This document shows, one piece after another, positions 1-64,000 of a stretch of 64,000 nucleotides of DNA. Each line of letters begins with the position of its first letter. Position 1 is the first letter of the stretch. The notes beneath the pieces were generated by a model. It was not told the origin of the DNA, ran no database searches, and was given only the letters and a program-made list of their open reading frames with translations. The translations under genes and the position numbers were made by a program. This DNA comes from an uncultured bacterium (GTDB lineage: Bacteria > Muiribacteriota > Ozemobacteria > Ozemobacterales > Ozemobacteraceae): positions 16,196-80,195 of the forward strand of contig CAYYIY010000014.1 of the NCBI GenBank assembly GCA_964472075.1, read 5' to 3'.

Positions 1-2
1 TC

Positions 3-3000
3 GATGAACAACCCGCATTGATTGGCCCACGACAGATGGGCAAGATATTCGCGAATGACGGCCGGGTCATTGTGAAGCACCCCGTACGACCAGGTGGTGT
101 CATGATAGATGTGCCGCTTCTGCAGCAGATCGACGACTTTGGCGAAGAACGCACGATCGCGCAGCCGGAACGCAATGAGATTTAGATCGAGTCGGTCAGC
201 ATTGTTGGTTTCGAGGAACGACAGGACGTCTTCGGGACTTCCTTCCTGCGAGATCCAGGTCCAGGAGGTTTTGTCGACCTTGGTCAGCTGATCGACCACC
301 TGAAAGACGAATGGCTCGGCCGATGCCAGCAGTCGCGCTTCCTGCGAGATGTGAATAGGAAAGTGCGTGTAGCGGCCGGCTTTCGGGAAGTAGAAGTAGT
401 ACTCCACTGTCTTGGTGGTATACGGCTCGAGCTGCAGATTGATGCTGCGCGTATAGAACCCGTTATTGACTGGTACGGACCCCTGCGGAATCTGCAGCAG
501 GGCGTCGATCTTCCGGCGGGTTGAGCTGGGGTTGGTGATGATCACCTGACATCCGTAGACACGCCAGGTCTGGAACTCTTCGGTGACGAACTGATCGAGC
601 CGCTCGCTGTTTTCGTAGCGATAGCGATCGTCCGCGGCAAAGAAGTTCTGTCCGGTGAGAATCTCCTGGACCTTGCCGGCCGCGCCCGTTTCCCGAATCT
701 CCTTGTGAAAGAAGATCGCGGGCTGAACGGCTTTCAGCGACATGCGCGCATCGGTGTAGGTGATGTTGTGGCTCCCGGCCTTGAACGGCAGATCGATGAC
801 GGCGAGCGCGAGCATCATTTCCGAGAAGTTGCGCGATGCGGCGGCGACGTTCTTCGACAAGAACGGAGTACCGGCTTTGTGCGCGGCAAAGTCGCTCCAG
901 AAAGCGTTTACCGTGATGAGATCGGCAACCTGCTTCTCGATCGGCAGACGGTAGTAGTTGTTCTCGACCCACTCTTCGGTGCGATCGAGAGCCTGATACA
1001 GCTGACGCTGCACCTGTCGACGACCTCGATCAGCTTCCTGCTCTTTGAATTCGTCGATGGAAGCGACGTCGTCCATTTCCATGTCCGCCACCTCAGGCGC
1101 GGCAGTCTCTTCGAGTGACGCTTTCTCCAGGCGGCGCGAGTCCTTCTTCATTTTGACGTCTTCCGTGCTGCTGCGGGCGCCCTTCGAGGCCATGCGGGGG
1201 GCGACGATCGACGGCGCGACCCTGCCCATGGGACCCATGGAACCAGGAGCCGGCGGCGGTGGGGGAGCCATCGGCCTGGGCTTTGCCGGTGCCGCGGCCT
1301 GAGCCTTGTCGAACCCAAGTCGATCGTCGGTGTCCATGGCATTGCCCTTGAGCGCGGTATCGAACAGCTGATTCCACCGTTCGAGATCAGGCGGCAGCAG
1401 ATCGAAGCGATCACGAATGTGACGTGCGGTCGTATCGAACTCCTTCGGCAGACGTCGAGCCAGAAGAATGCGTTCGACCACGTTCAAACGGCCGTACCGC
1501 CACGGGGTAAGATACCCGCTCAGATCATTTTCGAGCAGCCAGTCATCCATGAACGTCCGATCTCGCTTACTGGCAAGATAGGGCTTGATGACGGTTTTGA
1601 AGAACTGTGGATCTTTGTGATACAAAAAGAAACTGAGTTCGTGACAGGCGTATTTGCTGTAGAGTTCGCCTTTTCGGGCCGCGGACAATTCAGGCCACTC
1701 GAGAATGAACGAAAATTCGGCGAGCGTCGGGTTGGCCGAAAGAGTTGAAAACAAGCCATACACGCTTTGCAGCGAATCGTACATTTCGAGTTTGGCCGTG
1801 GTGATATCGTCGAGGGCGAATTCGCTGCCTGAGGCGACCGTCGAAATGCTCTTCTGCTCGGTGAAATGCTTCGAAGGTTCGAGCGGCTGGGCAATCGTCA
1901 GGTCTTTGGGTACGTAGGGGGTCTCAGGGAGAGAAAGCTGACGGTAAATCGCCGAATACTGGTCCACCGCCAGGATCTGCACATGCTGGCGACCTTCGAG
2001 GGCGCTCAGATCGACCTCAATCAGCCCCTGCGTGTTCGGTCGCAGATTGGCGATCAAGAGCGAGGTTGTCGGCAAAAAGTCCAGGCAGGCGAAGCCGCCG
2101 GCCTCGACGGGTTCAGGCTCATTCGGGGCATCACCGCCGAATCCACCCGTGCCGGCCTCCATGCTTGGTGCCGGTACCGGCATATTGGTCCACGATTCGC
2201 CGCCGGCCGCATCCTGTCGGGTGGTGTCGGTCTTTCGCAGATTCCAGGGGTTCAACAGCAACGAAGGCTGGCGCAGCAGGTTTCCAACTCGTACTTTTGC
2301 ATACTTGCGGTCGAGGATATACTGATACTCCTCGCCGATGTTGCGCCCGGAAACGTACTGGCTGACAGATGGATTAAGCTTGAATTCACGAGGGTCAGGC
2401 CGCATAAACATCTGCAGACCGTCGAAGAGGCTGACATCGGGAATGTGCCGCGTGGCGACCAGGTGCACGCGCGTTGCGGCATTCGGGTTGTACACCTTTA
2501 CGAGAAGCTTGCCATGCGCCGCGTCTACGATTGGGGCATCGAGAGCGAGAGGTGTCTGAGTCCGCATTTCCAGCGTGCGGGCCGGAGACTGTGCCCACCC
2601 TTCGTTGAGTTGTCCTTCCGTGATCCGCAGTCTGATGGTTTTCTGCTCTGGAACGATGAACAGATGATAATCTCCGCCGGTCAATCCCGTGATCGACAAC
2701 TGTCCGTTCTGCACCTTGCCAAATTCGGCGCAGTTTTTCACAAACGTGTTGCCACGAACCTCGAGCAGAGAAAACAGATCGGCGGGCGCTGTGTCCGCCG
2801 CATAAGGCATCGGCAGATGCAGAGTTTCACCGACGCGGGCGTGAAGCACCGAAGGCAGGCTCGCGCGATCGCGCAGCAGTTCCCAGCGTTCGCGCACGCC
2901 TTGCAGGCCCTCGACGGCCACCCAGCTGATGTCCGCGAGCCGGCCCAGAAAGATGCGGCCCAGATCGTTGGTCTGCAGACTGAGTTTGACCGGGCGAACA

Positions 3001-5276
3001 AAGTCGCGGTGCTTGATTTCAACGGTCACGACGCGGTCGGGCTTGGGTTCGCCCGTTTTTCCGCGCAGCTCGAGGACATAGCGACCATCGATAAGCCGCA
3101 GGTGCAGGTCATCAATTTTGTCGGTTTTTTCGATGCCGTTCAGGGTATATCCCTGCGAGACTTCGAGGTCGATTTTCTTGTTCTGGCTCAGGCTCTGGAC
3201 TTTGCCGCGCAGCGTGAAGCTGATCCGGCTGAGCTTTTCCGGCACCTTGAAGGGAATGAGCGTTTCGGTGGCGTTCTGCAGCTGGGGTGCCGGAATTTCC
3301 TTTGTCGCACTGATGCCGTCACGATCCGTTGAATCGATGCGCAGTCGGACTTCTTCGAGCAGCGCGATATCGATCGGTGTCCCGTTGACGGTGAGCCAGG
3401 GCCGCACGACCAGATTCGCCTGTCGACGCTCGAGCAGGCTCTCGCGATCGACGAACAGGCGTGCCTGCAGTGAGTAATTCTCCGCCTGATGCATCATCTG
3501 GTGCAGCACGGCGACCTCACCTCGGCGAATGATGATCGACTGCGTGCCGGGGCTGGTGCTGAACGGGATGTTGATCCGGCCCCGTTCATCAGGCGTGAAC
3601 TCGTGTCCGGCCATCCAGATCGAGGCATCCTTCACGGGTTTCCCGGTTTCGTCATAGACTGTGAAAACCTGACCGGCAGACCCTGAGCGTTCGGTGAAGG
3701 TGAGGCGCCCGCGTCTGATCAAGGCGCGACTCGAACGGCCGTTGCCGATCAGTTCGATGACGTAGAGTCCTGGTTCCGTGAGGGTTTGAAACTCGAAGGT
3801 TTCCGTGTGACGGCGAATTTCGGGGTGAGTGTAGTTGTAGACCTTTTCCTCATTGGCCACGAGACCGTCCAGGTCGATACCGGTCGAAATCTCCTGCTGT
3901 TGCTGGCGATAGTAGTTGAAGGTATTGATGCGAAACACTTTTACGATCAGGTTGGGAATATTCTTGACGCGTACCTTGAGCGAGATCGGGTCGCTCATGC
4001 CGACGACCTGCGGGTTCGACGGCAGGAATTCGAGCAGAATCTGTTCCTTCAGACTCTTCACTCCTTCCGGTGTCAGCAGGGGAAGGAGATTTTCCGCTTT
4101 CCCGGTTCCCTCCTGCAGTTTGGTTTCCGCAAAGACCCGCTTCAGATAGTCTTTGTCGAAGTAGGGGGCATACTCGTTCGGGGTTTCCGCGTCCTTGAGA
4201 AAGGTTTCCAGGTAGTCGCGCACCAATGGCTCATCGTCAGCGACAGGCGGGAACAGCGTGAAACGCCCGAAGTCCTGGTACAAATTAGCCTGATGATCGC
4301 GATGCTCCTTGCGACTCAGATACTCACGGTTCACATATCCGGCCGAACGGGGGAGTTTGAGATACTCCTGGAACTTCTTGACATCATAGGTTCCGAGTTG
4401 GCGATCCAGGACAAGCTGCTGATACAGCACGTGAACTTTCAACGAGTTCTGATTCGGACTCAATCTTCCGGCGAAGTTCCACAGTCGCTCGAGATGCTTC
4501 CGGCGGATCTGGGGATCGTTCTTCCAGTCCTGGTCTGGAGAAGGCTGCAGCTTGGACAGCCAGGCCTGAATGAAGTTCGTGTCATCGCTCAGTTCGGGAA
4601 GGCGGGAGAGACACTGCTCGAGCTGTTCCGGAAGCAGTTGCGCATGAATCGGCAGATAGCCGAACCCGCCGTTGTCGTCGGTCTGCAGATCAGCAACGAT
4701 CATCTCGACGAGACCGGGCAGGTCGGGGCGTTGCAGCCGTGACAGAAAATGTCGCCGCTTGTTCTTGTCGAGAGACTCGCGCGCGAGGAACGGCCACGCG
4801 GTGATCTCGAAGCCATCCAGGTTCGAATACAGTGAAAAAGCTTGCCGAGTCAGGCTCTGGCGGCTGATGAGAGCCTGATCAAGCTCGGACGGATAAGACG
4901 TTTTCGGCGTCTGCTGACGGCGCTGATGGTCGAAGCGCAGGTTCAGTTCGTTCTTGAGAAAGGAAAGCGAATCGTCAGGCCGATTCGGGTATTCCAGCAG
5001 AACCTGACGGTACTGCATTTCCCGAGCCTGAGAGGTCAAACCGTGGGTTTTGATCCACTGTTCGATCAGCGCGCGGGCCTGGCTGAGATTCCCGCTGTTC
5101 TGCTCGGTGAGACAAGAGTAAAAGTAATGGTCTTCCGTGCCGGGAATGAGCTGTTTGAGAATGTCAGAACGATTCTCACTCAAGCTGTAACGCTCGATGA
5201 AACCAACTTCTCCGGCCATGGCGACCGGTACGCAGAACCAGAAAATCAACAGCAACAGAATCAACTTTTCGATCAT
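3..5276 (-). CDS. Giant secreted hypothetical protein (>1758 aa, runs off the window edge), possibly a remote alpha-2-macroglobulin-like/MG-domain protein
   Basis: Manual translation from ATG at 5276 (RBS GAGGAGGAGG upstream) gives MIEKLILLLLIFWFCVPVAMAGEVGFIERY..., a signal peptide. The frame stays open to position 3 (...EYLAHLSWANQCGLFI). The long + strand ORFs here all lie in the antisense register of this frame. It is absent from the ORF track, presumably because no stop occurs in the window. Confidence 0.85.
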   Translation of the reverse strand, partial: MIEKLILLLLIFWFCVPVAMAGEVGFIERYSLSENRSDILKQLIPGTEDHYFYSCLTEQNSGNLSQARALIEQWIKTHGLTSQAREMQYRQVLLEYPNRPDDSLSFLKNELNLRFDHQRRQQTPKTSYPSELDQALISRQSLTRQAFSLYSNLDGFEITAWPFLARESLDKNKRRHFLSRLQRPDLPGLVEMIVADLQTDDNGGFGYLPIHAQLLPEQLEQCLSRLPELSDDTNFIQAWLSKLQPSPDQDWKNDPQIRRKHLERLWNFAGRLSPNQNSLKVHVLYQQLVLDRQLGTYDVKKFQEYLKLPRSAGYVNREYLSRKEHRDHQANLYQDFGRFTLFPPVADDEPLVRDYLETFLKDAETPNEYAPYFDKDYLKRVFAETKLQEGTGKAENLLPLLTPEGVKSLKEQILLEFLPSNPQVVGMSDPISLKVRVKNIPNLIVKVFRINTFNYYRQQQQEISTGIDLDGLVANEEKVYNYTHPEIRRHTETFEFQTLTEPGLYVIELIGNGRSSRALIRRGRLTFTERSGSAGQVFTVYDETGKPVKDASIWMAGHEFTPDERGRINIPFSTSPGTQSIIIRRGEVAVLHQMMHQAENYSLQARLFVDRESLLERRQANLVVRPWLTVNGTPIDIALLEEVRLRIDSTDRDGISATKEIPAPQLQNATETLIPFKVPEKLSRISFTLRGKVQSLSQNKKIDLEVSQGYTLNGIEKTDKIDDLHLRLIDGRYVLELRGKTGEPKPDRVVTVEIKHRDFVRPVKLSLQTNDLGRIFLGRLADISWVAVEGLQGVRERWELLRDRASLPSVLHARVGETLHLPMPYAADTAPADLFSLLEVRGNTFVKNCAEFGKVQNGQLSITGLTGGDYHLFIVPEQKTIRLRITEGQLNEGWAQSPARTLEMRTQTPLALDAPIVDAAHGKLLVKVYNPNAATRVHLVATRHIPDVSLFDGLQMFMRPDPREFKLNPSVSQYVSGRNIGEEYQYILDRKYAKVRVGNLLRQPSLLLNPWNLRKTDTTRQDAAGGESWTNMPVPAPSMEAGTGGFGGDAPNEPEPVEAGGFACLDFLPTTSLLIANLRPNTQGLIEVDLSALEGRQHVQILAVDQYSAIYRQLSLPETPYVPKDLTIAQPLEPSKHFTEQKSISTVASGSEFALDDITTAKLEMYDSLQSVYGLFSTLSANPTLAEFSFILEWPELSAARKGELYSKYACHELSFFLYHKDPQFFKTVIKPYLASKRDRTFMDDWLLENDLSGYLTPWRYGRLNVVERILLARRLPKEFDTTARHIRDRFDLLPPDLERWNQLFDTALKGNAMDTDDRLGFDKAQAAAPAKPRPMAPPPPPAPGSMGPMGRVAPSIVAPRMASKGARSSTEDVKMKKDSRRLEKASLEETAAPEVADMEMDDVASIDEFKEQEADRGRRQVQRQLYQALDRTEEWVENNYYRLPIEKQVADLITVNAFWSDFAAHKAGTPFLSKNVAAASRNFSEMMLALAVIDLPFKAGSHNITYTDARMSLKAVQPAIFFHKEIRETGAAGKVQEILTGQNFFAADDRYRYENSERLDQFVTEEFQTWRVYGCQVIITNPSSTRRKIDALLQIPQGSVPVNNGFYTRSINLQLEPYTTKTVEYYFYFPKAGRYTHFPIHISQEARLLASAEPFVFQVVDQLTKVDKTSWTWISQEGSPEDVLSFLETNNADRLDLNLIAFRLRDRAFFAKVVDLLQKRHIYHDTTWSYGVLHNDPAVIREYLAHLSWANQCGLFI

Positions 5277-5507
5277 GGATTCCTCCTCCTCGACAGTAAC
5301 CTCGGGACTCTCGAACGTTCCGTGTGTCGGTTGTCTGTTCGAACACCGACGTTTCTGCCTAACGGTCCGAGCCGACTTCGGATTGTTCTGCGGCTTATGC
5401 TAGTGGAACCCGAAAAAAAGGGCAAGGTAAAAAAGAACACAGCTGCGCCCGGCCTGACGTCGGCCTGAAAGGCCATATCGCACAAAAGCTGGGGGGGTAT
5501 CGGCTCG

Positions 5508-5547
5508 AAAAGAAACCGGCGGCCCGCCCGCAGGCGACCGCCGGTTT
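5508..5547 (-). terminator. Intrinsic terminator after the esterase gene
   Basis: Minus strand reads AAACCGGCGG...CCGCCGGTTT followed by CTTTT. Confidence 0.7.
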
Positions 5548-5562
5548 GATGGACCAATCGAC

Positions 5563-6369
5563 TCAGATCTGATGAAAATCCCGGACGAACGCGGCCACTT
5601 CTTCACGGTGAAAACGGTGATCGGAACGGAGACAACCGGCTCGTTCCAGCTTGCCGAGGAAGTGGACGATCTGCTTTTTCCACCACGGCCAGTCGTGCGC
5701 GACATCATATCCCCAGAGGTCGAGAATGTGCGGCACGCTGCGGGTCTGCAGATGGTGCGAAACGGCGCGGGCCTCACCGAGCCAGTCTTCCCACGGCCCC
5801 TGACCACAGCAGATGATCATCAGATTTTCGCGCAACCGGTTGATGATCTCTTCGTCCTGAAGATTCGGCAGATACATCAGCGGATCGTTGAAATAGACGT
5901 CGCTGTTGCAGAATGCGCCGACGGCGAACGCGATACTGTAATTGCCGCTGAGCGAGATGCAGGAATCAAAAACATCGGGGTGACGCAGGTAGAAGTTGGC
6001 GGCGTGATAGGCACCGAAGCTGACTCCGTGCGTCATGATACCGGCATGGGGAACGGTATGCCGACGAATGTGCGGCACCACTTCGTGTACGACGGCGTAA
6101 TCGTAATCATTGGCGCGCCGTGCCTTGTCGGCGGGCGGGGCTGGGGCATACCAGCTCTCACGATCGATCCCGTCGATGCAGAACACCTGAATCTTTCCGG
6201 CATCGATGAACGGCGCGATCGTACCGATCATGCCGAAATTCTCATAGTCGAAGAATCGCCCCTCGGAGGACGGGAACACCAGCAACGGCTTGCCGGAATG
6301 CCCGAAGATCAACATTTCAAGCGGGTGTCCGAGGGTCGGGCTGGGAATGACGTGATATTCTCGGTTCAT
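5563..6369 (-). CDS. Alpha/beta-hydrolase, putative esterase family
   Basis: G-x-S-x-G nucleophile motif (HGVSFGAYHA), FPSSEGRFF oxyanion region and HDWPWW catalytic His motif. Confidence 0.85.
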   Translation of the reverse strand: MNREYHVIPSPTLGHPLEMLIFGHSGKPLLVFPSSEGRFFDYENFGMIGTIAPFIDAGKIQVFCIDGIDRESWYAPAPPADKARRANDYDYAVVHEVVPHIRRHTVPHAGIMTHGVSFGAYHAANFYLRHPDVFDSCISLSGNYSIAFAVGAFCNSDVYFNDPLMYLPNLQDEEIINRLRENLMIICCGQGPWEDWLGEARAVSHHLQTRSVPHILDLWGYDVAHDWPWWKKQIVHFLGKLERAGCLRSDHRFHREEVAAFVRDFHQI

Positions 6370-7526
6370 GCGGCCTCCGCGATGATTGATGTAATCATAT
6401 CTTTCAGGTGATCGAGATCGGGCGAACGCACGAGAAAGCCGACGTTGCCCATGACCGCGAACTCAATCGGATTCATCGGCTGTTCGAGTACGATACCTGC
6501 TCCGAAACGATGGCGCAGCGCACTCACCTCATGCTTGTACCCACGATCATACTTGCGTGACACGAACGCGCAATGATACTTGCGGTCGAAGGCCTGGTGT
6601 GACGGCTGTCCGGCGACGATGCGAGCCCACCAGTCGTAGACATCGATGTCGCAGGCATAATTGAACATGTGAGTCGTCAGTCCGCCGGGTGGACGCAGAT
6701 TGATTTCCAGAGCCTTCAGTGATCGGTCGGGAAGCCGGAAAAACTCGATGTGAAAAAACTTTTCGCGAATGTTCGCCGCTTTCACCACATGTTGGCCGGC
6801 CTCATGCAGATCAATCGGAATGTCGCGCTGTGAGTAGTACCAGAGATTTTCATTCTTCTTCACGACCTGATGAATGTCGTTGCTGAAGACGTGGCTCGTA
6901 CAAAAGACAATGTTGCCTTCGCGGTCGGTGAGACCGTCGAATGATTCAATGACTCCGCTCAGATACTCTTCCATGAAGTAAGAGTACGAGCTTTTGATAG
7001 AAAAGAAGTGCTTTAGATCATCGTCTGAGCGAATGGTATACGTGTCGGAAGCACCGACGCCGATATCGGGTTTGATGAACACGGGGAAGGTGCCGTGAAT
7101 AAATGACCGGCATTGATCGATGTCTTCCACCAGGGCGCCGCGAGCAACCGGTACGCGGGCCTGTTGAAAGACTTTCTTCATCAGCGACTTCCGCTTGAGG
7201 TATTCGAGATCGCCCGGTTTGGGGCCGGGGACCTGAAAAACTTCGCGGATCACCGCTTCGGTTTCCAGCCAGGGTTCGAGATGGGATTCGACGCGATCGA
7301 AGGGGCCGAAGTGATTGCGGAAAAAATAGCAGGCATCCAGTACCTGTTCTCGGTTCTCGAGACCGTCGACGCGATAATGTCCCTTGAGCACCGATCTGAC
7401 GGCCGCATCGAGACACTCGTCCGGCTGATCCGAAACACCGAGCACGTCGACACCGTAGCGGGCCAGAGATTGTGGAAACTGAGAGAAATGCCGCGGATAG
7501 TGGGGTGACAGATACACGAGTCGCAC
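6366..7526 (-). CDS. ATP-grasp domain protein (carboxylate-amine ligase-like)
   Basis: KSLMK, FIKPDIGVGASDT, FMEEYL, FFHIEFF and EINLRPPGG are ATP-grasp motifs. GTG start; the stop overlaps the esterase start by 4 nt. Confidence 0.85.
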   Translation of the reverse strand: MRLVYLSPHYPRHFSQFPQSLARYGVDVLGVSDQPDECLDAAVRSVLKGHYRVDGLENREQVLDACYFFRNHFGPFDRVESHLEPWLETEAVIREVFQVPGPKPGDLEYLKRKSLMKKVFQQARVPVARGALVEDIDQCRSFIHGTFPVFIKPDIGVGASDTYTIRSDDDLKHFFSIKSSYSYFMEEYLSGVIESFDGLTDREGNIVFCTSHVFSNDIHQVVKKNENLWYYSQRDIPIDLHEAGQHVVKAANIREKFFHIEFFRLPDRSLKALEINLRPPGGLTTHMFNYACDIDVYDWWARIVAGQPSHQAFDRKYHCAFVSRKYDRGYKHEVSALRHRFGAGIVLEQPMNPIEFAVMGNVGFLVRSPDLDHLKDMITSIIAEAA

Positions 7527-7584
7527 GATTCAATTCTCCAGAGATTGAAGTAATCCGGCGACTCGATTATACCCGAAAAAGATC

Positions 7585-8208
7585 TTACTTGTCGGCTTCG
7601 CTGAGAGGCTCCGATGAACCGGCCTGAAAAGCTCCTCCCGCGTAGGTAAAGAAGAATCTTCCCGGTTTCGGTTCCTGACCCTCACCGGTCGCATAGATGA
7701 TTCCCAGGACCTGAATCTTGCCGTCCGATGAGATGAGAAAGTCCGAGCCATCCTCTTCATGTATGTCCGAAACCAGAAAGTCGCGATTGTCTTCGGGGTT
7801 GGCATACTTGCAGGTGATGGGCGCGAAGGTGCGCTTTTCCTGCTGGTAGACAAACCCGTACAAACCGCTGGCTCGCGGGCCATAGAAGGCGGCGGTCAGA
7901 ATCTCCGGTTGTTTGTCCGAGTCGAGATCGGACGAGGCGAGCGTCAGAGGCTTGCCATCGAGCTGAAACTTCTTGTCCTCGCTGCCGAGCGGTTCGCTGG
8001 TCCAGAACGGGGCGGTGTTCCCGTTGCGCGCTTGCAGGAAGATTTCCTCGCCGCGTTGCACCTTTTCGATGACCAGCGTTTCGGGTTTAAGGCCCTCGAC
8101 AGAAACGGTAATGGAAGCCAGAATTTTGTCCGGTGCGGCACTCAGCACCGACGTCGGCAGCAGGGCAACGAAAACGAGCAGCCGAAATGCGGAAAGCAGG
8201 TGTTTCAT
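7585..8208 (-). CDS. Secreted hypothetical protein with one FG-GAP/EF-hand-like loop
   Basis: RBS AGGAG before ATG 8208; signal peptide MKHLLSAFRLLVFVALLPTSVLSA; DLDSDKQPEI motif. Confidence 0.7.
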   Translation of the reverse strand: MKHLLSAFRLLVFVALLPTSVLSAAPDKILASITVSVEGLKPETLVIEKVQRGEEIFLQARNGNTAPFWTSEPLGSEDKKFQLDGKPLTLASSDLDSDKQPEILTAAFYGPRASGLYGFVYQQEKRTFAPITCKYANPEDNRDFLVSDIHEEDGSDFLISSDGKIQVLGIIYATGEGQEPKPGRFFFTYAGGAFQAGSSEPLSEADK

Positions 8209-8222
8209 GGGTGATCTCCTGT

Positions 8223-9140
8223 TCAGCGGTCCCATTGATAGAGGTTGTACGACTTCATGATGCTGATCAACGTGCGGGCATAGTTGGGGTCGGTGGCATA
8301 GCCGGCGCGATGAATTTCCCGCGCGAACTGATCGGGGTTGTTTGAATACTGAAAGGCCCGGCGATACCGGGAATTGTTCTTCAGCAGATTCGCATGATCC
8401 TCGACCGACTCGAGCCAGGTGTGATACTTGCGAAACGTGCCGTTGACGGTAACCGAACGCCCGTTGATGACCTCGCGCGTCGGTACGGTGATCGACCCGG
8501 CCGGGCCGCGCCCCTTGATGCCGAACAGATTTCTGGCATCACCGATGGTTGAGCGCCCCCAACCGGTTTCGAGAGCCGCCTGCGCCAGAGTGACCGAGGC
8601 CGGCACTCCCGTTCGCCGGAAACTGTCTCGCGCCACCGGGCCGAGCAGCCGAATAAATTCCGCCGGAGGCAGCCTGCCGCCGCGCCAGCGTTCGAGGGCG
8701 GCCGAAGTGGTGCCGCCGGGTGCGGTTCCTGTCGTCGTCCCACCGGAAGTGGTTCCCCCGGAGGTTCGAGAGTCGCCGCTGGTCGAAACATAGTCGGAAT
8801 GCACGTAGGCAACTCTTCCCTGCCATCGAATCCGCAGCCATTCCCCCGAGCGACCAATGATGGAAATCTGCCGGCCGCTATAGAGCTTGCCGATGATCGA
8901 ACCCCATGGGGAACTGCGAACATTCAGATACGTGTTCACATGCACGGTTCCCGTCTGTGGTTGCTGCTCAGAGGCTTGCTGGGTGGTCCCGTTATTCGTT
9001 GTTACCGTGCGACCCTGTTGCCCTGTGTCGAAGTTGTTGAGCGCCTGCATCGGATCACGCCCGAACAAAGTGGGGCTGTCGGTCAGGACAACGATGAGAA
9101 GCACGGCGCAGAACAAGGCCATAGAAAGAGTTGAGCGCAT
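8223..9140 (-). CDS. SH3 domain + GH73 (FlgJ-like) peptidoglycan hydrolase
   Basis: N-terminal hydrophobic/signal segment; SH3b LNVRSSPWG...WLRIRWQGRVAYVHSDYV; GH73 motifs AQAALETGWG, NLFGIK, YATDPNYA. Confidence 0.9.
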   Translation of the reverse strand: MRSTLSMALFCAVLLIVVLTDSPTLFGRDPMQALNNFDTGQQGRTVTTNNGTTQQASEQQPQTGTVHVNTYLNVRSSPWGSIIGKLYSGRQISIIGRSGEWLRIRWQGRVAYVHSDYVSTSGDSRTSGGTTSGGTTTGTAPGGTTSAALERWRGGRLPPAEFIRLLGPVARDSFRRTGVPASVTLAQAALETGWGRSTIGDARNLFGIKGRGPAGSITVPTREVINGRSVTVNGTFRKYHTWLESVEDHANLLKNNSRYRRAFQYSNNPDQFAREIHRAGYATDPNYARTLISIMKSYNLYQWDR

Positions 9141-9331
9141 ACGATGGTTCCTCCAGGCTACGGTGCTGTCATATCAGTCTGACCAAAGAAACGGAGAAAT
9201 TGTCCAAATTGTGACATACCCGGCCGTTTGAGGCAAATCATCGTTGCTCTTTTCGACTGAGAATCCCGTTACTGCGTTACCAGAACAAATTCCGGGAATG
9301 TGTCGGCGCAGGCTGGCACGTTGAGCCGCGT

Positions 9332-10975
9332 TTGTGGTACAGAAAGGGAATGTTCCGCCGGACCCGATTGATTCTTTTCGCCTTCATTGTCGTCACCATT
9401 GTTGTCGGTGTCACGGCGTGGTTGTTCGGCACAAACGCTGGTGCTGTTCAGCTTGTGAGCTGGGCGTGCCGGTTGGTTCCCCCCGGGACCGAAATTCATC
9501 TGGAAGGTGTCTCCGGAACCCTCGCGGAAGGCCTGACGATTAAAGAGCTGACCGGGACGGTGCGACCGGGCGCGCTTTCCTTTTCTGTGCGTGACCTGTT
9601 TTTCGATGCCGCATGGCTGCATTCGTTGACCCATGTTCCGACCATCAATCGACTCAGAGTGCGGCAGGTCGACCTCCACGGGGTCCCCGATCCGGCATGG
9701 CTGCATCTGGTGCCGCCTCCGCCTGCCTGGGGCGGTTTTGCCGGCATCAAGCTGCCGGTGCAGTGTCGTGACTTGCACGTTGAGACGGTGGCGTGCAGGT
9801 TCAGCGCCGGTTCTCCCTGGATGATCACTCTGCGTGATTTTCATCTCATGCCGCCTGCCAGTGCCTCGCGAAACGATGTGCAGCCGTTGGTTTTCGAGAT
9901 CGACGTCGGCGTGGCCTCAACCGCCGCAGGCCGGGCGGCCTTCGACGGCGCTGTTCAACAGAAGACGGGGGTGGCATCAGGTACCGTATCCGGTCAGCTT
10001 TGCGGCGGCAATTTTACCAGTGAAATCTATTGGGAGTTCGGGAAAAATCCTGATCGCATCTCAGGCTTTCTGCAACAGGGCACGTGTTCTCTCGGACGCC
10101 TGAACAGCTGGTTGAGCCCGGTATGGCAGAGTCATGCGCCTGCCGTGATCGAGGGGGAGATCTGTGGGTCCGGGTCATGGCTGATATCACAGCGATTGGG
10201 CTTGCTGGGCAACCTTGAATTGGCACTCAAGCAGGTGACCTGTCGACTCGTCCCGCTGAGCATTCCGCTTTTTGAACTTTCCGGGCGCCTGACTCTTGCT
10301 GAAAGCCGGTTGGGCCTTCAGAACCCCGACTGTCGACTGCTGGGAGCGCCTGCTTCCCTGACGCTGGAAATCGGCTTGCATTCCTGGGACCGACCGATCT
10401 GGAACATCGAACTTACAGTCCCGTCGCTCGACATCGGTTCGGTGTTCAACGATCTGCCGTGGGTGATGCGGTATTCGATGGGACTGATGCCGATTTCGGG
10501 GCTGGCCAGTTTGACCGCCCGCGTTGGGGGCGACGGCCCGGAACTGCTCTGCGTCGCACAGGCCCCGGAACTCAGGCTCAATCAGCCTGCGGGTGAGTGT
10601 CTGTGGACCGGTCGAGTAGAGTATCGGCGCAGCCCGGTTGGCGGTGATCGTTTTACGGCTGATTGGTCGTGGGTTGCTTCAGCCGCTTTGCGACCGCTGC
10701 CGCGCATTCTCGATCGGCATGCGGGCGGCTTGTTCGACCAGCCCCAACCTCCGTTTCAGGGTCGGGGGCAGATGACGGGAACCCCGCATGGAGCTTTCTT
10801 CAAAGGCCGTTTTGTTGCCGGCGGTCAGCAGTGCGATCTGCGGGGCACCCTGTCGGAAGGGCAATGGTCACGTCTGGAAGTCGGTCTGGCCGATGCTTCC
10901 GGCGAGCTTCAATCCTCGTCGTCGCTTGATTCCTGGCCTTCTCCGGCCGCCTTGGCGCTCTTATCGGCCTGGTAG
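9332..10975 (+). CDS. AsmA/TamB-like membrane-anchored beta-rich protein
   Basis: N-terminal TM anchor followed by beta-taco-like sequence (VSGTLAEGLTIKEL; LSGRLTLAESRLGL). True start may be ATG 9350. Confidence 0.5.
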   Translation: MWYRKGMFRRTRLILFAFIVVTIVVGVTAWLFGTNAGAVQLVSWACRLVPPGTEIHLEGVSGTLAEGLTIKELTGTVRPGALSFSVRDLFFDAAWLHSLTHVPTINRLRVRQVDLHGVPDPAWLHLVPPPPAWGGFAGIKLPVQCRDLHVETVACRFSAGSPWMITLRDFHLMPPASASRNDVQPLVFEIDVGVASTAAGRAAFDGAVQQKTGVASGTVSGQLCGGNFTSEIYWEFGKNPDRISGFLQQGTCSLGRLNSWLSPVWQSHAPAVIEGEICGSGSWLISQRLGLLGNLELALKQVTCRLVPLSIPLFELSGRLTLAESRLGLQNPDCRLLGAPASLTLEIGLHSWDRPIWNIELTVPSLDIGSVFNDLPWVMRYSMGLMPISGLASLTARVGGDGPELLCVAQAPELRLNQPAGECLWTGRVEYRRSPVGGDRFTADWSWVASAALRPLPRILDRHAGGLFDQPQPPFQGRGQMTGTPHGAFFKGRFVAGGQQCDLRGTLSEGQWSRLEVGLADASGELQSSSSLDSWPSPAALALLSAW

Positions 10976-12477
10976 ACCTTGAACTGCAGAAATTCATCCG
11001 GCAGCTTCTGATAGAAGGTCAGATTGCTCATTTCCCGCTCAATCACATATTTTGCCGATCGAATGACGAGCACGACACCGGGAAAAAAGGTGCGTGCGGA
11101 AATCGTCGAGCTGGTTTCGTCAAGCAGGCTCATGGCCAGATCGGCTTTTTTGATCTCGATTCGGTCGATTTGATCCTGCAGACTGGCGGCCTTCTTTTCC
11201 AGACTCTTCTGCAGCGGGCCGCGCTTGTCTTCCGGAAGCTCATCTCCCTGAGTCAAGACAAACTTCAGGTTGGTATCGACCTTGTCTTTCTGTTTGCGGA
11301 GATCGTCCATGATGCGCGTCAGCAGGTTCAGTCGCTGAAGCGTTTCGGGCGATGATCCGCAGTGAATCACGGTGCTCATGGCGGTCGCGTTGCCGATCTC
11401 GCGCGCTTCGATCGATTTGAAGGTCGAGATCTGACCACCAACGAGCGTTTTCTCCACAAAGAGACCGCCGTTGGCGTTGATGGTGCAGCGCATCGCCGTT
11501 CTCAGCAACACATCTCCGCCGGCTTCGATATAGGCATTCTCGGCATAGAATGCCTGCACGTTGCCGAATGCCTTGACCTTCGTGTTCTCATCCGTCGTTC
11601 CGTTGCCGAGAATGCCCTTGTGCACGTGCAGATCGCCGCCGGCGGTGACCCGTGCCTTCGGTTCGATCATGCCGGTCACCGTCACATTGCCGGTTGCCGT
11701 CACCGAAAAACCGGAAAGCACGGAGCCGTGGATGTTCACGCAGCCTTTGAAGTTGATGTTTCCGCAGCCGTAATCGACGTTTCCCTTGATCTCGAGCACC
11801 GGTACCACCTGAACGGCATAGTTCAACCCGCGATTCTCGACGACGACCTGACCGGTCGAAGTCGCCTTGTACAGCTGGCTGCCGTCCTCCTGTTCAACGA
11901 CGGCGACGTTCTTTCCGGCGAGCACCTGAATCGGCTTCGGCGGCCTGGGAAGGATCTGTGTTCCCATGATCGTCATGCCCGGCTCTCCGGGTTGCGGCGG
12001 GTATCGCACGAGAATGCCGTCCCCTTCGGAGACGCTGCGAAACAGATCGCGGTTGCGAAAGTCGCAGGTCCCATCGGGTCGAATCAGAAACTCGCGCGTG
12101 GGGCGCGGAACAAGGTGAACGACTCTGGTGTCGACCGGCTCGGTCGGCGAGCTTGTCTGTGCAAACAAACGATGTGAGAACGGTTTCCGTTTGCTGATGA
12201 GCGCCGGAAATTCCTTTTCCCAGAAACTGTCGATGTGTCCTTTGACAACCGCGTTTTTCAGAAAGTCACGAACTCGTGTTTCGATCTCTTCGCAGGAGAC
12301 ATCTTCCATGATCTCCAGCACCGAAAGATAGGCCTGCGTGTTTTCCGGGTTGCCGTGCACCTGAATGACCACCCCCGGCAGCTGGGGCGACATTTTCAGG
12401 TCGACCAGTGCCGCCGGGGGCGGTGTCTCCGGAACGGGTGGTTGCTCGGGCTTCTTCCCGGACTCCTGTTCAGACAT
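10909..12477 (-). CDS. FapA/DUF342 family protein
   Basis: PPQPGEPGMTIMG, GKNV, VDYGCGNINFKGCVNIHGSV beta-helix repeats and a C-terminal coiled coil, typical of DUF342. Confidence 0.85.
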   Translation of the reverse strand: MSEQESGKKPEQPPVPETPPPAALVDLKMSPQLPGVVIQVHGNPENTQAYLSVLEIMEDVSCEEIETRVRDFLKNAVVKGHIDSFWEKEFPALISKRKPFSHRLFAQTSSPTEPVDTRVVHLVPRPTREFLIRPDGTCDFRNRDLFRSVSEGDGILVRYPPQPGEPGMTIMGTQILPRPPKPIQVLAGKNVAVVEQEDGSQLYKATSTGQVVVENRGLNYAVQVVPVLEIKGNVDYGCGNINFKGCVNIHGSVLSGFSVTATGNVTVTGMIEPKARVTAGGDLHVHKGILGNGTTDENTKVKAFGNVQAFYAENAYIEAGGDVLLRTAMRCTINANGGLFVEKTLVGGQISTFKSIEAREIGNATAMSTVIHCGSSPETLQRLNLLTRIMDDLRKQKDKVDTNLKFVLTQGDELPEDKRGPLQKSLEKKAASLQDQIDRIEIKKADLAMSLLDETSSTISARTFFPGVVLVIRSAKYVIEREMSNLTFYQKLPDEFLQFKVYQADKSAKAAGEGQESSDDED

Positions 12478-12485
12478 TCGTCTGT

Positions 12486-14894
12486 TCAGCCTCGATTGCG
12501 GCCGGCAACCCGTGCCTGAATCTCGGCCAGGTTGACACCCTGATTCTGCAGGAACTGTTCAAACCAGGCGGGGTTCGTGCGCAGGCTCTTCAGCTCTGGT
12601 CTGAATTCGATGACCAGATGCTCGAGTTCGACCAGATCGGCCACTCGCAGCTGCGTCGGCGTCGGCCGGTTCTGCAGCGATTTCAACGTCGACAGAATCG
12701 TGTTGACCGACATGGCGCATTCGTAGCGTGTCACCCGATCCTTGTTGGTGAAGGGATAGGTCACCAGCAGACCCTTCGAATGCATGTGCTTGATCGACTT
12801 GAAGGCCCAGTGCTTCGGAGAAATATAGGTGAACGAGCTTCCAGTGCTGCTTCCACCACCGATGTCGACGGTTGACCTGGCGGCGACACTGCGCCGATCA
12901 GCCAGCGGAATCGAGAAGGCGGCGTCGGCTTCCATGCCGCCTCGCGGGACGTATGCCGGACGGCGCTCCGTACCGGTCGTGAATTCCCAGGAATATTTGC
13001 CCATCAAGGGTTCACCGATTGCCGAACGAATTTTGTCGCTGATGCGAACCTTGTAGTTCGTTTCCGCATCGAACGGCTCACTGGGAATGAAGACCGCTCG
13101 CTGCTGACGAGAGTCGTAGGAGACCCGGCCCTCGACGCGGCGTTGATTGGCAAACACGGAGATGTTCACTTCATCGAGCGTCGACGGGTTCACGGGATCG
13201 CTGAACTGCAGCGTGATGCGGCTGTCGCGTTTGACATTCTCCGCATTGGCGGAGGGGCTGATGCCGGTGATTTTGAAGGTGGAAAGCGCTTCGCGGGCCT
13301 TGCGTACGCCTGTCTTGCGAGCGGGCGCAGCGCGCGGCTGCTCCTCATACGCTTCGTCCATGTTTGCCGAAGCGCTCATCTGATCTGTTTCATCGTCGAT
13401 GACTTCCAGTTCGCGCGATTCGCGGCGTGGGTCGACTTTCGGAGCCGCGCGTCTGGTCGCCTGAGGGGAAGGGCGAGCGGCCGTCATCGGGAACGATTCG
13501 GGAACGAGGCCGCGCCCGGCCGGAGCCTGGCGTGCGGCGGTTTTGCGCACGGGAGCCGGGGCAGGCTCATTCATGGTGAACATCTCGGGCGTCGAAGGCG
13601 CATTGACCGCCGACTGGGTGCTGAATGAAGAGCTGATCCCCTTGGCGAGCCGACCACCCGCCGCATCACTGACACCCTGCGTGACGATGACGCGATAGGT
13701 TTTTTGCAGGTCAAGCACGCCGACCGGGGTCAGAACACCCTGTCTTCGCTCAGGAATATAGCGAATCTTGGCTGGTACAGGTCCGAAATCATCTTCCACC
13801 CGGAAGGTGAACTCGTTCAGGGTTTCGGGGCGAACATCCTGATTGAAGACGATTGAGATCGGTTGGCTGAGATTGGTCACGACTTCGCCCTGTCGCGGCG
13901 TCATGGCGACGACCTTCAGCGGAACGGCAGGTGCGCTGAAGGACTGGGCTGCATACGTCGGTGCGGTGCGAGCCGCGGGGATGGCTGCGCCCGGAGCGGC
14001 ATCGAAAGAAGTGTCCCCCGGTTCCGGAGGAGCTTCTTCCAGCACGTGTTGCGGAACCTCGTAATCAGCTGATGAATTCTGACCGGCGATGCGGAAAGGA
14101 ATCAGCGTGGTCTTTGACAGGCGAGAACCTGATGCCCCGGCGAGAGCGGTCGTGATGGCGACGCTGTATTCCATGCCCGGCTTCAGCGTCGAGCGTGGTA
14201 CCAGTGTAATGGTCTTGAGATCGCGGCTGAGGCGATAGTCGATTCCGATGGGGTTGCGTCCCTGATACACCTTGATCGGCGCTTCGCGCAGAGTACCCAG
14301 CTCGAGCGGCTCGGAAAACGAGACTTCCAGGTTCGATCCGGCAGGCAGCTCACCACTGCCCATATTGGCGTTTGCGATCGACAGCAGACCACTGCCATTG
14401 CGCGGAATCCCGGCTCCGGTCGTGCCGGCGCTCTGAACCGAGGTCGGCTGATCGGCCGGATCAGCGCTCACGCTCTGGGTTGTCGCGGCTGCCCCGCTCG
14501 CGCCCGTACGAAAACTCCAAACCCTCTCGGAGGTTTCGCTGCCGTTGGCGAACGTGACCTGTGCGGTATAGGTCTGCCCTTCCTGCAGCGGGGTCTTCGG
14601 CTTGAACATCACCTGTTTGGCGGCCTGGTTGTAGAACAGCTCGCCATCAATGGTGCGCGGTCCATGGAACATGGTGACGTTCACCGATTGATAGAATGCC
14701 GGGTTTACGTTTCCGGCAAACTCGATGATGAGAGGGCTTTTTGCGCTCACATCAGCCGCCATGTCACGCGGAGACAGGGAAGTGACGGACACCCCCCTGG
14801 GGCCGGCAACGGCAGCCGTCGCTTCTCCGGGAAGAACGAACCCCAGCAGAAGCGCGGTGATCAGCGCCAGGAGCATTCGGCAACGACGAGTCAT
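12486..14894 (-). CDS. Secreted protein with four SbsA/Big_5 Ig-like domains and a C-terminal SLH-like module
   Basis: Signal peptide; four repeats of the type V..isP..ga..V......I.i.Fs.pv.........P...L.....Y.V.I; C-terminal HWAFKSIKHMHSKGLL...TRYECA...IEFRPELKSL. Confidence 0.8.
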   Translation of the reverse strand: MTRRCRMLLALITALLLGFVLPGEATAAVAGPRGVSVTSLSPRDMAADVSAKSPLIIEFAGNVNPAFYQSVNVTMFHGPRTIDGELFYNQAAKQVMFKPKTPLQEGQTYTAQVTFANGSETSERVWSFRTGASGAAATTQSVSADPADQPTSVQSAGTTGAGIPRNGSGLLSIANANMGSGELPAGSNLEVSFSEPLELGTLREAPIKVYQGRNPIGIDYRLSRDLKTITLVPRSTLKPGMEYSVAITTALAGASGSRLSKTTLIPFRIAGQNSSADYEVPQHVLEEAPPEPGDTSFDAAPGAAIPAARTAPTYAAQSFSAPAVPLKVVAMTPRQGEVVTNLSQPISIVFNQDVRPETLNEFTFRVEDDFGPVPAKIRYIPERRQGVLTPVGVLDLQKTYRVIVTQGVSDAAGGRLAKGISSSFSTQSAVNAPSTPEMFTMNEPAPAPVRKTAARQAPAGRGLVPESFPMTAARPSPQATRRAAPKVDPRRESRELEVIDDETDQMSASANMDEAYEEQPRAAPARKTGVRKAREALSTFKITGISPSANAENVKRDSRITLQFSDPVNPSTLDEVNISVFANQRRVEGRVSYDSRQQRAVFIPSEPFDAETNYKVRISDKIRSAIGEPLMGKYSWEFTTGTERRPAYVPRGGMEADAAFSIPLADRRSVAARSTVDIGGGSSTGSSFTYISPKHWAFKSIKHMHSKGLLVTYPFTNKDRVTRYECAMSVNTILSTLKSLQNRPTPTQLRVADLVELEHLVIEFRPELKSLRTNPAWFEQFLQNQGVNLAEIQARVAGRNRG

Positions 14895-15076
14895 GATTTA
14901 CCTCCTCGAGGACGCAACTATCTTGGTAACCTGTATCGGCATTTTCGCTGCCTGCAATAAGGGATGATCTTTGTCGGTTCGTTCGTGAAAAAACTTGCAC
15001 TGACCATACACTTGTGTTAAAAATTGAGTTCCGCTCGGTACCCCGTACTGAGGGATTCTCTTCAAGGAGTGCCACC

Positions 15077-15679
15077 ATGGGACAGGATGTCGCGGCCTTT
15101 GCCAAGGTTCTGCGTGAAGAAGGAATCGAAGCCGCCAAGGCTGAAGCCGGGAAGATTCTCGCTGACGCCCGGGCGAAGGCTGATGAGATCGTGAAAGAAG
15201 CCAATACCGCTCATCGCCGCAAGATGGAAGAAGCCAACCGCGAGATCGAGCAGATGCGGCAGCGCGCCGAAGCCGAGATGAAACTGGTGGCCCGTGATCT
15301 GATCCTGCAGGTGAAGAAGCGCGTCGAGGAAATTGCCGCCCGCCTGCTGAGCGACAAGGTTGAGAAAGCTCTCTCCACACCTGAAATCGTGAAGAGCTGT
15401 CTGCTTGAAGTGCTGAAGACGACGAAGACCGGCACGGAATGGGAATTGTCGCTGGGGCCGACCGTCGGCAAGTCATTGGCTGCCGCCGCTGTGGGTGACC
15501 TGTTCCGACAGGCTGAGGCCAGGGGAAAACTGACCGATGCCATCAAAGCTGAGGGTTTTGCCCTCAAGAGTCCTGCCGACAGCATGGTGATCGAAGTGAC
15601 CGCCGAATCGGTCAGCGAAGCCTTCCGACAGCTGCTGTCGCCCGAACTCGAAAAACTGCTTCCGGCTCACCATAGCTGA
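15077..15679 (+). CDS. atpE: V-type ATP synthase subunit E
   Basis: RBS AAGGAG before ATG 15077; LREEGIEAAKAEAGKILADA helical N-terminus; first gene of the V-ATPase operon. Confidence 0.8.
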   Translation: MGQDVAAFAKVLREEGIEAAKAEAGKILADARAKADEIVKEANTAHRRKMEEANREIEQMRQRAEAEMKLVARDLILQVKKRVEEIAARLLSDKVEKALSTPEIVKSCLLEVLKTTKTGTEWELSLGPTVGKSLAAAAVGDLFRQAEARGKLTDAIKAEGFALKSPADSMVIEVTAESVSEAFRQLLSPELEKLLPAHHS

Positions 15680-15681
15680 TC

Positions 15682-16321
15682 GTGTCCAGCCTGTATTATC
15701 TCCTGACCACGCTACCCCAGCTCCCCGAACTGGGTGGAGCGCCGACCATCTCGTATGCTGAGCTGCAGCGTGTCGTGCAGACCGACGGACACAAAGCCGC
15801 GAACGCGGTCGTCGATGCTCTGGCCCTCGAACAGCCGCTGCGCGCCGCGATTGAGCGCCGGGTTCTCGAAGGGCTGTTGCCGGAGGATGAAACCGTGTTG
15901 CCGCCGGCTGTGTACGAGGCGTTGGCGGTCAACCCGACGACGGTCGGTGAAGACGAATGGCTTGATCGCGTCTGGACAGCCTATTTTCACCATGTGCAGG
16001 CGATTGCCGCAAAGGTACATGCGCCGCTGCTCAGGAAATGGGCTCTCTTTGAACCCGATCTGCGCGAGCATCTGGCCGCGTTGCGCCGTGGCGAAAAACG
16101 CACGCACGGGCCGTTCGATACGCTCATGGATACCGTCGGCTGCAGCAATCCGATGGATGCCGAAATCATGCTGGCGATTTCTTGAAAAAGAAACACCGCG
16201 GTTCACGTTTCATATTGACGAACTGGTCGCCTACGCGCTCAAGCATCGTCTGCTCGAACGCTATGTGCGGCTCGACCGGGCCAAAGGCGCCAGAATCCTC
16301 GAGGAGGTCACCACCCTGTGA
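15682..16321 (+). pseudogene. DUF2764 family V-ATPase subunit C-like gene, split by a frameshift near 16170-16185
   Basis: Frame 1 (YYLLTTLPQL...NPMDAEIML) stops at 16185. Frame 2 carries the expected family C-terminus (WRFLEKE...FHIDELVAYALKHRLLERYVRLDRAKGARILEEV) and overlaps the atpA start. Real lesion versus sequencing error is unresolved. Confidence 0.7.
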
Positions 16322-18051
16322 GTCTCACCGGACGCATTGTCACCATCTACGGCAACATGGTCACGGCGGAAGCCGACGGCCACATTCGTCAGAATGCGGT
16401 TGCCTATTGTACCCGCGGCGACGGGGTGCGATTGAAATCCGAAATCATTCGTGTGCGCGGCAACCGCGCTGACATGCAGGTCTTCGAACTGACCCGCGGC
16501 CTCAAGGTCGGCGACAAGGTCGAGTTTCTCGACGAACTGCTGTCGCTCGAACTCGGGCCGGGCCTTCTCGGGCAGATCTATGACGGCTTGCAGAACCCGC
16601 TGCCGCAGCTGGCCGAAAAAGTCGGCAAGTTCCTGCAGCCGGGCACCTACCTGCCCGCTCTCGACCGGGCGAAGAAGTGGAAGTTCACGCCGGTCGCGAA
16701 GGTCGGTGACACGGTCACCGCCGCGATGAACCTGGGCAAAGTTCCTGAAGGCATCTTCGACCATTTCACCATGGCTCCATTTGGCCTCAAAGGCGAATGG
16801 AAGCTCCTGTCGTTGAAGTCTGCCGGTGATTACACCGTTGAAGAAGAGATCGCCGTCATCGAGCAGAACGGCACGAAGCGGTCGCTGAACATGATCAACC
16901 GCTGGCCGGTGCGCATTCCGCTCGGCGTCTACAAGGAACGACTGGTTCCGTCCCAACCGCTGGTGACGAAACAGCGCATCATTGATACCTTCTTCCCGAT
17001 CATGTTGGGCGGAACCTATTGCATCCCCGGTCCGTTCGGCGCCGGAAAGACCGTTCTGCAGCAGATTACCAGCCGCCATGCCGAGATCGATATCGTCATC
17101 GTGGCGGCCTGCGGTGAACGCGCCGGCGAAGTCGTCGAGACGCTTGTCGAGTTTCCGCATCTGAAAGACCCGCGCACGGGGCGCACGCTGATGGAACGCA
17201 CCATCATCATCTGCAATACTTCGTCGATGCCGGTTGCCGCCCGCGAAAGCTCGGTCTATACGGGCGTGACGCTGGGTGAATACTATCGTCAGATCGGGTT
17301 GAACGTCCTGCTGCTGGCCGACTCCACCTCGCGTTGGGCGCAGGCGTTGCGCGAAATGAGCGGCCGCCTCGAAGAGATTCCCGGTGACGAGGCCTTCCCG
17401 GCATATCTTGAAAGCTCGATCGCCCGCTTCTATGAACGCGGTGGTCAGGTACGCCTGCCCGACGGGCGCCTCTCATCGCTGACGATCGGCGGCACAGTCA
17501 GCCCGGCCGGCGGCAACTTCGAAGAGCCGGTCACGCAGGGCACCCTCAAGGTCGTCGGCGCGTTCCTCGGTCTCTCGTATGCCCGATCGTATGCTCGCCG
17601 CTTCCCGGCGATCGACCCGCTCGAATCGTGGTCGAAGTACAAGGGCCTGATCGAAACCGAAAAAGTGCGCGAGGCGCACGGGTTCCTGCGCAAGGGGCGC
17701 AGCGTGAACGAGATGATGCAGGTCGTCGGCGAAGAAGGCACCTCGATGGATGACTATGTCGTCTATCTGAAGGCCGAATTTCTCGACAACGTCTATCTGC
17801 AGCAGAACTCCTTCGATGATGTCGATGCGGCCTGTCCGCCCGATCGGCAGAAGTATGTCTTCGAGATGATTCTCAACGTGTTGCGACAGAAGTTCCCGTT
17901 CAAGGACAAGGAAGCCGCCCGCAACCTGTTTTTCAGCCTGACCGATCAGTTCCGCAACTGGAACTACGCGGTCTGGCAGAGTCCGGAGATGAAGAAGATC
18001 GAAGAGCAGATTCAGAGCCTCTTGAACACGGGGGAAACGGCCCATGCGTAA
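16318..18051 (+). CDS. atpA: V-type ATP synthase subunit A
   Basis: Walker [40 protein letters not shown]. Confidence 0.97.
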
Positions 18052-19345
18052 GTACTATACCCGCATTGATCGCATTGCCGGTAACGTCGCGACGTTGAAA
18101 GCCACCGGAGTCGGTTATGAAGAACTCGCCCTGGTTGAGGGCAGCTGGGGTTCGTCGCTGGCCCAGGTGATTCGCGCCGCCGGAGAAGACGTGACCATTC
18201 AGATCTTCGCCGGCACCCGCGGGGTGTCGACCGGCGACAAGGTCAGCTTTCTCGGCTCGCCGATGCGCTTTTCCTTCTCTCAGGATCTCTTCGGCCGCAT
18301 CTTCTCGGGTGGCGGACAGCCGCTCGACGGGCGTTCGCCGCTGACCACGAATCTCATCGAGGTGGGCGGCCCGGCCGTCAATCCGGCGATTCGTCTGATG
18401 CCGCACCGCATGATTCGTACGAACATTCCGATGATCGACGTTTTCAACACGCTGGTCGAAGGTCAGAAGCTGCCGATCTTCTCGATTCCGGGCGAACCGT
18501 ATAACGAGCTGCTGGCCCGCATCGCGTTGCAGGCCGAGGCCGATGTCATCATTCTCGGCGGTATGGGCTTGAAATACGATGAGTACATGTTCTTCCGGAA
18601 GAAACTCGAGGAGGGCGGCGCGATGTCGCGCTCGATCATGTTCGTGCATACCGCGTCAGACCCGGTCGTCGAGTGTCTGCTGACCCCCGATCTGGCGCTG
18701 GCGGTAGCCGAGCAGTTCGCTCTGCAGGGCAAGCGCACCCTGGTGTTGCTGACCGACATGACCAACTTCTCGAACGCTCTCAAGGAAATCGCCATCACGA
18801 TGGAGCAGATTCCATCGAACCGCGGCTATCCGGGCGACTTGTACTCTCAGTTGGCCAGCCGCTACGAGAAGGCCGTCGTCTTCGACAACGGCGGCTCGGT
18901 CACGCTCATGGCCGTCACGACCATGCCGGGCGACGATCTGACGCATCCCATCCCCGACAACACGGGATATATCACGGAAGGTCAGTTCTATCTTAAAGGC
19001 GGCTGGATCGAACCGTTCGGCTCGCTGTCTCGTCTCAAGCAGCTGGTTAACAACAAGACGCGCGATGACCATCGCGCCATCATGGACGGCTGCATTCAGT
19101 TGTATGCCAAATGCCGCGAGACGCGCGAGAAGCGCGCCATGGGTTTTGAAATGTCCGGCTGGGACCAGAAACTGCTGAAATACGGCGAACAGTTCGAAGA
19201 GCAGATCATCGACTTCGCGGCCAACGTGCCGCTCGAAGGCGCGCTCGATCTGTGCTGGCGCTTGTTGGCCGCGAACTTCGAACCGCGCGAAACCGGTTTG
19301 CGCAGTTCGCTGATCGAGAAATACTGGCCGTCGAAGGCAAATTAA
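18044..19345 (+). CDS. atpB: V-type ATP synthase subunit B
   Basis: [47 protein letters not shown]. Confidence 0.97.
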
Positions 19346-19348
19346 GGT

Positions 19349-19972
19349 ATGGCCGGCAAGATCAAGAAAACGAGACCGGAACTGCTGCGACAGCGGCGGT
19401 TGCTGGCGCAGTTCAAGCGCTATCTGCCGACGCTGACCCTGAAAAAGCAGCAGATCCAGTCTGAGATCCTCAAGCTGCGCAATCAGCTTCGTGAAACCCT
19501 GCGTCAGATGCAGGAAAAGATCGATCACGTCGATTCGTGGACGGCCCTGTTCAGCGAATCGCTGCCCGGGCCGATCACGCGTCTGGTCAAGGTGGCCGAA
19601 GTGAAGCGGCGCGATCAGAACATTGCCGGCATCACGCTGCCCTTTCTTGATTCCGTCACCTATGAGATCCTGCCCTACAGCCGTAGATCAACCCCGCTGT
19701 GGGTTGACTGCGGCGTCGAAATCGTGAAGGAACTGATGGAACTGCGTGAAAAAGCCAAGGTCATGCAGGATGCCGAGAAGGTCTTGCAGCACGAGTTGCG
19801 CAAGGTTACGCAGCGTCTGAATCTCTTCGAGAAGGTCAAGATTCCGCAATCACAGGAAGCGATCCGCGTCATTCGCATTGCACTGGCCGATGAACAGACC
19901 GCGGGCGTCGGCCGGGCCAAGATCGCCAAAGCGAAGACCCAGGCGGAGCCGACCACGGGGGCGAGTTCATGA
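19349..19972 (+). CDS. atpD: V-type ATP synthase subunit D
   Basis: RYLPTLTLKKQQI and TQRLNLFEKVKIP motifs. Confidence 0.95.
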   Translation: MAGKIKKTRPELLRQRRLLAQFKRYLPTLTLKKQQIQSEILKLRNQLRETLRQMQEKIDHVDSWTALFSESLPGPITRLVKVAEVKRRDQNIAGITLPFLDSVTYEILPYSRRSTPLWVDCGVEIVKELMELREKAKVMQDAEKVLQHELRKVTQRLNLFEKVKIPQSQEAIRVIRIALADEQTAGVGRAKIAKAKTQAEPTTGASS

Positions 19973-21795
19973 TCACTCCGATGAAAAAAGTCTTTATTGC
20001 CGGTCGCGAAGCTGATCGGCAAGAGGTTCTCACCGCCCTGCAGGAAGCCGGGGTCATGCATGTCGTTCCGGTTGACGCCTCGACCATGAAGCCGACCGTC
20101 GAAGTGAACCAGGACATCGAACGAACGGAGCGAGCGATTGCCGGTCTGGCCGAAGTGCAGACGGCGGGGTCGCCGCTCGAGTATCCGGGTACTCCCTCAC
20201 GCCTCGTTGATGAGTATTACGAGTTGTCTGAACGGGTACAATGGAACTCGGCAATGCAGGCCGAGACACAGAAGAAGATTCAGGATACCGCCGTTTGGGG
20301 CGCTCTGGACGTCGAGTCGCTCGAGGTGCTTCGACAGAACGGGTTGTCGGTTCGCTTCTTCGCATGGAACACAGATCAGGTGCGCGCCATTGAGGCCGAT
20401 GCCATGCAGATTGTGCGTGAAGTGAGCGGCGTGGCGTATGCCGTCGTTGCCTCGCGAAAACCGGTGCAGGTACCGGCGGGTGTCAGCGAAATTCCGGCTC
20501 CGGTGCGCGAAGGAAGGGACCTGGAACAGGATCTCGAAAAACTGAAGGCGGAGAGACGCGACCTGTTCGAGAATCTGCAGCGTATTCGTCTGCGGCTTCC
20601 CGAGATTAAAAACTATGTTGACGAACTGCGCGAACGCAAGCGGTTTCAGGAAGTGGAAATGGGTCTTCTGGCTGAGGGGCCGATCTTCGTTTGTACAGGT
20701 TGGGTTCCCGTAGATCTCTTTGACAATCTTCAGGAGAAGCTGGCGAAATCCGGACGGCGAGTGGCAATACAGAGCGCTGATCCGGGCGATGAAGATGCGC
20801 CGCCGACCAAGTTTCTCAACGCGGTCTGGTGCAAGCCGATCGAAGCTCTCTATGGCGCATTCGGCGTCTTTCCGGGCTATCGCGAGCCGGATATCAGTCT
20901 CTTCTTCCTGCCGTTCCTCTCGATCTTTACGGCCATGCTGATTGCCGATGCCGGGTATGCGCTGGTCGTCCTGGCGATTCTTGCCGCGGTGTATCGGCCC
21001 GCGGTTCGCTCGGGCGTGCCGAGCCAGTTTCTGCATCTGTTCGGGGTTCTCTTCGGGGCCACGTTTGTGTTTGGGGCACTGACGAACTCCTGGTTCGGTG
21101 CTTCCATCGGTTTCCTCAAGGGAATCACCCTGCTTGATCCGTCGAGTGCCGCCGGTCAGGGCATCTTGAAGAAGCTCTGCTTCGTCATCGGGGCGGTGCA
21201 TCTGACAATCGCGCATGCCTGGAAGACCCTGCGCAAGCCGAACCCCTACGAAGCCGCTTCGCTTTCGGAAGTCGGCTGGATCCTCTTCATCTGGGTCATG
21301 TTCGATCTGGTCGGCTACCTGGTGCTCGGCGAGGCTCTGCCGGAGCGCACCAAACTCATGACCATCATTTCCCTGGGTCTGGTGCTGTTTTTCACCGCTC
21401 CGTCCTGGAATCCGCTGGCGGCGGTCTGGAGCGGCTCCGGGGCCATCGCTCTGAGCGCGGCCGGCTTCCTGTCTGACATCATCAGTTACATTCGTCTGTG
21501 GGCGGTCGGGTACGCGGGAGCCATGCTGGCGTCGAGCTTCAATACCATGATCGGCGGCATCTGGGCCTATGGTTCGTATCAACCGGCACCGATGGTCATT
21601 GCCGCACTGTTGTTCATCGCGGCACACCTGTTGAATCTGGCTCTGGGTCTGGTGGCGATCTTCGCCCATGGCGTGCGCCTGAATCTGCTCGAGTTCTCGA
21701 ATCATCTCGGAATTGAATGGGTCGGCCGTCCGTACGATCCGTTCCGTCGTTTAACCGGCGGGGAAAGCCCCTCCGGCTCGGATAAAAACCTTTGA
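19969..21795 (+). CDS. atpI: V-type ATP synthase subunit I
   Basis: PPTKFLN, DAGYAL, DIISYIRLWAVG (essential Arg), HGVRLNLLEF. Confidence 0.95.
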   Translation: MITPMKKVFIAGREADRQEVLTALQEAGVMHVVPVDASTMKPTVEVNQDIERTERAIAGLAEVQTAGSPLEYPGTPSRLVDEYYELSERVQWNSAMQAETQKKIQDTAVWGALDVESLEVLRQNGLSVRFFAWNTDQVRAIEADAMQIVREVSGVAYAVVASRKPVQVPAGVSEIPAPVREGRDLEQDLEKLKAERRDLFENLQRIRLRLPEIKNYVDELRERKRFQEVEMGLLAEGPIFVCTGWVPVDLFDNLQEKLAKSGRRVAIQSADPGDEDAPPTKFLNAVWCKPIEALYGAFGVFPGYREPDISLFFLPFLSIFTAMLIADAGYALVVLAILAAVYRPAVRSGVPSQFLHLFGVLFGATFVFGALTNSWFGASIGFLKGITLLDPSSAAGQGILKKLCFVIGAVHLTIAHAWKTLRKPNPYEAASLSEVGWILFIWVMFDLVGYLVLGEALPERTKLMTIISLGLVLFFTAPSWNPLAAVWSGSGAIALSAAGFLSDIISYIRLWAVGYAGAMLASSFNTMIGGIWAYGSYQPAPMVIAALLFIAAHLLNLALGLVAIFAHGVRLNLLEFSNHLGIEWVGRPYDPFRRLTGGESPSGSDKNL

Positions 21796-21810
21796 AGAAG
21801 GAGTTCGTAT

Positions 21811-22275
21811 ATGTTTCTTGAGATCATTGGCAGGTTGTCTGGTGGGTTGGTTCTGGGTCTGGGCGGTATCGGCAGTTGTCTCGGCATTCTGGCAGCCGCT
21901 CAGGCAGCCGCGGGCGCCTGGGCTGCGGAAGGTAAGGCCGGCAAGAACCCGTCGTTTCAGTATGTCATCATGATCGCCGCGCCGATCTCTCAGACGCTCT
22001 ACGCCATGATCGTCATGATGAACGGAATGATGGCGATCAAGAACGTGACGCCCCATTCCGGCATGGTCATGCTCGGTGTCGCCATCGGCGTCGGTCTGAT
22101 CGAGCTTGCTTCCGCCTGGGGTCAGGGCCTGGTCGGTGCCGCCGGTGTCCGCTGTCTGAACGAAAACGGCGGCAAGGGCTTCGGCTTCATCATCGTCGCC
22201 CTCGGCATCATCGAAACCGTCGGTATCTTCGGCATGGTTTTCGGTCTGATGCTGCTTGGTTCCGTCGCCGGGTAA
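21811..22275 (+). CDS. atpK: V-type ATP synthase subunit K (four-helix proteolipid)
   Basis: Four hydrophobic Gly-rich helices; PISQTLY, WGQG and IIETVG ion-binding motifs. Confidence 0.95.
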   Translation: MFLEIIGRLSGGLVLGLGGIGSCLGILAAAQAAAGAWAAEGKAGKNPSFQYVIMIAAPISQTLYAMIVMMNGMMAIKNVTPHSGMVMLGVAIGVGLIELASAWGQGLVGAAGVRCLNENGGKGFGFIIVALGIIETVGIFGMVFGLMLLGSVAG

Positions 22276-22296
22276 ATCGAACCCCGAACGTTGTTT

Positions 22297-22342
22297 GTGA
22301 GACGCTCCGGTCGCGAGAAGCGACCGGAGCGTCTCACGATTT
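22297..22342 (+). terminator. Intrinsic terminator of the V-ATPase operon
   Basis: Perfect 18-bp stem GTGAGACGCTCCGGTCGC/GCGACCGGAGCGTCTCAC with a 5-nt loop, then GATTTT. Confidence 0.8.
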
Positions 22343-22512
22343 TAGGCAGTTTGTACGTTCGACAGAGCCGCAGGCAGCTGTCGCAAGTTGGCGTGAATTC
22401 CTCTCTCGTCTTTTCCGTCGTGGGGTGATCATTCCGGCCGGCTTCTGCGGGCGAAAGAACAAACCTCGCAAAATCGCATCAGATGTCGATTCAGCCCAGT
22501 AAAAATTTCCAC

Positions 22513-22547
22513 TTGACTTTATAACGCAATTTAGGTATTCTAATACC
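22513..22547 (+). promoter_or_regulatory. Sigma70 promoter of the rrf2-hcp operon with an overlapping inverted repeat (candidate Rrf2 operator)
   Basis: TTGACT-17 nt-TATTCT; GGTATT-CT-AATACC (22534-22547) overlaps the -10 element. Confidence 0.65.
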
Positions 22548-22569
22548 AGAATAACGAAGGGCGTGAAAC

Positions 22570-23007
22570 ATGACGCAGGTCATCAAGTTCTCCGAAGCGG
22601 TTACGATCGGGTTGCATGCCATGGTGTATCTGGCTGCGCATCCGGGGCGGCAGGTGCCGCTGGGCGAGGTGGCGGCAGCATTCAAGGTGTCTGAAGCACA
22701 TCTCGCCAAGGTCATGCAGCGACTCGGCAAAGCGGGTCTGGTGAAGGGTAGTCGCGGGCCGACCGGCGGGTATGTTCTGTCGCGCACCGCCGATGCCATT
22801 CCTCTGCTCGAGATCTATGAAGCCATCGAAGGCGCGTTTGTTCCGAGATTCTGCCTGTTCGCGGAGCCGATGTGCGGCCATGTATGCTGCGGGGTCGGCG
22901 AAGTGATGGGCAAGCTGAACGTGCAGATGAAAGAGTACCTGTCAGCGACCGTTCTCAGTGCCTTGGTGAAAGCACAAGCCACCGTAAAGAAGGGGAAAAA
23001 ATCATGA
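22570..23007 (+). CDS. Rrf2 family transcriptional regulator
   Basis: GLHAMVYLA, HLAKVMQRL, GSRGPTGGYVL wHTH; three C-terminal Cys (CLFAEPMCGHVCC). Confidence 0.92.
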   Translation: MTQVIKFSEAVTIGLHAMVYLAAHPGRQVPLGEVAAAFKVSEAHLAKVMQRLGKAGLVKGSRGPTGGYVLSRTADAIPLLEIYEAIEGAFVPRFCLFAEPMCGHVCCGVGEVMGKLNVQMKEYLSATVLSALVKAQATVKKGKKS

Positions 23008-23777
23008 GACGCAAGATCATTCGCATTGATGAAGACAAGTGCAATGGGTGTGGTGCCTGCGTGCCCGGGTGTCACGAAGGGGCTCTGCAGATCATCGACG
23101 GCAAGGCTCGTCTGGTGAAAGACATCTATTGCGACGGTCTGGGCGCGTGTCTCGGTCACTGTCCGACCGGCGCTCTGGTCGTGGAGGAACGCGAAGCCGA
23201 TGCGTTCGATGAACAGGCGGTCAAGCAACACCTTGCCGCCCAGGCGCAGAAGCCTGCGACGCAGCCGGCCGCGCCGGCTCACGGTCATCATCACGGCGGC
23301 GGTTGCCCCGGCAGCATGATGCGTGACATGCGCGGCACGGCACACCCCAGGCCCGCGATTCCGACGGCACCGGATGCCGGCGAAGCCTGGGCGCCCACCG
23401 CCCTGCGGCAGTGGCCGGTGCAGCTGATGCTGGTGCCGCCGCATGCCCCATATCTGGCCGGCGCCGAAATCGTCGTCTGCGCCGATTGCGTCGCCTTCGC
23501 CGTCGGTGACTTCCATCAGCGCTATCTGAAGGGCCGGGCGGTCGTGGTGGGTTGCCCGAAGCTCGATGATCTGCAATACTATTACGAGAAGTTAGAGGAG
23601 CTTTTTGAGACGGCCAAACCCAGCAAAGTCGTCGTGCTGCGCATGGAAGTTCCGTGCTGCGGCGGTATTGCTGCGGCGGTGAAAGATGCTCATGCGAAGA
23701 AGATTCCGACGACCCCCCTGGAAGTCCATGTCGTCGGCATCGAGGGCGAGATCAAACGACAGGTGATCGTCGGCTGA
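23004..23777 (+). CDS. 4Fe-4S dicluster protein (iron-sulfur cluster-binding oxidoreductase-like)
   Basis: MRRKIIRIDEDKCNGCGACVPGCHEG, CDGLGACLGHCP, QWPVQL, GCPKLDD, MEVPCCGG. Start set at ATG 23004, overlapping the rrf2 stop. Confidence 0.88.
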   Translation: MRRKIIRIDEDKCNGCGACVPGCHEGALQIIDGKARLVKDIYCDGLGACLGHCPTGALVVEEREADAFDEQAVKQHLAAQAQKPATQPAAPAHGHHHGGGCPGSMMRDMRGTAHPRPAIPTAPDAGEAWAPTALRQWPVQLMLVPPHAPYLAGAEIVVCADCVAFAVGDFHQRYLKGRAVVVGCPKLDDLQYYYEKLEELFETAKPSKVVVLRMEVPCCGGIAAAVKDAHAKKIPTTPLEVHVVGIEGEIKRQVIVG

Positions 23778-23865
23778 GAATGTCCGAGTTGTGTTCGTTG
23801 AAAAAGTGGATAAAACGGCGATGACGCCGGATTCAATTTAAGTTCAAACCATCAGGAGGAACGAC

Positions 23866-25527
23866 ATGTTTTGTTATCAGTGTGAACAGACCGCGCAGTG
23901 CAAGGGATGCACTTCTTTCGGCGTGTGCGGCAAAGACCCGCAGACCGCGGCATTGCAGGATCTGCTGATCCAGGCGACCAAGGGCGTGGCGATGTATGCG
24001 CATCGGGCACGCGAACTGGGAGTAAAAGACGCGAAGCTCGATCACGCGGTTACCGAAGCATTGTTCACCACGGTGACGAATGTGAATTTCGACCCCAAAC
24101 GTCTCGAGACGCGCATTCGCGAGATGGCCGCGCACATCGAAACGGCGCGCAAACTGTATGAAGGCGCCGCGGCGAAAGCCGGCAAGACACCTGAAAAGCT
24201 CGACGGCCCGGCGACCTTCAAGCCGGCTTCAAGCCTCGAGGCGATGGTCAAGCAGGGTGAGGAAGTCGCGATTCCCACCCGCCGCGAAAAGATCGGTGAA
24301 GATCTGAGCGGTTTGCAGGAGCTGCTGACCTACGGTTTGAAAGGCACGGCTGCCTATGCCGATCACGCGATGATTCTGGGCAAGGAAGATGACGCGATCT
24401 ATGCGTTCTTCCATAAAGCGCTCGACTATCTGGCCAAACCTTCTCCTGATCTTAACGTTCTGGTCGGCCTGTGCATGGAGTGCGGCCAGGTCAATCTGAA
24501 GACGATGGAACTGCTGGACGCGGCCAACACTGGTCACTACGGTCACCCGGTGCCGACCAAGGTGCGCGTTGAGCCGGTGAAGGGCAAGGCGATTCTGGTT
24601 TCCGGTCACGATCTGCTCGACCTCGAACATCTGCTGAAGCAGACCGAGGGCAAGGGCATCAACATCTATACCCACGGCGAAATGCTTCCGGCGCACGGAT
24701 ACCCTGAACTGAAAAAGTACAAACACCTGGTCGGCAACTATGGCGGTGCCTGGCAGGATCAGGCCAAGGAATTCGACGCGTTCCCCGGCGCGATTCTGAT
24801 GACCACCAACTGCATTCAGAAGCCGCGCGATACCTACAAGGCCCGCATCTTTACCTCCGGTCTGGTTGCCTGGCCCGGCGTGACGCACATCAGCGATCGG
24901 AACTTCGCACCGGTCATCAAGGCGGCGCTTGAGGCCCCCGGCTTCACGGCGGACGGTGCGAGCAAGGAGATCATGGTCGGCTTCGGTCGCAATGCGGTCA
25001 TGAGCGTGGCCGGAAAGGTCATCGAAGCGGTCAAGGCCGGACAGATCAAGCATTTCTTCCTGGTCGGCGGCTGTGACGGTGCCAAGTCGGGACGCAACTA
25101 CTACACCGAGTTTGTTGAGAAGGCCCCGAAAGATACCGTGATTCTGACCCTGGCCTGCGGAAAGTATCGGTTCAACAAGATGGATCTCGGCGATATCGGC
25201 GGGATTCCGCGGTTGCTGGATATCGGCCAGTGTAACGATGCCTACTCGGCGGTGCAGATTGCGGTGGCGCTGGCGAAGGCCTTTAACACTGACGTGAACG
25301 GCCTGCCGTTATCGATGGTTCTTTCCTGGTATGAGCAGAAAGCGGTCTGTATTCTGCTGACCCTGCTCTCGCTGGGCGTGAAGAACATCCGCCTGGGGCC
25401 ATCTCTGCCGGCCTTCGTGACTCCGAATGTTCTGAAGTTCCTGGTCGAGAAGTTCAATATCATGCCGATCGGCAACAGCGCCGCCGACGATCTGAAGGCC
25501 ATTCTGGGCAGCAACTTCAAGGGCTGA
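23866..25527 (+). CDS. hcp: Hydroxylamine reductase / hybrid cluster protein
   Basis: MFCYQCEQTA...GCT..GVCGK, HTHGEMLPAHGYP-type motif, GGCDG, GQCNDAYS, SWYEQKA. Confidence 0.97.
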   Translation: MFCYQCEQTAQCKGCTSFGVCGKDPQTAALQDLLIQATKGVAMYAHRARELGVKDAKLDHAVTEALFTTVTNVNFDPKRLETRIREMAAHIETARKLYEGAAAKAGKTPEKLDGPATFKPASSLEAMVKQGEEVAIPTRREKIGEDLSGLQELLTYGLKGTAAYADHAMILGKEDDAIYAFFHKALDYLAKPSPDLNVLVGLCMECGQVNLKTMELLDAANTGHYGHPVPTKVRVEPVKGKAILVSGHDLLDLEHLLKQTEGKGINIYTHGEMLPAHGYPELKKYKHLVGNYGGAWQDQAKEFDAFPGAILMTTNCIQKPRDTYKARIFTSGLVAWPGVTHISDRNFAPVIKAALEAPGFTADGASKEIMVGFGRNAVMSVAGKVIEAVKAGQIKHFFLVGGCDGAKSGRNYYTEFVEKAPKDTVILTLACGKYRFNKMDLGDIGGIPRLLDIGQCNDAYSAVQIAVALAKAFNTDVNGLPLSMVLSWYEQKAVCILLTLLSLGVKNIRLGPSLPAFVTPNVLKFLVEKFNIMPIGNSAADDLKAILGSNFKG

Positions 25528-25579
25528 ACCGAAGGGCCGGCGGCAGGGCAGGTGTGTCCTGACCGTATCGTGAATCGTT

Positions 25580-25617
25580 GATCCCCCGGTCGTGCAAACG
25601 ATCGGGGGATCGTTTTC
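25580..25617 (+). terminator. Intrinsic terminator after hcp
   Basis: GATCCCCCGGTCGT-GCAA-ACGATCGGGGGATC followed by GTTTT. Confidence 0.7.
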
Positions 25618-25670
25618 GCGAACGGGAAAGCTCGTTGCAGAGCCTCTGAGAACGTGGTATAGTTGCACCA

Positions 25671-26642
25671 ATGACGAACGAAACCCATACGATTTCTCCA
25701 CGTGTGTTATGCATGGGAGTGGTCGTTCTCGACATTCTCACGTCCCCGGTAGAGAAGCTTCCCGAACCCGAGAAGACGCTGAGCATCGGGCACGTCGACT
25801 TCGCTCTCGGCGGCTGTGCGGCCAATACCGCGCATGCGCTGAGCCGCCTGGGCTTTTCGGTTTCCCTGCTCGGACGCATCGGCGACGACGTGTTCGGTCG
25901 ACTGATTCGATCGGCCTTGCAGAAAGAATGCATCGACCTCAGCTATCTCGAAGATGACAATCAAACGCCGACCTCGACCTCGATCGTTCTGATCGATCAT
26001 ACGGGTGAGCGTCGTTTTCTCCACCGTGCCGGAGCTTCCGGCAAGCTGTCGCTTCCGGCTGATCTGCCGTTGTCGCAGTTTGACTTTCTGCACCTTGGCG
26101 GCTGCTTTTTCGTGCCGAACTGCATGGGTGTTCCGCTGGTGCAGTTGTTCAAAAAAGCGAGAGAGAAGGGGCTTGTCACCTCGATTGATACACTGTGGCA
26201 TACCGGAGGAAACTGGACGGACATCTTGTCGGCGCTTCCGTTTACCGACTATTTCATGCCCAGTCTGCTCGAGGCTCAGATGATCACTGGGAAGCAGCTT
26301 CCTGAGGAGATCGCCCGCTTTTTGCATGAGCATGGTTCAGAGAAAGTGGTCATCAAAATGGGCGAGCGGGGGGCCTTTGTCTCGACGAAACAGGAACAAA
26401 GCGTCATTCCGGCTTTTCGGGTTCCGGAAGGGAAGCTGAAAGACACGATCGGTGCCGGTGATGCTTTTGTCGCCGGTTTTCTGAAGGGTGTTGCTCTCGG
26501 TTGGACTCTTGACCGGGCGGCTCGACTCGGTAACGCCTGCGGTGCCCTGGCGACGACGCACTTCGGCGGCCCCCTGATGCAGGATCGCCGACAACTCGAA
26601 GACTACATCCGCAAAGTCCAGGAAGACCAGAGTATCTTCTAA
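25671..26642 (+). CDS. PfkB family carbohydrate kinase
   Basis: GGCAANTAHALSRLG N-terminal signature and DTIGAGDAFVAGF C-terminal signature. Confidence 0.92.
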   Translation: MTNETHTISPRVLCMGVVVLDILTSPVEKLPEPEKTLSIGHVDFALGGCAANTAHALSRLGFSVSLLGRIGDDVFGRLIRSALQKECIDLSYLEDDNQTPTSTSIVLIDHTGERRFLHRAGASGKLSLPADLPLSQFDFLHLGGCFFVPNCMGVPLVQLFKKAREKGLVTSIDTLWHTGGNWTDILSALPFTDYFMPSLLEAQMITGKQLPEEIARFLHEHGSEKVVIKMGERGAFVSTKQEQSVIPAFRVPEGKLKDTIGAGDAFVAGFLKGVALGWTLDRAARLGNACGALATTHFGGPLMQDRRQLEDYIRKVQEDQSIF

Positions 26643-26786
26643 CCTCGATCGAGCAAGAAACGCTCAGGCCTTTGTGCCCGGCAATTCTCGCTGAGGCGCC
26701 TGTACAGGTCCGTTCTTCTCACCGAGAATTGCTGCTTTGTGCCGGGCATGGTTGCTGCAGCAGAGAAATCGGTTTACGATGGGGGC

Positions 26787-27464
26787 ATGTGCGGACGATT
26801 CGCGCTCGGATTACCGGCGAAGCTGCTGGCGGCCCTCTTCGGCCTCGAAGAACCGGAAGACTGGGAGCCGCGTTTCAATATCGCGCCTTCTCAGCCGGTG
26901 CTCGCTGTTCGGGCGGCAGGCGAACGAAACCTCGCCTGGATTCGACCGATCTGGGGGCTTGTTCCGGTGTGGGCAAGTGGGCGCTCGGATTTCAAGCCGT
27001 TGATCAATGCACGTGCCGAGACGATAACTGAGAAAGCCTCTTTTCGCGAGGCCTTTCGCCAACGCAGGTGTCTGATTCCCGCGGATGGTTTTTTCGAGTG
27101 GCAGAAAGCGGGGCGGGGCAAGGTTCCCTTTTGTTTTCATCGACGCGAACGACGACCTTTCGCCTTTGCCGGAGTGTGGGAACCTGGCCGGGGTGACAGT
27201 CATTCAACTTGTACAATTGTGACGACACGGGCGAACGTAATCGTTGCGTCGATACATGACCGCATGCCGGTCATGTTGACCGAAAGCAGTTTCAATGACT
27301 GGTTGCAGGGAACCTCGGACACGGCTCTTGCATTGTGCGGGCCTTTTCCTGATGAGGACATGGTTTGCGAGCGTGTCTCCGCCCGCGTGAATTCTCCCGC
27401 GCATGACGATGAAACATGTATTCGTCCGGAAAAAAATCTGCTAGACTTTCCGGACTCGAGATAA
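26787..27464 (+). CDS. SOS response-associated peptidase (SRAP/YedK/HMCES family, abasic-site protection)
   Basis: MCGRF N-terminus (catalytic Cys2 fixes the start at 26787), RFNIAPSQ, INARAET, RCLIPADGFFEW, IHDRMPV. Confidence 0.93.
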   Translation: MCGRFALGLPAKLLAALFGLEEPEDWEPRFNIAPSQPVLAVRAAGERNLAWIRPIWGLVPVWASGRSDFKPLINARAETITEKASFREAFRQRRCLIPADGFFEWQKAGRGKVPFCFHRRERRPFAFAGVWEPGRGDSHSTCTIVTTRANVIVASIHDRMPVMLTESSFNDWLQGTSDTALALCGPFPDEDMVCERVSARVNSPAHDDETCIRPEKNLLDFPDSR

Positions 27465-27478
27465 CAGGAGGTCAGGGA

Positions 27479-28529
27479 ATGAAGGGATATTCGAGAGGCT
27501 TGGGAGTCGTCGTTCTGCTGCTCATGTTTGTCGGCAGCTCGATCGTTTCGGCGGTACCGAAGTTCTCAGGTGATTTTTCGCACCGCTTCTGGGTGAAAAC
27601 CGAGACGGAAAACAGCGCCGGAAGAGTGTCGACGCGTCGCGTGTCGGCAGAGCGGTTTCGCTTTATGTTCGAAGACAAACTCAAGAATGCTGAGTGGCGT
27701 TTCCGCATCGGGATGATCGATCCGACGCGGTCGACGGGATCGATTATTTCCTTGGGGCGCGAAGGCGACACGGTTCTCGGGCCGCATCACTTTCAGGTGA
27801 TTGATTGTTACTGGCAATGGAACCTGCAGGACGGTTGGAAGGTTCGGCTCGGGCGCACGGGAGTTCCCTACTTTCGGTATAAATCGGAACTCATATTCGA
27901 TAACGACATCTTCTGGGACGGCCTCTACGTCGAGAAGACGTTGCCCTGGGCGACCAAGGCCAAAACCACGGCTCACGCGGGAGAAACGCAAGATTCACGG
28001 CGAGGGCGACAAGCTCTTCGTCTTCGGCGCCATGGGACAGCCGAAATGGGGAAAAGTACAAGCCGAATGGCGTGTCGATCGTTTTCAGTTCGACATTGAC
28101 AGCGCCGGGTGGGTGAACACGTTCGCTCCGGGGTATCGTATCATGAACGTGTACGGCGCTCTGGAATGGCCGTCGCAGGTGCGTGTCACGGCCGACTGGT
28201 CGCGCAACCTCGCGGCGAACGCGCCGGTTTCGATGCATCAGGGCGGCGATGCCTGCAACCTGACGGTAATGCTTGGAAAATTGCCGCGCGATTTCACCAG
28301 CCAGCTGATCTATCAGTATTTTAGAGTCGGGCCGCATGCGGTGCCCGGGTCGATGGTCTGGTATGACAAGCGTGTCAACATTGAAGGCTCGGCGATCGTG
28401 TACAAGTTTCGTGTGAGCAAACGCACGGAAGTCGAACTCGATTTCTACAACTTCAGACGTCTGGAAAGCTCATTCAATACGGACCGCAAGTATCTGAGGT
28501 GGGAAACGCAGCTGAATCACAAGTTCTAA
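27479..28529 (+). pseudogene. Putative outer-membrane porin (Porin_5-like), split by a frameshift near 27975-27990
   Basis: Signal peptide, RFRFMF...RLGR...LIFDNDIFWDG in the first frame; the second frame continues in amphipathic beta-strands and ends WETQLNHKF (C-terminal Phe, BAM signal). Real lesion versus sequencing error is unresolved. Confidence 0.65.
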
Positions 28530-28552
28530 GAAAACGTTCTGCCCGAAAACCA

Positions 28553-28597
28553 CAGACGGGCGGCATCGGAAGAATCCTTTCGAGTGCCGCCCGTTTG
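28553..28597 (+). terminator. Hairpin, probable terminator after the porin gene
   Basis: ACGGGCGGCA...TGCCGCCCGT stem followed by TT. Confidence 0.5.
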
Positions 28598-28836
28598 GCT
28601 TACCGGCAGATGCGATGATGCTTACAGATGATTGTTGTCGAATCTCGTGATGAGAAGACGAGTGACGAACGGGAGAGTGAACCCCGCATGGGGCGAGTTT
28701 GCGAATCAGTGAACCTGCTTGCTGTTGAATGCTTTTGCACGAAATCGCGTGTATGCAACGGGCGAGGTGTGCTATCTTGATCTGTCCGGTCGATTTTATG
28801 GGATCCCGGTGAAGAACCGCGGCAGGAGTGCGTTGT

Positions 28837-31800
28837 ATGGCGTATGTTTCAGAGTTCTTTTCGGGCGTGCTGAACCTGATGTTCACGCTGCTCAACAGTT
28901 TTGTCACCTGGTTGAGCTTCAGTTCCGAAATTGAAAACATGGTTGATGCGGTCAACCATAAGATCGATGAGCCGCCGACTCGCATCGGCCATCGCATGAG
29001 CTCTCACCCGGGCGGTTTTGTGAAAATTGTCGGCAAGCGGCGACTCAACATGGCCGGGGCGTATATCAAGATTTCGAATGATCACGCCCCGCAGGATGCC
29101 GCGGAACGTCTGGCTGCCCTGAAAATGCTGGCCGAAGAGGCTTTGCATGCCAAGACGATCAGTATGCCGCTGAACACGGCCCGCGTGCAGATCGCTCTCA
29201 TGAAGAAGGTCGTCAAGTCGCAAGGGAACAAACGACGACAGATGGAGGCCATGTCGGATTTCGGATTGGCTTCGTACGGCAACGAGTCAACCATCCGTGA
29301 CTTTCTCAAGCGGAATAGTTTGATCGAGGTTCCTGAGCTTGATGCGCCGCTGAAGTCGATCGACATGGGCTGGGACGATCACGTTCACGATTTTCTTTCA
29401 GAGGGTCGCAAGACCCCGACGCAGGTGATTCTCGACGCCTTCGTGAAAGGCATTTCACGGCTTACGTTGGTGCATTCGACGATCGATCAGCCACAGTTGA
29501 TTCATGAGGCGATCAGCGCGGGAAACATTCTCGGCATCGACGTACAGATCGGTATCGAATTCAGCGTCGGTAGAAGCAACAATCGCCGGCATTACATGTT
29601 CATTCCGCCGCGGGTGGAAAACAGTCAGGAGTTTTTCCGATTTTTCTACGATCATAACGAACAATTGGAACCGTTTCTGCGAGGCCTGCGTGCCAATTCA
29701 GAAAAGCGCCAGAAGACCATGCTGCTGGCCATGGAGCGTTTCAACACGACCATGCTGCCGAAGATCAATGCGGGTTATCAGCCGCACATGCCGGGCTGGG
29801 TACAACCTCTGGCCTGGAAAGATCTTGATGCCTACATTGTGTGCGGGCAGGTGAATCGGGTGCATCTGGCGGCGTTGCTGTATAACTCGATGCTGCGGGG
29901 GTATCATGCCCGCGTGCTCGAACTGAAGACTCAGGTTCTGGCCGCGGAGGAACGATTTCGACTCGGGTTATACAGCGAGTGGGAGATGAAGAACGTCTCG
30001 AGTCAGTATCACAATGTACGCCGGATTTACGAGAATATGTCGCCGGAAGGACTGATGGCGCAGTATCTTGATAATCGTGACGTGCTTGATTATGACAGCG
30101 AGTTTGTCGATGAGGCCCCTCTGCTCGATATTCTGTATGAATTGGGCGGTTCCATTCTCTGGATTCACCCCCTGGAACTAGGGTTGAAGGAAGCGGTGAC
30201 TCATCTGGTGCAGAACTGTCACCGACTGACTCATATCGAAACGCTCAATCTGCGCGACAGTGTGCAGCGGAACCCAGAGACGATCAATCTCTTCAGCAGA
30301 TTCGTTCATCTGTTCAATAATCAGCCGCTGAGCGAGATCAGACATTATCTTGATCAGAACGATATTCAAACCTTGACGATAGAAGAGGTTGAGAGGCAGA
30401 GGCGAGGCATGGGAGAACGGCGTCTGGTGCCTGTATGCGGCAGCGATTCGACCGGCCGCGATGTCGCCATTCCCGGCATGGGGTTCATTCAGTCCTCGCG
30501 CATTCCGGAAGCCGTGAGAAGTTCATTTCGTGAGCATCATTTCCGACTGGCGCGTCCGGTGGCTCAGTTGATTCTGAGTAAGGGAGCTGATCCAAAAGGC
30601 ATGCAGGGAGCACCCGAGGATCAGGACATCATCTGCATGGGGAAAATCGGGCGACCGATGCATAACAGCGTTGGAGACGAACCGCCGGAACATCATTTCA
30701 ATGTCTTTCGCTTCTGGCACTATCTGAATTCGACCATCAAGAACTCTGTTCGCATCGCTATCGGCTTTTCGGCGGCTTTGTACTGGATGAATTATCAGTA
30801 TGCTCTGGCGGCCGGCCTCTTTTTCGCGTGTCTCTGGTTCTTCATCACCGGATTCCGCAATTTCCTGGTCGATATGATTGCCTCGTCGGGCACGGATTTT
30901 CGTTCATGGGCCCTGAAGAACGTGAACTTCGACAACCTCGCACAATCACTCTACTGGACAGGCTTCAGCGTGCCGTTGCTCGGACTGGTGAAGATGCAGT
31001 ATGACGAACTCTGGCCTCTGGAAAAAACCGGCATGCTGTTTGAGACGGTGAAGTTCTTCTTCATCTGTTTCGCCAACGGGACCTACATCGTTTTTCACAA
31101 TCGGTTGCGGAACTTCGATCGAAAGGTGATGAAGGCGAACTTCTTCCGGACGATGATTGCGTTTCCTTTTGCCACGGTGTTTTCGCCGATCGGCAACGCT
31201 ATGGGAATTCCATCAATCGTCCAGGCCAAGTTCTGGTCAGACTTCGTCGCCGGGCTTATTGAGGGAAGTGGGAAGTTCCGACAGCGTTTTGTGCTGCGCC
31301 AACGGGATCTCAAGGAACTTCTGCCGCGACTCTACTCGATGGATCGCGATGCCCGTCTGACGGCCATGCTCGACATCTTGTACATCTGGGCGCGACAACC
31401 TCGCGGCAAGACATGCCTGGCTCACCTGTTGTTGCAAAGCCGCTCGTGGTGGGTGAAGGTAAAAGAATGGTGGTATGGCCGCGAGACGCCGGAAGAGGTG
31501 AAGAAAATTCAGGGGCAGTACTACCAGTATTACGAACGGATCTGTGAGCTGTATATCGATACCGGTTGTTTGCTGAACATGACGCAGTTCATTCTGAATC
31601 GATTTTCCGGCCGAGATGCCGTCTTGTTGACGAAGCTGGTCGGCGAGGAATTGGAAACTTTCCGCACCTGGCTGCGTGCCCTGCGATCTCATTACGACGA
31701 GAAAAAGCCCGAGTATGTGGACGTCAAAGAATATCTCCCACCGGCTTTGCAGAAAGAAGACACCTTCGTGATGCCTCAGAGCATCGATGAGCTGAAGCAG

Positions 31801-31854
31801 ATGAAGGAGCCTGCGACCTCTGACTCCCACAAGCCGGAGTCGAAAGCTTCGTAA
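28837..31854 (+). CDS. Large PHP-domain-like protein fused to a multi-pass membrane domain
   Basis: DDHVHDFLSEGRKTP, GIEFS, WIHP and GSDSTG resemble PHP motifs; several TM helices after about residue 640; RBS AGGAG before ATG 28837. Confidence 0.65.
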   Translation: MAYVSEFFSGVLNLMFTLLNSFVTWLSFSSEIENMVDAVNHKIDEPPTRIGHRMSSHPGGFVKIVGKRRLNMAGAYIKISNDHAPQDAAERLAALKMLAEEALHAKTISMPLNTARVQIALMKKVVKSQGNKRRQMEAMSDFGLASYGNESTIRDFLKRNSLIEVPELDAPLKSIDMGWDDHVHDFLSEGRKTPTQVILDAFVKGISRLTLVHSTIDQPQLIHEAISAGNILGIDVQIGIEFSVGRSNNRRHYMFIPPRVENSQEFFRFFYDHNEQLEPFLRGLRANSEKRQKTMLLAMERFNTTMLPKINAGYQPHMPGWVQPLAWKDLDAYIVCGQVNRVHLAALLYNSMLRGYHARVLELKTQVLAAEERFRLGLYSEWEMKNVSSQYHNVRRIYENMSPEGLMAQYLDNRDVLDYDSEFVDEAPLLDILYELGGSILWIHPLELGLKEAVTHLVQNCHRLTHIETLNLRDSVQRNPETINLFSRFVHLFNNQPLSEIRHYLDQNDIQTLTIEEVERQRRGMGERRLVPVCGSDSTGRDVAIPGMGFIQSSRIPEAVRSSFREHHFRLARPVAQLILSKGADPKGMQGAPEDQDIICMGKIGRPMHNSVGDEPPEHHFNVFRFWHYLNSTIKNSVRIAIGFSAALYWMNYQYALAAGLFFACLWFFITGFRNFLVDMIASSGTDFRSWALKNVNFDNLAQSLYWTGFSVPLLGLVKMQYDELWPLEKTGMLFETVKFFFICFANGTYIVFHNRLRNFDRKVMKANFFRTMIAFPFATVFSPIGNAMGIPSIVQAKFWSDFVAGLIEGSGKFRQRFVLRQRDLKELLPRLYSMDRDARLTAMLDILYIWARQPRGKTCLAHLLLQSRSWWVKVKEWWYGRETPEEVKKIQGQYYQYYERICELYIDTGCLLNMTQFILNRFSGRDAVLLTKLVGEELETFRTWLRALRSHYDEKKPEYVDVKEYLPPALQKEDTFVMPQSIDELKQMKEPATSDSHKPESKAS

Positions 31855-32029
31855 GTTGTGCCGCAAGGCGACCGTGCTTAAAACGGCGAATCGTTGAGTG
31901 ATGTCGGAACACAGAGTTGCAAGAGAATGAAGCAAGCCTGGGGTCCCGATGAGCCGGATGTTTTTCGGCAGCCGGTGGTGGTATACTGTGTCTGTCGTTC
32001 TATTTCCGTCCCGGAGGTCACTCTCACCG

Positions 32030-33379
32030 ATGGCTCGACTCTTTGGAACCGACGGCGTTCGTTCCGTCGCCAATACCTTTCCGCTTACCGGCGATCACGC
32101 CTTTCGTCTCGCCCAGGCCGGCACCCGCCATCTGCTGCTGAATCACAAAAAACACGATCGCCCGATCTTCATTGGAAAAGATTCGCGCCGTTCGGGGGAC
32201 ATGCTCGAACACGCGGTTGCCGCCGGTGTGGCTTCGATGGGTGCCGAAGTGCGCCTGCTCGGGGTCGTGCCGACGCCCGCCGTTGCTTACATTACCCGTG
32301 AGCATCAAGGTCTCGGTGGCATTGTCATCAGCGCTTCGCACAACCCGTTTCAGGATAACGGCATCAAGATCTTCGGGGCTGATGGTTTCAAGATTCCTGA
32401 TGCGGTCGAAGAAGCCATTGAAGCCGATCTGGCGGCGAACCAGACGGGAAAGCTGCCCCAGGGAGCCGGTATCGGCCGCATCACCAACGACGCGACCTCC
32501 GTGCAGTTCTGGCTGAAGAATCTGTCGCGCGTGTTGGCCGATCAGTCTTCGCCGCGGCGCATCAAGGTTGCTATCGACTGCGCCAACGGGGCTTTGGCGC
32601 CGTGGGCTCCGAAGTTTTTTGCCGATCATGGGTTCAGCGTCGATGCGATCGGGGTTGCTCCGGACGGCGTGAACATCAATCACGAGTGCGGTTCGACGCA
32701 TATCGGGGCCTTGCAGAAGGTCATGTCACGCGAGAAATTCGATGTCGGGTTTGCGTTCGACGGCGATGCCGATCGCGTGATCGCCATCACGTCTGACGGC
32801 GATGTCATTGATGGAGACTACATTCTGGCGATCATGGCCCGGTACTTGAAACAGCTCGGACGCCTGACCAACAATTTCCTGGTGACGACGGTGATGAGCA
32901 ATCTCGGCCTCGATCTGGCCATGAAGAAGCTCGACATCAAGCTGCTGAAAACGAAGGTGGGCGATCGGTTTGTGCTCGAGGAAATGCAGCGCTCGCAGGC
33001 GATCGTCGGCGGCGAACAGTCCGGTCACGTGATTTTGTACGAGTATTCAACCACGGGAGACGGCTTGCTGACCGCGTGTTTCCTGCTTCGTATCATTCGC
33101 GATACGGGGATGTCGCTCAAGGAACTCAGTCAGGTCATGGAAAAGTTCCCGCAGGTATTGGTGAACATTCGCGTGAAGAACAAGAACTATGACAGTGTTC
33201 CGGAGATCACGAATCATATTCGCCTGCACGAAGAGAAGTTGTCGGGGCGTGGGCGCATTCTGGTGCGGCCCTCCGGCACCGAAAATCTGGTGCGCGTCAT
33301 GGCGGAAGGACCGGATGAGCGAGAGATTCGCCACATCGTCGATGACCTGGCGAAGGTGATCTCGGCTCATCTCTGCTGA
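32030..33379 (+). CDS. glmM: Phosphoglucosamine mutase
   Basis: LFGTDGVR, ISASHNP (phospho-Ser), FDGDADR, GGEQSGH, VRPSGTE. Confidence 0.97.
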   Translation: MARLFGTDGVRSVANTFPLTGDHAFRLAQAGTRHLLLNHKKHDRPIFIGKDSRRSGDMLEHAVAAGVASMGAEVRLLGVVPTPAVAYITREHQGLGGIVISASHNPFQDNGIKIFGADGFKIPDAVEEAIEADLAANQTGKLPQGAGIGRITNDATSVQFWLKNLSRVLADQSSPRRIKVAIDCANGALAPWAPKFFADHGFSVDAIGVAPDGVNINHECGSTHIGALQKVMSREKFDVGFAFDGDADRVIAITSDGDVIDGDYILAIMARYLKQLGRLTNNFLVTTVMSNLGLDLAMKKLDIKLLKTKVGDRFVLEEMQRSQAIVGGEQSGHVILYEYSTTGDGLLTACFLLRIIRDTGMSLKELSQVMEKFPQVLVNIRVKNKNYDSVPEITNHIRLHEEKLSGRGRILVRPSGTENLVRVMAEGPDEREIRHIVDDLAKVISAHLC

Positions 33380-33387
33380 CGATACGC

Positions 33388-34014
33388 ATGATGATTCCCT
33401 GCCGAATGCCGCTTGCCGTCGGAGAACGGCGTATTCTACCGGCACTGCTGGTATGCGTTCTGGTGCTGTTTTGTACGGGTTGCGGCAAGAAAAAAACGCC
33501 GACGGATGAGCGACAGGGCGGGGTTGAACCATATCGCATTTCGACCGGTCGCAATCAGGGCGCACCGGCGGTGCCGGCGGTCAATCTGTCCGGCAATGTC
33601 GCCTTTCCGTGGCTGCAGGCGGGGCGCAACATCGACGGCAAAGAGTTGACGGCCGATCAGCGCAAGACCGCGAAAGCTCCCTCTGAAGCTTTCAATCAGA
33701 AGTATGCTATCGGGTTGCAGTATTTTGAATCAGGTGATCTCGGCAAGGCCATGGATATCTTTGAAGACATCGTGAAGTCTTACCCGGGTTCTGATGAGGC
33801 TTCGATGGCGGAATATCGCATTGCCCAGATTCATTTTCGCAATCGAGCCAACAATCGAGCCCTCGAAACCTACAAAAAGATTGTCAGCGATTATCCCCTG
33901 TCTCCGGTCGCGGAGAACGCTCGGGCTGCCATCACCTATCTGGAAACGTTTGAAACGCATGAGAAAGCCTACATCTCTCCCGACGCCGACGATCAGCGTC
34001 GGCGCAATCGATAG
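33388..34014 (+). CDS. TPR lipoprotein (BamD/YbgF-like)
   Basis: Lipobox-like LFCTGC; TPR helices (KAMDIFEDIVKSYPGS; ALETYKKIVSDYPLS). Start position uncertain. Confidence 0.75.
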   Translation: MMIPCRMPLAVGERRILPALLVCVLVLFCTGCGKKKTPTDERQGGVEPYRISTGRNQGAPAVPAVNLSGNVAFPWLQAGRNIDGKELTADQRKTAKAPSEAFNQKYAIGLQYFESGDLGKAMDIFEDIVKSYPGSDEASMAEYRIAQIHFRNRANNRALETYKKIVSDYPLSPVAENARAAITYLETFETHEKAYISPDADDQRRRNR

Positions 34015-34023
34015 GAGTACGAC

Positions 34024-34500
34024 GTGCGCTCGATCAAACGGCGATCAGCCTTCACTCTGATCGAAATCATGATTACCGTCATCATCATCGGGGCCGGGGT
34101 CATTCCCGTGCTCAGCCTCTTTCTTTCGGGTTCGCGTACCGTCGAGAAGGGGGGCGCGATTCTGGAAGTGACGATTGCCGCCCAGAATATTCTTGATTCC
34201 GCCCGCAGTGATGCCTTCCTCTGGGATCACATTCCACTGAAGATCAGCATCCCAGATGATAAGTTCCCGCAGTTCACTCTGCCGGAGTTCTTTTCGAAGA
34301 AGTATCAGGCCTCGGGGACGCTGGAGATCGAAGTTGCGCCGAATCATACCGTTCTCGGCACGGCCGAGTCTGAAGAAAACCTCATTCAGATCGCGGTCAC
34401 CATCAACTGGATTGAAAACCAGATGCCGCGTACCAGTCGATTGGCCACGTATCGGGCGAACACCAACTGTTTTGATCTGAAGACCTCGACTCGTTTTTAA
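34024..34500 (+). CDS. Prepilin-type minor pilin/pseudopilin (PilV/GspI-like)
   Basis: RRSA|FTLIEIMITVIIIG class III signal peptide with Glu5. Confidence 0.85.
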   Translation: MRSIKRRSAFTLIEIMITVIIIGAGVIPVLSLFLSGSRTVEKGGAILEVTIAAQNILDSARSDAFLWDHIPLKISIPDDKFPQFTLPEFFSKKYQASGTLEIEVAPNHTVLGTAESEENLIQIAVTINWIENQMPRTSRLATYRANTNCFDLKTSTRF

Positions 34501-34501
34501 C

Positions 34502-35152
34502 ATGATGATAATCCCATCTTGCGCGAGAGTACGAGTGAAAAAAGCATTCACGCTTGTTGAAATGAGCGTCACCATGCTGGTCGTATCCATCATTGGTCTG
34601 ATTCTATTGTCGGTGTTTCGCAGTAATGTCGCCGCCTGGAAGTGGGGCTCGAAGCACATGGAGTTTCAACAGAAGATTCAGTTGGCCATGAAGCAGGTGT
34701 TCACCGACATCAAGCGCATCAATCCGGTCGTCTATGCCGACGAAGCAGGGAACTACTGGTTCAAGGGCGAAAAGACCGGCGATCTGGTACCCAACCTGGT
34801 CGATATCATCGATGTCGACAAAGAGCCGCAGAACGGCGGCGAAGAGCTGATGATGTGGCACACCTCCTATGTCACGCCGGGCGAGAAGAACGGGGTGAGA
34901 TTGTTTCTGGAAGAAGGCGCGTTGATGCGCGAGCAGATTCTCCCCAACGAGAGTCGGCGCAAGTCGGTCGTGGCGAATCGCGTGTCCGACCTTCATTTTT
35001 TCAAGAATCCAGAGGATCCGCTCGAAATCAAGGTCGGCATGATCATTACCGATGATCGCAACCCGGACCTGAAGGAAAAACTGGCCTTTGCCGTGCATCT
35101 TGACACCGATCTCGTCTATGTGCGCATGGCCGGGGCGGAGGCCGAGCCATGA
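34502..35152 (+). CDS. Prepilin-type minor pilin/pseudopilin (PilW/GspJ-like)
   Basis: VKKA|FTLVEMSVTMLVV class III signal peptide. Confidence 0.85.
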   Translation: MMIIPSCARVRVKKAFTLVEMSVTMLVVSIIGLILLSVFRSNVAAWKWGSKHMEFQQKIQLAMKQVFTDIKRINPVVYADEAGNYWFKGEKTGDLVPNLVDIIDVDKEPQNGGEELMMWHTSYVTPGEKNGVRLFLEEGALMREQILPNESRRKSVVANRVSDLHFFKNPEDPLEIKVGMIITDDRNPDLKEKLAFAVHLDTDLVYVRMAGAEAEP

Positions 35153-35655
35153 TGACGATTGTGAATCGCCGTCGTCACGGCTTTATTGCCGTCGTTGCCT
35201 TTATTCTGCTGGTCATTCTCGGAATTCTCGGTATCTCGTACTGGTCGATATCGCGTCTGAGTACCGATCAGATTTTAAAAGAGGCTCATCGAATCAAGGC
35301 GCGCAGTATTGCGCAGGCCGGCGTTGAAAAGGTGCTGGTTCACATCATGAATCAGTACCGGTTGAAAAATTACGATCTTGAGTATCCAGGCTCGAAGAAG
35401 TACGTGGAGGATCGACAGGAAAAGGAATTCAAACGTGAAGTCGGTGACGGCTACTATCAGGTCGAAGCGATCGAAGCGTTTGAGCCGCCGTCGACGAATG
35501 CGGCGTTGCGCAACCGAGTCTATGCCAAGAATCGTGTGCCGATCGGCGTCTATGACGTCTGGCGAGTGGTCGTGGTCGGCATCATGCCGACCACCAACGT
35601 GCGGGCTCGAGTCGAGACGCTCGTGAAAGTGATTCGGCAGACGGTTCAGTACTAG
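35149..35655 (+). CDS. PilX/GspK-like minor pilin
   Basis: RRRHG|FIAVVAFILL with no Glu5, then RIKARSIAQAGVE, a PilX N-terminal pattern. Confidence 0.75.
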   Translation: MMTIVNRRRHGFIAVVAFILLVILGILGISYWSISRLSTDQILKEAHRIKARSIAQAGVEKVLVHIMNQYRLKNYDLEYPGSKKYVEDRQEKEFKREVGDGYYQVEAIEAFEPPSTNAALRNRVYAKNRVPIGVYDVWRVVVVGIMPTTNVRARVETLVKVIRQTVQY

Positions 35656-35676
35656 ACGACGAAACGGAGGACAAGC

Positions 35677-36972
35677 ATGCGAGCATCCCTGTTGAGACTG
35701 ACGGCGTCGGCGCTGATCGGTCTGCTCTTCCAGACAAGCTTGCTGACGGCCCAGACGACACCCGGGGCGACATCATTCTCGGCCAAGGTGACGGGAGATA
35801 TCTACGGCCAGGTTAAAGTCATCGATGACGTCGACGGAGATGGAAAGAAAGACCTGGTTTTCGGTGCGACCGACGGCATGGTTCACCTGTTCTCGGCCAA
35901 GGGCAGTGAGATCTATGCCGGGCTGTGGCCGAAACATACCGGGGGCCCGATTCTCGCCGATGTTGCCGTCGCCGATCTGGATGCGGACGGCCAGAAAGAG
36001 GTCATTGTCGGTTCGTACGACGGCAACGTGTACGGACTCAACTCGTGGGGCAAAGAACTGTGGAAGGTGAACACGCGCGGGACGATTCAGTTGTCGGCCC
36101 CTGAGGTCGCGGATGTTGACGGCGATGGAAAACTCTCTGTTTTCGTCGGCTCTCGCGCCGGGACGGTTTCCCGCATCGACTCGCAGGGGCGACTGACCTG
36201 GGAAGTGCCGATGACCACGAAGGTGTCGGCGAAGGTGGTGGCCTCTGATCTCGATGGTGACGGGGTCAAGGAAGTTGTCTGCAAGGACGATTCCGGAAAA
36301 GTGACGGTCCTGACCAAGACGGGGTCTGTGTATCGCGGCTGGCCGCAACAGACGGCCGCCAACCTGGACTGGCCCTTTGAAGTCACGGCCGCGGATCTCA
36401 ATGGCGATGGCCGCCGCGAGGTGATTACCACGACACCCGACAAGAAGTTGAATGTGTGGTCGACCAACGGAACGCTGCTGAAACAGGTCAAGCTGTCCGA
36501 TGGCGCGCATTCGGCGCCGCGGGTCGCGGACATGGACGGTGACGGCAAGGCGGAGTTCATCTTTACGCAGGCTGACGGAAAAGTTCAGGTGATGAAGCAG
36601 GATGGAACCAATCTGCGCGGGTGGCCCTACGATACGAAGCATTCGATCTACGGCGCACCACAGATTCTGGATATTGACGGTGACGGGCGACTCGATGTCG
36701 TGTTTACGGCCTGGAATCCGGAAGGAGTTGGCAAGCAGGCCGGGTACATCATGGCACTGACGCGAGACGGAAAAACGATTTCCGGATACCCGAAGTTCAT
36801 CGGGAAGACGATTGCCCCGCTGACGTTTGCCGACCTCGATGACGACGGCTTTCTCGAAATGATTGCCGCCGGCGGGATCAATTATACCGACAATCAGCTG
36901 CATGTCATTCCAACCCAGGCACGGGTCCAGATCCGTATGGCCGTCCTCGGCACGGAAGTGAATTTCGAGTAG
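35677..36972 (+). CDS. Secreted FG-GAP/VCBS repeat beta-propeller protein
   Basis: Signal peptide; eight DxDGDG-type Ca-binding loops (DVDGDGKKD, DLDADGQKE, DVDGDGKLS, DLDGDGVKE, DLNGDGRRE, DMDGDGKAE, DIDGDGRLD, DLDDDGFLE). Confidence 0.9.
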   Translation: MRASLLRLTASALIGLLFQTSLLTAQTTPGATSFSAKVTGDIYGQVKVIDDVDGDGKKDLVFGATDGMVHLFSAKGSEIYAGLWPKHTGGPILADVAVADLDADGQKEVIVGSYDGNVYGLNSWGKELWKVNTRGTIQLSAPEVADVDGDGKLSVFVGSRAGTVSRIDSQGRLTWEVPMTTKVSAKVVASDLDGDGVKEVVCKDDSGKVTVLTKTGSVYRGWPQQTAANLDWPFEVTAADLNGDGRREVITTTPDKKLNVWSTNGTLLKQVKLSDGAHSAPRVADMDGDGKAEFIFTQADGKVQVMKQDGTNLRGWPYDTKHSIYGAPQILDIDGDGRLDVVFTAWNPEGVGKQAGYIMALTRDGKTISGYPKFIGKTIAPLTFADLDDDGFLEMIAAGGINYTDNQLHVIPTQARVQIRMAVLGTEVNFE

Positions 36973-36985
36973 TCCTGATAATGCC

Positions 36986-38308
36986 ATGAAACAAGGGTTT
37001 GTTGCACCGCTGATTCGTACTCTTGTCATCTGTGTCATACTCGGTTCGGCCGTTGCCGTATTGGCGCAAACGTCTGAAGACATCAATGAGTTTCTGACTG
37101 CCGGCAAGGCGTGCTATCAGAAGCGCGACCTGGTCGGAGCGCAGACCGAATTCGAGAATGTCCTGCTTCTCGACCCGAGAAATCTTGATGCCATGGTTTG
37201 TCTGGTGCGGGTCTATGCTGATCGCAAAGACCTGCGCAAAGCGCAGGAAATGCTGGCGCGGGCCAGACAGGTGAATCCTGACCATTCCGTCGTCAAGGAG
37301 CTGACCAAGCTTCTGGGCAGCGATCGCGGGTATGTGAAAGACAAAGAAGGCGATCTGGTGACGTATGAGGCCCTGACGCTTCTCGGCTCTGGAACCCGGC
37401 AGCGCCCTTACGGTCTGGTCGTGCCCGAGACCCGCGTCAAGACCGCGGCGAAAGAACCACTCGACACCGACATCGACAAGCCCGTCACTCTGGAGGCCGC
37501 GACGACGTCGCCTGAACTCACGGCGTTCACCAAGGATGAAGGACCGTTGACCGAAGTGTTCGATCTCTGGGTCTCGCATGGGTTGCCGGCGGCGCTTGAA
37601 AAATACTTCGAACTGATTCTCGATGATCGCTCGATCGGCGCACAAGACGATCGCAAGCTGCTCGAAGAGGGGCTGACCTATTTCACGCCGCGACTGGAGG
37701 CAAATCAGGATGATCCGGAGGCTAGGTTCTATCTTGGCATGATTGCCTATTTGAACGGCATGCGCGATCGAACCCTCGAACTGTTTGAGCCTTTGAGGGC
37801 GAACGCCGGGTCGCATGAAAAGCTCGTGAAGAAGGTTCTCAAGGAGCTGGACGAATGGAAAGCGGAAGAAGAGCGGCGACTGGCTGAAATCAAGCGACAA
37901 AAAGAGGCGGAAGAAGCGGCGAAACAGGCACAATTGCTGGCGCAGCAGATGGCAGCAAGCAATGCCGGCGCCACCAGCGCGGCGGCCTCCGGCACAGCCG
38001 GGGCCGGTGTCGGCAGTTCGGAAATGCTCGATAACGACGGCTATGATTTGTACAAGCGTGGCCAGATCGAGGCTGCGGTTGAGAAATTCACGGCAGCAAT
38101 CAAGGAAAACGCCAACGAGCCGAAGTTCCATTATCACCTGGGGCTGGCACTTACCGACAAGGGGCTGGGCGGCCAGGTGGATGCCTTCGACCGAGCCATC
38201 GAGGCGTTCAATCAGGTGCTGCGTCTGGCGCCGGGTTCGAAGCTCGCTCAGGATTCAGAAACCATGATTCGCGACATTGTGGCGGCCAAGAACACCCTGA
38301 AGAAGTGA
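36986..38308 (+). CDS. Secreted TPR-repeat protein
   Basis: Signal peptide; TPR clusters at the N-terminus, middle and C-terminus with a coiled-coil linker. Confidence 0.85.
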   Translation: MKQGFVAPLIRTLVICVILGSAVAVLAQTSEDINEFLTAGKACYQKRDLVGAQTEFENVLLLDPRNLDAMVCLVRVYADRKDLRKAQEMLARARQVNPDHSVVKELTKLLGSDRGYVKDKEGDLVTYEALTLLGSGTRQRPYGLVVPETRVKTAAKEPLDTDIDKPVTLEAATTSPELTAFTKDEGPLTEVFDLWVSHGLPAALEKYFELILDDRSIGAQDDRKLLEEGLTYFTPRLEANQDDPEARFYLGMIAYLNGMRDRTLELFEPLRANAGSHEKLVKKVLKELDEWKAEEERRLAEIKRQKEAEEAAKQAQLLAQQMAASNAGATSAAASGTAGAGVGSSEMLDNDGYDLYKRGQIEAAVEKFTAAIKENANEPKFHYHLGLALTDKGLGGQVDAFDRAIEAFNQVLRLAPGSKLAQDSETMIRDIVAAKNTLKK

Positions 38309-38402
38309 CTGCGGGACGGTTCGGTTTTCCGTTGGTATGCCCGCGGGTTTGTGATATACTCACACCGATTTCAAGGGGGTCGATTTTCCGGTCACCCCAA
38401 GT

Positions 38403-39176
38403 GTGGCAAACAGCAGGAACAATGCAACCATGACAGATGTGAAATCATCACTCGATCTCTCGCCCACGGCAGAGCGCGCGCCGAGCGAAACGCCCAATGA
38501 CGCCGCGGTTGAGCTGCCTTCGACCAAGCCGTTTGAAGGCTGGTTTTTCCTGCGCAAGGAATGGATTGATCAGGAAGAGGGCATTGAGAAGGTCACTCTG
38601 AACTACACCATCGGCCCGGCGAATCTTCCGGCCGACTGGTCGCACACGCACACCTACGAAATGATGCCGGAGTGGGGGACGAATCCGCTGCATCGCACCT
38701 GGATCATCAGGTTGCCGACCCATCTGGAAGAGAAAGACCGCTATCTGTTCCACTATTACTTTCAAGTGCATTTTCACAACGGCAGCGAGCGGGTCAGTCA
38801 CACCTTTACGCAGCTGATCATGCCGCATGCCTTCGAGTTTCTCGATCACGCCGGCGATTTCCTGTATGTGCGGTTGCACTGGAGCGTCGGTCCCTGGAGT
38901 TACCCGCAGGACACCGAGATGGAGGTTGAGGGCATCGATTGGGGCAGCGAGTTTTCGGTCAGCAACGTGCCCTATCGCGGCACCGATCGTCTGTTCCATA
39001 ACGGGCGCGTTCTGGTGATGAAGCGCCTGACACCGCCCCGGCGATTTCGCGGTTTCATCTGGGCCCCCAAAGGTTCGGAGATCCGCTATTGTTTCCAGAT
39101 GGCCCGGTACAAGGGCGACGGTTTCGAGATCGTCTGGGACAACAACTTCGGTCGCGACTATAGTTTGAATATCTGA
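38403..39176 (+). CDS. Cytoplasmic hypothetical protein with starch-binding-module-like (CBM21/CBM53-type) C-terminus
   Basis: Ends WDNNFGRDYSL, resembling the WDNNxGxNY motif; aromatic-rich beta-sandwich-like sequence. Start may be ATG 38430. Confidence 0.5.
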   Translation: MANSRNNATMTDVKSSLDLSPTAERAPSETPNDAAVELPSTKPFEGWFFLRKEWIDQEEGIEKVTLNYTIGPANLPADWSHTHTYEMMPEWGTNPLHRTWIIRLPTHLEEKDRYLFHYYFQVHFHNGSERVSHTFTQLIMPHAFEFLDHAGDFLYVRLHWSVGPWSYPQDTEMEVEGIDWGSEFSVSNVPYRGTDRLFHNGRVLVMKRLTPPRRFRGFIWAPKGSEIRYCFQMARYKGDGFEIVWDNNFGRDYSLNI

Positions 39177-39212
39177 CGTTTGTACAAACCACCGGCGAGG
39201 AGATAACGTATC

Positions 39213-39779
39213 ATGAGACACCCTGACATTCTTACCCGCGAAGGTGCCGTTCTGCTGATCTGCGACGTGCAGAAAAAGTGCATCAAGCCGATCTATCGCA
39301 AAGAGCCGATGATCAACAACATCAAGACTCTGGTGTCCTTCGCCGGCATGGTCGGTCTGCCGATTCTGCTGACCGAACTGGCGCCGCAGAACTTCGGCGG
39401 CACGATCGATGAGATCAAGAAGCTGGTTCCCAGGCTTGATCCGATCAAACGCAGCCGGTACACCTGCTTCGGTAACGAAGATCTGACATTGCGCCTCGAA
39501 GCCATGAATACCAAGACCCTGGTGGTGGCCGGTATGGAAAGCCACATCTCGGTGTGTCAGACGGTGCTTGATGCCCTGACCCGCGGTTTCCGCGTGCATG
39601 TCGTTTCGGATGCGGTCAGCTCACGCCGCCGCGTCGACCGCCGTGTGGCGCTCGAGAAGATGCGCCGCGCCGGCGCGATTGTGACCACCATGGAGATGGT
39701 CATGCATGAGATGGTCGAGCGGGTCGACGTGCCCCAGTTCGAGAAATTCCAGGAACTGGTCGGCAGTATCGGCCGCTGA
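39213..39779 (+). CDS. Isochorismatase family hydrolase
   Basis: LLICDVQ, VVAGMESHISVCQT, VHVVSDAVSSR. Confidence 0.88.
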   Translation: MRHPDILTREGAVLLICDVQKKCIKPIYRKEPMINNIKTLVSFAGMVGLPILLTELAPQNFGGTIDEIKKLVPRLDPIKRSRYTCFGNEDLTLRLEAMNTKTLVVAGMESHISVCQTVLDALTRGFRVHVVSDAVSSRRRVDRRVALEKMRRAGAIVTTMEMVMHEMVERVDVPQFEKFQELVGSIGR

Positions 39780-39781
39780 CC

Positions 39782-40561
39782 ATGAAAGAGATTCTTGCCC
39801 CGACCCCGACGTTGACCTTTCTGATCGGCGGGCTGGGAGCGGGAAAGACGGAACTGGCTCTCAACCTCGCCCTGAGTTATGCCGAGACGCATGGCCCAGG
39901 GCGAGTTCATCTCGTCGATCTCGATGTCGTCAACCCGTACTTTCGGGTGCGCAAGGTGCGCGAAGAGCTGACCGGAAAAGGCATACATGTGGTGACGCCT
40001 GATGCCAAAGTGCGCGACGGCGATCTGCCGGCCTTGCCGGCAGCGGCCTGGGGAGCGTTTGAAGCGCCGCAGGAATGGACCGTCGTCGATATCGGCGGCG
40101 GCGAACTCGGCCTGCGCCCGCTCGGGCGTATTCGTGAGATCGCCCGTTGCCGACCCGGTAACGTCTACTTCGTGGTGAACCCGTACCGTCCCGGCTATCG
40201 CACGCTGGATGAGATGGAGCGGAATTTTCGGCATCTTCAATCACTGTCAGCTCTGACGGTGACGGAACTGGTGGCCAACCCCCATCTGGTGCACGAGACG
40301 ACGATCGAGGTCTTTCAAAGCGGTCTGGAACTGGTGAAGGTGCTGGCCGAGAGACTGGCCCTGCCGATCGCTTTTGCCATGGCCGCGGAAGAAATCGTCG
40401 CGGAAGCTCGAAGTGAGACGACGACACCCCTCTTCCCGGTGCGCCGCTTCTGGCGCACTCCCTGGAAGTTCGGACTCGGACAGGATGCGAGCAGCGGCGA
40501 TCCGGTGCTCGATGTCGCCGCGAAGAAGGTGCGCTTCGGAGTCTGGCAGAAACCTGAGTGA
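39782..40561 (+). CDS. P-loop NTPase (MinD/CobQ-like) of the type often found upstream of Vor-type OFOR operons
   Basis: GGLGAGKTE Walker A, DLDVVNPYFR, VDIGGG, NPYRP. Confidence 0.8.
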   Translation: MKEILAPTPTLTFLIGGLGAGKTELALNLALSYAETHGPGRVHLVDLDVVNPYFRVRKVREELTGKGIHVVTPDAKVRDGDLPALPAAAWGAFEAPQEWTVVDIGGGELGLRPLGRIREIARCRPGNVYFVVNPYRPGYRTLDEMERNFRHLQSLSALTVTELVANPHLVHETTIEVFQSGLELVKVLAERLALPIAFAMAAEEIVAEARSETTTPLFPVRRFWRTPWKFGLGQDASSGDPVLDVAAKKVRFGVWQKPE

Positions 40562-40645
40562 AGAGTACGAGTGCTGTTTTCGACGGGACTCATTAGATTC
40601 GCAGTATGCAGAGTAAAGAAAGAGTTTTTTAAGCAAGGAAAGTTG

Positions 40646-40682
40646 GGAAACGTTTCCGTTTACCGGGGAACGTGAATTCACG
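40646..40682. promoter_or_regulatory. Two perfect 12-bp palindromes upstream of OFOR copy 1 (candidate operators)
   Basis: GGAAACGTTTCC (40646-40657, LacI/CcpA-like) and CGTGAATTCACG (40671-40682). Confidence 0.4.
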
Positions 40683-40717
40683 ACTGGTACTTTCACACCG
40701 GTCGGGATCGAAAAGGA

Positions 40718-40933
40718 ATGATTGCCGTGTCGAAGTGGAAGATCAACGAAGATTTATGCAAGGGCTGCGGAATTTGTATCGCACGGTGCCCGGTGAAGGT
40801 TCTGGGCGTTGCGGAGCATCTTAACAAGAAGGGGTATCACCCGGCGAAGATGCTGAATGAAGAGAAGTGCACGAGTTGCGGGATCTGCGGGCGGAGCTGC
40901 CCGGATGTCGCGATCGAAGTGAGCAAGCCGTAA
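40718..40933 (+). CDS. 2-oxoacid:ferredoxin oxidoreductase delta subunit (2x4Fe-4S), copy 1
   Basis: CKGCGICIARCP and CTSCGICGRSCPD. Confidence 0.92.
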   Translation: MIAVSKWKINEDLCKGCGICIARCPVKVLGVAEHLNKKGYHPAKMLNEEKCTSCGICGRSCPDVAIEVSKP

Positions 40934-40945
40934 GGAGGCCGATCG

Positions 40946-42028
40946 ATGGCGGACAAAGTCTTGATGAAGGGAAATGAAGCGATCGGCGAGGCCGCGGTAT
41001 TGGCGGGCTGCCGACATTATTTCGGGTATCCGATCACGCCGCAGAGCGAACTGCCGGCGTATCTGTCGAAGCGCTTGCCCGAGGTCGAGGGCTGTTTTCT
41101 GCAGTCCGAGAGCGAAGTGGCGGCGATCAACATGGTGTTCGGCGCGGCGAGCGCGGGTGCTCGGGTGATGACGAGTTCGAGCAGCCCGGGCGTGAGCCTG
41201 ATGCAGGAAGGCATCTCGTACATTGCGGCGGCGGAGCTGCCGTGCGTGCTGGTGAACGTGGTGCGCGGCGGCCCGGGCCTTGGGAACATCGCGCCGGCGC
41301 AGTCGGATTATTTTCAGTCGACGCGGGGCGGCGGTCACGGGGACTATCGCACGATCGTGCTGGCACCGAACTCGGTTCAGGAGATGACGAACCTGACGTT
41401 GAAGGCATTTGAAGCGGCTGACAAGTTTCGGAACCCGGTACTGTTGATGGTCGACGGGGTTCTGGGCCAGATGATGGAGCCGGTGTTGCTGCCCGAGCCG
41501 GTGAACTACGACCCGACTGAGAAAAAGTGGGCGTTGACGGGCAAGGGTTCTCGCAAGGAGCGGAACCTGTGCACGACGATCTGGCTGGATGTCGAGCTGC
41601 TGGAAGAACACAACTGGCACCTGTATCAAAAGTACCAGTACATTACAGACGAATTCACGACGGGCAGCTGGAAAGAATACGGCTGCGAACTGCATCAGGT
41701 GGAAGATGCCGAGATCGTGCTGGTGGGATACGGTATCATTTCGCGCATTCTGAAGACCGTGGTCGAGAAGTGCCGCAAACGCGGGATCAAGGCGGGTCTG
41801 GTGCGCCCGATCACGTTGTGGCCGTTCCCGACGCCCTCGATTCAGAAACTGGTGCCGAGCGCCAAGCACTTTCTGTGCGTCGAGATGTCGACGGGCCAGA
41901 TGGTCGAAGATGTGAAGCTGGCGGTCGAAGGAAAGAAGCCGGTGTATTTCTACGGTCGCACGGGCGGCTCACTGCCTTCCGACTTCGAGATTCTGAACGA
42001 GATCGACAAAATCGTTCGGCCGGACTAA
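40946..42028 (+). CDS. vorB: 2-oxoacid:ferredoxin oxidoreductase alpha subunit (VorB-type), copy 1
   Basis: MKGNEAIGEAA, GYPITPQSE, ESEVAAINM, TSSSSPGVSLMQEG, RPITLWPFP. Confidence 0.92.
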   Translation: MADKVLMKGNEAIGEAAVLAGCRHYFGYPITPQSELPAYLSKRLPEVEGCFLQSESEVAAINMVFGAASAGARVMTSSSSPGVSLMQEGISYIAAAELPCVLVNVVRGGPGLGNIAPAQSDYFQSTRGGGHGDYRTIVLAPNSVQEMTNLTLKAFEAADKFRNPVLLMVDGVLGQMMEPVLLPEPVNYDPTEKKWALTGKGSRKERNLCTTIWLDVELLEEHNWHLYQKYQYITDEFTTGSWKEYGCELHQVEDAEIVLVGYGIISRILKTVVEKCRKRGIKAGLVRPITLWPFPTPSIQKLVPSAKHFLCVEMSTGQMVEDVKLAVEGKKPVYFYGRTGGSLPSDFEILNEIDKIVRPD

Positions 42029-42041
42029 GGAGGAAACGACG

Positions 42042-42797
42042 ATGCAGAAAATCTTCGAACGACCGAAAGCATTGAGCAAGAACCCGTTTCACTATTGTCC
42101 GGGTTGCGATCACGGCGTGATTCACCGCATGGTCGCGGAGTCGCTGGATGAACTGGAAGTGACCGGCAAGACGATCGGCGTGGCTCCGGTGGGCTGCTCG
42201 GTGTTTGCCTATGATTACTTTGACGTCGATTTCAACTCGGCGCCGCACGGCCGCGCTCCGGCGGTGGCGACGGGGATCAAGCGGGTTCACCCCGACTCGA
42301 TCGTGTTTTCGTATCAGGGCGACGGCGACTGCGCGGCGATCGGCACGGCCGAGATCGTGCATGCGGCGAACCGCGGCGAGAACATCACGGTGGTGTTCGT
42401 GAACAATGCGATCTACGGCATGACGGGCGGTCAGATGGCGCCGACGACGCTGATCGGCATGAAGACGGCGACCTCGCCGTACGGCCGCGATGCGAAGACG
42501 ATGGGTCATCCGATCAAGATGTCCGAGATGCTGTCGACGCTGACGGCTCCGGCCTTTGTGGCGCGCGTGTCGATTCACAATGTGGCGAATCTGATGAAGG
42601 CGAAGAAGGCGATCAAGCGCGCTTTCGAGATTCAGAAAGAGAAGAAGGGCTTCTCGTTCGTGGAAGTGCTGGCGATCTGCCCGACGAACTGGGGCAAGCC
42701 GCCGGTCGAAGCGCACAAGTGGCTCGAAGAAAACATGATTCCGGTGTTCCCGCTGGGTGTCTTCAAAGACGCCACCGGCGGACCCGCTGTCATGTAA
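42042..42797 (+). CDS. 2-oxoacid:ferredoxin oxidoreductase beta (TPP-binding) subunit, copy 1
   Basis: YCPGCDHG, PVGCS, HGRAPAVATG, GDGD...NNAIYGMTGGQ, CPTNW. Confidence 0.93.
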   Translation: MQKIFERPKALSKNPFHYCPGCDHGVIHRMVAESLDELEVTGKTIGVAPVGCSVFAYDYFDVDFNSAPHGRAPAVATGIKRVHPDSIVFSYQGDGDCAAIGTAEIVHAANRGENITVVFVNNAIYGMTGGQMAPTTLIGMKTATSPYGRDAKTMGHPIKMSEMLSTLTAPAFVARVSIHNVANLMKAKKAIKRAFEIQKEKKGFSFVEVLAICPTNWGKPPVEAHKWLEENMIPVFPLGVFKDATGGPAVM

Positions 42798-42822
42798 AAC
42801 CGGGAACAGGGAGGAAACGTAC

Positions 42823-43374
42823 ATGTATCCGAATTCTGAAGAGATCATCATGGCAGGTTTCGGCGGGCAGGGAATTCTCTTTCTCGGCAAGGTGCTGGCC
42901 GAAGCGGGCATGCGCTCCGGGAAACATGTCTCCTGGATTCCGAGCTACGGCCCCGAAATGCGCGGCGGCACGGCGAATTGTACGGTCGTGATTGCGAAAG
43001 ACCCGATCGGCTCGCCGATGGTGAACGAACCCGATTGCGTTCTGGCGTTGAACAAGCCGTCGATTGAAAAGTTCGCCAAAATGATCAGACAGGGCGGCGT
43101 CCTGGTCTACAATTCGTCAATGTCAGATCAGAAGCCGGAGAAAGAGGGAGTAAAATGTATTCCCGTTCCGGCAAGCAAGATTGCGGAAGAACTCGGCAGC
43201 ACCAGGGTGACCAACCTGGTGATGGTCGGAGCCTTTGCGAAATACAGTCAGATGATCAAGTTTGAAGACCTGGTCGATTGGCTGCCGAAGATCATTCCTG
43301 CCAAAAAGAAGGAACTCGCCGAGATCAACCTGAATGCGCTCAAGAAAGGGTATGAATATGTAACGAGCCACTGA
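42823..43374 (+). CDS. 2-oxoacid:ferredoxin oxidoreductase gamma subunit, variant 1
   Basis: AGFGGQG, PSYGPEMRGGTANC; RBS GGAGG before ATG 42823. Confidence 0.93.
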   Translation: MYPNSEEIIMAGFGGQGILFLGKVLAEAGMRSGKHVSWIPSYGPEMRGGTANCTVVIAKDPIGSPMVNEPDCVLALNKPSIEKFAKMIRQGGVLVYNSSMSDQKPEKEGVKCIPVPASKIAEELGSTRVTNLVMVGAFAKYSQMIKFEDLVDWLPKIIPAKKKELAEINLNALKKGYEYVTSH

Positions 43375-43394
43375 TCATCAACAGGTTTGAACAG

Positions 43395-43425
43395 TGCCGG
43401 GCTTCCGATGGAGGCTCGGCATTTT
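43395..43425 (+). terminator. Intrinsic terminator after gamma variant 1
   Basis: TGCCGGGCTTCC-GAT-GGAGGCTCGGCA followed by TTTT. Confidence 0.7.
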
Positions 43426-43517
43426 CATTTGGGTTGCGGGAAACTTGACTTCAGAACCGGGATTATCTAGTTTTCGGACGTTCAATCTTTGAGAGCACAA
43501 CAGAGTGAGAGATTCGC

Positions 43518-44861
43518 ATGGGACACGTCACTTCCAGGTCATACCTGTCGCTGCAGAAGCGGCTCGACATGCACGGTCAGGGGGTTCCGGCCTCTGAGAC
43601 TCTTTTTCGCATTCTCGAACACCTCTTCACGGAACAGGAAGCGTCTTTCGTTTCCCGTCTGCCGCTGAACTTCTTCACTCTGGAAGAAGCCGCTCGCATC
43701 ACCGGAAAGAGCGAGCGTGAAGCCGAGGCCATTCTTGATGGGCTTGCCGACAAGGCCGTTCTGGTGGATGTCGAATCGGAGAAAGCGAAGGCCTACATCC
43801 TGGCGCCGCCGATGGCCGGTTTTTTCGAATTCAGCCTGATGCGTACCGATGGAAAGTTCGACCGCAACCTGCTGTCACATCTTTTCTACCAGTACATAAA
43901 TCAGGAAGACGATTTCATGTTCCAGGCGATCGGCATGGACAGCCATATCATTCGTACGTTCGTCCATGAAGACATGATTGCTCAGAATGATTTGACGCTG
44001 GTTCTCGATTATGAGAAAGCCGGCCATATCATTGAGACCGCTTCGTGCATCACGCTCGGCACCTGCTACTGCCGACACAAGATGGAACACCTCGACAAAG
44101 CCTGTGATTTTCCACAGGATGTCTGCCTGACCTTCAATGCTCTGGCCAAAAGTCTGGCAAAGCATGGGGTGGCACGCGAGATCAGTCGCGGCCAGGCTCT
44201 CGACGTGCTGCAGCGGTGCGTGTCTCTCGGACTTGTACAACTTGGCGACAATGTGCAGGATGGCGTCAACTTCATGTGCAACTGTTGCGGTTGTTGTTGC
44301 GAGGCGTTGACCAGCTATGAACGTCTGCGCTATGCGCCGAAGTTTGCCAGCAACTTTGTGGCGCGCATCGATGCCGCGCACTGTACCGGTTGCGGCATCT
44401 GTGAGCGCAAGTGCCCGGTGAAAGCGCTGAGCATCGCGACCACCGGCCGGGGCAGAGTTGCCGTTATCAATCGCGAGATCTGCATTGGCTGCGGCGTCTG
44501 CAAGAGATTCTGCCCGCGGCAGTGTATTGAACTCGAACGTCTGCAGCAGCTGCGCTTTGTTCCGAAAGATTCTTTCGAGCGCCACCTGGTGTTCAATATC
44601 GAGCGCGGTCGTCTCGAAAACCTGATCATCGATAACCTCGAGTTCTGGGGACATCAGCAGGTGCGAGCACTTCTGAAGGCGATTCTCACCTTCGCTCCGG
44701 TGAAGCGGGCGTTGCTGAATCACAAGATTCGGTCTCGGTTTATCAATCTGATCATCAATCATACGGGGAAGTACGACTTGTACGATAAGCTCTTCAACGA
44801 AGGGCGCCGAGTCGACTATTCACACCCGGAGCTGACAACGCGACCCCGGAATCGCCGGTAG
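43518..44861 (+). CDS. 4Fe-4S dicluster domain protein with N-terminal HTH-like region
   Basis: CYCRH, CNCCGCCC, CTGCGICERKCP and CIGCGVCKRFCP motifs. Confidence 0.85.
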   Translation: MGHVTSRSYLSLQKRLDMHGQGVPASETLFRILEHLFTEQEASFVSRLPLNFFTLEEAARITGKSEREAEAILDGLADKAVLVDVESEKAKAYILAPPMAGFFEFSLMRTDGKFDRNLLSHLFYQYINQEDDFMFQAIGMDSHIIRTFVHEDMIAQNDLTLVLDYEKAGHIIETASCITLGTCYCRHKMEHLDKACDFPQDVCLTFNALAKSLAKHGVAREISRGQALDVLQRCVSLGLVQLGDNVQDGVNFMCNCCGCCCEALTSYERLRYAPKFASNFVARIDAAHCTGCGICERKCPVKALSIATTGRGRVAVINREICIGCGVCKRFCPRQCIELERLQQLRFVPKDSFERHLVFNIERGRLENLIIDNLEFWGHQQVRALLKAILTFAPVKRALLNHKIRSRFINLIINHTGKYDLYDKLFNEGRRVDYSHPELTTRPRNRR

Positions 44862-44985
44862 TTGTAGGCCGTCACTCGCCTGAGCGGGGTGTTGTTGCCT
44901 GCCGGGTGTCCAACAAGGGGTTGGGTGCAAAAGAACGAGAAAATTTCCTTGACCACGGTGCCCGTTTTCCGGAATACTTCGTGCC

Positions 44986-45843
44986 ATGACTGAACAACTA
45001 AAACCGGTGCGAGAGGCAGAGCAGAAAGAGCCGTTGACCGGGTGGCGTCGCACCTGGCACGAAATCATCTTTGAGGCCGATACGCCCGCGGGCAAGCGCT
45101 TCGATGTTTTTCTCGTCATTGCCATTGTCGCAAGCGTTCTGGTGGTGATGCTCGACAGCGTGTCGCATCTGCATCAGCAATGGGGCGATCAGCTGCGAAT
45201 TGCCGAGTGGTTCTTCACCGTGCTGTTCACCTTTGACTACGTTATGCGTCTGATCTGCGTGGCAAGTCCGCGCCTCTACGCCTTGAGTTTCTACGGAGTT
45301 GTCGATCTGGTTGCCGTTCTGCCGACCTATCTCGGCTTGTTTTTCTCAGGGTCTCAGTATCTCGCGTCAGTGCGAATCCTGCGTGTGCTGCGCGTGTTTC
45401 GCATTTTCAAGCTGTCGCAGTATCTGTCTGAAGCGCAGATTCTGATGCGGTCTCTGACCGCGAGCCTGCCGCGCATTACCGTGTTCACGCTCGCGGTTCT
45501 CACGCTCGTGACGATCATTGGTTCCGTGATGTACGTGGTCGAAGGCCCTGAAAACGGTTTCACCAGCATTCCGCTGTCGATCTACTGGGCGATAGTCACA
45601 TTGACGACCGTCGGGTTTGGAGACGTCACCCCGAAAACATTTCTCGGTCAGTTTTTCGCCTGCGTCGTCATGGTACTGGGGTATGCGATCATCGCCATTC
45701 CCACCGGCATCGTCACCGTAGAACTTTCGCGAGAGGTGCAGGCTTCTCTGCAAAAGGTCAGCACCCAGGTTTGCATGAACTGCTCACTCGAAGGCCACGA
45801 TGCCGACGCGGTGTATTGCAAGGCCTGCGGGGCGAAGCTCTGA
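44986..45843 (+). CDS. Ion transporter, voltage-gated K+ channel-like (6TM)
   Basis: S4 RILRVLRVFRIFK; pore YWAIVTLTTVGFGD; C-terminal CxxC...CxxC. Confidence 0.9.
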   Translation: MTEQLKPVREAEQKEPLTGWRRTWHEIIFEADTPAGKRFDVFLVIAIVASVLVVMLDSVSHLHQQWGDQLRIAEWFFTVLFTFDYVMRLICVASPRLYALSFYGVVDLVAVLPTYLGLFFSGSQYLASVRILRVLRVFRIFKLSQYLSEAQILMRSLTASLPRITVFTLAVLTLVTIIGSVMYVVEGPENGFTSIPLSIYWAIVTLTTVGFGDVTPKTFLGQFFACVVMVLGYAIIAIPTGIVTVELSREVQASLQKVSTQVCMNCSLEGHDADAVYCKACGAKL

Positions 45844-45906
45844 TGCGGAAAGTGGTGAGCGGGTGTCGAGTCGGCAATCGGAACAGCCTTGCCCGAGTCT
45901 AAGGCG

Positions 45907-47577
45907 TCAGCGTTTCACCCGGCCTTTGCCCTTGCAGACAGTGCATCGTCCATTTCCACGACAGGACGGGCAGGTCTTACATTTGAGGTTGCTGTAATCC
46001 GTGATTTCGCCGCGACCATAACAGGTCTGGCAGTTCCCGCTGCCGGAACATGATGGGCAGAGCTGGTCGACGCTTTCAGAGGTTGTCTTCCGGTCGGAGT
46101 CCCTGGTTGGCTGAGTCTTGCCGGGCAGGGGCGGAACACGAGTCTCGTCACCGGGAAGTTCGACTTCAGCGAGCCTGGTGGCGTGTTCAAGACGTTGGAT
46201 CAACTCTTCCCAGGGGCGACTCTGCGCCCACTCCTCCTTGAACCCGTTCAGCGACAGATTTCGGGGTTGACTTTTGACATGCGCCAGGGCTTCTTGCGCC
46301 AGCTGTGTCGTGGTTCGGCCATCCTGCGTGCGTATCCAGGGGTTCGCCCCGAGATCGAGCAGAAGGCCGGCGGCGGTGGCATTCCGCTCGCGAAGAGCGG
46401 TCAGCAGGGGAGTTTCGTTCTTCAGGTTGAGTGCCTCGAGAGCCGCACCGGCACTGGCGAGCAGCGGTATCAGCACATGACCGCGCCACAGGGCGGCCAC
46501 CTCGTGCAGAGGTGCGTTACCGCCTGGAAGAGCGGTTTTCGGATCGGCTCCCTCGCGCAGAAGCGTGGCAACGAAATCCGCGTCGCCGCTACGCAGGGCT
46601 GTCGTCCAGAGTCGATTGAGAGTGGGGGCTGAAAGGGGAGCACTGGAGCTCGCCTGAACCCGCATCCGGGTGAACGTGGCGAAGTCGGGTGCCCAGCCCA
46701 ACGGTGAACAGCCGCCGGCGTCGAGCGTGTCCGGCGAGAACCCCAGTTCCAGGAGTGCCTGGTAGATGCCGGTGTGTCGTCGCTCGACGGCGTAGTGCAG
46801 AAGAGTGCCGCCATCACGGCCGGATGCCATCAGCCGTTGCGATTCAGAAGCGAATAGCGTCAGTTGCTCGGTGGTGCTCAATTCGTGAATCGGCATGCGG
46901 CCATGGGCATCCTGGTCTGTCCAGGCTTCAGGTCCGAGACAATCGGCCAGGCGCCTGAGAAACGCTGCGGGTGCTCCGTGACGGGCGGCGAGATGAAGAG
47001 TCGTCTGATTCTGCGACAATCGCTCGTGAAACGTATGCGCACCGGCCTCCATGAGCGTCTGGGCGACATCGAACTGTTTGCCGTGCAGAAGCTGGGAAAA
47101 CAGCGATTTTCCGAAGAGCGACTGATCCGGATTGCCTCCGGCGCGCAACAGGGGACCGATGAGCCGGGTATGGGGTGAGCTTCCGTAGATCGACAATTCC
47201 CGTGAGATCTCTTCGAGACCCCTGTTCGGATTCGCTCCGTGACGCAACAGGAATTCGAAGGAGTCGGTGGCGGTACTGGCACGTCGAAACGCGTCAGGCC
47301 AGAATTCATCTCGCCGAACGATCCAGGTTCCGAGTGACACCCATCGATAGGCGGTCATGATGGGCAGAATGCCGTGTTGAAAGGAACTGTCGATTTCTTG
47401 TTCCAGCCCCGCATGCGTGGCGAACGCCAGGCACAGCAGAACGACGACCGGCCATCGCGGGCCGATTCCTCGGCGCTGGGCGATCGAAAACACCAGGGCG
47501 GGAAAAAACAGCACGAACCCTGTGAGAAGACCGAGTCCGGAGATGAAAATCGATGCCCAGCTCAGAATGTTTGCCAC
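45907..47577 (-). CDS. Membrane-anchored ankyrin-repeat protein with C-terminal DnaJ-type zinc finger
   Basis: Two N-terminal hydrophobic segments; ankyrin motifs (TTLHLAA, TLLHYAV, APLHEVA, TPLLTAL); C-terminal CxxCxGxG x4. Confidence 0.8.
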   Translation of the reverse strand: MANILSWASIFISGLGLLTGFVLFFPALVFSIAQRRGIGPRWPVVVLLCLAFATHAGLEQEIDSSFQHGILPIMTAYRWVSLGTWIVRRDEFWPDAFRRASTATDSFEFLLRHGANPNRGLEEISRELSIYGSSPHTRLIGPLLRAGGNPDQSLFGKSLFSQLLHGKQFDVAQTLMEAGAHTFHERLSQNQTTLHLAARHGAPAAFLRRLADCLGPEAWTDQDAHGRMPIHELSTTEQLTLFASESQRLMASGRDGGTLLHYAVERRHTGIYQALLELGFSPDTLDAGGCSPLGWAPDFATFTRMRVQASSSAPLSAPTLNRLWTTALRSGDADFVATLLREGADPKTALPGGNAPLHEVAALWRGHVLIPLLASAGAALEALNLKNETPLLTALRERNATAAGLLLDLGANPWIRTQDGRTTTQLAQEALAHVKSQPRNLSLNGFKEEWAQSRPWEELIQRLEHATRLAEVELPGDETRVPPLPGKTQPTRDSDRKTTSESVDQLCPSCSGSGNCQTCYGRGEITDYSNLKCKTCPSCRGNGRCTVCKGKGRVKR

Positions 47578-47667
47578 CAGGACCTCTCGCTATTCCGTTG
47601 TTTCCGAAGTACCTGAAACTGATTATAACTCAATGGCCAACGGTCACGTTTTTTCGCTCTCGTTTCA

Positions 47668-47696
47668 TTGAGAAACCCCTCGGTTTGCGGTATGAT
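47668..47696 (+). promoter_or_regulatory. Sigma70-like promoter of OFOR copy 2
   Basis: TTGAGA-17 nt-TATGAT, 27 nt upstream of ATG 47724. Confidence 0.55.
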
Positions 47697-47723
47697 TGGC
47701 CGTTCAAACATCCTCGAGGAGGA

Positions 47724-47939
47724 ATGATTGCCGTGTCGAAGTGGAAGATCAACGAAGATTTGTGCAAGGGCTGCGGAATTTGTATCGCACGGTGCCCGGT
47801 GAAGGTTCTGGGCGTTGCGGAGCATCTTAACAAGAAGGGGTATCACCCGGCGAAGATGCTGAATGAAGAGAAGTGCACGAGTTGCGGGATCTGCGGGCGG
47901 AGCTGCCCGGATGTCGCGATCGAAGTGAGCAAGCCGTAA
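47724..47939 (+). CDS. OFOR delta subunit, copy 2
   Basis: Protein identical to 40718-40933; start set at ATG 47724. Confidence 0.9.
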   Translation: MIAVSKWKINEDLCKGCGICIARCPVKVLGVAEHLNKKGYHPAKMLNEEKCTSCGICGRSCPDVAIEVSKP

Positions 47940-47951
47940 GGAGGCCGATCG

Positions 47952-49034
47952 ATGGCGGACAAAGTCTTGATGAAGGGAAATGAAGCGATCGGCGAGGCCG
48001 CGGTATTGGCGGGCTGCCGACATTATTTCGGGTATCCGATCACGCCGCAGAGCGAACTGCCGGCGTATCTGTCGAAGCGCTTGCCCGAGGTCGAGGGCTG
48101 TTTTCTGCAGTCCGAGAGCGAAGTGGCGGCGATCAACATGGTGTTCGGCGCGGCGAGCGCGGGTGCTCGGGTGATGACGAGTTCGAGCAGCCCGGGCGTG
48201 AGCCTGATGCAGGAAGGCATCTCGTACATTGCGGCGGCGGAGCTGCCGTGCGTGCTGGTGAACGTGGTGCGCGGCGGCCCGGGCCTTGGGAACATCGCGC
48301 CGGCGCAGTCGGATTATTTTCAGTCGACGCGGGGCGGCGGTCACGGGGACTATCGCACGATCGTGCTGGCACCGAACTCGGTTCAGGAGATGACGAACCT
48401 GACGTTGAAGGCATTTGAAGCGGCTGACAAGTTTCGGAACCCGGTACTGTTGATGGTCGACGGGGTTCTGGGCCAGATGATGGAGCCGGTGTTGCTGCCC
48501 GAGCCGGTGAACTACGACCCGACTGAGAAAAAGTGGGCGTTGACGGGCAAGGGTTCTCGCAAGGAGCGGAACCTGTGCACGACGATCTGGCTGGATGTCG
48601 AGCTGCTGGAAGAACACAACTGGCACCTGTATCAAAAGTACCAGTACATTACAGACGAATTCACGACGGGCAGCTGGAAAGAATACGGCTGCGAACTGCA
48701 TCAGGTGGAAGATGCCGAGATCGTGCTGGTGGGATACGGTATCATTTCGCGCATTCTGAAGACCGTGGTCGAGAAGTGCCGCAAACGCGGGATCAAGGCG
48801 GGTCTGGTGCGCCCGATCACGTTGTGGCCGTTCCCGACGCCCTCGATTCAGAAACTGGTGCCGAGCGCCAAGCACTTTCTGTGCGTCGAGATGTCGACGG
48901 GCCAGATGGTCGAAGATGTGAAGCTGGCGGTCGAAGGAAAGAAGCCGGTGTATTTCTACGGTCGCACGGGCGGCTCACTGCCTTCCGACTTCGAGATTCT
49001 GAACGAGATCGACAAAATCGTTCGGCCGGACTAA
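47952..49034 (+). CDS. vorB: OFOR alpha subunit (VorB-type), copy 2
   Basis: Protein identical to 40946-42028. Confidence 0.9.
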   Translation: MADKVLMKGNEAIGEAAVLAGCRHYFGYPITPQSELPAYLSKRLPEVEGCFLQSESEVAAINMVFGAASAGARVMTSSSSPGVSLMQEGISYIAAAELPCVLVNVVRGGPGLGNIAPAQSDYFQSTRGGGHGDYRTIVLAPNSVQEMTNLTLKAFEAADKFRNPVLLMVDGVLGQMMEPVLLPEPVNYDPTEKKWALTGKGSRKERNLCTTIWLDVELLEEHNWHLYQKYQYITDEFTTGSWKEYGCELHQVEDAEIVLVGYGIISRILKTVVEKCRKRGIKAGLVRPITLWPFPTPSIQKLVPSAKHFLCVEMSTGQMVEDVKLAVEGKKPVYFYGRTGGSLPSDFEILNEIDKIVRPD

Positions 49035-49047
49035 GGAGGAAACGACG

Positions 49048-49803
49048 ATGCAGAAAATCTTCGAACGACCGAAAGCATTGAGCAAGAACCCGTTTCACTA
49101 TTGTCCGGGTTGCGATCACGGCGTGATTCACCGCATGGTCGCGGAGTCGCTGGATGAACTGGAAGTGACCGGCAAGACGATCGGCGTGGCTCCGGTGGGC
49201 TGCTCGGTGTTTGCCTATGATTACTTTGACGTCGATTTCAACTCGGCGCCGCACGGCCGCGCTCCGGCGGTGGCGACGGGGATCAAGCGGGTTCACCCCG
49301 ACTCGATCGTGTTTTCGTATCAGGGCGACGGCGACTGCGCGGCGATCGGCACGGCCGAGATCGTGCATGCGGCGAACCGCGGCGAGAACATCACGGTGGT
49401 GTTCGTGAACAATGCGATCTACGGCATGACGGGCGGTCAGATGGCGCCGACGACGCTGATCGGCATGAAGACGGCGACCTCGCCGTACGGCCGCGATGCG
49501 AAGACGATGGGTCATCCGATCAAGATGTCCGAGATGCTGTCGACGCTGACGGCTCCGGCCTTTGTGGCGCGCGTGTCGATTCACAATGTGGCGAATCTGA
49601 TGAAGGCGAAGAAGGCGATCAAGCGCGCTTTCGAGATTCAGAAAGAGAAGAAGGGCTTCTCGTTCGTGGAAGTGCTGGCGATCTGCCCGACGAACTGGGG
49701 CAAGCCGCCGGTCGAAGCGCACAAGTGGCTCGAAGAAAACATGATTCCGGTGTTCCCGCTGGGTGTCTTCAAAGACGCCACCGGCGGACCCGCCGTCATG
49801 TAA
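49048..49803 (+). CDS. OFOR beta subunit, copy 2
   Basis: Protein identical to 42042-42797. Confidence 0.9.
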   Translation: MQKIFERPKALSKNPFHYCPGCDHGVIHRMVAESLDELEVTGKTIGVAPVGCSVFAYDYFDVDFNSAPHGRAPAVATGIKRVHPDSIVFSYQGDGDCAAIGTAEIVHAANRGENITVVFVNNAIYGMTGGQMAPTTLIGMKTATSPYGRDAKTMGHPIKMSEMLSTLTAPAFVARVSIHNVANLMKAKKAIKRAFEIQKEKKGFSFVEVLAICPTNWGKPPVEAHKWLEENMIPVFPLGVFKDATGGPAVM

Positions 49804-49818
49804 AACCGGAGGAAACCG

Positions 49819-50415
49819 ATGTCAACCAACATTGAACGCATCATTCTCGCCGGTTTCGGCGGACAGGGAATTCTCTTTCTCGGCAAGGTGCTGGCCGAAG
49901 TCGGTATGCATTCGGGCAAGCATGTTTCCTGGATTCCAAGCTACGGACCGGAAATGCGAGGTGGTACGGCCAACTGTACGGTCGTCATTTCCGAGAACCC
50001 GATTGCCTCGCCGATGGTGACGATTCCCGATACCGTCATCGCACTGAACAAACCTTCGGTGGCGAAGTTCAGCCCTCGCATCAAGGGTGGCGGCATGTTG
50101 ATGTACAACTCATCGTTGATTGAACGACAGGAATTTCGCGATGACATTCGCCTGGTCGAGATTCCGGCAAGTGAAATTGCCGACGATCTCGGAAACCCGC
50201 GCGTGGCGAACATGGTGATGGCGGGTGCGTATGCCAAGTACAGCAAGGTGATCACCTATGACGACCTGGTACGCCTGCTGCCGAATCTGCTGCCGGCCAA
50301 GAAAAAAGAACTGATCGAGATCAACATGGCGGCCGTCGAACGCGGATACTCGTTCGTGAAAGAGAAAAAGTACATGTTTGGTCGCTACGTCTACTCTGTG
50401 TTCAAGGGTCAGTAA
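49819..50415 (+). CDS. OFOR gamma subunit, variant 2
   Basis: AGFGGQG, PSYGPEMRGGTANC; roughly 60% identical to variant 1 by hand alignment. Confidence 0.93.
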   Translation: MSTNIERIILAGFGGQGILFLGKVLAEVGMHSGKHVSWIPSYGPEMRGGTANCTVVISENPIASPMVTIPDTVIALNKPSVAKFSPRIKGGGMLMYNSSLIERQEFRDDIRLVEIPASEIADDLGNPRVANMVMAGAYAKYSKVITYDDLVRLLPNLLPAKKKELIEINMAAVERGYSFVKEKKYMFGRYVYSVFKGQ

Positions 50416-50418
50416 GGC

Positions 50419-51000
50419 ATGGCAGTAACAAAAAAGAACCTGATTCCGAAGAAGACCGCGAAGTCGATTCTTGCCGACAAAGCGAAGAAAACGAAAAAGA
50501 CGGCGGTTCGCAAGAAAACGGTGCGCCTGCCGAGAGCTTCGGTTCCCGAGCTTTCCGAAAAAGCCGGTAGTACGCCGAAACCGAAAAAGCAGAAGGCGAG
50601 CGACCTGCCCGAACTGCTGCAGAAGGTGATTCGCCTGCTGGTCGAAAAGAAGGCGGAAAACCCTGTGTTGATGCAGGTCGCCGATCTCGTCGGCTATACC
50701 GATTACTTTCTGATTGCGACCGGGAACAATACGCCGCAGGTGCAGGCCATGGCCGAAGCTGTCGCTCTGGAACTCAAACACGGCGGCAAGCCGACCCGCA
50801 TCGAGGGAAAGCACGACACGGTCTGGGTGCTGATCGACGGTGGCGATTTCGTCGTGCATCTGTTCCAGCCCGAGGCGCGCAAGTTCTACGCTCTCGAAGA
50901 TCTCTGGGGTGATGCCCCCGTGATCGAAATCGACGAAGAAGAGTTTCTCCCCGCGAAGAAAAAAGTTCGCAAGACCAGGGCGTCGGCAGACGAAGACTGA
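50419..51000 (+). CDS. rsfS: Ribosome silencing factor with Lys-rich N-terminal extension
   Basis: EKKAENPVLMQV, TDYFLIATG, WVLIDGGDFVVHLF, FYALEDLWGDA. Confidence 0.92.
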   Translation: MAVTKKNLIPKKTAKSILADKAKKTKKTAVRKKTVRLPRASVPELSEKAGSTPKPKKQKASDLPELLQKVIRLLVEKKAENPVLMQVADLVGYTDYFLIATGNNTPQVQAMAEAVALELKHGGKPTRIEGKHDTVWVLIDGGDFVVHLFQPEARKFYALEDLWGDAPVIEIDEEEFLPAKKKVRKTRASADED

Positions 51001-51007
51001 CCGTATG

Positions 51008-51044
51008 ACCCGCCCGCAATCGTCCTGGTTGCCGGCGGGTTTTT
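51008..51044 (+). terminator. Intrinsic terminator after rsfS
   Basis: ACCCGCCCGCAA...TTGCCGGCGGGT followed by TTTT. Confidence 0.65.
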
Positions 51045-51138
51045 CATTGCTTTTGAACAGGAAACAAGGCCCTCTGAAAGATAATGAGGCTGACAATCGG
51101 CAAGATGGTCGATCGTTGTTCCTCGACGGCTTCATGAC

Positions 51139-51858
51139 ATGAAAACGGACAAAGGTCGACAGGCTGTCCCGGATGCTCGGGTCTATGAACCCACATTTGA
51201 AGGCTTTCTAGGCGATGAAAACCGGCACTATCTTGGAAAAGTGCTGCGGTTGCGTGATGGCGATCCGTTTGTGGTCGTTGACGGGTGTGGACATGAAGGC
51301 TGGTGCAGGTGGTCGCCGGATGGAGCTTTGCGTCTGGAACAGGTGACGGAACCGCAGCGTGACCCCAAACTGCAGATCACTCTTTATGCCGCCCTGACGA
51401 AAGGCGACCGCTTCGAGTGGCTGCTGGAAAAGGCGGTTGAACTCGGCGTGGTTTGCATCGTGCCGTTGATCTGCGCGCGAAGCGTGGTGCGCGATCTGTC
51501 GCCGGCGAAGGCGGAGCGCTATCGCAAGATCGCTCTGGCGGCCATGTTGCAGTCGGGCGGCTGCCGCTTGCCGCGCGTCGAAGAGCCGATCTCGTGCGAT
51601 CGGCTGCCGAAGCCCGACGAGAACACGAAGGCGTGGGTTCTGCATGAAGGAATCGGCGGCGATGCCTGTCTGCCGACTTTCGAGTGTACGAGTTCCCACC
51701 TCTGGATCAGCAGCGGACCGGAAGGCGGATTCACCGACAAGGAGATCGATGCGCTGGCCGGCCGGGGCTGGCAGATGGTTTCTCTCGGTCGTCGGCGCCT
51801 GCGGGCGGAAACGGCGCCATTGGTTGCGGCAGCTGCCGTGCTGCTCAGGAATGCCTGA
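51139..51858 (+). CDS. rsmE: 16S rRNA m3U1498 methyltransferase
   Basis: HYLGKVLRLRDGD, KGDRFEWLLEKAVELGV, GPEGGF, SLGRRRLRAETA. Confidence 0.93.
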   Translation: MKTDKGRQAVPDARVYEPTFEGFLGDENRHYLGKVLRLRDGDPFVVVDGCGHEGWCRWSPDGALRLEQVTEPQRDPKLQITLYAALTKGDRFEWLLEKAVELGVVCIVPLICARSVVRDLSPAKAERYRKIALAAMLQSGGCRLPRVEEPISCDRLPKPDENTKAWVLHEGIGGDACLPTFECTSSHLWISSGPEGGFTDKEIDALAGRGWQMVSLGRRRLRAETAPLVAAAAVLLRNA

Positions 51859-53117
51859 TGCCTACGTATTTCGTGCAGTCTCTCGGCTGCAAAGTCAGTC
51901 AGTATGATGGGCAACGTCTCGAAGAGCACCTGCGCACGCTCGGTTTTGTACCGGTTGTCGATGAGCAGGAGCCTGATCTTTTCATTCTCAACAGCTGTTC
52001 GGTAACCGGCAGAGCGGCGCAAAAGGTTCGTCAGACGCTTGGAGCGGTCAAACGGCGCTGGCCGCGAACGAAGCTGGTACTCGCCGGGTGCGAGGCGAAA
52101 AATCGTGACCTGGCGGCTCAGGCCAGCCCCGAAGCCGATGGGGTGTTGCTGCCGAACTCGGCGCGCGCGGTCATTGAAGAGCTGGTTGCCGGCCTCGGGT
52201 TCACGGTACGAGGGCGCGTCGAGCAAGATGACCACCATTCGCTGTTTCAGAAGGTGCGAACTCGGGCGTTTCTAAAGATACAGGACGGCTGTCGTCAGTT
52301 CTGCACCTACTGCATCGTGCCGCATCTCCGCGGAGAAGAAGTTTCGAAGCCTGTTTCTGATGGTGTTCAGGAAGCAATGCAACTTGTACAAAACGGCTTT
52401 CGCGAACTGGTGATCACCGGCATTCACCTCGGACGGTATGCTCCGGGGTTGGTGCCGTTTCTGCGAGAGATCGAGAGAATCCCGGGGCTGGATCGCATTC
52501 GCCTGAGTTCGATCGAGTCGGTCGAGGTCGGTGATGATCTGATCAACTGGCTGGCGACTTCTCCAAAGGCGTGCGCGCATCTGCACCTGCCGCTGCAATC
52601 CGGGAGTGATGAGACTCTGCGCGCCATGAACCGACCGTACACGACCGTCGACTTTCAGAACGTGGTCGACCGTCTGCGCCGGCGTCTGCCGGATATCGGT
52701 ATTACCACCGACTTCATGGTCGGGTTCCCGGGCGAGAGTGATACCCTGTTTGACGAAAGCCTGCGGTTTGCGGAACAGATCGGATTCTCACGCATGCACA
52801 TCTTTCGCTACTCGCCGCGCGAAGGCACCCCGGCGGCCGCCATGCGCCAACAGGTTGACGGCCGCGTGAAGCGCGAGCGAGCGGAACGCGCCGAGCAGGT
52901 CCGGCGTCGTTCCGCTCTGGCCTTTCACCGCCGCTTCATCGGCCGCGAGGTCGAAGTGCTGTGGGAAACCTGGGTTGAAGGTTTCTGGCACGGCATGAGT
53001 CGCGAATACATTCCGTGCGTTATGCCGGGGTCGACTACGGCCGATATGACGAACCGGATTGAGCGACGAATCGTACAAAGCGCCGGCGCAGAGAACATCG
53101 AATTAAAAGGTTCTTGA
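51858..53117 (+). CDS. mtaB: tRNA t6A37 methylthiotransferase (MtaB; MiaB-like radical SAM)
   Basis: SLGCKVSQYD, NSCSVT, LKIQDGCRQFCTYCIVP, HLHLPLQSGSD, HIFRYSPREGTPAA; ATG overlaps the rsmE stop. Confidence 0.9.
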   Translation: MPTYFVQSLGCKVSQYDGQRLEEHLRTLGFVPVVDEQEPDLFILNSCSVTGRAAQKVRQTLGAVKRRWPRTKLVLAGCEAKNRDLAAQASPEADGVLLPNSARAVIEELVAGLGFTVRGRVEQDDHHSLFQKVRTRAFLKIQDGCRQFCTYCIVPHLRGEEVSKPVSDGVQEAMQLVQNGFRELVITGIHLGRYAPGLVPFLREIERIPGLDRIRLSSIESVEVGDDLINWLATSPKACAHLHLPLQSGSDETLRAMNRPYTTVDFQNVVDRLRRRLPDIGITTDFMVGFPGESDTLFDESLRFAEQIGFSRMHIFRYSPREGTPAAAMRQQVDGRVKRERAERAEQVRRRSALAFHRRFIGREVEVLWETWVEGFWHGMSREYIPCVMPGSTTADMTNRIERRIVQSAGAENIELKGS

Positions 53118-53232
53118 TTCGACGAGTCACGGGTGCCTGGCGTGCATTCGTCCTGGGGAACTCACGAACCATCAGCGAACCAGCCTTTACCTCGACAACC
53201 TGTGTTCGCCTGTTGGGTCGAGAACTGTCAGA

Positions 53233-54753
53233 TCAGAGGATGGAAATGCGTTCCAGCTCGGATAGTGTGATGGTGCCTGCAGCGACGGCTTCGGCACCGG
53301 CGCGCAGAAGGGTGCGGCGCGGCGGCTTCTGAAGCGCTCGACCGATGGCACGACGATCGCCGGTCTGCAGAGTATCCTTAAAGGTTTTGGCCGGCGTGAA
53401 GATCTCGTAGAGGGCAAGGCGGCCTCGATAGCCGCTTTGATTGCACTTTTCACAACCTTTGCCGAGACGCGCCTTCATGGGGAGTCCGGCGCCGCCGTAT
53501 CTCTTGAGAGCCGCGGCCGACACCCTGGCGGGAACGGCGCATGAAGGGCACACCTTGCGGGCCAGCTGTTGCACGACGACGCCGGTGAGAGCCGAAGCCA
53601 GCAAATGGGGCGGAGCTTTCAAATCGAGCAGTTTGCCGATGACCTCTTCGACCGACGAGGCATGCATGGTCACGAAGATCAGGTGGCCGGTGAGAGCCAG
53701 TTTCAGGATCCTGTCCATGGCTTTTTCGTCAGGGATGTCACTGACATAGATGACATCGGGGTCGCCGCGATCGATGGCCGCGAGCAGAGCCGAGCAGGTC
53801 AGCCCGAGATGGGGTCGGACATGGGTTTGTGCAATACCCGGCAGGATCATCTCATACGGAGCCTCAACGGTAGCGAGGTTGCGCTGTCCTTTCTCACGCA
53901 GCTGCTGAAGAGCGTGGTAGGCCGTTGTCATCTTGCCCGAGCCGTGCGGGCCGGCGATGACCACCAGGCCGAACGGAGAGTTGATCAGACGTTGAAAAGC
54001 CGCACGATCGTCCGGGTTGGGGAAAAGAACTTCCGGCTTCCACTGCTGTTCTTCCTGAATCAGCAACCGCATGGTAATGGTTTCACCAAGGGCGGTCGGT
54101 AGCACGTTGACCCGGATGTCGACGGACTTGCCCTTGATCTCAACGACCATGCGCCCATCCTGCGGCAACATGTGTTCCGCCACGTCAAGGCAGGCCTTAT
54201 ATTTCGCGCATGAGGTAAGAGTTTCCTTGAACGTCAGCCCGTACTCTTTCCCATCGACCAACACGTTGTCGACGCGGAAACGCACGCGCATGCCCTCCGG
54301 AAGAGGCACGAGAATCAGATGAGACGCCCGGCGATCCACGGCTTCCTGCAGTAATGAGAAGAGCTCCTGCTCAAACGCCTGCCGCTGATCGGAGTGACTG
54401 TCCGAGTTGTCGGCTGACGATTCGGCCATGGATCCCATGAAGGGGATCAGGCCGTCACGCACGCCCTGGGCGATCTTGGGCATCATGACATCGAGCGTGC
54501 CCTGGTTTTCTCCGGCACGAGCCATGCTGATGTATGAGGCCGAGAACACGGTGGGAACGGAAGCGAGGGCGTCGCAGAAGCTGCTGCCGCTCGAGATGCT
54601 GTGCAGGATCCGGCGTGTCGCATCAGCCATGATCGGGTCCGGGGTTTCGACGGCGATCGTTTCGAGAGCCGCCATCAACGGAACACCGGAGCCGAGAAAG
54701 AAGCCGAGTTTATCGGAAAATGCCGCCAGTGATTCTTTGAGGTCGGTAGACAT
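53233..54753 (-). CDS. Fusion of a soluble T2SSF/PilC domain to a GspE/PilB-type ATPase with degenerate catalytic motifs
   Basis: N-terminal FSDKLGFFLGSGVPL...ARAGENQGTL (T2SSF); RVRFRVD, DGRM, GPHGSGKMTT, DPDVIYVSDIPD, TGHLIFVTMH, CPSC/CEKC, GYRGRLALYE. Confidence 0.85.
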   Translation of the reverse strand: MSTDLKESLAAFSDKLGFFLGSGVPLMAALETIAVETPDPIMADATRRILHSISSGSSFCDALASVPTVFSASYISMARAGENQGTLDVMMPKIAQGVRDGLIPFMGSMAESSADNSDSHSDQRQAFEQELFSLLQEAVDRRASHLILVPLPEGMRVRFRVDNVLVDGKEYGLTFKETLTSCAKYKACLDVAEHMLPQDGRMVVEIKGKSVDIRVNVLPTALGETITMRLLIQEEQQWKPEVLFPNPDDRAAFQRLINSPFGLVVIAGPHGSGKMTTAYHALQQLREKGQRNLATVEAPYEMILPGIAQTHVRPHLGLTCSALLAAIDRGDPDVIYVSDIPDEKAMDRILKLALTGHLIFVTMHASSVEEVIGKLLDLKAPPHLLASALTGVVVQQLARKVCPSCAVPARVSAAALKRYGGAGLPMKARLGKGCEKCNQSGYRGRLALYEIFTPAKTFKDTLQTGDRRAIGRALQKPPRRTLLRAGAEAVAAGTITLSELERISIL

Positions 54754-54840
54754 GGTGAGCCTCCTGTAAGGTGGAACGTAGATTCGTCAGTAACAGGACA
54801 CACGGCGACGGCCGGCGCGCACGGCACATCGATTGAGACA

Positions 54841-55353
54841 TCAGATCAGATCGTAACGGCGATTGATCGGGGCCAGAGCATCGAGCATGGGGCGTCGGGT
54901 CGATTCGGCTTCCATGCGTCTGAGAAACGCTTCAAGAGCGGGGCGTCGAACCCGGATCGCGCCGCCGATGTTCAGATGCGGAAGCTCGACGAGCAGACTG
55001 CGAGCCTGTTCGAGATCGACACGAAGATAAGCGGCAACCTCGCTGAGCGTCAGAATGTCGTCTGACAGAACGGCGCTACCGGTCGAGGCTGTCGGCACGG
55101 GAGCAGCCTCGCGTGATTTCGAGGTTTCGAGCGGGGTCGACAGACCGAGCATCTTCAAGGCTCCAGCCAGAGCACGGTCGCCACCGTTCGGCAGCGGATC
55201 GCTGACACTCTTCATCTGCCGCTCCAGGGCGGTGTACGATGCACGGCAGGAGGGGCAGGCGTCGAGATGATGACGTGCTTCGGCAGGGGATTCGGATTCG
55301 TTGTAGAAGAGGTCGAGAAGGTCCTGTTCCGTCAGACAGTGTTTAGTTGTCAT
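54841..55353 (-). CDS. Zinc anti-sigma (ZAS) domain fused to an HTH_17/excisionase-like domain
   Basis: HLDACPSC (HxxxCxxC); ILTLSEVAAYLRV...GGAIRVRRPALEAFL. Start set at ATG 55353 (RBS GGAG), overlapping the sigma gene end. Confidence 0.75.
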   Translation of the reverse strand: MTTKHCLTEQDLLDLFYNESESPAEARHHLDACPSCRASYTALERQMKSVSDPLPNGGDRALAGALKMLGLSTPLETSKSREAAPVPTASTGSAVLSDDILTLSEVAAYLRVDLEQARSLLVELPHLNIGGAIRVRRPALEAFLRRMEAESTRRPMLDALAPINRRYDLI

Positions 55354-55876
55354 GGTCGTCTCCAAGAAGTTCGCGGAGTTTGCGAACGGCGAACAGCACG
55401 CGAGATTTCGCGGTAGCAACTGGTACTTCCTGAACTTCGGCGACTTCGACGAAGGTAAGATCGGCGAAGTGTTTCAACAGAAAAGCCTCGCGGATCGGTT
55501 CAGACAGCTGGGCCAAGGCTTCCCGCACCACGTGCGGGGTCTCAGACGGCGGCGCGAACGTCTGTTGCTGCGCGAGTTCTTCGGGGCGGTGGAAGGGCAC
55601 GATCTTGCGCTCGCGGCGCTTGAACTCGAGGAACTTGTTGCGAGCGATGGTGAAGACCCAGGGCTTGAGCGGGCGGTCCGGGTTCCAGGTTTCGCCACGG
55701 GTGCAGAGGGTAACCAGGGTTTCCTGCAGCAGGTCTTCGGCGATGACCGGGTTGCGGGTGAGGCGATAGAGAAACCCGAAGAGAGGGGCTTTCAGCGTGG
55801 TCAGCAGCCGAATCTGAGCGGACCGATCGCCGCTCAGAAACTGCCGCATCATCGTTTCCCAGGTTTCGTTGTTCAT
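55343..55876 (-). CDS. ECF sigma-70 factor
   Basis: AEDLLQETL, WVFTIARNKFLE (region 2); REAFLLKHFADLTFVEVAE...ATAKSRV (region 4.2). Confidence 0.92.
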   Translation of the reverse strand: MNNETWETMMRQFLSGDRSAQIRLLTTLKAPLFGFLYRLTRNPVIAEDLLQETLVTLCTRGETWNPDRPLKPWVFTIARNKFLEFKRRERKIVPFHRPEELAQQQTFAPPSETPHVVREALAQLSEPIREAFLLKHFADLTFVEVAEVQEVPVATAKSRVLFAVRKLRELLGDDHDN

Positions 55877-55896
55877 GGTGTTTCAACAGGTAATAT

Positions 55897-55935
55897 GAAC
55901 GAGAGGTCGAAATGGATTGATGCCGAAGAAAAAAA
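55897..55935 (-). promoter_or_regulatory. Candidate ECF autoregulatory promoter
   Basis: Minus strand has a T-tract, then GCATC-17 nt-CGTTC, 20 nt upstream of the sigma start. The assignment is inference from general ECF promoter layout. Confidence 0.3.
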
Positions 55936-56000
55936 GTTTTCGGGGGGCAAAATCGGCCGCTCGCGGGCTTTCAGAGCGCTCGACACGATTGGGGTTCCGC

Positions 56001-57563
56001 TCATCGGGCGAGATACAGGACTGCGCCGGGGCCGACCGGAAGCCCGAGAAGCAGCCAGAAAACGAGCAGCAGGGACCAGGCGATCAGAAAGGCGATCGAG
56101 TAGGGAAGCATGGTGGCGATCAGCGTGCCGATGCCCGATTTCGGCTCGTAGGTCTCGACAAAGGCGATGATCAGCGCAAAGTAGGACATCAGCGGTGAGA
56201 TGATGTTGGTGACGCTGTCGCCGACGCGGTAGGCTGTTTGTACCAGCTCAGGCGAATACTGCAGGAGCATGAACATGGGCACGAAGATCGGGGCCATGAT
56301 CGTCCATTTCGCCGAGGCACTACCCATGAAGAGGTTGATGAAAGCCGAGAGCAGCACGAAAGAGATCATGAGCGGAATCGGCCCGAGGCCCGAAGCTTTC
56401 AGAATCTCGGCCCCTTTCACGGCGACGATCAGCCCGAGGTTCGACCACTTGAAGAAGGCGACGAACTGCGCGGCAAAGAAGACCAGCACGAGATAGCCGC
56501 CCATCGTCGACATGGTTTTTCCCATGCCTTTCATGATGTCGGCGTCGCTCTTGAAACTGCCGGTAGTCAGCCCGTAGACCGAGCCGCAGACGACGCCGAA
56601 CAGGAAGATAAAGGCGATGATGCCGTCCATGAACGGAGAATGCAGCACCGCCCCGCTCTGCGGATCTCGCAGAAAGCCGTTCGAGGGGAGCACTCCGGCC
56701 AGAATCAGCACGGAAAAGAAGATCCCGACGGCGAAGGCACGGCGCAGGCCGGTTCGCTCGAGGTCGCTCAACGGGTGCAGATCTTCAGGTTCGGCATCAC
56801 CGCGATACTCGCCGAGTCTCGGGCTGACAATCGTTTCGGTCACCCAGGTACCGACGATGGTAAGCAGAAAGGTCGAGACGACCATGAAGTAGTAGTTGCA
56901 GGCGGGGCTGACCGTGTAGGCCGGGTCGATCATGCGCGCGGCTTCCTGCGTGATGCCCGCGAGAAGCGGGTCGACGCTGCCGATCAGCAGATTGGCGCTG
57001 TAACCGCCTGAGACCCCGGCGAACGCCGCGGCGAGACCGGTGATCGGGTGTCGCCCGATCGCGAGAAACAGGGTGGCACTGAGTGGGACGAGCAGCACGT
57101 AGCCGGCTTCACTGGCGGCGTTCGACATAATGCCGGCAAAGACGACGACGGCGGTAAGCAAGCGTACCGGTGCGCCGAGCACGAGAATGCGCAGACAAGC
57201 GCCGATGAGACCGCCGGCTTCGGCGACGCCGATGCCGAGCATTGACACGAGCACCGTGCCGAGCGGGGCGAAGCCGGTGAAGTTGGTGACCACTTCTTTC
57301 AACAGGCGATGCAGACCTTCGACTGAGAGCAGATTGACGACCGGAATTGCTTTTCCCGTGACCGGATGCACGGTCGAGATTCCGGCCAGGTGCGCCAGCC
57401 ATGAAACCACGACGATGCAGCAGGCGAGAAGGGCGAACAGCGTACCAGGGTGTGGCAGTGCGTTGCCGACGCGCTCGATGACGGCGAGCAGGCCCCCGGT
57501 CGATCGTGAGTCTGAAGGCGTGGCCGGATCAGGCGAAGCGGGAGTGGGGGCAGTGGTGCTCAT
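56001..57563 (-). CDS. abgT: AbgT family transporter
   Basis: [59 protein letters not shown]. Confidence 0.9.
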
Positions 57564-57612
57564 GAGGCCTCCTTGCGGTGTTCGTGCAGATACGATAGCA
57601 GAAATTCCAGAG

Positions 57613-57646
57613 AAAAAAACACCCCCGGACCGAAGTCCGGGGGTGT
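57613..57646 (-). terminator. Intrinsic terminator after the clostripain gene
   Basis: Minus strand ACACCCCCGGAC-TTCG-GTCCGGGGGTGT followed by a T run. Confidence 0.85.
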
Positions 57647-57656
57647 ATGGAGCGAA

Positions 57657-59015
57657 TCAGCGGTCGCTCAGAGTTTTGAGCAGGCCGGCTGCCGTCTGTC
57701 GTAAAGACTGGTCGAAGCGACCTTCGACGAACAGATGAAAGCGAATCTGCTCGGCGATGAAACGGGCTTCGTCGCGAGAGACAGTCTCTGCCTGCCTGAC
57801 GAAGGTGCGCAGTTCTTCGGTGTTGCCCTCATCGAGATCTTCGATGATGCCGGCGGCGGTCGCCTTTTTGTGATAATCGCGAATCATTTCGTCGTAGAGC
57901 GACTCTCGGGCAAAGGTGAGGTTCAGGTATTCCTTGTCGAAACCGGCTGCGGTTCGGGGAAAATAGATGGCCAGCCCGTGAGCGTGTTTCATCGCTTCGC
58001 CGGTCACGGCGTTGGCGACGATGACCTGATCAAGTGCCTTTTCGAGCTTGTCGGCAGCGGTTTTGAATTCCGGGGTCTTGATGCGGTCGCGCAGCAGCTT
58101 GATGAAGTGCCACAGATCGATATGGGCTTTGGTGTCGAACTTCTGCACATCGCTCAGAGCCTGTTTGTATGCCTGCGCATGCGAACCGGACATGGCGACC
58201 TTGGCCCATCCGTCGATCGCGTCTTTCAGAGCCGGTAGCCGACCGCAGTCGAGCGCCGACTGCGTGGTTTCTTCGGTGCCGTAGACTCCGCCGTTATAGG
58301 CGCTCTTGAAGGAAGCGACCATGTGGCCGACAAATTCGCGGGGTGTCGTGTACGGCTTCAGCCCGGCCATGTGGCTGTCGTAGGGATACCCGTTCCCGGG
58401 TTCGAGTTCTTCGGAGGCTACGATGTAATCAACGTTCCGATGGGCTTCCCAGGCGATTTCCATCATCTGCATGAGACAGGCGTCCATCGTGAGCAGGTCG
58501 AGGTTTCTGCCGAGAATCGCTTTGATTTCTCGGGTGGCCAGGCCGAGCTGGGCGGTGGTGATGTAGTTGCCGCTCTGATCGTCGTAAGAAATTCCCTTGA
58601 AGACCTTCTGCGTATGTTTCCAGCCGGAGCCGTGGTTCCAGATACTGAGAGCGTAGTGGCGGGCGGGATACAAGCCGGCGACTTCCTTCACGAAGTTCAC
58701 CAGGACTTTCCAGTCGCCCATATCGATTTCGCCAAGCTCACGTATGGTAACGTTGTTGCCTTTCTCGACATAATGCAGGGCAGCCGGACCCTTCTCGCGG
58801 TCGGTGATGGTGATGATATTGAGCCAGTCACTGCTGCCGACGCGCATCAGTTCCGTGAAGTCTTCATCGGCGAACGGGTCGAGATCATTGTCGGCGTTCA
58901 TGAAGATCATGTACGTCCAGGCTTTGGTCGCCTTTGCTTCGGCGCCGGCAAACCCGGTGGTGATGCTCGCGCAGATGATCGCTATCGCCAGCAGCCATGT
59001 TCCCGGTCGAATCAT
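57657..59015 (-). CDS. Secreted clostripain family cysteine peptidase (C11)
   Basis: Signal peptide; WTYMIFMNADNDL, WNHGSGW (His), DACLM (Cys), IVASEE. Confidence 0.92.
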   Translation of the reverse strand: MIRPGTWLLAIAIICASITTGFAGAEAKATKAWTYMIFMNADNDLDPFADEDFTELMRVGSSDWLNIITITDREKGPAALHYVEKGNNVTIRELGEIDMGDWKVLVNFVKEVAGLYPARHYALSIWNHGSGWKHTQKVFKGISYDDQSGNYITTAQLGLATREIKAILGRNLDLLTMDACLMQMMEIAWEAHRNVDYIVASEELEPGNGYPYDSHMAGLKPYTTPREFVGHMVASFKSAYNGGVYGTEETTQSALDCGRLPALKDAIDGWAKVAMSGSHAQAYKQALSDVQKFDTKAHIDLWHFIKLLRDRIKTPEFKTAADKLEKALDQVIVANAVTGEAMKHAHGLAIYFPRTAAGFDKEYLNLTFARESLYDEMIRDYHKKATAAGIIEDLDEGNTEELRTFVRQAETVSRDEARFIAEQIRFHLFVEGRFDQSLRQTAAGLLKTLSDR

Positions 59016-59237
59016 GCTCGATACTCCTTGTGTCGTACTGAAGCCCCGAATGCCGATGCTATTTTCTCATCATACTCACGAGACTTGCCATCCCGGAAGA
59101 GGCTGAATCAAGTTTATTACATCTGTACGGCAGCAGAAATCGTTACGCGGAACGCGCATTGCAAAAGTCGGCCGACCGGCAGCTGTCGGGTGAACGAACA
59201 TGGATGATACTGTCGAGATGAGAAAACAGGGGAAATT

Positions 59238-60646
59238 TCACTGTGAAAGCATTTTTTGGCATTTACACAGGGTGTGTCCGCAGTACCATTCGTTGCATAC
59301 CGAACACTTTTTTTTGGGACCGCAGGATTCACATCTCGGCCAGGCGACGGCTTGTCCTATCCCGGAAGAGGACGAGGCACATTCGCATTTGGGAGCCGCC
59401 GCGCAGTAGGTTTGACGACAGAAGTCGCAGGTCCAGGTGTTCGGGCAGGGAGGCGGATAGTTGCACCATCGACATCGTTGCACGACTCCCAGACAAGGCA
59501 AATGGGCATCGTAGGCGGCCTGGTCGATGAAGCTTTTCTGACAAACACGTCGCATGTCGGACCACCCGCCGGCGGTGACGAGGCAATGTCGCTACAAGGG
59601 CACGGTGGCGACTGAGGGCATCTCTTGGCCTTACATTTGCTGCAGATTTCGAAATGCGCTTGAAAAAGCTCGACGGTGTCGAACGTTCGATTGCACGTGG
59701 GGCAGAATCTGGAGCCTGTCCCGGCGCTTCCTGAAGCGGGGGCGCCGAAACCAGGCAGCGACGGGTCGGCGGCTCCGGGGAGCGAGCCGATGAGCACCTG
59801 TTCGTCAGGCGTTGGAGCCATGGGGTCGCCGGGGGGCGGGGGAGGCGGAGGCGCTGGATTCTGCGCGAGGAGGGAGTCGGTCTGAGTGGTGGGAGCCGTT
59901 GGTTCACCCGTGCTGCCGGGGAATCCAGGCGGCGACGTGAGTCCGCCGGGATTGAAGGCCGGGAGTGTGCCGTATAAATTGGGAAGTCCGGTGGGGGGAG
60001 GCGGCAAGCCGAGTCGGAAAACCGGCGGAAGGGCCGGGGGTCTTGCGCCGAGTACTTGGGCAATGTCTCGAATGTCCGTGAGTGTCGTGAGGGTTTGAAT
60101 CATCTGTTCGGCTTGCGGGCGCTTGTTCTTGCGATCCGTCAGAAGCTGAGTGATCTTCGAACCGTACGATGTGCCGCCGGCCGGAAAGTTCTTGGCATCG
60201 ATCTCGCTGAACAGTAGAGTCTTCAGCTGAGCCGGGTCAAGCAGATCAGGAATGTGCTCGACGCGCCAGACATAGACCCGAGGAGTTTTTACGACCGTGA
60301 CCCTCGCATAGATATCAGCCTGGTTCGGTGCACCCGGCGCATTCTCGACATACAGGTCATAACGGGCGCCGAGGTAGGATAGCCCGTTTTCGGCTACTGG
60401 AGCGGACTTGAAGAACCTTTCTTCCCAGGGTTTCAGATAGATTCTGGCGAGTACACGCTGAAACCCGGAGTAAGCAACCTGAAACGAAACTTGTTGTTCG
60501 TTTGTGTGCTGGACCTGGGTGCGCAGCCCCTGATTCATTACTGATACCGTGAATCCGAAAAACGTCAGGCTGACGGCGGCGCACAATGCCAGTAACAAGG
60601 CATACCCACGGGCAGAACCTCTCGAAAAAACCTGCGATGGCAACAT
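59238..60646 (-). pseudogene. PilX-like minor pilin with Pro-rich linker and very Cys-rich C-terminus; frameshift near 59543-59548
   Basis: ARG|YALLLAL...QVSFQVAYSG PilX-type N-terminus (RBS GGAG). After PTCDV the Cys-rich pattern continues in the frame of ORF 59238-59555; removing 2 nt restores TCDVCQKSF, parallel to the upstream FCPTCNRTF. Real lesion versus sequencing error is unresolved. Confidence 0.65.
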
Positions 60647-60671
60647 GCTCATTCTCCGACACGAATTGCTT

Positions 60672-60698
60672 ATATTCAGTATAATAAATAATGAATAT
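60672..60698. promoter_or_regulatory. AT-rich divergent promoter region with an inverted repeat around a perfect TATAAT
   Basis: ATATTCA-13 nt-TGAATAT; TATAAT at 60680-60685; the AT-rich gap contrasts with GC-rich flanks. Confidence 0.45.
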
Positions 60699-60730
60699 TT
60701 CTGGAACTTTTGTAATGCGGGAATTTCAGA

Positions 60731-61255
60731 ATGAGAAGAGGCGGGTTCACTTCGATCGAGTTGCTGGTTGTGGCAGCGATTCTGGCCATGGTGATTGCCA
60801 TCGGCCTGCAATTGGTTTTCAGCCGCAATCAGGCCGAACAGAGTCTGATGGGCAGACTCAGTCTTCAGAGTGATGCGCGCAAAGTTGCGGATATGCTCAT
60901 TGCCCGTGTTCGAGAGGGAGCGGAAGTCGTGCGTCCGTTTCTGGGTGAAACACGCAACTACATGGTGTATCTCGATGGGGTAAACAATACCTGCATGATC
61001 TACATGACCGAAGACGCTGAAAACACCAAGAAATTCAATAGGCCTTTGTACAAGCTCATTTCATACACGCATACCTATACGGGGTCGGGTTTTCAGCCGC
61101 AACAGGAAAGGGTTCTCGGCACGGCGCTGCAGCGAGTGGCATTCACCACGATTTCCCCGAACAGCGTACAAGTTACGGCGACGATTGCGAATGAAAAGTC
61201 CGAGTTTCAGTTTGTCACACACGCAGGGTTGCTGAATTTTGGAGGAGCGAAATGA
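60731..61255 (+). CDS. Prepilin-type minor pilin (PilW/GspJ-like)
   Basis: RRGG|FTSIELLVVAAIL class III signal peptide. Confidence 0.85.
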   Translation: MRRGGFTSIELLVVAAILAMVIAIGLQLVFSRNQAEQSLMGRLSLQSDARKVADMLIARVREGAEVVRPFLGETRNYMVYLDGVNNTCMIYMTEDAENTKKFNRPLYKLISYTHTYTGSGFQPQQERVLGTALQRVAFTTISPNSVQVTATIANEKSEFQFVTHAGLLNFGGAK

Positions 61256-62655
61256 ACTATTCTCGTGGTCCGCGTGGGTTTACCCTGCCGGAATTGCTGA
61301 TCGGACTCGGCATCATGAGTTTTCTGGCGGTCGCTTTCTTTGTCTTTTTGCAGTCGAGCAGTCGTCAGAGTGCGTTCAGCGCGGAGCACTTCACCGGGGT
61401 TCTGCTGGCTCAGAAGGTAACAGAGGATCTCGCCGAAGAGACAACGACGAATCCGCACGCGTTTCTCGCCCTGGGCATGAGCGGCACGCCCGCCCCCACG
61501 CCGATCATTGATGGGCAATCAACGTTTTTCGCGTATCTCGAAGACCGATATCCGCCGCTCGGGCAGATTGATCCGGCAGGTGAGGGAACGATTGATGCAA
61601 ACTACGAGCCGCTGTACAGGCAGGTGAAGGAATTCACTCTGGGTGTATCAGGAAAACCTCTGGCCTCGGTCGGCGGCTTCGATGAGAAAAAGCATCTCAG
61701 CGAAGCGCAGCTCGATTTTGTCTGGAAGACGCAAACCGGTATCGGGCGATACTCGTCGAGCTGTCTCTATTTCACGCCTTCAACCGCCAAGCCCGTGTCA
61801 AACGTGGTAACCATCAATCAGAGCGATGTCGATGCCGAGATCTGTCGCCGATTCTTTCGCACTCCGGGCGGTGACCTCACGCAGTTGACCACGACGTATG
61901 GGGGAGATCGTGACACCATTCGGGCCATCGGTACAATTTTTGTGGTGACGCATGCGTTTGCGCAGTCGACGACCACGAAAAATCTACTGCAGCAACAGAA
62001 AACCCAGCAAAGCCAGGTGGATCTATTCGGGTCGAACCAGAATGACACGGCATATCAGGCCCGCAAGTCTCTGGCGGAAACCAACTATGAGCTGGCGAAA
62101 CTCTGCTTTCAGGTCTGTCATGCCCTGCAGCCTTCGATTGACCGACTGCAGAATCGCATGAACCAGAATCAGCTTGGACAAGTGCTCTGGACGTATCCGA
62201 ACCGGTACGCTTATGGTCTGCAGACACTGGATCGCATCTACAAGACGTTTGTAACCAGTCTGTCATCGTCCGCCGCACATTATCGCCGTCTGCTCGATTA
62301 TCCGCAGGCGATCGCCCGCGGTCCGCGAGAATTTCAGGATATCGTTTCCCGGGTGATCACTCTTGAAAGAACGGCCGTGATGCTTCCGGAACTGACGAGC
62401 GCCATGACGACCTATCGCCGTACGCTCGACGACTTCCGCATTTTTTCTCAGGGTCGCAATCCGTTTCTCAATCGATTCGTCATGCAGGAAAAGCAGTTCG
62501 CGCTGACGACAACGAAGCTTACCGAAAAGCATCCGCACCTGGCGACGGTCAGAAGTATTGCCGGAGAAAGCATGGTTCGGTATTACAACTCCCTGCGCAA
62601 TCTCCCTGCTAGTCCGTTGAATCCGATGTCTCCGAGTGCCACGGCAAAAAATTAA
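61252..62655 (+). CDS. Large prepilin-type protein (PilV-like head plus long helical extension)
   Basis: PRG|FTLPELLIGLGIM class III signal peptide; 467 aa. Confidence 0.8.
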   Translation: MNYSRGPRGFTLPELLIGLGIMSFLAVAFFVFLQSSSRQSAFSAEHFTGVLLAQKVTEDLAEETTTNPHAFLALGMSGTPAPTPIIDGQSTFFAYLEDRYPPLGQIDPAGEGTIDANYEPLYRQVKEFTLGVSGKPLASVGGFDEKKHLSEAQLDFVWKTQTGIGRYSSSCLYFTPSTAKPVSNVVTINQSDVDAEICRRFFRTPGGDLTQLTTTYGGDRDTIRAIGTIFVVTHAFAQSTTTKNLLQQQKTQQSQVDLFGSNQNDTAYQARKSLAETNYELAKLCFQVCHALQPSIDRLQNRMNQNQLGQVLWTYPNRYAYGLQTLDRIYKTFVTSLSSSAAHYRRLLDYPQAIARGPREFQDIVSRVITLERTAVMLPELTSAMTTYRRTLDDFRIFSQGRNPFLNRFVMQEKQFALTTTKLTEKHPHLATVRSIAGESMVRYYNSLRNLPASPLNPMSPSATAKN

Positions 62656-62816
62656 GGCGGCATGACCGGAGAAGGCAGCTTTATTATCGACAGCTTTCCT
62701 TTTCCTGGTCGATGAAACAGGTTCGAACAACCAGGACTTTTCTGGTCGATAAAGGGTTCGCCGGCGCTCTCGATGGAAGGCATACTGACGTATTTCGTCA
62801 GCAGGAAATGGTCGGT

Positions 62817-63875
62817 TCAGGCGTGCGGCAAGGTCGTGCCGGGTTCGAGCACCTTGCGGATCATGCCGCCGCTGACTTCCGTGACGGGAGCAATGATCAG
62901 AAAGGCGGCCGGATCGATCTCGTGCACGATGTTTCGAATTTTCGGAATCTCGAGACGCGTGATGATGCAGAACAGGACTTCCTGTTCCCGTGCGGAGTAG
63001 CCGCCTTTGCCCTGCAGAACCGTCACGCCGCGTCCGAGATCGTTGACGATCGCGAGGCGAATTTCCTGATGAAGCCGTGACACGATCAGGATGCCGTTAA
63101 AGGGTTCGATTCCGTGCATCAGGAAGTCGACCGTTTTTGAGGCGGACACATACGTGAGGATCGAGTACATGACCGATTCGATGGGGAGAACCAGGCTGCC
63201 TGCCGAAAAGATCATGATGTTGAAGATGAGAATGACATCGCCGATAGTGGCCGGAAAACGCTTGCTGATCATCAAAGCCATGACTTCGGTGCCGTCGAGC
63301 ACGCCGCCGCCGCGAATCGAGAGACCGATGCCGGCGCCGAGAAAGAAACCGCCGAAAACGGCATCGAGCAGGCGGTCGTTGGTCAATACCGGCAGGGCAA
63401 GCAGGCCCAGCGAAAGGGACAGACCGATGATCGAGAGCGCGCATCGCACGGCAAAGCCGCGACCGACCTGAGTCCAGGCGGCATACATGAACGGCAGGTT
63501 GATCAGCGCAATCAGCCACGACAGATCGATGCCGGTGACGGTCGCTGCCAGCATCGAAATGCCGGTCACGCCGCCGTCGATCAGATGGTTCGGCAGCAGA
63601 AAGCTTTTCAGGCCGATGGTTGCCGAGAGGATCCCGAGAAACAGAAAGCCGATATCCATGGCCGGGCGCAGTTTTGCCCAGTCGATGCGCGACTTGGTTT
63701 CCGCCGCGGGGATCAAGGCATTCGTGTATCCGCAGGCTCGGCAGACAAACTTCCTGTCCGCCGGGTCTTCCTGCTGGCGATTGCCGCAGGTCGGGCAGGT
63801 CATGAGCGTGAGGTCCGGCGGCGCGGAACTGCGGCGACCTTTCAGCAGCAATCGCACCGCCGCAAAGATGTTCAA
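62817..63875 (-). CDS. YitT family membrane protein (DUF161 + DUF2179) with N-terminal zinc ribbon
   Basis: FLLPNHLIDGGVTG, GGGVLDGTE, RGVTVLQGKGGYS, IDPAAF; CPTC...CRAC at the N-terminus; TTG start with RBS AGGAG. Confidence 0.88.
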   Translation of the reverse strand: MNIFAAVRLLLKGRRSSAPPDLTLMTCPTCGNRQQEDPADRKFVCRACGYTNALIPAAETKSRIDWAKLRPAMDIGFLFLGILSATIGLKSFLLPNHLIDGGVTGISMLAATVTGIDLSWLIALINLPFMYAAWTQVGRGFAVRCALSIIGLSLSLGLLALPVLTNDRLLDAVFGGFFLGAGIGLSIRGGGVLDGTEVMALMISKRFPATIGDVILIFNIMIFSAGSLVLPIESVMYSILTYVSASKTVDFLMHGIEPFNGILIVSRLHQEIRLAIVNDLGRGVTVLQGKGGYSAREQEVLFCIITRLEIPKIRNIVHEIDPAAFLIIAPVTEVSGGMIRKVLEPGTTLPHA

Positions 63876-64000
63876 GAATGAAGCTCCTGCTGAAACGTTG
63901 AATGTCCGGACAAACGATGAGCCGGGCGGCTGTTTCGAAAATCGCCGGCGTGCCCGCCCGCTGCGAATGCTGTCATGATAGCAAATCGGTCAGATTCTGC

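What the first reader, a model, noticed from the sequence alone, without database searches (positions are those of the whole stretch)
53233..54753. Soluble PilC-domain-PilB fusion with degenerate catalytic motifs, encoded in an ECF sigma operon
Seen: a T2SSF/PilC cytoplasmic domain with no following TM helix is fused to a GspE/PilB ATPase lacking its usual N1 domain. Relative to family consensus several motifs are altered: Asp box TIEDPVE becomes TVEAPYE, Walker B VGEIRD becomes VSDIPD (catalytic Glu and Arg changed), LRxxLRQDPD becomes LAAIDRGDPD, and ASDIH becomes ASHLI. The Walker A Lys, His box and four Zn-binding Cys remain. Known: PilC/GspF is the natural docking partner of PilB/GspE. 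Inference: this is an ATP-binding but weakly hydrolysing decoy that could join or block motor hexamers or the platform, giving stress-induced (ECF-controlled) shut-off of pilus assembly or secretion. I know of no description of such a module.
Basis: partly seen in the sequence, partly recalled or inferred. Interest (0 to 1): 0.72.

Follow-up and report, generated by a model that had tools for sequence, protein, structure and literature searches.

The report
Pilus-motor-like protein in a sigma-factor cassette
A soluble protein made from two pieces of the bacterial pilus/secretion motor is always encoded as the third gene of a small sigma-factor/anti-sigma-factor cassette in several phyla, which suggests that a motor protein was recruited for gene regulation; in this genome's lineage it has lost several residues needed to burn ATP.

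Summary
ORF 53233-54753 (-) encodes a 506-aa soluble fusion of one PilC/GspF cytoplasmic domain (T2SSF) to a PilB/GspE ATPase core without the N1 domain. It lies downstream of an ECF sigma gene and a cytoplasmic zinc-type anti-sigma gene.

It is neither a misassembly nor a lone decaying copy. I found 77 N-terminal fusions of this kind. Their ATPase cores form essentially one clade. In 13 of 13 loci examined the gene order is ECF sigma, then ZAS anti-sigma with an excisionase-type wHTH, then the fusion, usually with overlapping genes and unrelated flanks. No pilus genes are conserved nearby.

Catalytic residues that never vary in 188 canonical PilB/GspE sequences vary repeatedly in this family. 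The window belongs to a Riflebacteria subclade that shares the altered Asp box and Walker B. That subclade is under strong purifying selection (dN/dS 0.09-0.17).

Best reading: a dedicated third component of an ECF signalling cassette, acting as a nucleotide-state switch or scaffold on the anti-sigma. This is inferred, not shown. I found no published description.

The parts
55877..56000 (-). Intergenic region upstream of the sigma gene; presumed promoter of the cassette
   Evidence: 124 nt lie between the AbgT stop and the sigma ATG. A stretch (poly-T, ATCAATC, CTCGTnCATAwT) is shared with the Riflebacteria locus L002. The ECF-type motif GAAAC-N16/17-TGTTTA found in Planctomycete-type loci is not present here, so the promoter is not identified.
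55343..55876 (-). ECF (group 4) sigma factor, 177 aa
   Evidence: Pfam Sigma70_r2 (3.1e-14) and Sigma70_r4_2 (3.1e-9); NCBIfam sigma70-ECF TIGR02937 scores 72 bits against a cut-off of 42.9. Orthologous sigma genes stand first in the sigma-containing module loci; two loci, L090 and L091, are cut off before that position.
54841..55353 (-). Cytoplasmic anti-sigma factor, 170 aa: N-terminal ZAS domain (C6, H29-x3-C33-x2-C36), disordered linker, C-terminal excisionase/BldC-type winged HTH, conserved tail ...NRRYDLI
   Evidence: Its start overlaps the sigma stop by 11 nt. Pfam HTH_17 at aa 123-168 (8.2e-6). C6, H29, C33 and C36 are invariant in 24 homologs. The AF2 model has helices 9-68, a disordered stretch 74-97, a wHTH at 100-136 and a helix at 137-168. 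Foldseek best matches are BldC, Xis, RdfS and TraN. No TM segment.
54754..54840 (-). 87-nt spacer between the anti-sigma gene and the fusion gene, with AGGAGG before the ATG
   Evidence: No terminator-like or sigma-70-like site was found. In other loci this spacer is 13-19 nt, or the genes overlap.
53233..54753 (-). T2SSF-T2SSE fusion protein, 506 aa (the finding)
54457..54747 (-). PilC/GspF first-cytoplasmic-domain-like six-helix bundle (aa 3-99)
   Evidence: Pfam T2SSF 3.6e-14. PDB sequence matches to PilC 3jc8_C, PilC-NTD 2whn and EpsF 2vma/3c1q. AF2 helices H3-21 through H87-99.
54382..54456 (-). Flexible linker (aa 100-124), replacing the N1/MshEN domain of PilB/GspE
   Evidence: pLDDT below 50 for aa 108-119. 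No PF05157 match.
53248..54381 (-). PilB/GspE-type N2 plus C-terminal ATPase domains (aa 125-502)
   Evidence: Pfam T2SSE 5.8e-78. PDB phmmer match to PilB 5tsg, 7e-67. Foldseek TM 0.9.
53929..53952 (-). Walker A, GPHGSGKM: Lys kept, Thr/Ser replaced by Met (private to this sequence)
   Evidence: The 76%-identical L090 has GSGKT.
53851..53871 (-). Asp box, TVEAPYE: Mg-binding Glu kept, Asp lost (lost in all 6 clade members)
   Evidence: Residue role from PMC5424180.
53728..53754 (-). Atypical Walker B plus catalytic residue, VIYVSDIPD: catalytic Glu is Asp, Arg is Pro
   Evidence: D339 aligns with the catalytic E395 of G. metallireducens PilB.
53653..53694 (-). His box, LTGHLIFVTMHASS: both His kept
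53443..53550 (-). Tetra-Cys zinc motif (CPSC ... CEKC)
   Evidence: invariant in alignments A1 and A2.

Best explanation
The gene is the third, co-expressed component of a conserved three-gene ECF signalling cassette: an ECF sigma factor, a cytoplasmic zinc-type (ZAS) anti-sigma factor with a C-terminal excisionase/BldC-like winged HTH, and a soluble PilC-domain/PilB-core NTPase. The NTPase descends from the assembly motor of type IV pili and type II secretion, but has lost the membrane-anchoring N1 domain and has no membrane platform. I propose that it no longer builds a filament. Instead it forms a PilB-like hexamer whose nucleotide state, or simply its presence as a scaffold, controls whether the anti-sigma factor holds or releases the sigma factor. 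The likely contact is between the anti-sigma wHTH and its lineage-specific C-terminal tail on one side, and the T2SSF bundle or the hexamer on the other. In the Riflebacteria lineage that includes this window, ATP turnover has become dispensable. The residues for nucleotide binding and hexamer formation are kept, while the hydrolysis residues have drifted, so here the protein probably acts as an ATP-binding, non-hydrolysing or very slow switch or scaffold. SHOWN: the architecture, the obligate synteny, co-transcription signals, the single origin of the family, relaxed constraint on catalysis, and purifying selection. INFERRED: the physical contact with the anti-sigma factor, the direction of control, and the input signal.
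For: (1) Obligate synteny. The order sigma, ZAS/HTH_17, T2SSF-T2SSE is seen in the window and in 12 further loci from different lineages with unrelated flanks: L001-3, L004-6, L007, L008, L009, L085, the P0008 locus, L087, L088, L089, L091 and L092. This includes a reverse test: three anti-sigma homologs chosen without reference to the ATPase are each followed by a fusion gene. (2) Coupling. Sigma and anti-sigma overlap by 4-11 nt. Anti-sigma and fusion overlap by about 25 nt or are 13-19 nt apart (87 nt in the window), with no terminator. (3) One ECF-type promoter, GAAAC-N16/17-TGTT[TCA]A, occurs upstream of sigma in the Planctomycete-type loci and only there in each locus (about 0.1 expected per 64 kb). 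(4) Single origin. In a neighbour-joining tree of ATPase cores, one split holds 76 of 79 fusions. A protein with the opposite domain order (P0104, MshEN-T2SSE-T2SSF) sits in an ordinary pseudopilin operon without an ECF sigma. (5) Relaxed need for catalysis, specific to this family. The Walker A Lys, catalytic Glu, Walker B Arg and both His-box His are unchanged in 188/188 canonical PilB/GspE sequences. In 77 fusions they are changed in 4, 14, 17, 12 and 13 sequences (Fisher p from 7e-3 to 2e-10), in several separate branches. (6) The protein is not decaying. dN/dS is 0.09-0.17 against a 76%-identical relative that shares EAPYE, RGDPD and SDIPD. The Mg-binding Glu, the Arg fingers, the His box, the hexamer-contact Arg and the Zn site are kept. 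(7) No conserved link to pilus or secretion genes in nine other module loci, and no PilB, PilC or PilT elsewhere in the window. (8) The anti-sigma C-terminal tails are conserved within each lineage but differ between lineages, as expected for a co-evolving docking contact. (9) Precedent: M. xanthus PilB signals for EPS production independently of ATP hydrolysis and of pilus assembly (PMC5544727).
Against: As the ECF reclassification paper itself notes, genes conserved next to ECF sigma genes can be targets as well as regulators (PMC7826278). The T2SSF domain is the natural docking partner of pilus and secretion motors, which points outward to those machines. About two thirds of the family keep all core catalytic residues, so hydrolysis matters in most lineages, and a pure switch model may not fit them all. 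The wHTH of the anti-sigma looks DNA-binding and may have nothing to do with the ATPase. The neighbour-joining tree is crude. The canonical comparison set consists of top-scoring hits and may be biased toward conserved sequences.
Confidence: 0.45

Rival explanations
1. Effector or decoy model. The ZAS anti-sigma senses a cytoplasmic stress such as thiol oxidation and releases the sigma factor. The autoregulated operon then raises the level of the fusion protein. That protein docks onto canonical PilB/GspE hexamers or PilC/GspF platforms, through its PilC-like bundle or by forming mixed hexamers, and blocks or re-tunes pilus assembly or secretion. In this model the fusion is the output of the cassette, not its regulator.
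For: The PilC N-terminal domain and the PilB core are natural partners; the T2SSF and T2SSE identities are confirmed. Catalytically impaired subunits are classic poisons of ring ATPases (general knowledge). The hexamer-contact Arg and the Arg fingers are kept. The cassette's promoter occurs once per locus, so the fusion may be the main regulated product. The window carries two pseudopilin-like genes and a GspK/PilX-like gene 5-8 kb away. Protein inhibitors of PilB are known, for example in A. baylyi (PMC8213720, abstract).
Against: No pilin, PilB, PilC, PilT or secretin gene is conserved near the module in nine other loci, while a control canonical operon scores positive. Most family members have a fully canonical active site, which a decoy does not need. 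Tight overlap with the anti-sigma gene is more typical of complex partners. The forms with two or three T2SSF domains are hard to see as simple caps.
Confidence: 0.27
2. A still-active soluble motor with a non-pilus substrate. The hexamer uses ATP (slowly in this lineage) to remodel or extract a protein or nucleoprotein complex. One candidate is the DNA-bound anti-sigma/sigma complex, given the anti-sigma factor's BldC/Xis-like DNA-binding domain. This would work mechanically, like an unfoldase or remodeller, rather than as a binding switch.
For: Most of the family keeps all catalytic residues. The window protein keeps an acidic residue (Asp) at the catalytic position, the Mg-binding Glu, the Arg fingers and the His box. 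The anti-sigma factor has an excisionase/BldC-type wHTH.
Against: PilT-like ATPases are not known to thread or unfold substrates (general knowledge). Repeated loss of the Walker A Lys or the catalytic Glu in several branches shows that the family's function survives without hydrolysis. The Walker A Thr-to-Met change in the window would be expected to impair Mg-ATP handling.
Confidence: 0.13
3. Non-functional relic or artefact: a misassembled or decaying PilB paralogue that happens to lie next to an ECF operon.
For: Several catalytic motifs are altered, and the Walker A Thr-to-Met and ASDIH-to-ASHLI changes are private to this sequence.
Against: The same architecture occurs in 77 proteins from independent assemblies. 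Synteny holds in 13/13 loci. The ORF is intact with a strong RBS. dN/dS is 0.09-0.17. The AF2 model is confident.
Confidence: 0.02

Closest known systems
PilB / GspE (PulE, EpsE) assembly ATPases of type IV pili and type II secretion (Pfam T2SSE PF00437; structures 5tsg/5tsh, 5oiu, 4ksr)
   Same: The N2 and C-terminal domains have the same fold (Foldseek TM about 0.9). Also shared are the Walker A Lys, the Mg-binding Asp-box Glu, two Arg fingers, the His box, the tetra-Cys Zn site and the hexamer-contact Arg.
   Different: There is no N1/MshEN domain; a PilC-like bundle stands in its place. The catalytic Glu is Asp, the Walker B Arg is Pro, the Asp-box Asp is lost and the Walker A Thr is Met. 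Scores are far below the NCBIfam equivalog cut-offs (292 vs 630 for GspE; 282 vs 676 for PilB). The gene is encoded with a sigma/anti-sigma pair rather than with pilM-Q, pilC or gspC-N.
PilC / GspF inner-membrane platform protein (Pfam T2SSF PF00482; 2whn, 3c1q)
   Same: The N-terminal 100 aa match the first cytoplasmic six-helix bundle.
   Different: Only one of the two repeats is present in the window protein (relatives have two or three). None of the three transmembrane helices is present, so the protein is soluble and fused to the ATPase.
Soluble ZAS anti-sigma systems: SigR-RsrA (Streptomyces) and sigmaE-ChrR (Rhodobacter)
   Same: An ECF sigma is co-transcribed with a cytoplasmic anti-sigma that carries the C...HxxxCxxC zinc site. 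Like ChrR, the anti-sigma has an extra C-terminal domain.
   Different: The extra domain is an excisionase/BldC-type wHTH, not a cupin. A third, obligatory gene for a PilB-like NTPase follows. I found no known ZAS system with such a partner.
M. xanthus PilB as a signalling protein for EPS production (Black et al. 2017, PMC5544727)
   Same: A PilB-type ATPase conveys a regulatory signal through its nucleotide state, independently of hydrolysis and of pilus assembly.
   Different: There it is the bona fide pilus motor moonlighting, upstream of a chemosensory pathway. Here it is a dedicated, motor-less paralogue wired to an ECF sigma/anti-sigma pair.
Anti-sigma control by nucleotide-binding or export machinery: SpoIIAB/SpoIIAA partner switching, and FlgM export by the flagellar apparatus (from general knowledge, not tested here)
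   Same: The concept that an ATP-binding protein, or a secretion-machine component, sets the availability of an anti-sigma factor.
   Different: There is no homology. SpoIIAB is a GHKL kinase. FlgM is exported through a membrane machine, whereas this protein is soluble.

Membership tests
PilB/GspE-type secretion ATPase (T2SSE superfamily) | N2 plus C-terminal RecA-like ATPase fold | tested here: met
   Pfam PF00437 5.8e-78 over 370/370 profile positions. Foldseek TM 0.9 to 5oiu and 5tsh.
PilB/GspE-type secretion ATPase (T2SSE superfamily) | Walker A GxxGxGK[T/S] | tested here: inconclusive
   GPHGSGKM: the Lys is present, the Thr/Ser is Met. 0/188 canonical sequences lack Thr/Ser at this position.
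PilB/GspE-type secretion ATPase (T2SSE superfamily) | Catalytic Glu after the atypical Walker B (GE[IV]RD) | tested here: not met
   SDIPD: Glu to Asp and Arg to Pro. Both are unchanged in 188/188 canonical sequences.
PilB/GspE-type secretion ATPase (T2SSE superfamily) | Asp-box Glu (Mg), two Arg fingers, His-box His | tested here: met
   E297, R201, R214, H357 and H364 are present. Residue roles from PMC5424180. The Asp-box Asp is lost.
GspE or PilB proper (NCBIfam equivalogs TIGR02533 / TIGR02538) | Full-length score above the curated cut-off; N1/MshEN domain; tetra-Cys | tested here: not met
   292.5 bits vs 630.25, and 281.6 vs 675.65. No PF05157 match. The tetra-Cys is present.
GspE or PilB proper | Encoded with platform, pilin and alignment-complex genes | tested here: not met
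   No T2SSF-containing gene other than the fusion itself in the 64-kb window. Neighbours are sigma, anti-sigma, AbgT, clostripain and MtaB-like genes.
PilC/GspF platform protein | Two T2SSF repeats separated and followed by three TM helices | tested here: not met
   One T2SSF domain at aa 12-99. No hydrophobic 19-mer above threshold. The AF2 model is all soluble domains.
ECF sigma / class I ZAS anti-sigma pair | Sigma with regions 2 and 4 only; adjacent, overlapping anti-sigma gene with HxxxCxxC | tested here: met
ECF sigma / class I ZAS anti-sigma pair | Autoregulatory ECF-type promoter (AAC-type -35, spaced -10) upstream of sigma | tested here: inconclusive
   GAAAC-N16/17-TGTTTA is present in the Planctomycete-type loci but not in the window or in the Riflebacteria loci L002 and L004.
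ECF sigma / class I ZAS anti-sigma pair | Anti-sigma binds and inhibits the sigma factor | not testable with these tools
   Needs a binding or in vitro transcription assay.
Sigma / ZAS-wHTH / T2SSF-T2SSE cassette (family defined here) | N-terminal T2SSF domain(s) plus T2SSE core, no TM, immediately downstream of an ECF sigma and a ZAS-wHTH anti-sigma | tested here: met
   The window plus 12 other loci. The ATPase cores form one clade.
Known anti-phage defence systems (PADLOC) | Match to any PADLOC model | tested here: not met
   0 families for all three proteins.

The most novel reading that the evidence does not exclude
A previously unrecognised class of ECF signalling system in which an exapted type IV pilus / type II secretion motor (a PilC domain fused to a PilB core) is the sensor or regulator of a cytoplasmic, DNA-binding ZAS anti-sigma factor. 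The hexamer's nucleotide state, or its engagement with real pilus or secretion machines, would be transduced directly into sigma-factor release. This would be a pilus-status-to-transcription checkpoint, analogous in logic to FlgM/sigma-28 in flagella, conserved from Planctomycetota to Riflebacteria. The Riflebacteria branch would have evolved into a pseudo-ATPase.
Probability: 0.3. Interest if true: 0.85.

Novelty: new variant of a known kind. Interest (0 to 1): 0.66.

Why it matters
PilB/GspE ATPases are regarded as dedicated mechanical motors whose catalytic residues are essentially invariant. This work identifies a monophyletic, multi-phylum branch that has shed its membrane machine, carries its platform partner's domain in cis, tolerates repeated loss of catalytic residues, and is genetically locked to an ECF sigma/anti-sigma pair.

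If the protein regulates the anti-sigma factor, this adds a new input mechanism to ECF signalling. Soluble anti-sigma factors with known triggers are few. It would also be a clear case of a motor ATPase evolving into a signalling switch or pseudoenzyme. If the protein is instead the cassette's effector, it would be a built-in, transcriptionally controlled inhibitor or modulator of type IV filament machines.

Either way, public databases annotate these genes only as "GspE", "TadA" or "T2SS/T4P ATPase". That labelling would mislead inventories of pili and secretion systems in Planctomycetota, Riflebacteria and related MAGs.

Tried and rejected
(1) Genome-collection scan with the window protein. 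All 75 hits were canonical pilB-pilC neighbours, which tblastn had joined into apparently full-length matches. The HMM screen showed that none was a fusion or had an ECF sigma.

(2) Exact look-up of the window protein's own contig: not on record.

(3) Promoter search in the window lineage. A stretch shared by the window and L002 (ATCAATC...CTCGTnCATAwT) is not convincingly shared by L004, and its spacing does not fit an ECF promoter. The Planctomycete-type motif is absent from the window. Eight loose matches in the window look like chance, including one at 60481 that lies inside a coding region. The consensus sigma-70 and terminator scan found nothing.

(4) Literature. Eight full-text searches and several reads found no description of an ECF/T2SSE/T2SSF module. 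The supplementary group descriptions of the ECF reclassification paper are not held, so a mention there or in ECF Hub cannot be excluded.

(5) Defence-system and phage libraries gave nothing informative.

(6) Rejected: misassembly or pseudogene (see rivals). Rejected: a membrane-bound protein. The crude hydropathy scan flags 1-3 hydrophobic windows in some relatives, but none in the window protein, and the AF2 model is entirely globular.

(7) A conserved association with pilins was rejected.

(8) Complex prediction of the fusion with the anti-sigma factor was not possible with the tools: single-chain prediction only, and custom concatenated sequences are not accepted.
Full report
**Observation**

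The ORF at 53233..54753 on the minus strand encodes 506 aa. A strong AGGAGG ribosome-binding site lies 6 nt upstream of its ATG.

- Pfam finds a T2SSF domain at aa 12-99 (E 3.6e-14) and a complete T2SSE domain at aa 125-502 (E 5.8e-78).
- NCBIfam places the N-terminal piece on the first cytoplasmic domain of GspF/PilC. The rest matches GspE/PilB downstream of their N1 domains, with scores far below the equivalog cut-offs.
- Sequence search of the PDB gives PilB of Geobacter (7e-67) for aa 133-505, and PilC, the PilC N-terminal domain and EpsF for aa 8-97.
- An AlphaFold2 model built on 18 fusion homologs is confident (pLDDT 87.9). It shows a six-helix bundle (aa 3-99), a disordered linker (aa 108-119) and a PilB core that superposes on PilF and PilB structures with TM about 0.9.
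- There is no transmembrane segment.

I mapped the residues onto the roles established for G. metallireducens PilB (PMC5424180).

- Kept: the Walker A Lys, the Mg-binding Asp-box Glu (E297 = E357), both Arg fingers (R201, R214 = R271, R286), both His-box His (H357, H364 = H413, H420), the pore-loop Asp (D342 = D398), the inter-subunit Arg (R399 = R455) and the tetra-Cys site.
- Changed: the catalytic Glu (E395) is Asp. The Arg of GEIRD is Pro. The Asp of EDP is lost. The Gln of RQDPD is lost.

**Surroundings**

Directly upstream on the same strand lie two genes.

- An ECF sigma factor at 55343..55876.
- A 170-aa cytoplasmic protein at 54841..55353, overlapping the sigma gene by 11 nt. It has a ZAS zinc site (C6, H29-x3-C33-x2-C36) and a C-terminal HTH_17 domain.

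Its AF2 model shows a helical anti-sigma domain, a disordered linker and a winged HTH. The best structural matches for the wHTH are BldC, phage and ICE excisionases, and TraN. Those E-values are weak because the domain is only about 50 residues long.

No terminator-like site separates the three genes.

- Further upstream are an AbgT transporter and a clostripain-type peptidase.
- Downstream, convergent, is an MtaB/MiaB-like radical-SAM enzyme.
- Two pseudopilin-like genes (60731..61255 and 61252..62655, +) and a GspK/PilX-like gene lie 5-8 kb away.
- The window holds no other T2SSF-domain gene and no PilB, PilT, PilM or secretin.

**Relatives**

The closest homologs (48-52% identity, about 500 aa) have the same architecture. 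They come from Riflebacteria: a Candidatus Riflebacteria MAG and Ca. Ozemobacter sibiricus. More distant fusions (31-36% identity) come from Planctomycetota and unassigned MAGs, and carry one, two or three T2SSF domains.

A profile search of 1.84 billion representatives returned dozens of 50%-identity clusters that match end to end. In total I collected 77 N-terminal fusions.

In a neighbour-joining tree of ATPase cores, a single split separates 76 of 79 T2SSF-containing proteins from 188 canonical PilB/GspE sequences. The split also includes four sequences without a detected T2SSF domain, two of them about 410-aa fragments. This indicates one origin. The tree is crude and should be redone with maximum likelihood.

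**Synteny**

For every N-terminal fusion whose contig I could read, the two genes upstream are an ECF sigma and a ZAS-wHTH protein. This holds for P0003, P0006, P0015, P0020, P0017, P0030 and P0008. In the P0006 locus the gene caller had missed the anti-sigma ORF; it is there.

The reverse test also holds. Three anti-sigma homologs found with an anti-sigma profile, chosen without regard to the ATPase, are each followed by a fusion gene, with 4-nt and 25-nt overlaps.

A metagenome scan added two more loci. L091 has two tandem fusion genes, and L092 has the standard arrangement.

That makes 13 of 13 loci, with flanking genes different in each. None of the nine other loci I scanned has a pilin-type N-terminus in its flanks, while a control canonical operon (L086) has two. 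The one protein with the opposite domain order (P0104, MshEN-T2SSE-T2SSF) sits in a normal pseudopilin operon without an ECF sigma.

In the Planctomycete-type loci a clear ECF-type promoter, GAAAC-N16/17-TGTT[TCA]A, lies upstream of sigma and occurs exactly once per locus. This fits an autoregulated three-gene operon. The Riflebacteria loci, including the window, lack this motif, and their promoter remains unidentified.

**Catalytic motifs across the family**

In 188 canonical PilB/GspE sequences from the same searches, the Walker A Lys, the catalytic Glu, the Walker B Arg and both His-box His are unchanged in every case. In the 77 fusions they are changed in 4, 14, 17, 12 and 13 sequences respectively (Fisher p from 7e-3 to 2e-10). 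The differences remain significant when the Riflebacteria clade is collapsed to one member. The changes occur in several separate branches, for example:

- Walker A Lys to Thr or Arg in P0126, P0152, P0162, P0204 and P0223.
- Catalytic Glu to Gly, Arg or Ala in P0166, P0169 and P0223.

The window's subclade (P0001-P0006, sister to P0184) shares three losses in all six members: the Asp-box Asp, the RQDPD Gln and the Walker B Arg. The catalytic residue is Asp in three of six, and the first His is Arg in three of six.

A 76%-identical partial relative (L090) shares EAPYE, RGDPD, SDIPD and the His box, but has GSGKT. So the Thr-to-Met change, and probably ASHLI, are private to the window sequence. 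Between the window and L090, dN/dS over 248 codons is 0.09-0.17. dS is 1.0-1.7, near saturation, so the ratio is approximate. The altered ATPase domain is therefore maintained by selection.

**Interpretation**

The following is solid. This is a member of a monophyletic family of soluble PilC-domain/PilB-core proteins. The family is genetically locked to an ECF sigma/ZAS-wHTH anti-sigma pair. Its function tolerates loss of ATP hydrolysis while retaining nucleotide-binding and ring-forming residues.

The most economical mechanism is that the protein is the third component of the signalling cassette. It would act as a nucleotide-state switch or scaffold on the anti-sigma factor, and in Riflebacteria it would have become a non-hydrolysing or very slow form. 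Four points support this:

- The translational coupling of the three genes.
- The absence of any conserved pilus context.
- The anti-sigma C-terminal tails, which are conserved within each lineage but differ between lineages.
- The precedent that M. xanthus PilB signals independently of hydrolysis (PMC5544727).

The contact itself, the direction of control and the input signal are inferred, not shown.

The PilC bundle and the PilB core are natural partners of the pilus machine. A cassette whose only nearby promoter drives its own operon could have the fusion as its main output. The ECF literature itself warns that conserved neighbours may be targets as well as regulators (PMC7826278). Against the decoy model stand the canonical active sites of most family members and the lack of linkage to pilus genes.

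**Novelty**

Eight full-text searches and targeted reading found no description of this module or of T2SSF-T2SSE fusions tied to ECF sigma factors. The reading covered the ECF reclassification paper and a 2024 review of PilB cofactors. The supplementary ECF group descriptions were not available, so a listing of the domain co-occurrence there cannot be excluded. Database names are generic: "GspE", "TadA", "T2SS/T4P/T4SS family ATPase".

All parts belong to known families. The conserved combination, and the apparent shift of a motor ATPase to a regulatory role, are what is new. I therefore rate it a new variant of a known kind, and of substantial interest.

Noticed in passing
window 60731..61255 (+), 61252..62655 (+), 59357..60811 (-): Two overlapping pseudopilin-like genes with class-III signal-peptide N-termini (RRGGFTSIELLVV..., PRGFTLPELLIG...; Pfam N_methyl 1.3e-4). 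A divergent 484-aa ORF has a GspK/PilX-like hydrophobic N-terminus (probable true start near 60652), a Pro-rich middle and a Cys-rich C2H2-like C-terminus. No assembly ATPase or platform gene lies nearby. This association with the module is not conserved in other loci.
   Followed up: partly
window 40708-42800 and 47714-49806: A direct duplication of about 2.1 kb at essentially 100% identity (offset 7006 nt). It covers the alpha and beta subunits of a 2-oxoacid:ferredoxin oxidoreductase. The following gamma-subunit genes are only about 79% identical. This could be a recent duplication, gene conversion or an assembly artefact.
   Followed up: partly
L007, L008, L009, L085, L087, L088, L089 (upstream of the sigma genes): A conserved ECF-type promoter, GAAAC-N16/17-TGTT[TCA]A, occurs once per locus, 30-60 nt upstream of the sigma start. 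It is usable as a search pattern for the regulon in complete genomes. It is absent from the Riflebacteria-type loci.
   Followed up: partly
L091 162..1688 and 1692..2372; L088 3418..3738: One metagenomic locus carries two tandem T2SSF-T2SSE fusion genes after the anti-sigma gene. Another has a small stand-alone T2SSF-like ORF (106 aa) just downstream of the fusion gene.
   Followed up: no
anti-sigma homologs P0121-P0125, P0275-P0294 (C-termini): The last 6-10 residues are conserved within each lineage but differ between lineages (..NRRYDLI..SWxLxQKN..YSQLRAV..GGxxWTL). This suggests a short docking or degradation motif that co-evolves with a partner.
   Followed up: no
window 54754..54840: The anti-sigma to fusion spacer is 87 nt in the window. 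In the other loci it is 13-19 nt or a 25-nt overlap. No promoter-like or terminator-like site was detected, and the significance is unknown.
   Followed up: partly
window 16318..22275 (+): A V/A-type ATPase operon (A, B, D, I and c/K subunits), followed by a ferredoxin-like gene and a hybrid-cluster protein (Prismane) at 23866..25527. This fits an anaerobic lifestyle.
   Followed up: no
window 10909..12477 (-), 12486..14894 (-), 28828..31854 (+): A FapA-family protein next to an 802-aa protein with four Big_5 Ig-like domains. There is also a 1008-aa ORF with no Pfam match, and several more ORFs without family matches at 1866-6411 and 34024-35655.
   Followed up: no
P0126-P0137, P0139, P0143 (representative search): About a dozen proteins of roughly 1000 aa gave two matches to the ATPase part of the profile, so they look like tandem double PilB/GspE cores. 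P0126 (1047 aa) also has two T2SSF domains and a Walker A Lys-to-Thr change. They were not examined further.
   Followed up: no

Follow-up and report, generated by a model that had tools for sequence, protein, structure and literature searches.

A probable modular GspK/PilX-like pseudopilin with a swapped Cys/His-rich head in Ozemobacteraceae-like bacteria

Type IV pilins may be modular, as in Streptococcus sanguinis, whose PilB bears a vWA module and whose PilC bears a lectin module (Raynaud et al. 2021, PMC8179133), and GspK caps the GspI-J-K tip complex (PMC8179133). Minor pilins can also serve as DNA receptors, with the binding function carried by Neisseria ComP and by Thermus ComZ/PilA2 (PMC6561018, PMC4906244). 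Here we describe a gene on the minus strand of the window (59238-60646), the window being the whole stretch of 64,000 nucleotides that was analysed. We consider, with a probability of roughly 55%, that its product is a modular minor pseudopilin of Riflebacteria/Ozemobacteraceae-like bacteria, consisting of a GspK/PilX-like carrier, a Pro-rich linker and a swapped, metal-binding head. Its layout is like that of the modular type IV pilins in that an N-terminal pilin module and a linker precede an unrelated C-terminal module, which differs from one relative to the next, and unlike it in that the carrier has neither the IPR012902/N_methyl signature nor Glu5 and in the great length and Pro content of the linker. 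A string of zinc-finger-like modules on a pilin is an arrangement not described for pilins; the literature searched contains no case of zinc fingers serving as a module of minor pilins, and the part of the supplementary text of the PMC8179133 survey that was accessible mentions neither OmpA, zinc nor any of four InterPro identifiers.

The first-pass annotation of this locus had described a single gene broken by a 2-nt frameshift, with a pilin-like N-terminus, a Pro/Gly-rich linker and a Cys tail in that order, and each of these points was borne out. Frame 1 of the assembled sequence stops at 59357, giving a product of 429 aa (P0001), and the Cys pattern runs on in the -1 frame (ORF 59555-59238), dividing the motif over two frames as had been noticed. 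When TT is removed from the minus strand (59544-59545, AA on the plus strand) a protein of 468 aa results, starting at an ATG at 60646 with an RBS-like GGAG 8-11 nt upstream and ending at a stop codon at 59238-59240. Among its final 158 aa are 25 Cys and 3 His, close to the earlier count of about 25 Cys in about 155 aa. The two nucleotides lie inside ZF2, the second finger unit of the tail. X4, a wastewater-metagenome contig of the Logan collection, is 95-99% identical to the window over 59489-59713 and, when aligned with it, leaves out exactly these 2 nt, at 59545; it also carries the substitution L327P at a core finger position. The diverged ortholog L008, compared codon by codon, encodes this finger as C-N-N-C with no break in the frame, and the unbroken frame is seen again without indels in runs X7, X8 and X9. 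As X4 lacks the 2 nt and the L008 tail lies in a single frame, the correction is supported, by contigs that are all short and of 2-6x depth, and the contigs of the hot-spring runs X1-X3 leave 59450-59554 uncovered. The 2 nt of the window copy are an error of assembly or else a lesion of very recent date.

If the insertion is real, the tail could be a dying remnant in this organism, the cell making the 429-aa product with one module and 59 out-of-frame residues, which we hold to be possible though rather unlikely. The insertion is present in the window sequence, the contigs of the source-study runs end on either side of it, and its site is neither a repeat nor a homopolymer of the kind usual for sequencing indels. 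Against this, the 101 codons beyond the shift are free of stops and retain every Cys and His, the 95-99% identical strain does without the insertion, and the low coverage of 3-6x makes an assembly error plausible. The modules are, moreover, under strong purifying selection between lineages, with omega 0.04-0.08 at a pS of about 0.72 between the window and L008. Module W2 of the window and module L3 of L008 share 26 of 32 aa (pS 0.72, omega 0.04), and 14 of the 15 tail substitutions in the X9 variant fall at third codon positions; from these sequence comparisons we take the tail to be under purifying selection.

Two other readings of the frame change were rejected. Programmed frameshifting is contradicted by the local GUG-UUU-G, which is not a slippery heptamer, and by the near-identical strain without the 2 nt; a pair of separate genes, the second a cytoplasmic 105-aa ORF from 59555, is contradicted by ZF2, which spans the junction, and by the single frame of L008. 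A codon-usage score was unable to tell the frames of the tail apart because the composition of the tail is odd, a scan for promoter and terminator was uninformative, and the window gene was found in no RNA run.

Residues 1-205 (60032-60646, minus strand) make up the carrier, delimited from an AF2 model, the conserved G14-Y15 and hhalign. A short basic leader is followed by the invariant G14-Y15, a junction of processing type, and a hydrophobic helix from which Glu5 is absent, position +5 being Leu, and the AF2 model (pLDDT 79) comprises a helix at 12-71, a five-strand beta-meander and a helix at 160-188. By hhalign the carrier matches E. coli GspK with a probability of 40% (E 2.9e-4), as against 2.6% for GspJ and 0.3% for GspM, and its hydrophobic segment aligns with 'QRG-VALL' of E. 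coli GspK. The likeness to GspK of the T2SS and PilX of T4aP extends to the Gly at -1 ahead of a hydrophobic helix without Glu5, to the gene's third place, behind those of a small and of a large minor pilin, and to GspK being the best hhalign match among Gsp proteins. Unlike GspK and PilX, the window family lacks HMM membership, with no match to Pfam PilX_N or T2SSK/GspK at E ≤ 1 for the window protein and none in any of the 15 family members; it also lacks the alpha-domain insertion of GspK and bears an extra C-terminal module. The N_methyl model gave no match to the carrier, and neither the carrier profile nor the tail retrieved anything meaningful from PDB sequences. Foldseek with the AF2 model of the carrier found 0 matches in the PDB at E ≤ 0.001; its low-rmsd neighbours were pilins only (ComZ, probability 0.84; PilA, 0.63; rmsd about 4 Å), all non-significant, with ComZ the best of them.

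Two prepilin-type genes are always linked to the family. In the window the first, transcribed divergently from the carrier gene, encodes a small protein of 174 aa with G/FTSIE (60731-61255, plus strand) and the second a large protein of 467 aa with G/FTLPE (61252-62655, plus strand). Their homologs adjoin the family gene in the window, L001, L003, L005 and L006/L007, and the three-gene set forms an operon in L005 and L006/L007 and is rearranged in the window, L001 and L003. Because of the AF2 fold, the Gly-Tyr without Glu5, the 40% hhalign match to GspK and the linkage to prepilin genes, we read the N-terminal 205 aa as a putative Riflebacteria-specific GspK/PilX-like pilin module, on indirect evidence. 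As a family membership the earlier label 'PilX-type' is overstated: the predicted fold, the motif, the 40% profile match and the context lend it indirect support, and the missing matches to PilX_N, GspK or PilX models and the non-significant Foldseek result do not.

The linker (residues 206-310; 59717-60031, minus strand), defined by alignment with relatives, is Pro/Gly-rich. Homology to the OmpA-type relatives stops past a 'DSLLxxP' motif at about residue 272, and the window protein and L008 are 75% identical over residues 180-290. We retrieved 14 relatives as proteins (13 and P0003), and the family alignment holds 15 proteins; every relative with a source name comes from Riflebacteria/Ozemobacteraceae. 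The C-terminal head is a peptidoglycan-binding OmpA domain in 12 of the 14 relatives (12 of the 15 aligned proteins) and SH3b (SH3_3) in one, the remaining head types of the family being an unassigned one and the Cys modules, which occur only in the window lineage and L008. Since the Cys tail is confined to these two and most relatives end in OmpA, the head has been swapped, a clean natural exchange of OmpA for a string of Cys/His modules within one narrow family. A word-index search with the tail alone listed no homolog, at a sensitivity that is doubtful because the window's own protein was missed too. L009 proved to be a false lead, its H-x3-C-x2-C motif belonging to an unrelated protein whose gene is cut at the contig start.

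The signal anchor is N-in and relatives bear OmpA or SH3b heads, which supports, as had been claimed, the export of the tail to the outside of the cytoplasmic membrane. Those heads fit the periplasm as well as a filament tip, and the 'pilus tip' of the earlier designation is a candidate location. The carrier could even be a bitopic inner-membrane protein of the TonB/MotB kind, its Pro-rich spacer crossing the periplasm and its head acting as a periplasmic tether or leash for the pseudopilus machinery. The prevalence of peptidoglycan binders among the heads (OmpA in 12 of 15, SH3b in 1), the long Pro-rich spacer, the absence of Glu5 and of N_methyl or PilX_N matches, and the non-significant Foldseek result are all consistent with such a tether. 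We nevertheless think it unlikely, as the predicted fold is pilin-like and unlike that of PilN/O or GspM, the invariant Gly-Tyr stands where the helix begins, as in GspK, and two prepilin genes invariably accompany the gene, which takes the third-gene position of GspK.

The tail contains the units that had been described, two of CxxC-x3-F-x8-H and three of C-x2-C-x4-C-x4/5-C-x-C, and it resolves into four parts on the minus strand. W1 (residues 315-351; 59594-59704) joins a C2HC finger, predicted as beta-beta-alpha (ZF1, CPTC..H..C), to a C-x2-C-x4-C-x5-C-x-C unit, with 7 Cys and 1 His, and was delimited by Pfam, AF2 and module alignment. The free finger ZF2 (residues 365-384; 59493-59554; CDVC..H..C), split by the insertion, was recognised by zf-met and zf-C2H2_jaz and is kept in L008 as CNNCQKCFISQATYDAHLPC. 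Motif search and module alignment gave W2 (residues 391-422; 59379-59474), CRWC-x5-C-x5-CDFC-x4-C-x5-C-x-C with 8 Cys, and W3 (residues 438-462; 59259-59333), CESC-x5-CSVC-x4-C-x-H-x2-C-x-C with 7 Cys and 1 His. Cys density alone is within chance, an antisense frame at 2741-2920 also having 11 Cys in 60 aa, so the case for the tail rests on ordered spacing, Pfam matches and conservation. The three copies of the 5-Cys unit arose in 0 of 200,000 composition-preserving shuffles, and a six-frame translation found none elsewhere in the window.

The two CxxC-x3-F-x8-H units are, by their profile matches, C2H2-type fingers of the C2HC variant. The whole protein scores 35.0 bits with zf-C2H2_jaz (gathering cutoff 22.6), ZF2 alone 26.2 with zf-met (cutoff 21.2) and 24.6 with zf-C2H2_jaz, and ZF1 alone 22.3 with zf-C2H2_jaz, just under the cutoff. 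They are like eukaryote-type C2H2 fingers (zf-C2H2_jaz PF12171, zf-met PF12874) in their C-x2-C-x3-F-x5-[LFY]-x2-H spacing and core hydrophobic residues, in scoring over the Pfam gathering cutoffs (save for ZF1 alone) and in the beta-beta-alpha fold predicted for ZF1. Unlike them, the window units end in a Cys ligand and not His, and sit on an exported bacterial pilin-like protein and not on a nuclear or cytoplasmic nucleic-acid binder. Both units (H-x3-C and H-x2-C), and the L008 finger too, have Cys as fourth ligand, so that the Cys2-His2 set is absent. In single-sequence AF2 models ZF1 is beta-beta-alpha (E3-5, E10-12, H15-29; pLDDT 62-72) and ZF2 a low-confidence helix only, and the model of the tail alone is poor, with a pLDDT of 43. 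Remote matches among 1.84 billion representatives were multi-C2HC or C2H2 proteins only, one of which (P0004) has the same C2HC variant 17 times. The Ros/MucR prokaryotic zinc finger is likewise a bacterial Cys2His2-type zinc site and gave no sequence match to the window tail.

The remaining units are copies of one module of about 25-37 aa, defined post hoc from two proteins, of which the 5-Cys units first described, though present, are only fragments; each copy holds exactly 8 Cys+His. In an alignment of seven modules six Cys are invariant and one ligand column is Cys or His, the count of eight is arrived at in three different ways, and His is the eighth ligand in 4 of the 7. Pfam searches with isolated W2, W3 and L1-L4 gave no match at E ≤ 10 beyond trivial ones, and the module profile found in the PDB only weak matches (E ≥ 0.016), a mixture of rubredoxins, rubrerythrin, zinc ribbons, PHD and B-box. 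The modules are like the binuclear 8-ligand zinc modules (B-box, PHD, RING) in their eight Cys/His per roughly 30 aa and core CxxC-x3-[YF]-C, with PHD of KDM5A/B and B-box of Midline-1 among the weak profile matches, and unlike them in having no Pfam match and another spacing past the fifth Cys; HIT and MYND are presumably similar as well. Of the motifs first called novel, the fingers were wrongly so called, as they match C2H2 models, an outcome that had been named beforehand as refuting, and the others have no Pfam match.

W1, ZF2, W2 and W3 together leave none of the 25 Cys and 3 His unused, which amounts to 7 predicted tetrahedral sites, and the linkers between modules contain neither Cys nor His. 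Given the 8 Cys+His per copy and the Cys/His interchange at one position, metal binding at these predicted sites is favoured over disulfides, and the metal is most likely Zn(II). Of the earlier 'disulfide-knotted or metal-binding' tail, the second alternative is the one favoured. A disulfide-knotted, metal-free structural or adhesive domain, the usual case for exported Cys-rich domains, would suit the export of the tail (N-in anchor; OmpA/SH3b heads in relatives), its invariant Cys positions under selection and the failure of AF2 to place the Cys. We regard it as very unlikely in view of the odd total of 25 Cys, the interchange at an aligned ligand column with His as eighth ligand in 4 of 7 modules, the confinement of all tail His to modules, the match of two units to C2H2 finger models (ZF1 alone just under the cutoff) and the anaerobic host; PFOR-type and Fe-S enzymes are encoded in the window, and the source runs come from digesters, sludge and a hot spring. 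Iron, as rubredoxin-type Fe(Cys)4 or small Fe-S centres with a redox or electron-transfer role for filament or periplasm, would agree with the CxxC...CxxC knuckles, the weak matches to rubredoxins and rubrerythrin and an anaerobic host rich in Fe-S enzymes, and is highly improbable, since those matches are non-significant and intermixed with zinc ribbons, PHD and B-box, two units are C2H2-type fingers, His ligands are typical of Zn sites, and neither CxxCH (0 of 7 CxxC pairs are followed by His, so that the tail is no cytochrome c, as had been said) nor CxxCxxCxxxCP nor a Fer4 HMM match occurs in the tail, Fer4 proteins elsewhere in the window being detected.

We propose a model for the modular pseudopilin in which the GspK/PilX-like module (residues 1-205) would serve as carrier, encoded with two true prepilins as a three-gene minor-pilin set and inserted by the Sec/prepilin route. 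The long Pro-rich linker would hold the C-terminal head outside the cytoplasmic membrane. In the window and L008 lineages the OmpA head has given way to small, putatively metal-binding modules arranged as beads on a string, which in the window are W1, where a second site is joined to a C2HC finger; ZF2, a C2HC finger standing free; and W2 and W3, each with 8 ligands. Under the reducing conditions of an anaerobe's periplasm or exterior, this head may fold around metal and may form the ligand-binding part of a pseudopilus tip complex; its location, at the tip or in the periplasm, we infer, and foremost among candidate ligands are nucleic acid and an envelope polymer. A more specific version, in which the tip complex of a type IV filament displays a working eukaryote-style zinc-finger array outside the cytoplasm and this array captures nucleic acid, either extracellular DNA for uptake or eDNA for biofilm attachment, seems quite unlikely to us. 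In ComP and ComZ/PilA2 the DNA contact is made by surface patches or a beta-solenoid and not by zinc fingers, and DNA binding by the window tail is a candidate function. If this version held, bacteria would have an exported C2H2-type finger array for the first time, and pilin DNA receptors would gain a new class.

The locus also illustrates how a conserved domain can be hidden from ORF-based annotation by a frameshift. As the L008-type allele is found in at least 19 public runs (digesters, sludge, wastewater), the anaerobe that the protein belongs to, though uncultured, is a common one. Modular pilins illustrate the gain of new functions by simple filaments through the exchange of heads. If the modules of this protein bind zinc outside the cytoplasm, they would represent an undescribed extracytoplasmic role for C2H2-type and binuclear zinc modules on a bacterial filament.

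Read from its sequence, the gene on the minus strand at 60646 to 59238 most likely encodes a minor pseudopilin of modular build whose head of predicted metal modules is unprecedented, and in which a pilin-like carrier (residues 1-205) and a Pro/Gly-rich linker (residues 206-310) bear an exchangeable C-terminal head, here a conserved array of Cys/His modules. The first-pass annotation had described a PilX-like pilus-tip protein with novel Cys motifs; its observation is confirmed, while its interpretation holds only in part.

Homolog searches returned 14 relatives, all source-named ones being from Candidatus Riflebacteria or Ozemobacteraceae MAGs; the family looks restricted to this lineage, from which the window itself probably derives. 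No family member matches the Pfam models PilX_N, T2SSK and N_methyl or the NCBIfam pilin models. An invariant G14-Y15 opens a hydrophobic segment of about 23 residues with Leu at +5, so that the carrier resembles GspK and PilX in having Gly(-1) and no Glu5. The AF2 model from a 15-sequence alignment (pLDDT 79) begins with a helix of 60 residues, continues as an antiparallel meander of five strands and closes with a helix at the C-terminus. Foldseek found no significant match for this model, and its low-rmsd neighbours, none significant, are all pilins (Thermus ComZ, probability 0.84, 4.0 A over 106 columns; S. sanguinis PilA, probability 0.63). When the family profile was compared with E. coli K-12 Gsp proteins by hhalign, GspK reached 40% (E 2.9e-4, aligned over 157 columns that start at the N-terminus), against 2.6% for GspJ and 0.3% for GspM. 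Two plus-strand prepilin genes lie beside the gene, a small one (60731-61255, 174 aa, G/FTSIE) and a large one (61252-62655, 467 aa, G/FTLPE), whose homologs always adjoin the family gene: as a co-directional trio in the order small, large, family gene at L005 and L006/L007, divergent from it in the window and at L001, and convergent with it at L003. A TonB/MotB-like bitopic tether that is no filament subunit is compatible with most of these data; the Gly-Tyr without Glu5, the predicted fold, the Foldseek neighbours, the profile comparison and the gene context lend indirect support to a carrier that is GspK/PilX-like in role, without placing it in either Pfam family.

Directly downstream of the pseudopilin gene, on the same strand, is a secreted clostripain-family (Peptidase_C11) protein (57657-59015), which is not linked to the family at the other loci. 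A 506-aa protein (53233-54753, minus strand), encoded some 4.5 kb away from these genes, matches both T2SSE, the secretion/pilus ATPase (residues 125-502), and T2SSF, the platform-protein family (residues 12-99), a pairing unusual for an ATPase. A YitT/DUF2179 membrane protein (62817-63875, minus strand) carries a CxxC...CxxC zinc-ribbon extension at its N-terminus.

As assembled, frame 1 yields a 429-aa product (P0001) ending at 59357, and the Cys pattern resumes in the -1 frame (ORF 59555..59238). Deletion of two T on the minus strand (plus strand 59544-59545) joins TGC GAC GTG to TGT CAG and restores a 468-aa protein with 25 Cys and 3 His in its last 158 residues. Three independent lines bear out this correction, and with it the earlier claim of one gene with a 2-nt frameshift: in wastewater metagenomic data, a Logan contig of 233 nt (X4), 95-99% identical over 59489-59713, lacks exactly 2 nt at 59545; in L008, an ortholog that has diverged and lies on a metagenome contig in ENA, the junction finger CNNCQKCFISQATYDAHLPC lies in a single unbroken frame, and codon-level comparison leaves the window with two additional T between GTG and TGT; and the junction-spanning finger exceeds Pfam thresholds in the repaired frame only. 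Programmed frameshifting is unlikely, since GUG UUU G is no slippery heptamer. Contigs from the hot-spring source-study runs (X1-X3) end either side of 59450-59554 at a depth of 3-6x, and pseudogenisation may be real in the source population; as the 101 codons past the shift are free of stops and retain all Cys and His, the insertion is either a very recent lesion or an assembly error. The wastewater contig also carries A>G at 59667, turning Leu327, a conserved hydrophobic core position of the first finger (ZF1), into Pro, and its final 10 nt upstream of 59713 mismatch the window (QSS in place of GTG); these deviations could mean that constraint is relaxed, that the linker or paralog is another one, or that the low-depth contig is in error.

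Similarity to the relatives spans the Pro-rich linker up to 'DSLLxxP' (about residue 272) and ends there. The C-terminal end is an OmpA domain (PF00691, a peptidoglycan-binding family) in 12 of the 15 aligned proteins, SH3_3 in one (P0017) and a head without family assignment in another (P0016), the Cys modules being confined to the window protein and L008. Because the conserved neighbourhood is kept, the window gene is a positional ortholog of the family whose head has been exchanged. No OmpA or zinc entries were found in the available part of the supplement text of a modular-pilin survey (PMC8179133), and a full-text literature search found no description of a minor pilin with a zinc finger.

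Part of this head belongs, by sequence, to the well-known C2H2 family, and the rest is an eight-ligand module that no model matches, found so far in two lineages. Against zf-C2H2_jaz, which has a cutoff of 22.6, the full-length protein reaches 35 bits; the finger at the frame break alone passes both zf-met (26.2 against 21.2) and zf-C2H2_jaz (24.6 against 22.6), and ZF1 alone, at 22.3, is marginally under the zf-C2H2_jaz cutoff. With such matches above Pfam cutoffs, the CxxC-x3-F-x8-H units are not novel, contrary to the first-pass claim. Both fingers share the classical spacing C-x2-C-x3-F-x5-[FY]-x2-H but differ from C2H2 in using Cys as the fourth ligand (C2HC). Among 1.84 billion representatives, an exhaustive HMMER scan turned up only two proteins besides the window's own: one of 1482 aa in which this C2HC variant is repeated 17 times (E 3.7e-14) and one C2H2 protein (E 3.4e-4), both apparently eukaryotic by sequence. 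Single-sequence AF2 modelling of the tail was poor overall (pLDDT 43), with a beta-beta-alpha arrangement for ZF1 at pLDDT 62-72.

All the Cys motifs described at first pass were found, including three copies of C-x2-C-x4-C-x4/5-C-x-C. Shuffling the tail 200,000 times with its composition preserved never produced three copies, and translating the window in all six frames shows none elsewhere. Cys density alone is unexceptional (an antisense frame at 2741-2920 has 11 Cys in 60 aa), and the evidence lies in the order of the Cys, not in their count. Each of the three five-Cys units falls within a larger module, and alignment of seven such modules, three from the window (W1-W3) and four from L008 (L1-L4), gives six invariant Cys in C-x2-C-(9-16)-C-x2-C-x3-[YF/R]-C-x(5-6)-[C/H]-x-C, with one ligand column occupied by Cys in 5/7 and His in 2/7. 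Every module holds exactly eight Cys plus His by three routes, the eighth ligand being an extra spacer Cys in W2, L3 and L4, an extra spacer His in W1, and a His two residues past the fifth Cys in W3, L1 and L2. Linkers between modules contain neither Cys nor His, and the 25 Cys and 3 His of the window tail add up to 28, or 7 x 4. L008 (1-1086) repeats a PASGTPDPASGT linker between its tail modules, and in two of them C-x-H-x3-H-x-C replaces C-x5-C-x-C. Module order differs between the window and L008, and W2 and L3 are nearly identical, which indicates module duplication or shuffling.

The Cys/His interchange at one column, the constant eight ligands, the odd Cys total and the presence of true finger units form the signature of predicted tetrahedral metal sites rather than disulfides. 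No Pfam model matches the modules, and against PDB sequences their profile gave weak matches only (E at least 0.016), all to domains that bind metal (zinc ribbons of eL43, PHD fingers of KDM5, the Midline-1 B-box, rubredoxins). Rubredoxin-like iron centres, for which such weak matches speak, are an unlikely alternative. The ligand arithmetic and the use of His speak against a disulfide knot. The CxxC-x3-[YF]-C of the modules presumably resembles HIT and MYND fingers.

Nei-Gojobori comparison of the window with L008 gave omega values that are rough, because blocks are short and dS saturated, of 0.04 for W2 against L3 (26/32 residues identical, pS 0.72), 0.08 for the linker and second finger (24/33, pS 0.73) and 0.20 for the end of the carrier and linker (83/111, pS 0.56); the direction of the result is clear. 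Independent runs of digester and sludge material (X7, X8) contain the L008 sequence free of indels, and 14 of the 15 listed tail substitutions of a wastewater variant (X9) fall at third codon positions. At least 19 runs, belonging to 13 studies (digesters, sludge, wastewater, biofilm), contain L008-type words; one of these runs is a metatranscriptome in which a 215-nt contig, possibly from DNA carry-over, spans L3 and the finger.

Elsewhere in the window, a 2.37-kb direct duplication (40708-43077 and 47714-50074, 97% identity, about 7 kb apart) holds a ferredoxin-like ORF and 2-oxoacid:ferredoxin oxidoreductase subunits (POR_N/PFOR_II, TPP_enzyme_C). A 556-aa ankyrin-repeat protein (45907-47577, minus strand) ends in DnaJ-like CxxCxGxG repeats (CPSCSGSGNCQTCYGRG...CPSCRGNGRCTVCKGKG), a second Cys-rich tail unrelated to that of the pilin gene. 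A 1008-aa ORF without Pfam match (28828-31854, plus strand) lies upstream of a stretch that holds TPR, FG-GAP and one further prepilin-type gene (34502-35152).

The basic N-terminus and single hydrophobic helix would place the remainder of the pseudopilin outside the cytoplasmic membrane, with which the OmpA and SH3b heads of its relatives agree. The head may lie in the periplasm, for which the OmpA orthologs argue, or at a filament tip. The setting is anaerobic, with PFOR-type and Fe-S enzymes encoded in the window and anoxic source habitats, and exported thiols could stay reduced in an anaerobe and bind Zn. In that case the head would be what binds the ligand in a GspI-J-K-like complex, for priming or at the tip, that both adjoining prepilins help to build. 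Since Pfam describes jaz and matrin-type fingers as binders of double-stranded nucleic acids, and minor pilins serve as DNA receptors in Neisseria and Thermus (PMC4906244, PMC6561018), nucleic acid would be, by analogy and only as a lead, the most interesting candidate ligand of the head.
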